Shown here: positions 1 to 24,000 of the stretch, piece after piece
Numbering within the stretch: the first letter of the stretch is position 1
How the letters are laid out: the number at the start of each line of letters is the position of its first letter
Assembly (NCBI GenBank): GCA_022562275.1
Contig: JADFPP010000020.1
Span: forward strand, 15,770 to 39,769
Reading direction: 5' to 3'
Length of the DNA: 24,000 nucleotides
From: Bacteroidota bacterium
GTDB lineage: Bacteria; Bacteroidota; Ignavibacteria; Ignavibacteriales; Ignavibacteriaceae
Translations under genes and position numbers: made by a program
Notes under the pieces: model-generated
The model's input: only the letters and a program-made list of their open reading frames with translations
Told to the model about the DNA's origin: nothing
Databases searched by the model: none

Positions 1-2
1 CA

Positions 3-968
3 ATAGTACTCGGTAATACAATGATACTTAAACCATCAGAACTAGTTCCGTTAAGCGCAAACAGAATTGCAGAACTATTACGAGATGCCGGATTACCGAG
101 GGGAGTTTTTAATGTTGTTCATGGTGCACAGGAAGCGGTGGAAGCTATTTGCGATCATCCTGATATCGATGCAGTTTCGTTTGTTGGTTCAACGCGTGTT
201 GCTAAAATCGTTTATAAAAGAGCAGCTTCAAATTTAAAACGAGTAATTGCTCTCGGTGGCGCGAAAAATCATCTTATCGTTCTGCCCGATGCAAATGTTG
301 CCATGACGGCATCCAACGTTGCTGCTTCAATGTCCGGATGTGCCGGTCAGCGGTGTATGGCAGCATCTGCAATGGTTGCGGTTGGAAACGTTGATAACAT
401 AATCGAAAAAATTTGTGAAGAAGCACGTAAAATTATTCCCGGTAAAAATCTGGGTGCAATAATCTCAGCAAAGGCAAAAGAAAGAATTGAAAACTACATT
501 ACAGAAGCTGAGAATGACGGAGCAAAAATATTGGTTGATGGGAGAAATTGTAAAGTTGAAGGAAAGGAAAACGGATTTTATGTTGGCCCAACCGTTATCG
601 ATTATGTTAGACCTGATATGAAAATTGCTAAAGAAGAAGTTTTCGGTCCGGTACTTTCAATAATGAGAGCTGAGAATATAGATGAAGCGATTAAAATTGA
701 GAACAGTTCCGATTATGGAAACGCAGCTGCTGTATTTACACAGAGCGGAGGACTTGCCCGCTATGTTGCTGATCGTGCAAGTGCGGGAATGATTGGTGTA
801 AACATAGGTGTTCCCGTACCGAGAGAACCGTTTTCATTCGGCGGGTGGAATGATTCAAGATTTGGTGTTGGTGATATTACCGGAAAGAGTTCGATACAAT
901 TCTGGACGAAGTTGAAAAAGATAACAACTAAATGGAATCCTGAATCACAGGTAAATTGGATGAGTTAA
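3..968 (+). CDS. mmsA: CoA-acylating methylmalonate/malonate-semialdehyde dehydrogenase, 5'-truncated by the window edge
   Basis: The frame is open from nt 3 with no upstream stop, so the listed ATG at 21 is internal. GNTMILKPSE, the catalytic-Cys region GCAGQRCMA and the C-terminal PFSFGGWNDSRFG...IQFWTKLKKITTKW tail match the ALDH6/MmsA family as I remember it. Confidence 0.85.
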   Translation: MVLGNTMILKPSELVPLSANRIAELLRDAGLPRGVFNVVHGAQEAVEAICDHPDIDAVSFVGSTRVAKIVYKRAASNLKRVIALGGAKNHLIVLPDANVAMTASNVAASMSGCAGQRCMAASAMVAVGNVDNIIEKICEEARKIIPGKNLGAIISAKAKERIENYITEAENDGAKILVDGRNCKVEGKENGFYVGPTVIDYVRPDMKIAKEEVFGPVLSIMRAENIDEAIKIENSSDYGNAAAVFTQSGGLARYVADRASAGMIGVNIGVPVPREPFSFGGWNDSRFGVGDITGKSSIQFWTKLKKITTKWNPESQVNWMS

Positions 969-993
969 ATTAGATGTTTTAGTAGCTAATGTC

Positions 994-1049
994 ATTCTGA
1001 TCCCGACATGCCTGCAGTAAACAGGATTATCGGGAGAAGAATCTTTTTT
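994..1049 (+). terminator. Rho-independent terminator-like extended hairpin after mmsA
   Basis: ATTCTGATCCCGA (994-1006) pairs with TCGGGAGAAGAAT (1030-1042) with 2 central mismatches. There is an inner CCTG/CAGG stem (1011-1014/1022-1025), then a T-tract at 1044-1049. Confidence 0.5.
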
Positions 1050-1137
1050 ACTATTTCACGAAAAGAACCTTTGTTAAGTAAATTGGACTCAGAATGACAA
1101 AGGAGAGAATAAATAATCAAACTGAAAAGGAAACATA

Positions 1138-2007
1138 ATGAGCAAAATAGTTCGGGGAGGATTAATCCAGGCATCACTTACTGGATCAACTGAAGACCCG
1201 ATTGAAAAAATAAAACAGGCAATGATAGAAAAACATCTGAAGATGATTGATGATGCCGCAAAGGATAATGTTCAGATACTTTGTCTTCAGGAACTTTTTT
1301 ACGGACCATATTTTTGCGCAGAGCAAAAAACAAAATGGTATGCGATGGTAGAAAAAGTTCCGGATGGACCAACAACAAAACTTATGCAAGAAGTTGCTAA
1401 AAAACATAATATGGTTTTAATTGTTCCGGTTTATGAAGAAGAAATGACGGGAGTTTTTTACAACACTGCAGCCGTGATTGATGCCGACGGAAAATATTTA
1501 GGAAAGTATCGCAAACATCATATTCCTCATTGCGAACCGGGTTTTTGGGAAAAGTTTTACTTCAAACCGGGTAATCTTGGATTTCCCGTTTTCAAAACTG
1601 CTTACGCTAATGTTGGAGTATATATTTGTTACGATAGACATTTCCCCGAAGGCGCCCGTGCACTTGGACTAAACGGAGCAGAAATAATCTTCAACCCTTC
1701 GGCTACTGTTGCCGGATTATCTGAATACTTATGGGAACTTGAGCAGCCGGCACATGCTGTTGCCAACGGATATTTTGTCGGTGCTATAAACAGGGTTGGA
1801 AAAGAAGGACCCTGGAATATTGGTGAGTTTTATGGAAGCAGTTATTTCTGTTCGCCGCGGGGAAAAATAATTGTAAAGGCAAGCCGCGATAAAGATGAAC
1901 TTGTTGTTGCCGACCTTAATTTGGATGAAATACAGGAGGTAAGAAGCGTTTGGCAGTTCTACCGCGACCGCCGTCCGGAGACATATAGCGATCTGGTAAA
2001 TATTTAA
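1138..2007 (+). CDS. beta-ureidopropionase (N-carbamoyl-beta-alanine amidohydrolase), nitrilase superfamily
   Basis: Colinear resemblance to beta-ureidopropionases: LQELF (Glu), YRKHHIP (Lys), ICYDRHFPE (Cys), GAEIIFNPSATVAGLSEYLWELE and GPTTKL. AGGAGAG-like RBS upstream. The pathway context also fits. Confidence 0.85.
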   Translation: MSKIVRGGLIQASLTGSTEDPIEKIKQAMIEKHLKMIDDAAKDNVQILCLQELFYGPYFCAEQKTKWYAMVEKVPDGPTTKLMQEVAKKHNMVLIVPVYEEEMTGVFYNTAAVIDADGKYLGKYRKHHIPHCEPGFWEKFYFKPGNLGFPVFKTAYANVGVYICYDRHFPEGARALGLNGAEIIFNPSATVAGLSEYLWELEQPAHAVANGYFVGAINRVGKEGPWNIGEFYGSSYFCSPRGKIIVKASRDKDELVVADLNLDEIQEVRSVWQFYRDRRPETYSDLVNI

Positions 2008-2030
2008 AAATCATTTAAGGAAATTCTCTT

Positions 2031-3341
2031 ATGAGTGAAGTAAATATTAATGAGGTAAAAAAGATCAGTTCGGAAGATATTCATGCAAAGCATAAAGAAT
2101 ATTTGTTTCCGAGTGTAGCAAATTATTATAAAGAACCACTTGCTATCGATCACGCAGATGGATTGTATGTGTATGATCCTGAAGGTAATAAATATCTCGA
2201 TTTTTTCGGAGGCATTTTAACTGTTAGTGTCGGTCATTGCAATCCGAAAGTAACAAGCAAAATAAAAGAGCAGGTTGATAAACTTCAGCATACTTCAACA
2301 CTTTATCCGAACGAAAAGATTGTTGCCCTGGCAGAAAAACTTGCTGAGATTACTCCCGGTGAATTAAAGAAAAGCTTCTTTACTACCAGTGGAACAGAAG
2401 CTGATGAAACAGCAGTGTTTTTAGCAAAACACTTTACCGGTAACCAGGAAATTATTGCGTTGCGCCACAGCTACCATGGTCGTTCATTACTAGCGATGAG
2501 TATGACCGGTCATGCACTGTGGCGTCATGGCGGAACACATCTTCCGGGAATTAAACACGCTGTAAGTCCGTATTGTTACAGGTGTCCGTTCTCCCTTGAA
2601 TATCCAAGCTGTGAATTGAAGTGTGCACAGGATATTGAAGAATTGATAATGACTACAACAAGCGGAGAGATTGCCGGATTTATTGCAGAACCAATTCAAG
2701 GTGTTGGTGGATTTATTACTCCGCCTAAAGAATATTTTCAGGTTGCTGTTCCCATCATTAAAAAATACGGCGGCGTTTTTATTTGCGATGAAGTGCAAAC
2801 CGGATTCGGACGCACAGGCAAAAGGATGTTCGGAATTGAACATTGGGAAGTTGAACCGGATATTTTAACTGCCGCAAAAGGTATTGCTAACGGCGCTCCT
2901 CTTGGTGTAACAGTTGCCAGAACAGATATTGCCGATAGCTTTACCGGTTTAACAATTTCAACTTTCGGAGGAAATCCAGTATCGATGGCTGCAGCTCTTG
3001 CAACAATTGAAGTTATAGAAGAAGAAAATCTTGCTGAAAACGCTTATGTAGTAGGACAACATTTAAGAGACGGATTGGAAGACCTGCAAAAAAAATACCC
3101 ATCAATTGGTGATGTTAGAGGAATGGGCTTAATGCAGGCGTGTGAATTTGTAAAGGAAGATAAAGTTCCCGATAGTGAGCTTGTCGGAAAACTTTTTGAA
3201 GAAATGAAAAAGCAAGGTGTATTAATTGGCAAAGGCGGATTGTACGGAAATGTTGTTCGGATTTCGCCACCGCTTACTGTAACTAAAAGTGAAGTTGATG
3301 ATTTTATTGGAGCTATGGATAGTTCATTAAGCAGATGTTAA
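2031..3341 (+). CDS. class III PLP aminotransferase, probably beta-alanine:pyruvate/2-oxoglutarate transaminase
   Basis: DEVQTGFGRTG, the AAKGIANG Schiff-base lysine region and SGTEADE are class III aminotransferase hallmarks. The substrate is inferred only from the position between beta-ureidopropionase and the rest of the pyrimidine cluster. Confidence 0.75.
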   Translation: MSEVNINEVKKISSEDIHAKHKEYLFPSVANYYKEPLAIDHADGLYVYDPEGNKYLDFFGGILTVSVGHCNPKVTSKIKEQVDKLQHTSTLYPNEKIVALAEKLAEITPGELKKSFFTTSGTEADETAVFLAKHFTGNQEIIALRHSYHGRSLLAMSMTGHALWRHGGTHLPGIKHAVSPYCYRCPFSLEYPSCELKCAQDIEELIMTTTSGEIAGFIAEPIQGVGGFITPPKEYFQVAVPIIKKYGGVFICDEVQTGFGRTGKRMFGIEHWEVEPDILTAAKGIANGAPLGVTVARTDIADSFTGLTISTFGGNPVSMAAALATIEVIEEENLAENAYVVGQHLRDGLEDLQKKYPSIGDVRGMGLMQACEFVKEDKVPDSELVGKLFEEMKKQGVLIGKGGLYGNVVRISPPLTVTKSEVDDFIGAMDSSLSRC

Positions 3342-3403
3342 AGAAGGATATATGGAGATTCCTTCTGAATTAAAAATCCTGATGGTCAAGTCTAAATATT
3401 ATT

Positions 3404-3428
3404 TAAAAAGATTCTTTCAGAATGCCAG
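3404..3428. promoter_or_regulatory. Conserved 25-nt box, copy 1 (TAAAAAGATTCTTTCAGAATGCCAG), about 125 nt upstream of preT
   Basis: 22 of 25 positions are identical to 4956-4980. It contains the small palindrome ATTCT-TTC-AGAAT. Function unknown. Confidence 0.4.
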
Positions 3429-3551
3429 AGTAGGATTATTAAGAATATTTAGAAACTCAGAATCCAAATGTCAGCCAGTAGGAATCTTGTTTTCTGAATT
3501 TAGAATTAATAAGAGGTTCAATTTTAATGAATAAAAACAAAGAAGCTTCAT

Positions 3552-4901
3552 ATGAATTTAGCAGATAAGCTTACACAAGAAGAATACAAAAAAAACTTCG
3601 AAGAACTTGTTTCTCCTTTCACAAACAACTCAGCAGTTACGGAAGCTAACCGCTGTTTATATTGTTATGATTCGCCGTGTATGAAAGCTTGCCCGACACA
3701 CATTGATATTTCAACATTCATAAAAAAAATTGCGACGGGTAACCTTATTGGTTCGGCAAAAACAATTTTTTATTCAAATTGGATTGCATTAACCTGTGCT
3801 AAATCTTGCCCGGTAGAGGACCTTTGCGAAGGCGCTTGTGTTTATGTTGAAAAGGGTGAAAAGCCGATTGAGATAGGACGCTTGCAAAGGTTTGCAATAG
3901 ATGAGTACTTCTCATCAGGAATGCCGAAGTTATTTAATTCTAAACCAAAAAATGGTAAGTCTGTGGGAATAATTGGTTCGGGTCCCGCAAGTTTAGCATG
4001 CGGCGCCGAATTATCTTTACTGGGTTATGATGCTCATATTTACGAATCGAATGAAGTTCCCGGTGGATTAAGTACATGGGGAATAGCGCCATATAAAATG
4101 AGCAAAGCGGATAGCTTAAAAGAAGTTGAAATGATAAAAGGACTAGGTGTTAGTATTCAAACAGGTGTAACGGTCGGTGAAACAATTTCAGTTGAAGAAT
4201 TGTTTGATAAACACGATGCTTTATTTATTGGAATTGGATTAGGGGAAAGCGGAAGGTTGAGCATTACGGGTGAAGATCTCGAAGGAGTTATAGGTGCTTT
4301 AAAGTTTATAGAAAATGTAAAAGAAGAAAACTGGAGCTCGGTAAATGTTGGAGGGCACGTTGCAGTTATTGGTGCCGGTAACACTTCGATTGATGCGGCT
4401 ACTGAAGCGAAACGACTCGGTGCAGAAGAAGTGATGATAGTTTACAGAAGATCGGAATCGGAAATGCCCGCTAATGATTGGGAATATCGTTTGGCAAAAG
4501 ACGATGGAATCATCTTCCGCTTTTTAACTTCACCCATTGAAATTATTGGCAATAAAAGTGTTGAGGGTATTAAATGCATAAAGAACAAATTGAGCGAACC
4601 AGATAAGCAAGGCAGGAAAAAACCTGTGCCTATTCCCAATTCAGAATTTGAAATTCCTGTTGATATGGTTATTTATGCTCTCGGGCAGCAGCCAAAGTTA
4701 AAATTTATTAATTCTATTCCCGATCTTAAAATCGAAAACAACAAAGTTTTAGTTAACAATGGAACTTTTCAAACGAGTAATCCGAAAGTATTTGCAGGCG
4801 GCGATTGCATAAACGGCGGTAAGGAAGTAGTTAATGCAGCTTACGATGGTAAGCAGGCTGCACACGGAATTGATAAGTATTTATTAAGTAACAAAGATTA
4901 A
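3552..4901 (+). CDS. preT: NAD-dependent dihydropyrimidine dehydrogenase subunit PreT (glutamate synthase small-subunit-like)
   Basis: N-terminal Fe-S Cys cluster (CLYCYDSPCMKACP), two dinucleotide-binding motifs (GIIGSGPASLACG and VIGAGNTSIDAA) and the GGDC tail. It is adjacent to preA. Confidence 0.85.
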   Translation: MNLADKLTQEEYKKNFEELVSPFTNNSAVTEANRCLYCYDSPCMKACPTHIDISTFIKKIATGNLIGSAKTIFYSNWIALTCAKSCPVEDLCEGACVYVEKGEKPIEIGRLQRFAIDEYFSSGMPKLFNSKPKNGKSVGIIGSGPASLACGAELSLLGYDAHIYESNEVPGGLSTWGIAPYKMSKADSLKEVEMIKGLGVSIQTGVTVGETISVEELFDKHDALFIGIGLGESGRLSITGEDLEGVIGALKFIENVKEENWSSVNVGGHVAVIGAGNTSIDAATEAKRLGAEEVMIVYRRSESEMPANDWEYRLAKDDGIIFRFLTSPIEIIGNKSVEGIKCIKNKLSEPDKQGRKKPVPIPNSEFEIPVDMVIYALGQQPKLKFINSIPDLKIENNKVLVNNGTFQTSNPKVFAGGDCINGGKEVVNAAYDGKQAAHGIDKYLLSNKD

Positions 4902-4955
4902 TTCGCCATTCAGCAGGAATCCTGTTAACTAAACTGTGAACGATTGCATAAGGAA

Positions 4956-4980
4956 TAAAAAGATTCTTTTTGAATGACAG
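4956..4980. promoter_or_regulatory. Conserved 25-nt box, copy 2 (TAAAAAGATTCTTTTTGAATGACAG), about 50 nt upstream of preA
   Basis: 22 of 25 positions are identical to 3404-3428 and it sits in an intergenic position. Function unknown. Confidence 0.4.
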
Positions 4981-5026
4981 TAATTATTTACAACGAAATT
5001 AAAATTTATAATGAATGAGGAAATAA

Positions 5027-6346
5027 ATGATTGACCTATCAATTGATTGCGGTGGTATAAAATCGCCAAACCCCTTTTGGCTGGCCTCTGCACCACCTTC
5101 AAACTCTGCTTATCAGAACTGCAAAGCGTTTGAGCAGGGTTGGGGTGGGACGGTTTGGAAAACAATTGGTGAACCTGTTATGAATGTTTCCAACCGTTAC
5201 GGCGGATTAGATTACAGTGGCGAAAAATTAATTGGATTGAACAATGTTGAACTTATCAGCGATCGCCCAATCGAAACTAATTTAAAAGAAATTGCGGAAA
5301 CAAAAAAGTTATGGCCCGATCGCGCTGTTGTTGTTTCGATAATGGTTGAATCGAAAAAAGAAGTATGGCACGATATTGTTAAACGCACAATTGATACAGG
5401 TGCGGATGGGATTGAATTAAATTACGGATGTCCGCACGGAATGAGTGAAAGAGGTATGGGCGCTGCTGTAGGTCAGGTTCCTGAATATTGTAAAATGATA
5501 ACTGAATGGGTAACAGAAGTTTCAACAATTCCTGTGCTTGTTAAGCTTACACCAAATGTAACTGATATACGCTTTCCAGCACGTGCAGCTAAAGCAGCAA
5601 ACGCAGACGGTTTAGCATTGATAAATACTATTAACAGTATAATAGGAATTGATCTCGACACATTAAAAATTCAACCGACTATTGCCGGTAAAAGCAGTCA
5701 TGGTGGTTTTGCCGGTCCTGCTGTAAAACCAATCGCTCTTCATCACTTATCACAAATAGCAAAAGACAGTGAAATAAATCTTCCTATTTCCGGTATCGGC
5801 GGCATCAGCACATGGCAGGATGCCGCTGAGTTTATTTTACTCGGTTCAACAAGTGTGCAGTTATGCACTGTCGTAATGCATTACGGTTTTAGAATAATTG
5901 ATGACCTCGTTGAAGGATTAACAAACTGGATGGAATCGAAAGGATTTTTATCTATTGATGATTTCAAAGGTAAAGCTTTAGAACAAATTGAAGACTTCGG
6001 TAATTTTAATCTCTTGCATAAAACCGTTGCACGAATAGATCAATCAACTTGTATTCACTGTAATTTGTGTTATGTTGCCTGCGAAGATGGTGCTCATCAG
6101 TGTATAGATTTAACTCCTGAAAACGGAAACTATAAAACTGAAGTAAGAGAAGAAGATTGTGTTGGCTGTTGTTTGTGTTCATTAGTGTGTCCTGTTGAAG
6201 GTTGTATTTCTATGATAAGGGTCGATGATGAATCTGAATCAAAATCGTGGAATGAATTGATGGCTGATTTTGAGAAGGAAGGTAAGGAACCAAGCTGGCA
6301 AAATCTTGAAGAATTTAAAAAGAAACATGGAATTGTAATACACTAA
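5027..6346 (+). CDS. preA: dihydropyrimidine dehydrogenase subunit PreA (DHOD-like FMN domain plus C-terminal 2x[4Fe-4S] ferredoxin domain)
   Basis: LNYGCPHGM active-site loop and a class-1 DHOD-like TIM barrel. C-terminal CIHCNLCYVACEDG and CVGCCLCSLVCPVEGC motifs. Confidence 0.85.
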   Translation: MIDLSIDCGGIKSPNPFWLASAPPSNSAYQNCKAFEQGWGGTVWKTIGEPVMNVSNRYGGLDYSGEKLIGLNNVELISDRPIETNLKEIAETKKLWPDRAVVVSIMVESKKEVWHDIVKRTIDTGADGIELNYGCPHGMSERGMGAAVGQVPEYCKMITEWVTEVSTIPVLVKLTPNVTDIRFPARAAKAANADGLALINTINSIIGIDLDTLKIQPTIAGKSSHGGFAGPAVKPIALHHLSQIAKDSEINLPISGIGGISTWQDAAEFILLGSTSVQLCTVVMHYGFRIIDDLVEGLTNWMESKGFLSIDDFKGKALEQIEDFGNFNLLHKTVARIDQSTCIHCNLCYVACEDGAHQCIDLTPENGNYKTEVREEDCVGCCLCSLVCPVEGCISMIRVDDESESKSWNELMADFEKEGKEPSWQNLEEFKKKHGIVIH

Positions 6347-6382
6347 AATTTACTTATCAATAATTTTATTGTTTATGAATTG

Positions 6383-6402
6383 CCACGACTTTTAAGTCGT
6401 GG
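6383..6402. repeat. Short GC-rich hairpin element CCACGACT-TTTA-AGTCGTGG
   Basis: Perfect 8-bp stem. A near-identical copy lies at 8003-8022. It is flanked by GAATTG motifs, as is the hairpin at 8063-8082. Confidence 0.7.
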
Positions 6403-6555
6403 GTAAATTGAATTGCTTCCTAAAAGAGTAAACCGTTTCTCCGAACGAGTCCTTTGGACAACGGTTTTAAGACTTAGTGGTTATAAGTGAAAACTAAAAG
6501 TATATCATACAAGAATTTAATAAGTATTATTACTAAAAAATAATATGGTGAAACT

Positions 6556-7944
6556 ATGTCAACATTAATAAAAAACGGTCGCATTATTACTGCGGAACAG
6601 GATTATATAGCAGACATCTACATCGAAAAAGATAAAGTAACACTAATTGGGGAGAACTTAAAAAATCAAGCCGATAAAGTAATTGATGCAAAAAACAAAT
6701 ACGTAATTCCCGGAGGCATTGATGTTCACACTCATCTTGATATGCCGTTCGGAGGAACAACCTCGATTGATGATTTTGAATCCGGAACAAAAGCCGCTGC
6801 ATTTGGCGGTACGACGTGCCTTATAGATTTTGCAATTCAGGCAAAGGGAACACGAATTAGAGATGCGCTTGATATTTGGTGGGAAAAAGCTCAAGGTAAA
6901 GCCACTATTGATTATGGACTGCATATGATTATAACTGACCTGCCGGATGCGCATATGGAGGACATGAGTGATATGGTTAATGAAGGTGTAACAAGTTTTA
7001 AACTCTTTATGGCTTATCCCGATGTGCTGATGGTAGATGATGCAACTATTTATAAGACTATGAAACATACATCAAAAACAGGTGCACTGGTTTGTATGCA
7101 TGCTGAAAACGGAAGTGTAATAGATCTTATTGTGCAGAAAGCACTTGCCGAAGGAAAAACAGCACCAATTTATCATGCACTTACCCGCCCAACTACTGCT
7201 GAGGGCGAAGCTGTGAACAGATCAATTGCTCTCGCTGAAATGGCTGGAGCCCCCGTATACATTGTTCACCTATCATCAAATGATGCACTTGAGAAAGTTG
7301 CCGAAGCAAGAGACAGGGGCTTGCCTGTTTATGCAGAAACTTGTCCACAGTATCTTTTTCTTTCTTTGGATGATATGGGCAAAGACGGCTTTGAAGATGC
7401 CAAACTTGTATTCACTCCGCCGCTGCGGGAAAAATGGCATCAGGATAAGTTGTGGGCAGGACTTCAAAAAAATACTTTGCAGATAGTTTCAACAGATCAT
7501 TGTCCGTTCTGTTATAAAGAGCAGAAAGAACTTGGCATTGATGATTTCACAAAAATTCCAAATGGGGGACCGGGTATTGAACATCGTTTGCAATTACTTT
7601 TTGAAGGTGGCGTAAACGAAGGAAGATTTTCAGTAAACAGATGGGTTGAGCTAATTTCAACTTCCCCGGCAAAAATGTTTGGGCTATATCCACGCAAAGG
7701 TACTATTGCCGTTGGTTCCGATGCCGATATTGTTATCTGGGATCCGGAATTCGAGCACACTATATCTGTTCATTCGCATCATATGCGCGTAGACTATTCA
7801 ATGTTTGAAGGAAAGAAAATAAAAGGTAATGCTGAGACAGTACTTTCCCGCGGTGAAGTAATTGTAGAAAATAAAAAATTCCTGGGTAAAACCGGAAGAG
7901 GAAATTTTTTGAAGAGAGATGCTTACGCCGGTGCGTGGGATTAA
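6556..7944 (+). CDS. dht: dihydropyrimidinase / D-hydantoinase
   Basis: GGIDVHTHLDMPFGGT metal-binding motif, FKLFMAY (carbamylated Lys region), the VSTDHCPF Asp motif and GSDADIVIWDP. These match cyclic amidohydrolases of the dihydropyrimidinase family. Confidence 0.9.
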   Translation: MSTLIKNGRIITAEQDYIADIYIEKDKVTLIGENLKNQADKVIDAKNKYVIPGGIDVHTHLDMPFGGTTSIDDFESGTKAAAFGGTTCLIDFAIQAKGTRIRDALDIWWEKAQGKATIDYGLHMIITDLPDAHMEDMSDMVNEGVTSFKLFMAYPDVLMVDDATIYKTMKHTSKTGALVCMHAENGSVIDLIVQKALAEGKTAPIYHALTRPTTAEGEAVNRSIALAEMAGAPVYIVHLSSNDALEKVAEARDRGLPVYAETCPQYLFLSLDDMGKDGFEDAKLVFTPPLREKWHQDKLWAGLQKNTLQIVSTDHCPFCYKEQKELGIDDFTKIPNGGPGIEHRLQLLFEGGVNEGRFSVNRWVELISTSPAKMFGLYPRKGTIAVGSDADIVIWDPEFEHTISVHSHHMRVDYSMFEGKKIKGNAETVLSRGEVIVENKKFLGKTGRGNFLKRDAYAGAWD

Positions 7945-7946
7945 AT

Positions 7947-8120
7947 AAATAGTTTTTTTACTATTTGGGCTAAAGCCCGTTCATTCAATTGTTATTATAC
8001 TCCCACGACTTAAAAGTCGTGGCTATTCAAAGTCAACTATCAAATTAAATTATGATGAATTGCCCCGTCCTTCAGGACGGGGAGTATAGAATTTCTAGAA
8101 ACTAATTCGGGTTTTAACCC
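7947..8120. repeat. Train of five short hairpins in the dht-permease intergenic gap
   Basis: AAATAGT-T6-ACTATTT (7947-7966), GGGC-TAAA-GCCC (7967-7978), CCACGACT-TAAA-AGTCGTGG (8003-8022), CCCCGTCC-TTCA-GGACGGGG (8063-8082) and GGGTT-TT-AACCC (8109-8120). AT-rich spacers separate them. Confidence 0.7.
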
Positions 8121-8170
8121 AACATCTTATCAATCTATTATCGATCAAAAAGTAATACTATTTAAAAAAG

Positions 8171-9607
8171 ATGCAAATGAATAGCTTTATTGATACTGAA
8201 CTTGTAGAAACTGACATTACTTCCATTGCAGACCAAAAATTAATTAATAGAGATTTATCTCCTACGAAAGTTTCAGAACGCTCCTGGGGAACGTACGCCA
8301 TCGCTGCACTCTGGATTGGAATGAGTGTTAATATTCCAACTTATATGCTGGCAAGCGGATTAATTGCCGGAGGTATGAATTGGTGGCAGGCATTGATGAC
8401 AATAGGACTTGGCAATTTAATTGTATTGATCCCGATGGTTTTAAATGCACACGCCGGAACAAAATACGGTATTCCTTTCCCAGTTCTTGCACGAGCTTCA
8501 TTCGGAACAAAGGGTTCTAATATACCCGCACTCCTTCGCGCTATTGTTGCCTGCGGATGGTTTGGTATTCAAACGTGGATTGGTGGGCAGGCATTTAATT
8601 TGTTGATAATAATTATTTTTCCAGGGTGGGCTGTTTTTTCGTGGGGTCCGGGAATTGGCTTCATGCTTTTTTGGGCAATGAACGTTTACTTTATCGTTAA
8701 AGGAATTGAATCAATAAAATGGCTTGAATCTTACGGCGCACCGTTTTTACTTTTGGTTGGTTTGGGATTACTTACCTGGGCTTATGTTAATGCAGGCGGG
8801 TTTGGTCCAATTTTAAGCCAGCCAAGTAAATTTGCAACTACCGGTGAGTTTTGGAAATTTTTTATTCCATCATTAACCGGGATGGTTGGTTTTTGGGCAA
8901 CACTTTCACTAAACATTCCTGATTTCACGCGATATGCAAAAAGCCAGAAATCTCAAATGATTGGACAAGCATTGGGTTTACCTCCTGCGATGGTTTTATT
9001 TTCTTTTATCGGTATAGCTGTTACGTCTGCAACAGTAATTATTTTTGGAGAAGCAATTTGGGATCCGGTTGCCTTACTATCAAGGTTTGAAAGTCCTGTC
9101 GTCGTTGCAATATCTCTGGGATCTCTCATTCTAGCAACGCTAACTACAAACATTGCTGCAAATGTTGTATCACCGGCAAACGATTTTGCCAACTTATCAC
9201 CGAAGCATATCAATTTTGTAAAAGGCGGCTTGATTACTGCAGTACTGGGAATTGCGATGATGCCCTGGAAACTTCTTGCTGATTACAGCGCTTATATTTT
9301 TGGATGGCTTATCGGTTACTCAAGTTTTTTAGGACCGATAGCCGGTATTTTAATTTGCGATTATTTTATTATTAGGAAAAGAAATCTTAATGTAAAAGAT
9401 CTTTATGAAACTGAAGGCGTTTACACCTACAGAAAAGGATTTAATCTAAAAGCTGTGTATGCACTTGCTGCCGGAGTAATTGTAGCATTAATTGGATTAG
9501 TTATTCCTGAAGTAAGTTTTTTATATGATTATGCATGGTTTGTTGGCTTTGCAGTTGCGTTTTTACTTTACTGGGTATTGATGGGACGATTGAGAAAACA
9601 TAAGTGA
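8171..9607 (+). CDS. NCS1-family nucleobase:cation symporter (cytosine/uracil/hydantoin-type permease)
   Basis: About 12 predicted hydrophobic segments. The N-terminal NRDLSPT...ERSWG motif and overall layout are typical of NCS1 permeases. The pyrimidine substrate is inferred from context. Confidence 0.8.
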   Translation: MQMNSFIDTELVETDITSIADQKLINRDLSPTKVSERSWGTYAIAALWIGMSVNIPTYMLASGLIAGGMNWWQALMTIGLGNLIVLIPMVLNAHAGTKYGIPFPVLARASFGTKGSNIPALLRAIVACGWFGIQTWIGGQAFNLLIIIIFPGWAVFSWGPGIGFMLFWAMNVYFIVKGIESIKWLESYGAPFLLLVGLGLLTWAYVNAGGFGPILSQPSKFATTGEFWKFFIPSLTGMVGFWATLSLNIPDFTRYAKSQKSQMIGQALGLPPAMVLFSFIGIAVTSATVIIFGEAIWDPVALLSRFESPVVVAISLGSLILATLTTNIAANVVSPANDFANLSPKHINFVKGGLITAVLGIAMMPWKLLADYSAYIFGWLIGYSSFLGPIAGILICDYFIIRKRNLNVKDLYETEGVYTYRKGFNLKAVYALAAGVIVALIGLVIPEVSFLYDYAWFVGFAVAFLLYWVLMGRLRKHK

Positions 9608-9693
9608 GCAGATTGAATTTTTCAGTTACACATTTGATTGATGATCTATAAGAATCTGGGACTATTATTTTACTTAATTGTTGATGATTTAAA

Positions 9694-9749
9694 GCAATTT
9701 AATTACGTTATTAAAAGTAATTAAAAACAGTTATCTGCAGCCTACCCTG
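9694..9749. repeat. Repeat unit D: weak, truncated copy of the sequence found 3' of the alpha-2-macroglobulin stop codon
   Basis: CAATTTAATTACGTTATTA (9695-9713) resembles CAATTAATCCCGTCATTA (12680-12697). TTATCTGCAGCCTACCCTG (9731-9749) resembles TTATCTGCTATCCTG (12728-12742) and GCAGCTACCCT (13744-13754). Similarity was judged by eye only. Confidence 0.35.
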
Positions 9750-9796
9750 ATTATGGTTAAAATTATACATTAATTAAGAAGTTAAGAGAAAACATT

Positions 9797-10261
9797 ATGG
9801 AAATCTTAAAATTTAATAAGGAGTTTGTTGAGCGTACGATAAATATTTTAAACTCATACAAAGGAAAATTTGAGTTTAGTAATCTTTTGAATTGTACCTT
9901 GGGACTAATAATTCTACCATATGAAAACATGGGTTCATCATCTTATTGGAAAAGCGAAATAGTAAGACTTGAGGACATTCCATCATTTACTATTAAATTA
10001 TTTGAACCGATAAAAAAAATGAAAAAAGGTAGAATAATACGCTATCCAAAGACAATAGGAGTATTGTTGAGGAAAATAAGAAATGGGCTTGCACATCAAA
10101 ATATCAAGCCTATAAATAAGAATAATGAATTTGTTGGTATTAAAATATTTAATAAGTATAAAAATAAGTTAGACCTTGATATAGAGTTTACAAGAGAAGA
10201 ACTATCTAATTTTGCTATTTATATCTCGAATAAATATTTAGAGGAGGATGCAAGTGGATAA
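9797..10261 (+). CDS. Small stand-alone HEPN-like protein with an Rx4H motif (putative RNase effector)
   Basis: LLRKIRNGLAHQNI contains R95-x4-H100 (nt 10079-10096). The protein is predicted to be mostly helical, with the motif in the C-terminal half as in HEPN domains. It sits 70 nt upstream of, and co-directional with, the KAP NTPase gene. Confidence 0.6.
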   Translation: MEILKFNKEFVERTINILNSYKGKFEFSNLLNCTLGLIILPYENMGSSSYWKSEIVRLEDIPSFTIKLFEPIKKMKKGRIIRYPKTIGVLLRKIRNGLAHQNIKPINKNNEFVGIKIFNKYKNKLDLDIEFTREELSNFAIYISNKYLEEDASG

Positions 10262-10331
10262 GGAAGTTAGGTATTTTGATTAAGGAATTGATTAGGTTCA
10301 GGGTAACAAGTAGCACTTTGAAAGTTGCAAA

Positions 10332-12575
10332 ATGAAACATGAATTAAAAACAACAACCACAGGATTTGATTCAGCTAAACTTAGTTATCAAGAAGACTAT
10401 TTAAATCGTTGGGATTTTGCTAAAGAAATATATGATCTTGCGATCACAACTCCCAAAGCATGGTCTGTAAGAATTAGTATTTACGGAAGCTGGGGAGAAG
10501 GTAAAAGTGTAGTTTTAAATTACATTCAACAAATTGCTAAAGCTGATAATCAAATTATACTTGAATTTAATCCCTGGGAGTACCAAACTGCTGAAGAACT
10601 TTGGGAATCGTTTGCATTATCTGTATATCAAACATTGAAGGATGCTGGAATTAAAATCAGATTATCAGATAAAATATGGTTCAACATTAAAGTTAAAATA
10701 AAAAGATTTTTTAGGAAATCGATTTTTCTTATTGAACCAATATCAAAGTTCAATGTTTACACTAAATCAGGTATACTAGTCTTAAAGAATTTTCTCCATT
10801 TTAACAAACGTATTCTAAATGAGTTACCTCAATATATGGGTGACAAGAGATTTATCATTCTAATAGATGACCTTGACAGATCTAATCCGGATATTATTCC
10901 ACAAATACTTTATTCATTAAAAGAATTATTAGATATCCCGGGCTTCTCATTTGTATTGGCATTTGATCCTGACGTCATTAACAATACTTTAAAGGCTCAT
11001 AATGTTAATTATGGAGAAAGTAAAGATTTCTTAGATAAGATAATTGATTTTCCGCGTTGGTTGCCAAAAGCTAACAATGATGAATTAAGTTACTTACTAA
11101 AAAAAGAAGGCGAGAAACATGTCAATTTTTTACCAGTTGGTTCATTAGAAAATGTATTCACACATTTACCTAAAAATCCAAGAAAGTTAAAACAATTTAT
11201 CAGATCATTGTTGAGTTTTAAAAATGAAACTGAGAGATACGATGTTGAAGAATTAAATTGGCATGTTCTACTATTAATAAACGTTCTAAAATTCAGTTAC
11301 CCATCTCTTACTGATTCGATAATTCAAAATCAAAAAATTTGGGATTCCATAACGACTGATAGATGGTTCGGAGAAAGAAGAGACAATAGTAATAGAAAGA
11401 AAGAGCATGAAGAAGAGTTATTAAAGATTATCAATGAAAAGAACCATAATAAAGATGATAGAGATAACATTCTTGAGATTATTAAAGATATTTCAAACTC
11501 AAATTACCCTATAAGCGTGGGTGCATTAGATTCTTATACTTACTTGACAGAAAAAAGATCTCCACTTACATGGAAAGAGTTTAATACTTTAATAAATAAT
11601 TTTGAAAAAGAATCTTCTATTTCGCTAATCGAAAATTTCATGGGGGAATATCCAAAACCCTCCACATTCTCCAGAGAGGATTTTCTTAAAGTGTTATTTC
11701 AAAAAACAGTTGAATATCAAAATTGGTCCCTAGGAATGGCTTCAGATACCCATCTTGAAGAGTACTTAATAAGTCACGTAAAAGATGCAAGTTTAGCGCT
11801 GAGATTATTAGCAACAATTAGTTTCGATATGGGAGGATTCGTTGGTAAAAAACCATTTCTAGATATCTCGAAATTCAGAATTCTCCATGAGATGATTACG
11901 AGATGGACTCACTTTACAATGCCAGACATTTATAAAAGAATAAGACAGGATGAGAAAGAATTATTGCTGAAAATCTGTCATGAATCTACAATTGATTTAA
12001 TCCTGATTATGAATTTTTTGCAGCCTTGGTTTCCATTTAGGACGGGAGTGTTTAATAGCATAGCTGAAGAGCAATTGAGTAAAGAACTAGGAAAAATATT
12101 GGAAGAGAGAATATCTTATCAACTGTTTGAAAATTTTAAAAAAGAAGGGTGGATAGAGTCTATTTTTATTAGAGATAAACACATAGTCGAACATTATATA
12201 TTGCTAAGAAAAAATAGCTGTTTCTGGACCTGCAACCTAAGGGATGAATTTTTTAAATTACTGAATAAATCGGCAAATAATACTAATCTTATTTTAAATA
12301 TGGCCTCTTTTGAGAGTTTGATTACCGTAGCGCTTTTAGATGAAAAGGACAAGTGGAGTGTAATACCGGATGCAGATTCAATACTACATGATCACGAACT
12401 TATTACAATAATTTGGGAAACTGCACTAAGAAAAAAAATAAATCCCAGAATGTTTAAATCACAAGAGGAATATAAAGATGATATTAGAGCCAAAACTGGT
12501 ATAGATTTACCGCTACCATCTTGGTGGGAAGAAATGAAGAATATGGTGGAGGATAGAAAACAATCCAAGGATTAG
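10332..12575 (+). CDS. KAP-family P-loop NTPase with a long uncharacterised C-terminal region
   Basis: Walker A is GSWGEGKS (aa 52-59, nt 10485-10508). Walker B is IILIDDLDR (DDLDR at nt 10866-10880), followed by VLAFDPDV and NPRKLKQFI. All are KAP NTPase signatures. The N-terminal DYLNRWDFAKEI lead-in is also typical. Confidence 0.8.
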   Translation: MKHELKTTTTGFDSAKLSYQEDYLNRWDFAKEIYDLAITTPKAWSVRISIYGSWGEGKSVVLNYIQQIAKADNQIILEFNPWEYQTAEELWESFALSVYQTLKDAGIKIRLSDKIWFNIKVKIKRFFRKSIFLIEPISKFNVYTKSGILVLKNFLHFNKRILNELPQYMGDKRFIILIDDLDRSNPDIIPQILYSLKELLDIPGFSFVLAFDPDVINNTLKAHNVNYGESKDFLDKIIDFPRWLPKANNDELSYLLKKEGEKHVNFLPVGSLENVFTHLPKNPRKLKQFIRSLLSFKNETERYDVEELNWHVLLLINVLKFSYPSLTDSIIQNQKIWDSITTDRWFGERRDNSNRKKEHEEELLKIINEKNHNKDDRDNILEIIKDISNSNYPISVGALDSYTYLTEKRSPLTWKEFNTLINNFEKESSISLIENFMGEYPKPSTFSREDFLKVLFQKTVEYQNWSLGMASDTHLEEYLISHVKDASLALRLLATISFDMGGFVGKKPFLDISKFRILHEMITRWTHFTMPDIYKRIRQDEKELLLKICHESTIDLILIMNFLQPWFPFRTGVFNSIAEEQLSKELGKILEERISYQLFENFKKEGWIESIFIRDKHIVEHYILLRKNSCFWTCNLRDEFFKLLNKSANNTNLILNMASFESLITVALLDEKDKWSVIPDADSILHDHELITIIWETALRKKINPRMFKSQEEYKDDIRAKTGIDLPLPSWWEEMKNMVEDRKQSKD

Positions 12576-12678
12576 AACAAATTTTTTATAGATTTATATC
12601 TATTGTGAGCACTGCATTCTGAAATATATATATTATCATATTGTAACAATGTGGACTTCTTAAGGGAATCTTATAAAC

Positions 12679-12841
12679 TCAATTAATCCCGTCATTATCG
12701 TATGCTTACTTTATCACTATGGCAATTTTATCTGCTATCCTGCCGTATCCGCGCACTAGCTGTATGCTTAGGCAAACTCTTTCCAAGAATGGGTCTTCTC
12801 AATTGCAGGTTTAGCGAGGATAGTAGTATAAACAATTATCT
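12679..12841. repeat. Repeat unit C, flank-derived part, with an internal ~90-nt insert
   Basis: TCAATTAATCCCGTCATTA...TTATCTGCTATCCTG aligns with 13691-13754 at the same ~55-nt spacing. Nt 12743-12830 is extra sequence bounded by the similar strings GCAATTTTATCTGCTATCC and ACAATTATCTCTATTC. Confidence 0.6.
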
Positions 12842-13010
12842 CTATTCAACTATTACTCTCACAACTTCCGAATGGCTTGTCCGGAGGGATCTTCGACAAA
12901 TTCAGGAGCGTACATTCTTTGCATTGTTGTAATACCGTTTGAGAATTCTCCTTTATGAGTTACAATTAGAGAATACTCAAATACATAAGTTCCTTTTGGA
13001 AGCCCGGTCT
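12842..13010 (-). pseudogene. Displaced 3'-terminal fragment (~50 codons) of an alpha-2-macroglobulin gene, copy C
   Basis: The reverse strand reads LPKGTYVFEYSLIVTHKGEFSNGITTMQRMYAPEF.., colinear with the live gene's C-terminus LPKGTYVFEYPLRVTHKGDFSNGITTMQCMYAPEF... A 17-nt insertion (12880-12896) shifts the last codons. Confidence 0.85.
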
Positions 13011-13025
13011 TTAAATTATTAATGT

Positions 13026-13280
13026 ATGAAACATTTTGTAAGACGATCTTATGATATTATATTTACTATAGTGGAAACTAAAGAATTAAAAAACAGAATT
13101 GATAAAAACAGTTTTTCGGTTTCATCTCTTTTTGAAAACTCCGACGAAAAGGAATATTGGCAATCCAAATCATCTTCAGAAAGGCTGGAAGCAGTAGAAA
13201 TACTTCGACAAAGAGTTTATGGCTACAATCCATTTACCACCCGACTTCAAAGAATTCTTTCAATTACTAAACTCACATAA
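13026..13280 (+). CDS. Small conserved hypothetical protein, putative partner/antitoxin of the downstream nucleotidyltransferase
   Basis: EKEYWQSKSSSERLEAVEILRQRVYGYNP..TTRLQRIL resembles small proteins I recall encoded upstream of minimal NTases. The start codon is uncertain (ATG 13026 or GTG near 13071). It overlaps the next gene by 62 nt. Confidence 0.5.
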   Translation: MKHFVRRSYDIIFTIVETKELKNRIDKNSFSVSSLFENSDEKEYWQSKSSSERLEAVEILRQRVYGYNPFTTRLQRILSITKLT

Positions 13281-13668
13281 GGTTCACTACTTAGTAATTG
13301 GCGGTTATGCAGTGGCATATCATGGTTATCCACGTGCCACCGGAGATATTGATATATGGATCACCACTAACCCGGATAATGCAAAAAAAATAGTTCAAGC
13401 AATAAAGGAGTTCGGCTTTGCTGATCCGGACATTTCTGAAGAAATTTTTCTAAAAGAGGATCAAGTAATTAGAATGGGAGTTCCTCCATTGAGAATAGAA
13501 TTATTAACCACAATATCAGGGGTTGATTTTAAATCTTGTTATGCTAACCGCATAGATGAAACTCTTGATGATGTCACAATAAGTTTCATAGGATTAGAGG
13601 ATCTAAAACAAAACAAGAAAGCCAGCGGAAGACATATAGACTTAAATGATTTGGAAAGGCTGCCTTAA
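13219..13668 (+). CDS. Minimal nucleotidyltransferase-fold protein (AbiEii/DUF6036-like)
   Basis: LVIGGYAVAYHGYPRATGDIDIW matches the hG[GS]-x(9-13)-DxD pol-beta-type NTase signature. The protein is 149 aa and sits in a two-gene layout. Confidence 0.6.
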   Translation: MATIHLPPDFKEFFQLLNSHKVHYLVIGGYAVAYHGYPRATGDIDIWITTNPDNAKKIVQAIKEFGFADPDISEEIFLKEDQVIRMGVPPLRIELLTTISGVDFKSCYANRIDETLDDVTISFIGLEDLKQNKKASGRHIDLNDLERLP

Positions 13669-13690
13669 AAAATAATGAGATAATAGGAAA

Positions 13691-13747
13691 TCAATTAATT
13701 CCATCTCTCCTGCTATTCCTATGCTATTGTTATAGGAATTTTAGCAG
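13691..13747. repeat. Repeat unit B, flank-derived part
   Basis: TCAATTAATTCCATCTCTCC...TTTTAGCAGCTACCCT aligns with 12679-12742 and with 14656-14715 (TCAATAAAAAACCCTCTCC...ACAGCTATCACT). It includes the AT-rich hairpin ATTCCTAT/ATAGGAAT (13715-13739). Confidence 0.6.
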
Positions 13748-13842
13748 CTACCCTCCAACTTTAACCCTTACCCCTTCCGAATGACTTGTCCGGAGGGATC
13801 TTCGACAAATTCAGGCGTATACATACACTGCATTGTTGTAAT
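13748..13842 (-). pseudogene. Displaced 3'-terminal fragment (~26 codons) of the alpha-2-macroglobulin gene, copy B
   Basis: Nt 13807-13842 differs from 14755-14790 at a single position out of 36. The reverse strand reads ITTMQCMYTPEF... It has the same 17-nt insertion (13789-13805) as copy C. Confidence 0.85.
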
Positions 13843-14008
13843 TCTCCTGAAACGGCAAGTAAACTAAAAAATTTCCTTTTTTTCTCAATCAGGATAAAAT
13901 TTCCTGTACGATTTTAAGGTAGATTTACTATATTTATTTTATGTTCTTTTCAATTTCGTTTTATAACCCATACTGAAATTAGAAAGGAAAGGAAGAGTAA
14001 ATTAATTA

Positions 14009-14308
14009 ATGGATATATTAAGCAAACATAAAGATGAATTGAATAAATTCTGTGAGACCAACAGGATAATAAAACTTTCTCTATTCGGTTCGTATGCTAA
14101 GAATAGTTATGATGAAGATAGTGATATTGACCTGTTAGTTGAGTTTGAAGATGACGCTACACCAGGATACCTTGTATTAGCACGAATGGAAAATCAATTA
14201 ACAGATCTTTTCGGAATAAAAACTGATCTCAGAACTGCAAATGAATTGAGCAGGTATTTCCGTGAGCAAATTGTAAAAGAAGCGATAGTCCAGTATGCAG
14301 CCGAATGA
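14009..14308 (+). CDS. mntA: MNT-type nucleotidyltransferase antitoxin
   Basis: LFGSYAKNSYDEDSDIDLLVEF minimal NTase motif. The protein is 99 aa and overlaps the downstream HepT gene by 14 nt. Confidence 0.85.
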   Translation: MDILSKHKDELNKFCETNRIIKLSLFGSYAKNSYDEDSDIDLLVEFEDDATPGYLVLARMENQLTDLFGIKTDLRTANELSRYFREQIVKEAIVQYAAE

Positions 14309-14627
14309 CAGAATCCGAATAAAGCATATGATTGATGCTGCTGAAGAAGCAATCTCATTTGCTGAGGGGAAATATAGAGAAGCTTTAGACAGTGAAAGAA
14401 TGTTAGTTCTTTCTTTAGTTAAAGAAATTGAAATTATCGGTGAAGCTGCAGTAAAAGTTTCAGTGGAAGTAAAAGAAATAAATTCTCAAGTTCCCTGGGA
14501 TGATATAACCGGAATGCGTAATCATCTTGTTCATGGTTATTTTGATGTGGATTTAGATATGCTTTGGAATACCGTTAAACTAGATCTGCCTATGCTGTTA
14601 ATTAAGTTGAAGAAAATTATTTCTTAG
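14295..14627 (+). CDS. hepT: HepT (DUF86) HEPN-domain toxin
   Basis: GMRNHLVHGYFDVD contains the Rx4H HEPN motif. The protein is 110 aa and shows the canonical MNT-HepT gene order and overlap. Confidence 0.85.
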   Translation: MQPNDRIRIKHMIDAAEEAISFAEGKYREALDSERMLVLSLVKEIEIIGEAAVKVSVEVKEINSQVPWDDITGMRNHLVHGYFDVDLDMLWNTVKLDLPMLLIKLKKIIS

Positions 14628-14659
14628 TAACTAACTTCCTAATCATTTCTTCGTATTCA

Positions 14660-14696
14660 ATAAAAAACCCTCTCCATTTTTTTAATGAAGAGGGTT
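14660..14696 (-). terminator. Rho-independent terminator of the alpha-2-macroglobulin gene, possibly bidirectional
   Basis: AACCCTCT (14666-14673) pairs with AGAGGGTT (14689-14696), with extra inner pairs. On the minus strand the stem is followed by a T-run (complement of the A-run at 14662-14667), 20 nt after the stop codon. Confidence 0.7.
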
Positions 14697-14715
14697 GATG
14701 AATCAACAGCTATCA

Positions 14716-17700
14716 CTACTCAACCTTCACTCTCACCCCTTCAGAATGACTTGCAAATTCAGGCGCATACATACACTGCATTGTTGTAATACCGTTAGAG
14801 AAATCACCTTTGTGGGTTACTCTCAATGGATATTCAAATACATACGTTCCTTTTGGCAACCTGTCCATAAAGAAGTTTGTTGCAGCATCGCGTGTGTTTT
14901 CGTAATACCACAATCCATCCTGGTACTTATGAGTTGAAAGGACATTAATAGGTTCAAACCCGGCAGCACGCATATCTTTCAGGTGAACAAATTCCATATC
15001 TCTATCTACTCTTATTTCAATCCTTACTTTTATCATATCACCCGGTTTAAGTTTTGTATCATCTGTAACAGGAGTTATTTTCTTTCCGGTTTCACTATCA
15101 AGTTCAAGGAATAACTGTTTCTTAATTTTCAGCGGAGTTTCACTTGGTGTTATCTTATCGAGCTGTTCATAATACTGCCAGTAAAGTGATCCCCACGCAA
15201 CAACATTATTATTATTAGTTACGGTAACTTCTCCCATTTCAGGTTTTATCTCTTCACCTTTCCAGGAAGTTTTAAAATAACCGGTTCCCGCTTCAATGTG
15301 GATTTCAGGTCGCCGGACTCCGGAGAGTCCGTCGGACTCTTCGAGATTGTTATAAAGATCAATTAACTGACCGCCAACTTTTATATCAGGCAGCTTTGAA
15401 TCGGCAAGCCAGTTTGTACCTCTTAAAAGAAGTGCATAACAAGCTTCGGCAGTTGCTTTGGTTGTTTTCCAATCCTGTACTTGTTTTTGTTTTAACAGCC
15501 ATACCTTCAATAGATCAACAGATTCCTGGTCTTTAACAATCTCATCTACCGCTTCAATAAGCAGCGCCTGCGTTTCTATCGGCGCCTGGTACCACCACCA
15601 TCCCCATTCTTCTTTAAAGTACATTCCCATCTCATCATTAAATACTGCATTCTCAATTATCGATTTGATTATAGCTTTTGCAGTCTTTGCATCGTACAAT
15701 CTGTAAAGTGCAAGTGCTATCATCCCCTGCATATACTTGTTGTTACTAAGCCAGTATGTCTGTGCCTGCCATTTCCAGTAATCGAATGCTTCTTTATGTT
15801 TTTCATCAACAGGAATATCAAGGTAGTAGCTTCTTCCGTAAAGATACTGTGCCTGTATGTAGCCGATATGTTTCTTCTTCATGTTTACACCGCGCCTCTT
15901 AAGGCGTTCATAATCTTCGTGCATTCTTACATCGGTGTAGAGAACCGCCTTCGTTAGCATGTCCCAAGTGCTGCTGTTCTCTCTTATATCTTTTATCCCA
16001 AGCCGTTCAAGATGTCCCATTCCAACTACAATATATTGAGTAATAAACCTGTTTTCGCGGAGTCCGGGAAACCAGGGCCATCCGCCGTTTGAGTACTGGT
16101 TTTCTCTCAGTTGCCGTTCGGCTCTTTCCAATTCATTTGCCATTCTGGTAAGATCGAAGAGCAAACCAACTCTGCGTTTCCTTTCCGATTCATCCTGTGC
16201 ATCAAGAACCCAGGGAGTTTCTTCGAGCAGTGCGTACTTTAATTCCTGGTTCTTTTCAAGGTTTGAAATAAGTGCATCTTTATCTATTTCTTTCCACGAT
16301 TCAAAAACCTTTTTGATCTTGGGGTTTGAGTTTGCAATAAAAGTTGCAATGCTGTTTGCATAAAAACGGTTAAAGATCTGCTCACTGCACTCATAAGGAA
16401 ATTCCATCATATACGGCAGCGCCTGTATTGCATACCATGCGGGATTTGCAGTGAACTCAAGTGTGAGATTATAATTCTGTAAAGTTGAAGAAGTATTGTT
16501 CATCAACTTTTCGAGTATGAAAGTTTTTGTCTGATTTCCTTTTACAGGAAGCGGAAGTGTTTCTGTAACCAGCATTCTGTTAACTAATACCGGAAGTGCA
16601 TTCTCCTCGCCGTCAGAAAACTTCCCTGATTTTGCAATCACCCTGTAAACAATCGCATCAACTTTACCCAGAGGAACTTTTAATCTCCAACTTAATCCTT
16701 CGCTCATTTTTTTATCAACAGAGAATGATTTTATGTTATCCGTGTTCTCAAAAAGATGATCAACTGGTTTCATTGTAAATGCATCGAAGAGCTGTAGCGT
16801 TGCAGAACCGGAAAGTGAATGATCTGAAAGATTGCTTACCTTTGCAGTAAAGTATATTTCATCGCTTTCTCTTAAGAATCTCGGCGGATTTGGTTGAATC
16901 ATCAAATCTTTTTGTGTAACTGTTTCATTATAAATTATTCCGCTCTTAAGATCTTTTGTATGAGCAAAGCCCATAAACTTCCATCGGGTTAATGCTTCCG
17001 GCACAGTGAATGAGATTACAATTTCACCCTGCTCATTTGTTTTTAAATCAGGATAGAAGAAAGCAGTTTCATTCAGATTTTTTCTAATTGAAACTCCTTC
17101 AAATGAAGTTTGAGAGATTTTATCTTGATCTCCATTCAGTTTTTTTCTCTCTTCATCTTTTCCAAGCTTTGATGAGGTTATATCACCTTCTTTTTCTTCC
17201 ATAACTACACCTGATTGCAAGGACAGCTCATCAGAAACACTCCGGGTAGGCATCTTATAAAATCTGCCATCACTGTAACCATAGCCATAAAAATAAAAAC
17301 CAAAGGTGTTGATGTACGGATAATAGAAATGCTGCCTTGAAACATAAATATTCCACCCCTCTTCATAAATTTTTGAACTGAGAATCTGGAAGGAATTATC
17401 TGTTGTCCAATTCAATCTGGAGTAGTAATAAGGATAAATATTAAAGCCCCAATAGTTTGCTGCAAAAGCATCCAGAGATGCATCATACATCGAAGCAAGT
17501 AGTTCGGCAGCTATTGCATCTCCGTTTGGTCCGGTTATTTTTAACTTCCATTCTTCGTCAGTTCCGGGAAGAATTTTATTTCTGAAAGTTTCAAATGTAA
17601 TATTAAGATGTTTGTTCGTCCACGGAACCGAAATGACTTTTGTTAAAGTATGGTTTGCATTATTGATAGTTAGAGTTACATGCACGACCACGTTTCCGCG

Positions 17701-20700
17701 GTAATCTTCTTTAATTGGAATTTCAATTTTCTTTTGTTCATCATCCAAAGTAATCCATTCTTTCTTAATTATCTTTCCATCGTATTCAAGTTCGTAAAGT
17801 GCTTTCACATCTTCTTCAGCGGAACCGATGTAAAGTTTTACGATTTCTCCCGGCTCATAGTTTTTTGGTTCAATATAAATCCAGTTCGCCTCTCTTAATG
17901 GCATTTTATTAGATTCAGCATTAAACAAAGTAAAATATTTTATAAGCTCAACAGGAGTTCCGTTTTTATCTTTTGTTTTAAGTGTAACAACATACTTGCC
18001 GGGATCCCAATCATACTGATCTTTAAAAACTATGAATGAACTATCTGTTGTTGTAAAACTTTTTTCAAATACTTTCTTATCTTTTCTCCAGTTAAAGAAC
18101 TGATCTTCTTCATTATAAACATCGTGAGCAAAGCTTTCATAAAAATCTTCTTTAGTTAAAAAGAATTTATCCGGCTTTTGCCACAACCTGTTTCTGAATA
18201 TTCGTGATGGAGATTTAAGTTTAAATATATCAACATAAACTTTTGCAGATTCAAATTGCCCGTTTAGATTTGTAGTTGAAACCGAATAATTAACAACTGA
18301 ATCGCTTTTAATTATTTCCGGCAGATTAATATTTACAACCAAAGCAACATAACCCGCACTTACATAAGTTTGTGCAGAATGTGTTTCACCGGTTACATCA
18401 ATAACATCAGCATAAATAGTATAATTAAAAACAGGATTTGTTTCCCTTGGAATTGAAAGATCAGGAATAAGATTAAATTCAACTTTGAATTTGCCTTCCT
18501 TATCAGTTTTGGTAACACCGTTTGTGATTTCCATTTTAGTGTTATTTCCCCAGTACCAGTTATAATAACCTCTGAACCAATAGTAGTAATAAGGGAATGA
18601 AACATTTCGTACAACACGATATTTAACTTCAACATCGTTTAAGTTTGCACCCGAATAAGTTTTTGCAAAACCTTCTGCAGTTACTTTATCATTTAAAGAA
18701 TAGCTTCCTTTTATGGGTTTAAACTTTACCTCGAATTTAGGACGTTTGTATTCTTCAACCCTGAAGTATTGAGAACCGACCTCATTCATTATATAATACT
18801 GTCCGCCAATCTTACCAAAGGGAATTGTAAACTGTCCGTTAAAAGTTCCGTATTCGTTTGTAGTTAAAGTAACATCGGAAATTTTCTGGCTGTTTGCATC
18901 ATAAAAAGTAACAGTTGTTTTTTTATCAGTAATTATTTCGTGATCTTTCTTACCATCTGTTTTAATCATCAATCCTTTAAAGTAAACTAACTGCCCTGGT
19001 CTGTAAATTGCTCTATCAAGATAAAAGAAAGTTGTTATTCGCTTTGTGGAATTATCTTTGTAGTAATAGGAGTAGTAATTCTGTGATTCAAAACGATCAT
19101 CATCATCAGTAAAAACAACTTTGTAGTTATTGTATTTATTTTCCTCTTTCGTGAACTTAAAACTACCTTCGCTGTTTGTCTTTCCACTTGCTACTTTGAA
19201 GAATTGATATTCTCTATCATCAGGTACATATTTTTGCACATAAATTTCAACATTAATTTTTGAGAGAGGATGTCCTGATTCCCTATGCAATGCGTAGAAT
19301 TGAATCACATTCTTTCCCATATCTCTTCTTATATAACTGATATTCGAAACCCACGTTTTACCGTAACCAACAGCATTTTTTATGTATGTAAAATTTTTAT
19401 CTGTTGCAACAAGAATCAGATACCGACCTATTGGCAGTGCAGGCATTTTTATTTCCACACTATGATCCTGGTAGTCTTTGTCAGCAGGAAGATTAAGCGA
19501 CCACTCCCTTGTTGGCTTCTGCTTAACATAAAATTGAATACGCTTCTGTGCATTTAAATTCTTTTCTTTTTTCTCCAATTTATCATTCCAGGGAATGATT
19601 CGTAAATAAATCCGATTAACATTCGTAAAAGATATGAGTGCTCGAAATGGTTGATCGGGAATATTACCGTATTCAGTTTGAAATCTTAAATTCTTGCGTA
19701 GTATCTCATTCTGCAGCCATCGGCACTCCTGTGCACCAGATTTATCGGGATATTTTTCAAAAGCAGTGCTGCAAATTTCAAGAGCTTTTTTAATCTCCCA
19801 TTTGTGTTTATCGGATACAGAAGAATTATATTTTTTTCCTTCATCGTAAAAATATTTTGCTTTATTAAAAGAGATGAGAGTAGAATAAGGAACATCGCTG
19901 TACTGATCTTCCATTTTGATAATTGCTAAAATATATAAGCTGTCTTTTTCTGTGTGAACACTGTTTCCTCTTACAAAATTTAATCGTGCAAGATCAACAT
20001 CTATCAGCGCATCTTTTTCATCATCATTAAGATGGAATGCAATTAACTTTTGAAATAGTTGAATCGCATAAAACTTTAGTGAAAGAGAATCCTTGGCGGT
20101 AAAATTGATATCAACAAAATTTTTCGCTGAAGAAAAATCATCAGGACTGTTTAATTCAAATTTGTAAACAGGATCAGTTACCGAAGCTTCATCATTGATA
20201 TAAAAAGTGAGGGCTGTTTGCGCAAGCAAATCGAACAATGTCGGGCGAAGGTATGCCTGCCCCGAGTTGCTGTAATAAAGAATATCTTCAAATTCTTTTA
20301 TGGAAATCAATTTTAAGCTGTCACTCTGTTCAAGCGATGCCTGGTATAGTTTTACAATTTCTCTTATAAGATGGGGAAGATCCCATGTTTGAAAACCTGC
20401 CTCGCCGGTAGGCAGGTCATTATTATCAAAGTTCACTGTTTCGGTTCTTTGCTGAAACCTGTAACGGTTGTTCTGGTAATACTGCCAGTAAATATTTGCG
20501 AGAATGGATTTTAGAATTGCATTTGCAGGGAAGGATGTTGTGTTTATTTCATCTTTAACACCATTTAATATTTTTACGTGGCTATCCTCTTCAGTGTAGT
20601 TTGTGAATTTAAGTTTATAGAAAAGTGATTTTATGATCTGTGACTGGTTGTCTTCTTCTTTAGCCGTCTTATATATTTCTTCAACAATTTCCAGCGCCGA

Positions 20701-20883
20701 ACGTGTGAGCCCTTCATTTACAAGGGAATCTACTTTGTGCCACGCGGCTTTATAATCATCACCAAAATTATATTGTATCATTTCAGTATGATTAAATATT
20801 TTTATACCGGGAACAAGTCCGGTGAATGAATAAAATAGAACTGCAATGGGGATAAAAAGGAGGAATCTATTTATATTTTTCAT
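14716..20883 (-). CDS. Alpha-2-macroglobulin family protein (thioester-containing, secreted or envelope-anchored)
   Basis: 2055 aa with an N-terminal hydrophobic signal/anchor (FLLFIPIAVLFYSF). The thioester motif FPYECSEQ has CSEQ encoded at nt 16378-16389. The repeated beta-rich middle is consistent with MG domains, followed by a helical TED-like region and a C-terminal receptor-binding-like domain. Confidence 0.85.
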   Translation of the reverse strand: MKNINRFLLFIPIAVLFYSFTGLVPGIKIFNHTEMIQYNFGDDYKAAWHKVDSLVNEGLTRSALEIVEEIYKTAKEEDNQSQIIKSLFYKLKFTNYTEEDSHVKILNGVKDEINTTSFPANAILKSILANIYWQYYQNNRYRFQQRTETVNFDNNDLPTGEAGFQTWDLPHLIREIVKLYQASLEQSDSLKLISIKEFEDILYYSNSGQAYLRPTLFDLLAQTALTFYINDEASVTDPVYKFELNSPDDFSSAKNFVDINFTAKDSLSLKFYAIQLFQKLIAFHLNDDEKDALIDVDLARLNFVRGNSVHTEKDSLYILAIIKMEDQYSDVPYSTLISFNKAKYFYDEGKKYNSSVSDKHKWEIKKALEICSTAFEKYPDKSGAQECRWLQNEILRKNLRFQTEYGNIPDQPFRALISFTNVNRIYLRIIPWNDKLEKKEKNLNAQKRIQFYVKQKPTREWSLNLPADKDYQDHSVEIKMPALPIGRYLILVATDKNFTYIKNAVGYGKTWVSNISYIRRDMGKNVIQFYALHRESGHPLSKINVEIYVQKYVPDDREYQFFKVASGKTNSEGSFKFTKEENKYNNYKVVFTDDDDRFESQNYYSYYYKDNSTKRITTFFYLDRAIYRPGQLVYFKGLMIKTDGKKDHEIITDKKTTVTFYDANSQKISDVTLTTNEYGTFNGQFTIPFGKIGGQYYIMNEVGSQYFRVEEYKRPKFEVKFKPIKGSYSLNDKVTAEGFAKTYSGANLNDVEVKYRVVRNVSFPYYYYWFRGYYNWYWGNNTKMEITNGVTKTDKEGKFKVEFNLIPDLSIPRETNPVFNYTIYADVIDVTGETHSAQTYVSAGYVALVVNINLPEIIKSDSVVNYSVSTTNLNGQFESAKVYVDIFKLKSPSRIFRNRLWQKPDKFFLTKEDFYESFAHDVYNEEDQFFNWRKDKKVFEKSFTTTDSSFIVFKDQYDWDPGKYVVTLKTKDKNGTPVELIKYFTLFNAESNKMPLREANWIYIEPKNYEPGEIVKLYIGSAEEDVKALYELEYDGKIIKKEWITLDDEQKKIEIPIKEDYRGNVVVHVTLTINNANHTLTKVISVPWTNKHLNITFETFRNKILPGTDEEWKLKITGPNGDAIAAELLASMYDASLDAFAANYWGFNIYPYYYSRLNWTTDNSFQILSSKIYEEGWNIYVSRQHFYYPYINTFGFYFYGYGYSDGRFYKMPTRSVSDELSLQSGVVMEEKEGDITSSKLGKDEERKKLNGDQDKISQTSFEGVSIRKNLNETAFFYPDLKTNEQGEIVISFTVPEALTRWKFMGFAHTKDLKSGIIYNETVTQKDLMIQPNPPRFLRESDEIYFTAKVSNLSDHSLSGSATLQLFDAFTMKPVDHLFENTDNIKSFSVDKKMSEGLSWRLKVPLGKVDAIVYRVIAKSGKFSDGEENALPVLVNRMLVTETLPLPVKGNQTKTFILEKLMNNTSSTLQNYNLTLEFTANPAWYAIQALPYMMEFPYECSEQIFNRFYANSIATFIANSNPKIKKVFESWKEIDKDALISNLEKNQELKYALLEETPWVLDAQDESERKRRVGLLFDLTRMANELERAERQLRENQYSNGGWPWFPGLRENRFITQYIVVGMGHLERLGIKDIRENSSTWDMLTKAVLYTDVRMHEDYERLKRRGVNMKKKHIGYIQAQYLYGRSYYLDIPVDEKHKEAFDYWKWQAQTYWLSNNKYMQGMIALALYRLYDAKTAKAIIKSIIENAVFNDEMGMYFKEEWGWWWYQAPIETQALLIEAVDEIVKDQESVDLLKVWLLKQKQVQDWKTTKATAEACYALLLRGTNWLADSKLPDIKVGGQLIDLYNNLEESDGLSGVRRPEIHIEAGTGYFKTSWKGEEIKPEMGEVTVTNNNNVVAWGSLYWQYYEQLDKITPSETPLKIKKQLFLELDSETGKKITPVTDDTKLKPGDMIKVRIEIRVDRDMEFVHLKDMRAAGFEPINVLSTHKYQDGLWYYENTRDAATNFFMDRLPKGTYVFEYPLRVTHKGDFSNGITTMQCMYAPEFASHSEGVRVKVE

Positions 20884-21057
20884 GCTAACTTCCCTTTGTC
20901 AAAATAAGAATTTTAATAACCCAATTATAAACTATTATTTATTTCACAACTGATATTACTTCAAATAATTGATATAGTTCCTAAAAAAATATTATTATTA
21001 CAATGTTTATTTGTAATGTGCATTAAAGTACTTTAATAATCATAAAATAAGAACAGG

Positions 21058-21393
21058 ATGAATCAAATAAGAAAGAATAAGAGTGTCTTAGAACTACTAA
21101 AAAAACATGGCGATAAATTAACCACAGTACGCGAAATAAATCACTGGATTTATTTTAAATCATTTGATGATTTGTGCGATTACAAAGATATATTGTCCAA
21201 AAAAGGATTCATAATCCAGAATATTGATAAGAATAAAGATCCAAATGAAACTCATCCGTTTTCACTATGTATTAGCAGGGACGATCGGGCGGATCTAAAA
21301 AGCATAAATAAAGTAACGTTAGAACTATCCCGGTTAGCTGAAGAATACAATGGTAATTATGATGGATGGGAAACACCTATTATTGAGGATTGA
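21058..21393 (+). CDS. rraB: RraB-family protein (regulator of ribonuclease activity B-like)
   Basis: LLKKHGDKLTTVREINHWIYF and LAEEYNGNYDGWETPI parallel E. coli RraB (..DPDALYTIEHHL.. and ..LAEKFDVEYDGWGT..). Confidence 0.65.
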   Translation: MNQIRKNKSVLELLKKHGDKLTTVREINHWIYFKSFDDLCDYKDILSKKGFIIQNIDKNKDPNETHPFSLCISRDDRADLKSINKVTLELSRLAEEYNGNYDGWETPIIED

Positions 21394-21504
21394 TCCTCTT
21401 GCTTTAGCGATAATGTTGGTTTAATATTCAATATTAAATGGGGAATACGTTTTGAGTGGAAAGAAACAAAAGCATTTATTGTTGAAATAGTAGAATACCA
21501 TTAA
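21394..21504 (+). pseudogene. higB: C-terminal remnant of a HigB (RelE/ParE-fold) toxin gene
   Basis: The frame reads ..LIFNIKWGIRFEWKETKAFIVEIVEYH*, matching the conserved HigB C-terminus (..W.I.F.W..G.A..VEIVDYH). There is no N-terminal half or start codon, and it abuts the rraB stop. Confidence 0.65.
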
Positions 21505-21513
21505 GAGTATAAT

Positions 21514-21624
21514 ATGAAAAAAATATCCCCAATACATCCGGGTGAAATACTGTTGGAAGAATTTTTAAAACCTTTTAATCTAAGTCAAAACAGTTTAGCT
21601 CTAGATATCGGGCTTCCTGCATAA
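21514..21624 (+). pseudogene. higA: Truncated HigA antitoxin (only the N-terminal 36 codons remain)
   Basis: [36 protein letters not shown] matches the start of HigA-family HTH antitoxins. It stops inside the helix-turn-helix, whereas full-length proteins are about 95-100 aa. Confidence 0.7.
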
Positions 21625-21678
21625 GCTGATAAAATTTAACAGTTGAGTTTAGAAGGTTAGTAAATAAATTGATAATGA

Positions 21679-22089
21679 ATGTCAATAATCCTTTCCAACA
21701 TTTCAATGAAACAAAAATGGGTTTTACTTCTTTTACTACTCATCACCCCAATTGGCTTTTATACTAAAATCTATTCAGGTCCTGGTGTAAGCTGGGTAAA
21801 CGATTCTCTTGGCGGTGTATTCTATGAAATATTCTGGTGTCTTTTAGTTTTCTTGTTTTTTATAAATACAAAAGTGTGGGTGATAGCTACTTCGGTTTTT
21901 ATAGTTACCTGTTTTTTAGAAGTACTTCAATTATGGCATCCTGAATTCCTGGAGATTATCAGAAGTTACTTTATTGGCAGGACGCTTCTTGGAAATTCTT
22001 TCAATTTGAATGATTTTATTTATTATTTTATTGGAAGCGGAATTGGATATTTAATCTTAACCCATATAAAGAAGTTGAATAAAAAATGA
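21679..22089 (+). CDS. Small integral membrane protein, DUF2809-like
   Basis: Four hydrophobic segments. FLEVLQLWH...IGRTLLGNSFNLNDFIYYFIGSGIGY resembles the DUF2809 pattern (E..Q....R...G..LG..F...D...Y..G) as I recall it. Confidence 0.55.
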   Translation: MSIILSNISMKQKWVLLLLLLITPIGFYTKIYSGPGVSWVNDSLGGVFYEIFWCLLVFLFFINTKVWVIATSVFIVTCFLEVLQLWHPEFLEIIRSYFIGRTLLGNSFNLNDFIYYFIGSGIGYLILTHIKKLNKK

Positions 22090-22219
22090 GTTCATCACTT
22101 CATTTTTAATCTATTTATATTATTAAAATCATTGGAGACGATAATTTGACATTTAATCTGTTAATTTTGATATTGAAAATTAAATGAACATTGATATTGT
22201 GATTAATTAAGAAATTGGA

Positions 22220-22522
22220 ATGAAAACCAGCAATGAAATATTAAAGCTTATTAAAGATAATTATAATTATCTCTCAACTGAATTTGGAGTAGAAAAAATT
22301 GGATTATTTGGTTCTACTGCAAAAGGAACCGCTACAAAACATAGCGATGTTGATATTCTTATAGAATTTAACAAACCAATTGGTTTTAAGTTTGTAAAAT
22401 TGGTTGTGTACCTTGAAGAGCTTTTGGGAAAAAAGGTGGATGTAATAACAAAAGATGGACTTAAGAACATAAGAATTAAAAATGTTGCAGAGAATATAAA
22501 GAAGAGCCTTGTTTATGTCTAA
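22220..22522 (+). CDS. mntA: MNT-type nucleotidyltransferase antitoxin (second, divergent copy)
   Basis: LFGSTAKGTATKHSDVDILIEF NTase motif. It overlaps the downstream HepT gene by 14 nt. Confidence 0.85.
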   Translation: MKTSNEILKLIKDNYNYLSTEFGVEKIGLFGSTAKGTATKHSDVDILIEFNKPIGFKFVKLVVYLEELLGKKVDVITKDGLKNIRIKNVAENIKKSLVYV

Positions 22523-22850
22523 ACGAAAAGATGAAGATTTAATTCAGGATATTAAAGAATGCATCACAAGAATAATTTCTTACATTAAAGATATGGAATA
22601 CGATGTTTTTGAAAATGACTTTAAAACTCAGGATGCTGTTATAAGAAATGTTGAAATCATCGGCAAAGCAGCAAAATTATTATCAAGTAATTTAAAGAGT
22701 AATTTTTCAGATATTCCATGGGCAGACATTGCTGGAACAAGAGACAAACTCATCCACGATTATTTTGGAGTAAATATTGATATTGTGTGGAGCATTGCGA
22801 AAGAAGAAATACCAAAACTTGAACAACAAATAGATGAAATTTATAAATAA
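22509..22850 (+). CDS. hepT: HepT (DUF86) HEPN-domain toxin (second, divergent copy)
   Basis: AGTRDKLIHDYFGVN contains the Rx4H motif. The protein is 113 aa and is paired with the upstream MNT gene. Confidence 0.85.
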   Translation: MFMSKRKDEDLIQDIKECITRIISYIKDMEYDVFENDFKTQDAVIRNVEIIGKAAKLLSSNLKSNFSDIPWADIAGTRDKLIHDYFGVNIDIVWSIAKEEIPKLEQQIDEIYK

Positions 22851-22942
22851 CTAACTTATAACGGTTGACAGCTTGAGTACACCTCTTATTTTACCATTTC
22901 CACAATACCTTATTTTTTTTCCTTTGATGAAAGTGAAAATCA

Positions 22943-23380
22943 ATGGATAAATTTTTAGAAGCTGCAATCGAAGAAGCAAAAAAAGGACTTAACGAAGGTG
23001 GAATTCCAATCGGTTCTGTTTTAGTTATTGATGATAAAATTGTTGGGAGAGGACGCAATCGCCGTGTACAGAACGGCAGTACAATTTTTCATGCTGAAAT
23101 GGACTGCATAGAAAATGCTGGAAGATTAAAAGCTTCCGATTATAAAAGAGCAACTCTCTACTCTACCCTTTCGCCTTGCGATATGTGCAGCGGTACGGCT
23201 CTGCTTTATAAAATTCCTAAAATTGTAATTGGCGAAAATATAACATTTCAGGGTTCCGAAGAATATCTTCGATCCCGTGGTGTTGAGTTACAAATATTAA
23301 ACGATAATGATTGTATTAAACTTATGGAAGATTTTATAAAAGCAAAACCCGAACTATGGAATGAAGATATCGGTGAATGA
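22943..23380 (+). CDS. FCY1-type cytosine deaminase (CMP/dCMP-type zinc deaminase fold)
   Basis: HAEMDCIEN and TLYSTLSPCDMCSG zinc motifs, IPKIVIGEN, and the C-terminal KPELWNEDIGE are colinear with yeast Fcy1 (..TLYTTLSPCDMCTG.., ..RPQDWFEDIGE). Confidence 0.8.
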   Translation: MDKFLEAAIEEAKKGLNEGGIPIGSVLVIDDKIVGRGRNRRVQNGSTIFHAEMDCIENAGRLKASDYKRATLYSTLSPCDMCSGTALLYKIPKIVIGENITFQGSEEYLRSRGVELQILNDNDCIKLMEDFIKAKPELWNEDIGE

Positions 23381-23585
23381 AATTGGCAAGAATTTTAAAA
23401 GGAAAAGTTCCAGCTCAACCTTCTATTTCTTCCTAAGAGAGAGAATTAGAAAGAGTTCAATATAATTTCTGGAAGAGCTGAATAAAAATTTGTTAAATAA
23501 ACAAATACTTTATTTTTTCCAAAATTAATGTTAACTTAAATTAAGAATTGAGTTTAACTACAAAAAATTTTTAAAAGGCACTGAT

Positions 23586-23936
23586 ATGGCATTTACAATA
23601 ACACAACTATGTGCGGATTGCAAAGATATTTCTTGTACCCAGGTTTGCCCCGTAGATTGTATTTATGAATATACCGGAGATGACCCTTCGATACCAAAAA
23701 ATATGCTATTAATAGATCCCGATGAATGTATAGATTGCAATGCATGTGTACCGGAATGCCCATGGGAAGCAATATTTGAAAATGAGGAAGTTCCGGATGT
23801 TTTCCAGGAAGATATTGAACTCAATGCAAAAATTATGGATCAACCGAGGATCGTACCGGAAAGACCTGCAGATATGACTACTCCTACACCTGAAGAAGTG
23901 CAGGCAAATAAAGAGAAGAACAGTTATTCTGATTAA
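23586..23936 (+). CDS. fdxA: 7Fe-type ferredoxin ([3Fe-4S][4Fe-4S], Azotobacter FdI-like)
   Basis: [17 protein letters not shown] has the C-x2-C-x4-C-x3-CP spacing of FdI-type ferredoxins. The second cluster motif is [12 protein letters not shown]. Confidence 0.8.
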
Positions 23937-24000
23937 AATTAACTCACTGTGCATTGTACCTGCCAACGAGTGTTAATATTGGCAAGTATTTCAAAATGAA

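Follow-up and report, generated by a model that had tools for sequence, protein, structure and literature searches.

Hotspots flanked by core genes and remodelled by homologous recombination, as presented in the abstract and matched passages of PMC5635113, are among the closest known systems to the locus described here, with core defence hotspots (PMC10250203) and the defence islands of E. coli (PMC10121019) as related systems. The locus lies in a 24,000-nt stretch of contig JADFPP010000020.1 from an Ignavibacteriaceae bacterium (hereafter the window), between the convergent 3' ends of an alpha-2-macroglobulin (A2M) gene and a cytosine/purine permease gene. Site-specific recombinases drive tandem accretion at the 3' ends of genes and tRNAs, as for ICESt1/ICESt3 and the integrase-less CIMEs at fda, and tycheposons are reportedly elements with partial-tRNA repeats. 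Integron attC sites form imperfect hairpins in single-stranded DNA at the end of each cassette, Xer-dependent dif/pdif modules are bounded by 28-bp XerC/XerD sites in inverted orientation, and circular DNA carrying a chromosomal segment gives rise to the insertion-duplication (Campbell-type) products of pneumococcal and Bacillus genetics. We propose, at a probability of roughly 0.6, that the A2M/permease junction is a hotspot for accessory genes in which no integrase takes part and which DNA from related Ignavibacteriaceae remodels by homologous recombination.

The A2M gene end and its displaced copies

The two conserved flanks of the island, and the elements of the live A2M end that bear on its history, are the following:

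14716-20883, minus strand: A2M gene, 2055 aa, conserved, its 3' end being the landing pad (ORF call; Pfam MG2/A2M/bMG10 on an identical product)
14702-14871, minus strand: unit A, the live A2M 3' end, comprising the last ~50 codons, the stop (14716-14718) and ~14 nt of flank (alignment and translation)
14751-14756, no strand: TTG/CAA palindrome in the live A2M end; its site, between 14753 and 14754, is 38 nt away from the end of the gene if the stop is counted
14666-14696, minus strand: terminator hairpin AACCCTCTTCATT..GGAGAGGGTT 3' of the live A2M end
8171-9607, plus strand: cytosine/purine permease, the conserved distal flank

In addition to the live end (A, 14702-14871), copies of the A2M 3' end recur in the same orientation at 13745-13842 (B) and 12828-13015 (C), much as the earlier note had reported. 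Local alignments score 75 for A-B, 124 for A-C and 109 for B-C, where shuffles average 17-19 and reach 32 at most, and the minus-strand translations of B and C read as the A2M C-terminus, from ITTMQCMY in the former and from LPKGTYVFEY in the latter. Units A, B and C are thus real, and B and C are displaced pseudo-3'-ends of A2M with a tripartite layout:

13806-13842, minus strand: left arm of unit B, a 37-nt piece of A2M (ITTMQCMYTPEF) that matches the live end at 36/37 positions
13789-13805, minus strand: 17-nt insertion TCGAAGATCCCTCCGGA in unit B
13748-13788, minus strand: right arm of unit B, the old A2M end (..SHSEGVRVKVGG*)
13710-13747, no strand: hairpin CTGCTATTCCTAT..ATAGGAATTTTAGCAG 3' of the old end B, read from the sequence and present also 3' of the live end in strain L112
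12897-13015, minus strand: left arm of unit C, ~119 nt of A2M sequence (LPKGTYVFEY..APEF)
12880-12896, minus strand: 17-nt insertion in unit C, the same as that of B
12842-12879, minus strand: right arm of unit C, an older A2M end (..SHSEVVRVIVE*)

Relative to the live end, the 17 nt shared by B and C (the tag), which the earlier note had overlooked, are inserted at the centre of TTG/CAA, at the same 38-nt distance from the gene end with the stop counted, and their deletion restores the A2M frame. Other parts of the repeat description did not survive realignment. The proposed fourth copy, unit D at 9694-9749, aligns to A, B and C with scores of 17-20, the level of the shuffle mean, and the TCAAT..CTCTCC.. 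flanks, taken previously as repeated halves of the units, give flank-only alignments with p = 0.06-0.96. As similarity reaches only ~9-14 nt beyond the A2M stop codon, the true repeats start 75, 77 and 253 nt after the stop of the preceding cassette, not 22-104 nt as had been stated.

The earlier gene calls were right, in that Pfam scans recover HEPN+KAP, small protein+NTase and MNT+HepT, all on the plus strand:

14009-14627, plus strand: cassette 1, an MNT (14009-14308) and HepT (14295-14627) toxin-antitoxin pair (ORF and domain calls)
13026-13668, plus strand: cassette 2, an 84-aa ORF (13026-13280) and a 149-aa DUF6036-like nucleotidyltransferase (13219-13668), the DUF6036-type assignment being a weak match
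9797-12575, plus strand: cassette 3, a HEPN protein (pEK499_p136, 9797-10261) and a KAP-family NTPase (10332-12575)

Cassette 2 also sits beside a C-type pseudo-end in L096, L083 and L093; the left arm of unit C accompanies it in other genomes, and homology of the right arm to the same cassette in these three ends 15-22 nt right of the 17-mer. Cassette 3 has no bounding repeat on its permease side, and with unit D at background the HEPN+KAP pair can no longer be described as a repeat-bounded cassette. A second MNT-HepT pair in the window (22220-22850) was inserted in place of ~55 nt of a DUF2809 gene end, and no tail duplication was found there.

Strain comparisons at the A2M/permease junction

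Cassette 1 is missing from the near-identical strains L111, L112 and L113, and also from L127. Compared with the window, the first three are 99.6-99.8% identical up to 13788, the exact edge of the 17-mer, and identity resumes at 14707; the TTG/CAA position of the live end, where the pseudo-ends have their insertion, is also where identity to strains without cassette 1 breaks. The live A2M end of these strains (..VKVGG* plus hairpin) and the right part of unit B are the same sequence (100% identity), which shows that part of B to be the resident, old A2M end. Divergence from L112 extends well into the gene:

14754-15307, minus strand: recombination tract covering the final ~550 nt of A2M, with 93% identity to L112 against 99.3-99.9% in the remainder of the gene; contiguous with cassette 1

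Between the window and L112 we count 51 mismatches in 14712-15307 and only ~16 in the next 4.6 kb (identity 0.93 in 14754-15307 vs. 0.999 in 15308-16000); the left breakpoint of the divergent tract lies at 15307-15548. Because the presence or absence of cassette 1 is contiguous with this tract, the polymorphism points to an exchange through the gene by homologous recombination and not to a small site-specific insertion.

Among near-identical strains the polymorphic block is MNT-HepT, which adjoins A2M, and the terminator hairpin that follows the live end (14666-14696) is of the type seen 3' of A2M in other Ignavibacteria lineages, unlike that of the empty permease junction. The strain comparisons support a serial build-up at the gene end, as the earlier note had envisaged, with a replacement end being supplied, the old end displaced and the newest block nearest the gene; a terminator comes with the replacement end. 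As to polarity, gain of cassette 1 in the window lineage vs. its loss in the L112 lineage, close relatives split 18:20, and a search for a nearest-neighbour switch near the A2M end among species-level relatives gave no resolution at ~10% divergence.

Relatives hold both empty sites and other cargo, the two states for which the earlier note had suggested looking. L001 and L002, whose A2M is 93-94% identical, have an empty site with convergent A2M and permease stops ~100 nt apart and a different terminator, and L096, L066 and L013 carry other cargo at the junction. In L096, A2M is followed by a TonB_C gene, the same NTase cassette and a C-type pseudo-end, which gives way directly to the empty-site flank and then the permease. 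Further strains combine stretches of unequal divergence: L127 is 99.4% identical in the island and 92.6% in A2M; L133 is 99.4% identical from 13604 on and 90.6% in the 84-aa ORF of cassette 2 and the C arm, with a different downstream neighbour; and L135 shows 98.6% identity to one side of the second MNT-HepT pair and 88% to the other. Breakpoints in other strains fall elsewhere, with mismatches gathered in tracts, which also cluster in the permease 3' end (mismatch clusters at 9140-9430). These comparisons show the strains to be mosaic at the island.

Such variation bears on the notion of a duplication fixed long ago, without any turnover of cassettes. The TonB_C arrays of L089 and L091 look vertically inherited, as this notion would have it; the TonB_C cassette in L089, L091 and L096 has a divergence similar to that of A2M, so that cassette boundaries there are uninformative. 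Empty sites, the strain-level cassette-1 polymorphism, differing cargo and mosaic strains already refute it, and we grant it next to no credence. The junction instead has what is expected of a homologous-recombination hotspot, namely alternative and empty states, tracts in the flanking genes linked to cargo change, and no recombinase in the island. In a test of generality on 423 ORF ends, A2M accounted for six hits, a further two were tandem paralogues, and pyrC in L013 was the one true case outside A2M.

Under homologous recombination, the exchanged block, whether incoming or outgoing, would be a foreign chromosome stretch from a related Ignavibacteriaceae, consisting of the donor's last few hundred A2M bases, the stop and terminator, cargo such as MNT-HepT, and a short A2M-end piece. 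The left crossover would fall inside the conserved A2M gene and the right exchange in short A2M-end homology, a shared older cassette or the permease. Since the incoming DNA would bring a complete gene end, A2M would stay intact and the resident end would be left behind downstream as a pseudo-end, with repeated rounds stacking further blocks and the most recent one adjoining A2M. We infer that the tagged pseudo-end serves as a portable right-hand homology arm, that the first gene-end duplications arose from rare illegitimate or insertion-duplication events (a literature search on illegitimate recombination yielded nothing relevant), and that the tag goes back to a past insertion which recombination or short-patch gene conversion has carried from one pseudo-end to another. 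By dividing the direct repeat into halves of 37 and 38 nt, the tag may also make cassettes more stable. Some observations count against homologous recombination: in its plain form it does not predict an identical tag at an identical position and absent from live ends, the cassette-1 exchange has little homology to use on its right-hand side (38 nt, or 75 nt interrupted by the tag), and pseudo-end left edges cluster at -74 and -44.

The 17-nt tag and competing mechanisms

More than 20 related contigs carry the tag, always in pseudo-ends and in no live gene; within ~1.3 Mb of related loci, every true match lies in an A2M pseudo-end, and a search of phages and proviruses found no match in viral contigs. 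It occupies the same position in pseudo-ends with at least 5 different left edges, which range from -29 to -150 and whose clusters at -74 and -44, beside unrelated sequences, hint at preferred break points. The tag creates a -35-like TCGACA, and we considered the units as promoters; promoter-like hits in the region number 27 against a shuffle expectation of 26.4, and the idea was dropped. 

The absence of an integrase from the window, stated in the earlier note, is borne out by Pfam scans in and around the island and by Pfam calls on identical contigs, which place no integrase or recombinase in the 24 kb and only metabolic, toxin-antitoxin and defence genes. Nor is there a tyrosine or serine recombinase among the inspected cargo ORFs of related arrays (the larger ones scanned with Pfam, the others read), which encode Y1 (IS200-like) transposases, one IS110, TonB_C, DUF5131, DUF4238 and Panacea toxin-antitoxin proteins.

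These data weigh on the site-specific insertion that the earlier note had likened the array to. In its fullest form, small circles whose attP mimics the A2M end would integrate serially at TTG/CAA by means of a tyrosine or serine recombinase whose gene lies elsewhere in the genome, with the 17-mer in the attP/attR arm. Confinement of the 17-mer to the displaced copy suits such a scheme, where attR would comprise element arm, core and old end and attL the intact gene; homology between the same cassettes across genomes ends ~0-22 nt right of the 17-mer, arrays of n cassettes have n tagged ends (in the window and L080), and weak inverted repeats (6/9 positions, 7-nt spacers), read from the sequence and not significant, flank the tag. 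Against it, the presence or absence of cassette 1 carries ~550 nt of foreign A2M upstream of the site, and in place of an identical att core at the live site and the repeats we find a live site lacking the 17-mer and repeats whose left edges differ. The same C-type pseudo-end exists with the tag in L093 and without it in L133, a degenerate tag in L007 (7/17 mismatches) suggests no constraint, the viral contigs have no match to the tag, and neither the window nor the inspected cargo ORFs of related arrays hold a recombinase. Units A, B and C were also tried as attC sites; on neither strand do they fold better than shuffled sequence (z from -0.32 to +1.42), and no IntI gene with attI lies beside the array within 24 kb. 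We therefore regard site-specific integration as unlikely. Quite unlikely, too, is that the tagged pseudo-end is the working site of an unrecognised cassette-capture system, for which a recombinase or endonuclease encoded elsewhere may use the end of a conserved protein-coding gene as acceptor, like the attI of integrons, and write the same 17 nt into each displaced end, with the -74 and -44 edges as cut sites.

The Y1 transposases suggest another origin, in which REP hairpins and their transposases (REP/RAYT) made the duplications, the -74 edge and a 17-nt scar, and other cargo came later. Y1_Tnp genes with GTAG-type REP hairpins lie between the live end and a pseudo-end in L010, L015, L080, L092 and L098, members of four different REP families lie no more than 2-4 nt from the -74 edge, in L097 the tag and GGACAAGTC run on into a complete REP, and by eye the CAAGTC and TTACAA of A2M resemble REP arm and tail sequences. 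The array of the window itself, however, has no REP or Y1_Tnp, and TCGAAGATCCCTC was not found beside REPs elsewhere in ~1.5 Mb of related sequence. To our knowledge, IS200/IS605-type transposition produces no target duplication, and we know of no REP/RAYT element that duplicates target sequence. This origin is decidedly improbable.

Finally, break-induced "homing" would have an endonuclease cut a TTGCAA-centred site in A2M, repair from a cargo-bearing template co-convert A2M, and the 17-mer confer immunity. The insertion point is indeed the centre of the 6-bp palindrome, and the co-converted tract adjoins it on the side where homology is long. Every pseudo-end with the tag has its palindrome disrupted by it, and the tag was apparently copied between B and C, which share a 31-nt identical block around it. 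The arrays nevertheless have no associated endonuclease gene, tag-less pseudo-ends persist (L008, L022 and L133), and on present data such homing is indistinguishable from ordinary recombination; we consider it very improbable.

Homologous recombination with related DNA thus remains our preferred account, and the locus offers a base-level before-and-after view of a defence and toxin-antitoxin island growing without a mobile-element enzyme. Each pseudo-end left behind would be a dated "growth ring", and the gene survives as the incoming DNA brings a copy of its own of the adjacent gene's end. Genome-wide searches for pseudo-ends could find further islands built by recombination and order their acquisitions. 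The tag, present in pseudo-ends of many uncultured Ignavibacteria and in no live gene, is a lineage marker or a hint of an undescribed mechanism.

Comparison with known systems

Several known systems share part of this architecture. GTAG-hairpin REP pairs with Y1 transposases occur as cargo at the same site in L010, L080 and L092, whereas the window is devoid of them. Integron arrays likewise consist of small, promoter-poor cassettes in one direction, many of them toxin-antitoxin modules, and grow at one end; here, there is no IntI/attI, and the repeats are coding-sequence remnants that do not fold (z about 0). With regard to Xer dif/pdif sites, the units are direct and not inverted repeats, and around the tag only the weak 6/9 inverted repeats were read from the sequence. 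As in insertion-duplication, cargo lies between two direct copies of a target segment, which in L047 have the same extent in both (-115 to +24), but cassette 1 is no simple single crossover, with a duplicated arm of 37 nt and a co-transferred A2M tract of ~550 nt.

Accretion by ICEs, CIMEs and tycheposons is similar in that direct repeats of a gene's 3' end separate the cargo, the gene is made whole again by the incoming DNA and has the latest block beside it, and cargo-only units have no integrase. It differs in that no integrase was found here in the window or in the examined cargo, the repeat edges vary, hundreds of bases of the target gene are co-transferred, and the insertion in the repeats is absent from the live site. 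The hotspots remodelled by homologous recombination, as represented by the abstract and matched passages of PMC5635113, correspond in several respects: variable toxin-antitoxin and defence cargo lies between conserved genes, the window holds no integrase or transposase, empty and alternative states exist, and recombination tracts mark both flanking genes at the A2M and permease 3' ends. What would set the present locus apart from the hotspots presented there is that one of the two exchanges takes place within a displaced and very short copy of the end of the flanking gene, so that successive events leave an array of pseudo-ends, and that these share a 17-nt tag. The junction would accordingly be a known kind of recombination-driven hotspot with an unusual twist, tagged pseudo-ends that may act as portable homology.

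The array and its repeated gene ends

Between the stop of the alpha-2-macroglobulin (A2M) gene and a convergent permease gene, the window (35.5% G+C; nearest kin, metagenome-assembled Ignavibacteriaceae) holds three plus-strand blocks together with direct copies of the A2M 3' end, the latter delimited by local alignment.

Features of the A2M/permease junction
8171-9607, convergent to A2M: cytosine/purine permease
plus strand: HEPN (pEK499_p136) and KAP-family NTPase (cassette 3)
12828-13015: unit C, direct copy of the A2M 3' end
12880-12896: 17-nt tag in unit C, TCGAAGATCCCTCCGGA on the A2M strand
plus strand: 84-aa ORF and weak DUF6036-type nucleotidyltransferase (NTase; cassette 2)
13745-13842: unit B, direct copy of the A2M 3' end
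13789-13805: 17-nt tag in unit B, TCGAAGATCCCTCCGGA on the A2M strand
plus strand: MNT and HepT (cassette 1)
14702-14871: unit A, the live copy of the A2M 3' end
14716-20883, minus strand: A2M gene (ORF call)

The repeated A2M ends described in the earlier note are real: A, B and C align with scores of 75-124 versus shuffle means of 17-19 and a shuffle maximum of 32, the minus-strand translations of B and C give the A2M C-terminus, and the similarity stops 9-14 nt beyond the stop codons. A fourth copy proposed there, unit D, scores at the shuffle mean, and the "flank" halves it had assigned to the units are mutually dissimilar (p = 0.06-0.96). At least 10 independent assemblies carry the array at 99.75-99.98% identity, which rules out an assembly artefact as its source. 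Since single-strand folding of the units is no better than that of shuffles, they are not attC-like. No tyrosine or serine recombinase is found within the 24-kb window or in those cargo ORFs of related arrays that were inspected; scanned cargo comprises Y1_Tnp, IS110, TonB_C, DUF5131 with its GMT-wHTH partner, DUF4238 and a Panacea TA pair.

Outside the array, the 24 kb carry genes for RraB, DUF2809, a deaminase, a ferredoxin and a second MNT-HepT pair, as well as a cluster for reductive pyrimidine degradation. The cluster (21-7944: CN hydrolase, aminotransferase, PreT/PreA-like dehydrogenase subunits, dihydropyrimidinase) is an ordinary one and adjoins the permease upstream, hence the conservation of that flank. 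The second MNT-HepT pair (100 aa + 113 aa; 22220-22850) lies between the DUF2809 and cytidine deaminase genes, which abut in L135 and L093, two related loci that lack it; its insertion replaced ~55 nt of the DUF2809 end without duplication. A short motif, AA(A/C)TCAATTAAT(T/C)CC(A/G)TC, is common to 13688-13705 and 12676-12693 (15/18 identical, p about 0.06), 20 nt past the NTase stop and 100 nt past the KAP stop, and L093/L096 have a related sequence after their NTase stop. Sigma-70-like promoter matches on the plus strand at 13802-13829 and 12939-12966 are directed from units B and C to the cassette genes, the -35-like TCGACA in unit B arising from the tag; such matches are as numerous in the region as in shuffles, so these promoters are only a hint.

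Strains without MNT-HepT and further mosaicism

Near-identical strains were retrieved with the exact HepT and NTase proteins of the window, and three of them, L111, L112 and L113, are without MNT-HepT. Up to 13788, the edge of the 17-mer in unit B, their identity to the window is 99.2-99.8%; the match resumes at 14707. The two strain types differ by a 965-nt block (13789-14753) that runs from the tag and the 37-nt left arm through a spacer, MNT-HepT and a terminator to a new gene end of 38 nt. Their live A2M end is untagged, with ..CTTG running directly into CAAATT.., and its last 41 nt, with the hairpin after them, recur unchanged in the right part of unit B, which is therefore the former live A2M end. 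Mismatches between the strain types number 51 in 14712-15307 versus ~16 in the next 4.6 kb (identity 0.93 in 14754-15307 and 0.999 in 15308-16000), and the exchange therefore took in approximately the last 550-800 nt of A2M, with breakpoints between 15307 and 15548 on the left and at the tag or just right of it on the right. This footprint is the one left when a foreign chromosomal segment replaces its homologous counterpart; a small circle inserted at a fixed site would not leave such an A2M tract. The serial growth at the gene end envisaged earlier, with incoming DNA bringing the replacement end, is borne out, and its designation as site-specific is unsupported. As to polarity, outgroups split 18:20 on whether the window lineage gained the block or the L112 lineage lost it, and L127 is equally far from both alleles; gain and loss alike call for homologous recombination running through the A2M end.

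Mosaicism extends to other relatives. L127 is 99.4% identical to the window across the island and 92.6% in A2M; L133 retains 99.4% identity from 13604 through A2M and past it, and only 90.6% in the 84-aa ORF and C arm, with DUF4238 downstream in place of KAP/HEPN/permease; in L135, devoid of the second MNT-HepT pair, identity falls from 98.6% to 88% across the site of the missing pair. Between-strain mismatches are clustered, including at the permease 3' end.

The NTase gene (149 aa) has a ~323-nt internal deletion (13281-13603) in many otherwise near-identical strains (L101, L105, L107; probably also L103, L106, L118), and nearly the same deletion is found in L127, L133 and L083/L093. A short CTAAA(A)C repeat is common to its breakpoints, and the deletion is either a single allele that recombination has spread or an event that recurred. 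Split A2M genes (1062+905 aa; 1576+478 aa) in L101/L131 and L133 and split KAP NTPase genes (111+579 aa) in L111 and L128 may be pseudogenes or assembly errors.

Empty sites, cargo and the 17-nt tag in relatives

A scan of relatives with one genome per species gave 79 loci. Two (L001, L002), whose A2M C-terminal 450 aa are 93-94% identical, have an empty site, with A2M and permease stops ~100 nt apart and their own terminator. In others a partial A2M end recurs 120-900 nt downstream of the live end, and the cargo between the two differs:

Cargo between live and displaced A2M ends
L010, L015: Y1/IS200-like transposases with REP hairpins
L006, L022: small secreted protein
L008: two REP hairpins only
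L025 (Chitinophagales): RelE/ParE-like pair
L047 (Chitinophagales): 231-aa protein

An IS110-family (DEDD) transposase gene likewise lies between the live end and a tagged displaced copy, or pseudo-end, in L085 (1201-2277). In L096 a C-type pseudo-end is directly followed by a flank of the empty-site type, and the right part of the pseudo-end is therefore resident sequence. In L083/L093 the cassette comes immediately after genes for DUF2809, the deaminase and the ferredoxin, whose window counterparts are located on the far side of A2M, and A2M itself appears lost; RraB is missing too, with the NTase cassette and tagged pseudo-end kept. In L087/L095 the ~14 kb upstream of a tagged end contain no A2M. 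Among 423 ORF ends in related loci searched for a downstream copy, A2M has one six times and only one other gene does: in L013, MNT-HepT (1842-2694) lies between the live dihydroorotase end and a decayed ~135-nt copy of it, with the architecture and relative orientation of cassette 1 at a different target gene and without the tag.

The tag is extra in B and C relative to the live end. It splits the palindrome TTGCAA at its exact centre, with GAATTTG on one side and CAAG on the other, at a distance of 38 nt from the end of the gene (counting the stop codon). Its removal restores the A2M frames, ..EFASHSEGVRVKVGG* in B and ..EFASHSEVVRVIVE* in C. It is absent from all 26 Ignavibacteria A2M C-termini compared, which are highly conserved, and its true matches in ~1.3 Mb of related loci fall in A2M pseudo-ends only. 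An exact-pattern scan of metagenome contigs gave 19 further contigs, the tagged copy being the displaced end in every one and the live end visible 450-1600 nt upstream in seven; none was found in viral contigs. Degenerate tags occur in L007 (7/17 changes), L010 and the second copy of L080 (1/17 each), and C-type pseudo-ends are tagged in the window, L083, L093 and L096 and untagged in L133. B and C share a rare C variant of the tag and a 31-nt identical block within repeats otherwise 77% identical, which suggests short-patch conversion between pseudo-ends.

Left edges of tagged ends vary (about -150, -122, -93, -82, -74 and -44); the left arm stays with the cargo on its left, and the sequence right of the tag varies from genome to genome. 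Pseudo-end edges cluster at two positions, -44 and -74, the latter beside REPs of four different families and two spacers unrelated to each other. Several GTAG-type REP hairpin families (for example GTAGCGACAAGTCGCGACTTGTCGC, GGGACAGGTCTCGACCTGTCCCTAC, GTAGCACAGATTAGCAATCTGTGCTAC and AAAGATGACATCTTT) occur, often as inverted pairs around Y1 (IS200-like, RAYT-like) transposase genes, at 2330-2450 in L008 and just after the A2M stop in L010, L014, L015, L026, L080, L092 and L094. The hairpins lie within 10-20 nt of the live stop, and the -74 edge of pseudo-ends is 2-4 nt away from them. In L097 (196-245, A2M-strand orientation) the tag plus GGACAAGTC leads straight into the remainder of a REP hairpin (..TCTCGACCTGTCCCTACAA); either a REP has inserted here in a tagged pseudo-end, or the junction is a clue to the tag being a scar related to REPs.

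Proposed remodelling of the junction

Two reasons may be proposed for the persistence of the tag: a live gene carrying it would have its conserved C-terminus thrown out of frame, whereas a pseudo-end would have its direct repeat divided into halves of 37 and 38 nt, which would slow loop-out loss of cargo. The origin and spread of the tag, the left-edge clustering and the first gene-end duplication leave a minority possibility that REP/RAYT activity, a nuclease or some site-specific enzyme takes part. On the best-supported reading, homologous recombination at conserved flanks remodels the A2M/permease junction as an integrase-free hotspot. What lies downstream of A2M varies by lineage (permease, a conserved 211-aa gene or dihydroorotase), and a short displaced A2M end could serve as far-side homology, each exchange through it leaving one more pseudo-end. 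Remodelling of integrase-free hotspots through conserved flanks is a published mechanism (PMC5635113); what would set the A2M junction apart from it is the source of the far-side homology.

Follow-up and report, generated by a model that had tools for sequence, protein, structure and literature searches.

Head-to-tail HEPN and KAP NTPase genes in an Ignavibacteriaceae genomic island: sequence comparison favours separate mobility of two defence-type genes over a conserved system

In a Bacteroidota contig of the family Ignavibacteriaceae, a gene for a small predicted RNase and a gene for a large NTPase follow each other head-to-tail at positions 9797-10261 and 10332-12575 of the 24,000-nt stretch analysed here (the window), both on the + strand and separated by 70 nt. 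The initial annotation, whose reading frames, strand and gap are as it gave them, interpreted the pair as a candidate two-gene defence system in which a KAP-family NTPase controls a HEPN RNase effector. A real system of this kind would bring an NTPase-gated RNase design into bacterial immunity. It was rightly described as unnamed, as PADLOC, NCBIfam and the searched literature hold no named HEPN+KAP system. The question is whether the two genes belong together.

The 154-aa product of the upstream gene (9797..10261, +) had been recognised as HEPN by an Rx4H motif that was thought to be its only recognisable feature. The HEPN assignment holds, and the similarity extends beyond the motif: the protein matches Pfam PF18736 'HEPN pEK499_p136' (E 4.8e-23, 82 bits against a gathering cut-off of 26.6) with residues 5-150 aligned to profile positions 6-148 of 152, and thus belongs over its full length to a named family. 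On the basis of this match, 97 relatives and an AF2 model, we classify it as a predicted HEPN RNase of the pEK499_p136 family. The predicted catalytic motif RNGLAH (Rx4H; residues 95-100, 10079..10096, +) has R95, N96 and H100 invariant in an alignment with 18 relatives. In the AF2 model (pLDDT 86.8; four core helices and two beta inserts) helix 87-99 carries it at its C-terminal end, and the HEPN survey puts the Rx4-6H motif where helix 3 ends (PMC3710099). Structure comparison of the model gave no confirmation of the HEPN fold. Each of the 97 detectable members of the family consists of a single domain, and none is a HEPN-KAP fusion; no relatives were found in plasmid records (tblastn) or in viral contigs. 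No HepT match was obtained for the protein, and the gene beside it encodes a KAP, so the pair is not a type VII HepT/MntA system. The searched literature contains no experimental test of any pEK499_p136 member.

Membership of the 747-aa downstream product (10332..12575, +) in the KAP family was confirmed by PF07693 KAP_NTPase (E 4.1e-30, 105.5 bits against a cut-off of 20, residues 29-296); together with full-length relatives at 23-53% identity and an AF2 model (pLDDT 84.1, pTM 0.74) this defines a distinct subfamily. The motifs named in the initial annotation are all present, and, as for RNGLAH, invariant positions were found in each of them, here in an alignment of 25 subfamily members: Walker A GSWGEGKS (residues 52-59, 10485..10508, +; G52, W54, G55, G57 and K58), Walker B DDLDR (residues 179-183, 10866..10880, +; D179, D180 and R183) and NPRKLK (residues 282-287, 11175..11192, +; N282, P283 and R284). 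Since the Kyte-Doolittle mean over 19 residues nowhere exceeds 1.42 and no hydrophobic or transmembrane segment is present, the protein is predicted to be a soluble variant of the KAP family, as had been proposed. The model includes an amphipathic insert (residues 113-158), which it predicts with low confidence.

The remaining ~450 residues (~300-747; 11229..12572, +) have no Pfam assignment and are modelled as an all-alpha, family-specific C-terminal domain, helical throughout, in which T413, E416, N656, W695, P729 and W731 are invariant in the same 25-member alignment. This domain is represented by 268 sequences among 1.84 billion clusters. In the 150 best matches listed it occupies approximately residues 290-740 of KAP-length proteins, and the nine members scanned against Pfam (9/9) carry the KAP domain; a fusion to an effector occurs neither among the 150 matches listed nor among these nine. 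Five subfamily members have N-terminal multi-pass membrane anchors, also without a fused effector, and effector domains considered for the longer members were rejected because the N-terminal extensions are these anchors. No recognisable killing or effector domain was detected in the soluble KAP by Pfam, the AF2 model or Foldseek, the last of which returned only AAA+/RdrA matches of low TM-score. Matches to the PADLOC models PifA, QatA and PDC-S20 are confined to the N-terminal part; likewise, tblastn of plasmid records gave generic N-terminal KAP matches only, and viral contigs N-terminal matches only.

Both genes have a GC content of 0.27-0.31, compared to 0.39 in the flanking pyrimidine-catabolism operon, in agreement with the proposed accessory island. 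Of the two toxin-antitoxin cassettes reported next to the pair, the MntA/HepT pair at 14009-14627 is a solid assignment, while the NTase cassette at 13026-13668 is a weaker one; a second HepT/MntA pair of the window lies at 22220-22850. On the right, the HEPN-KAP segment is bounded by a remnant of the 3' end of an alpha-2-macroglobulin-like gene (12868..13002, -), which matches the C-terminus of the 2055-aa product of the convergent gene (tblastn, 45 aa, 71% identity, E 6e-17); this product is alpha-2-macroglobulin-like as read by eye from its translation. An 87-nt direct repeat has one copy in the remnant and the other at 13756-13842. The presence of two remnants of the same 3' end shows that the neighbouring toxin-antitoxin cassettes arrived by separate insertions, and the island is a mosaic. 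No RNA genes were found in the window by Rfam and tRNA scans, and no R-M genes are present in it. A sigma-70 scan performed no better than shuffled sequences, and the one Bacteroidota-type TAnnTTTG box, at 10207, falls short of significance. A terminator-like site was not found between the HEPN and KAP genes. Since the gap is short, lacks such a site and separates genes of similarly low GC, joint expression is likely, and the two genes are probably co-transcribed in this lineage.

A lack of co-occurrence in other genomes had been named by the initial annotation among the results that would refute its two-gene system, and this is what the loci examined show. A profile built from the 97 HEPN family members was searched against the complete set of 200 loci (1.56 Mb), translated in six frames. 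The family was found only in the window and in HEPN-seeded loci, and in none of the 191 other KAP-seeded loci, which include 43 further non-redundant members of the KAP subfamily. Conversely, a KAP is present in none of the other HEPN contexts (0/4), although these independent contexts number only four: one with transposases (L001), one in which HEPN is solitary (L002-5), one with an integrase and an MmeI-type R-M gene (L006), and L181. For the pEK499_p136 family, linkage to R-M, ART/Macro, NamA and Pgl was described by Anantharaman et al. 2013 (PMC3710099). The window protein shares with this family the full-length profile, RNxxxH, the small stand-alone form and, through the MmeI-type gene of L006, the linkage to R-M and mobile elements; KAP, however, is not among the neighbours listed in that survey (PMC3710099), and the window is the only KAP-adjacent case found. 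Thus the two genes were not found as neighbours in several unrelated genomes, by which we defined a dedicated HEPN+KAP system, and the arrangement is specific to this lineage.

The comparison with L181, whose HEPN is 88% identical to that of the window, places a breakpoint between the two genes. Nucleotide identity of ~85-90% starts ~119-120 nt 5' of the ATG, spans the whole HEPN ORF and stops within ~6 nt of its stop codon, so that the homology breakpoint falls inside the 70-nt spacer (10262..10331, +). The genes 5' of HEPN differ (an NCS1 permease in the window, a peptidase S9 in L181) and the sequence further upstream is unrelated; the gene 3' of HEPN in L181 is not a KAP, and a 47-aa partial ORF there gave no identity by Pfam or PDB sequence search. 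The shared upstream region (9678..9796, +) moves with the HEPN gene and presumably carries its own promoter. A recombination junction therefore sits exactly between the HEPN and KAP genes. Together with the counts given above, this speaks against the proposed two-gene system, and suggests that HEPN and KAP are separately mobile defence-type genes.

Because co-occurrence failed and KAP NTPases encoded by single genes, with C-terminal regions of unknown function, were described in 2026 as potent antiphage defences (PMC13552941), we favour two independent, separately acquired defence-type genes that came to lie head-to-tail in an accretion island, with a rough probability of 0.55. According to this reading, one gene encodes a predicted HEPN RNase that stands alone, has its RNxxxH intact and whose gene travels with ~120 nt of its own upstream sequence; other HEPN proteins of defence and toxin systems suggest that it would cleave RNA once activated. 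The KAP would be comparable to the single-gene antiphage KAPs of 2026 (PMC13552941), its N-terminal NTPase domain being a putative NTP-driven switch and its 450-residue helical C-terminal domain a putative sensing or interaction surface; elsewhere, the subfamily is mostly an add-on in SNF2-helicase/Type IIG-methyltransferase operons. We count against independence the 70-nt gap without a terminator-like site and the similarly low GC, the tightly linked small co-directional gene of all closest KAP relatives, the TIR kept beside KAP in three loci, the missing killing domain of the soluble KAP, and the small number of HEPN contexts.

Some of these points lead to the main rival, a tentative possibility, in which the KAP is a conserved sensor or switch of an undescribed modular type with an interchangeable small effector next to it (TIR, other small proteins, and HEPN here). 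On infection, the KAP would license RNA cleavage by HEPN and thereby abortive infection; the module would often be a second layer on SNF2-helicase/Type IIG-methyltransferase systems, and the window would hold a HEPN-armed version detached from its R-M partner. The 44 non-redundant subfamily members are indeed often placed in such operons, beside varying small genes, and in the clade of >40% identity a small co-directional ORF lies ≤70 nt from the KAP in 10 of 10 distinct loci. A 154-aa TIR, called ThsB-like by PADLOC, adjoins the KAP in three loci, upstream in L009 (gap 48 nt) and downstream in L011 (14 nt) and L178 (7 nt, from called-gene coordinates), and the TIRs are 83-84% identical where their KAPs are 79-86%. 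Such co-divergence with a switch of sides argues for KAP-effector coupling in general. Distant members adjoin NOV_C, DUF4268 and DpnII-MboI nuclease-type proteins, and a soluble KAP without an effector domain fits a switch for a partner. On the other hand, KAPs 77-86% identical to each other have different neighbour sets, with no universal partner: the TIR is absent from L174, L176 and L032. In addition, six of the 31 members with adequate flanks are solitary, and no KAP-TIR or KAP-HEPN fusions were found. The HEPN family, which occurs alone elsewhere, was never otherwise found with a KAP, the junction falls exactly between the two genes, and chance adjacency of defence genes is expected in defence islands. 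An NTPase switch governing a separate small effector may nevertheless exist as a general logic, for which the HEPN-KAP pair is a candidate by analogy.

The close spacing and the intact active site of a stand-alone HEPN RNase, which would be expected to need restraint, could also mean that HEPN is a toxin and KAP its antitoxin-like neutraliser, releasing it on stress or infection, and two HepT/MntA HEPN-toxin pairs are already present in the window. We consider this very improbable, since the HEPN family occurs without KAP, sometimes without any close neighbour, so that KAP is not needed for HEPN to be tolerated; moreover, a 747-aa NTPase is unlike known antitoxins and the KAP subfamily is widespread without this HEPN. 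Somewhat less remote, though still unlikely, is a role outside defence, with one or both genes being decaying cargo of a mobile element or encoding proteins of cellular function. The lack of confirmation of the HEPN fold by structure comparison and a KAP C-terminal domain without known function are compatible with it, but neither ORF is disrupted, the catalytic motifs are invariant, and in many unrelated genomes both families lie among restriction-modification, Abi, TIR, Fic and TA genes.

Known systems give partial precedents for both the independent and the coupled reading. Like the window KAP, EF_KAP and PifA consist of an N-terminal KAP NTPase followed by a long C-terminal region without a known domain. 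PifA itself is membrane-associated. EF_KAP has transmembrane helices (PMC13552941), whereas the window KAP is soluble; the KAP study tested Walker B mutants and a C-terminal deletion, and the title of its ref. 41 connects PifA of the F plasmid with membrane permeability lesions on T7/T3 infection (PMC13552941). The PADLOC model of PifA aligns KAP residues 9-261 to profile positions 4-270 of 720, so that similarity does not extend over the full length and the two C-terminal domains share no sequence relationship. The N-terminal NTPase also resembles QatA of QatABCD (PADLOC E 2e-19), but its NCBIfam score of 62.9 bits is far under the QatA cut-off of 600 bits, and genes for QatB, QatC and QatD are absent from the window. 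QatA is soluble, and QatABCD is a precedent for a KAP-type NTPase with separate effector proteins, as the coupled reading would have it. The same holds for RADAR with its two-gene logic of an RdrA NTPase and a separate RdrB effector: its structures 8hrb and 8fnu come closest to the KAP model (E ~1e-5), but with TM-scores of only 0.26-0.30. The window contains no RdrB-like deaminase gene, and the effector type differs. Tmn was not among the PADLOC results for the KAP, which has no transmembrane segment. In PrrC/RloC (ABC ATPase with anticodon nuclease) and in the HEPN-AAA+ ATPase fusions of the Ava_2192 type, which the HEPN survey lists in SNF2-helicase R-M operons (PMC3710099) and which favour the coupled reading, an NTPase and HEPN form a back-up layer to R-M. 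There, however, one fused polypeptide contains an ABC or AAA+ NTPase, while the window has two genes and a KAP.

The HEPN-KAP case illustrates that defence islands easily yield convincing-looking "operons" from unrelated cassettes. The conserved element is the KAP subfamily, which is the more useful lead: it is rare (268 representatives), of fixed architecture, repeatedly placed in SNF2-helicase/Type IIG-methyltransferase operons and repeatedly accompanied by a bare TIR. The searched literature describes none of these traits. Soluble KAP NTPases were validated as antiphage proteins only recently, and the subfamily could help to show how they find their effectors.

Two candidates from the neighbourhood survey were discarded. 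A single family "X" upstream of the KAPs turned out to be two unrelated families merged by a seeded HMM; hhalign against the HEPN alignment gave a probability of <1% for X, a weak result due to this merging, and also for Y. TIR-KAP fusions suggested by an iterated TIR profile were rejected as profile drift after use of a clean profile with domain coordinates. In high-GC loci several neighbouring ORFs were low-complexity artefacts and were removed. Most small partners of the KAPs have no Pfam, PADLOC or NCBIfam match. The partner in L177 is NTase-like by a weak NCBIfam ANT(9) match (E 7.5e-4, far under the cut-off). By eye only, the partner in L008/L094 has a caspase-like His/Cys pattern and that in L013 an HNH-like motif.

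The ORF of 154 aa (9797-10261) and that of 747 aa (10332-12575), encoded on the same plus strand with 70 nt between them, both belong to already known families, as the initial annotation had concluded from motifs that are indeed present where it placed them and are kept in the relatives of both proteins. The 154-aa protein matches Pfam PF18736 "HEPN pEK499_p136" (82 bits, cut-off 26.6) and, since the match spans its whole length, is by sequence more than a bare motif. R95, N96 and H100 are unchanged across 18 aligned relatives, and none of the 97 detectable relatives has a second domain. The confident AlphaFold model (m6751a2faea3f; pLDDT 86.8, pTM 0.83) has four helices, the third closed by RNGLAH, and two inserts, placed after helices 2 and 3, that together hold six beta strands; a survey of HEPN proteins places motif and tolerated inserts in the same positions (Anantharaman et al. 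2013, PMC3710099). Because a Foldseek search of this model against the PDB gave no significant match, the pEK499_p136-type family appears to be one without a solved structure.

The 747-aa protein is a KAP P-loop NTPase by Pfam (105.5 bits), with G52, W54, G55, G57, K58, D179, D180, R183, N282, P283 and R284 unchanged across 25 relatives. Its model (pLDDT 84, pTM 0.74) consists of an alpha/beta NTPase domain followed by ∼450 all-helical residues, and the closest fold matches, all of low TM-score, are RdrA of RADAR and AAA+ initiator/clamp-loader proteins. Likeness to QatA and PifA is confined to the N-terminal part, to which the PADLOC models PifA, QatA and PDC-S20 align, and the NCBIfam QatA score is far below cut-off. 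Tmn is a KAP/YobI-type transmembrane NTPase; a hydropathy scan of all 747 aa found no hydrophobic segment in our protein. KAP NTPases that are encoded by one gene and whose C-terminal regions are uncharacterised have been shown to be potent antiphage defences, in work that tested Walker B mutants and deletion of the C-terminal region (PLoS Biology 2026, PMC13552941).

The further proposal that both genes form a two-gene system lacks comparative support from either side, so that the initial interpretation stands only in part. Among the nearest HEPN relatives (44-56% identity), none has a KAP neighbour: transposases surround the gene in locus L001, it is solitary in L002-5, and in L006 an integrase and an MmeI-type R-M gene follow it. 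The 191 KAP-seeded loci, from genome, metagenome and viral scans and contig look-ups, hold 44 non-redundant KAP genes of the subfamily, the window's included; a whole-family HEPN profile run against six-frame translations of all collected loci (1.56 Mb) matched only in the window and in HEPN-seeded loci. If near-identical copies in Bacteroidota MAGs of the same kind are set aside, the pair is unique to the window among the loci examined. KAP is not among the linkages surveyed for pEK499_p136, which comprise R-M, ART/Macro, NamA and Pgl (PMC3710099), and neither a HEPN+KAP nor a TIR+KAP system is described in the literature that we searched. The HEPN-seeded locus L181 encodes a HEPN protein 88% identical to that of the window, and nucleotide identity extends from ∼119 nt before the start codon to the stop codon, where it ends. 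This shared unit (window 9678-10267, L181 2520-3113; ∼590 nt, ∼90% nucleotide identity) has different genes on both sides in the two genomes; the L181 gene after HEPN is unrelated to KAP, and that upstream is also other than the window's. Judged from these identity limits and differing flanks, the HEPN gene moves together with its upstream sequence as a discrete unit, with a junction exactly between HEPN and KAP.

We favour, at a probability of about 0.55, two independent defence-type genes that are probably co-transcribed by accident of insertion. The HEPN gene would be a stand-alone RNase cassette, while in the soluble KAP protein the NTP cycle would gate a helical sensing/interaction domain, giving it a putative switch role. 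Family membership, conserved motifs, the breakpoint and the missing co-occurrence are direct results, and RNase activity, the switch role and a function in defence are predictions. The main rival, for which we see perhaps a one-in-three case at best, is that KAP acts as a modular hub for exchangeable effectors, the one in the window lineage being HEPN. The persistent TIR neighbour described below, a KAP protein without an effector domain of its own and the precedents of Qat, RADAR and HEPN-AAA+ speak for it, but no partner is universal, solitary KAP members exist (6 of 31 loci with adequate flanks) and the window's HEPN family leads an independent life. A role outside defence is unlikely, and a toxin-neutraliser pair very improbable.

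Worth following are the links of the KAP subfamily to R-M-type operons and to bare TIR genes. This distinct full-length subfamily (relatives 23-53% identical over ∼98% of length) is defined by the helical C-terminal domain, which has 268 representatives among 1.84 billion clusters and occupies about residues 290-740 of KAP-length proteins among the 150 top hits listed; Pfam scans of nine members found the KAP domain in each. Five longer members (P0213, P0226, P0270, P0300, P0302) have N-terminal membrane anchors, not effector domains: extensions of ∼90-165 residues with several hydrophobic helices before the KAP domain. The subfamily therefore has membrane-anchored and soluble forms.

For ten of the 44 subfamily genes (9 of them among the 17 nearest to the window's KAP), a Type IIG/DrmMI-like methyltransferase gene runs in the same direction as KAP, and a DrmD-like (PLD-)SNF2 helicase often accompanies it. 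KAP stands between helicase and methyltransferase in L016 (operon 1723-12069), L031 (1738-11808) and L098, where its overlap with the helicase ORF is 4 nt for the first two and ∼14 nt for L098, and the methyltransferase is 46-73 nt away. The subfamily is also embedded in operons with these genes in L011, L013, L174, L177 and L032. DrmA, DrmB and DrmC gave no matches among the genes scanned, and no named system was matched to the arrangement. The window itself contains neither methyltransferase nor helicase.

At all loci of the clade of >40% identity, KAP has a small neighbour gene in the same orientation, ≤70 nt away. It codes for a 154-aa ThsB-like TIR at three loci (L009 5488-5952, L011 8283-8747, L178 4419-4883), and elsewhere for unassigned proteins of 208-211, 196 or 124 aa, or others. 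The TIRs are mutually 83-84% identical and switch position, upstream of KAP in one locus and downstream in two; no ThsA-like gene was seen among the called, Pfam-annotated genes of these loci, and no KAP-TIR fusion among the collected loci. KAPs 77-86% identical to one another carry differing sets of small neighbours, and distant members adjoin NOV_C, DUF4268 or DpnII-MboI nuclease-type proteins, or a resolvase. In L008 and L094, whose KAPs are the nearest to that of the window, the 196-aa protein (1166-1756 and 1220-1813, respectively) lies immediately upstream of KAP; it has a His...Cys pattern (FISHCN ... LMSCCEG), caspase/CHAT-like by eye, and no match in Pfam, PADLOC or NCBIfam. One Verrucomicrobia contig (L013) carries two paralogous KAPs 2.7 kb apart: after the first (6001-8223) comes a 159-171-aa protein that overlaps it and, by eye, has an HNH-like motif, and after the second (10907-13123) come DUF6883 and DUF4926 genes. 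In L024 (575-3243) the end of KAP and a small serine recombinase (resolvase) gene share 4 nt; such recombinase-adjacent arrangements served as a defence-discovery marker (PMC13552941).

The HEPN-KAP segment has a GC content of 0.27-0.31 vs 0.39 in flanking genes. Upstream lies a reductive pyrimidine-catabolism operon with an NCS1 permease, and on the other side a convergent alpha-2-macroglobulin-like gene (14716-20883); the window holds no integrase or tRNA. Two minus-strand remnants of this gene's 3' end, at 12868-13002 (45 aa, 71% identity, E 6e-17; decayed copy 12847-13002) and 13757-13842 (decayed copy 13756-13842), form an 87-nt direct repeat of 85% identity encoding ...ITTMQRMYAPEFVEDPSGQAIR and share a 17-nt stretch missing from the present gene end. 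Since they flank an NTase cassette and precede a MntA/HepT cassette (14009-14627), small TA cassettes look to have been inserted serially at this 3' end. The HEPN-KAP segment is situated past the oldest remnant, and remnants and L181 breakpoint together argue for a mosaic island put together from at least four pieces acquired separately. At 13026-13668, two ORFs overlap by 62 nt, one of 84 aa with a weak match to the C-terminal part of AbiEi and one for a 149-aa DUF6036/aminoglycoside-NTase-like protein; all matches are near or below curated cut-offs, and a minimal AbiE-like pair is one possible reading. Beyond the alpha-2-macroglobulin-like gene, an RraB-like gene (21058-21393) and a DUF2809 gene come before a second MntA/HepT (type VII TA) pair (22220-22850).
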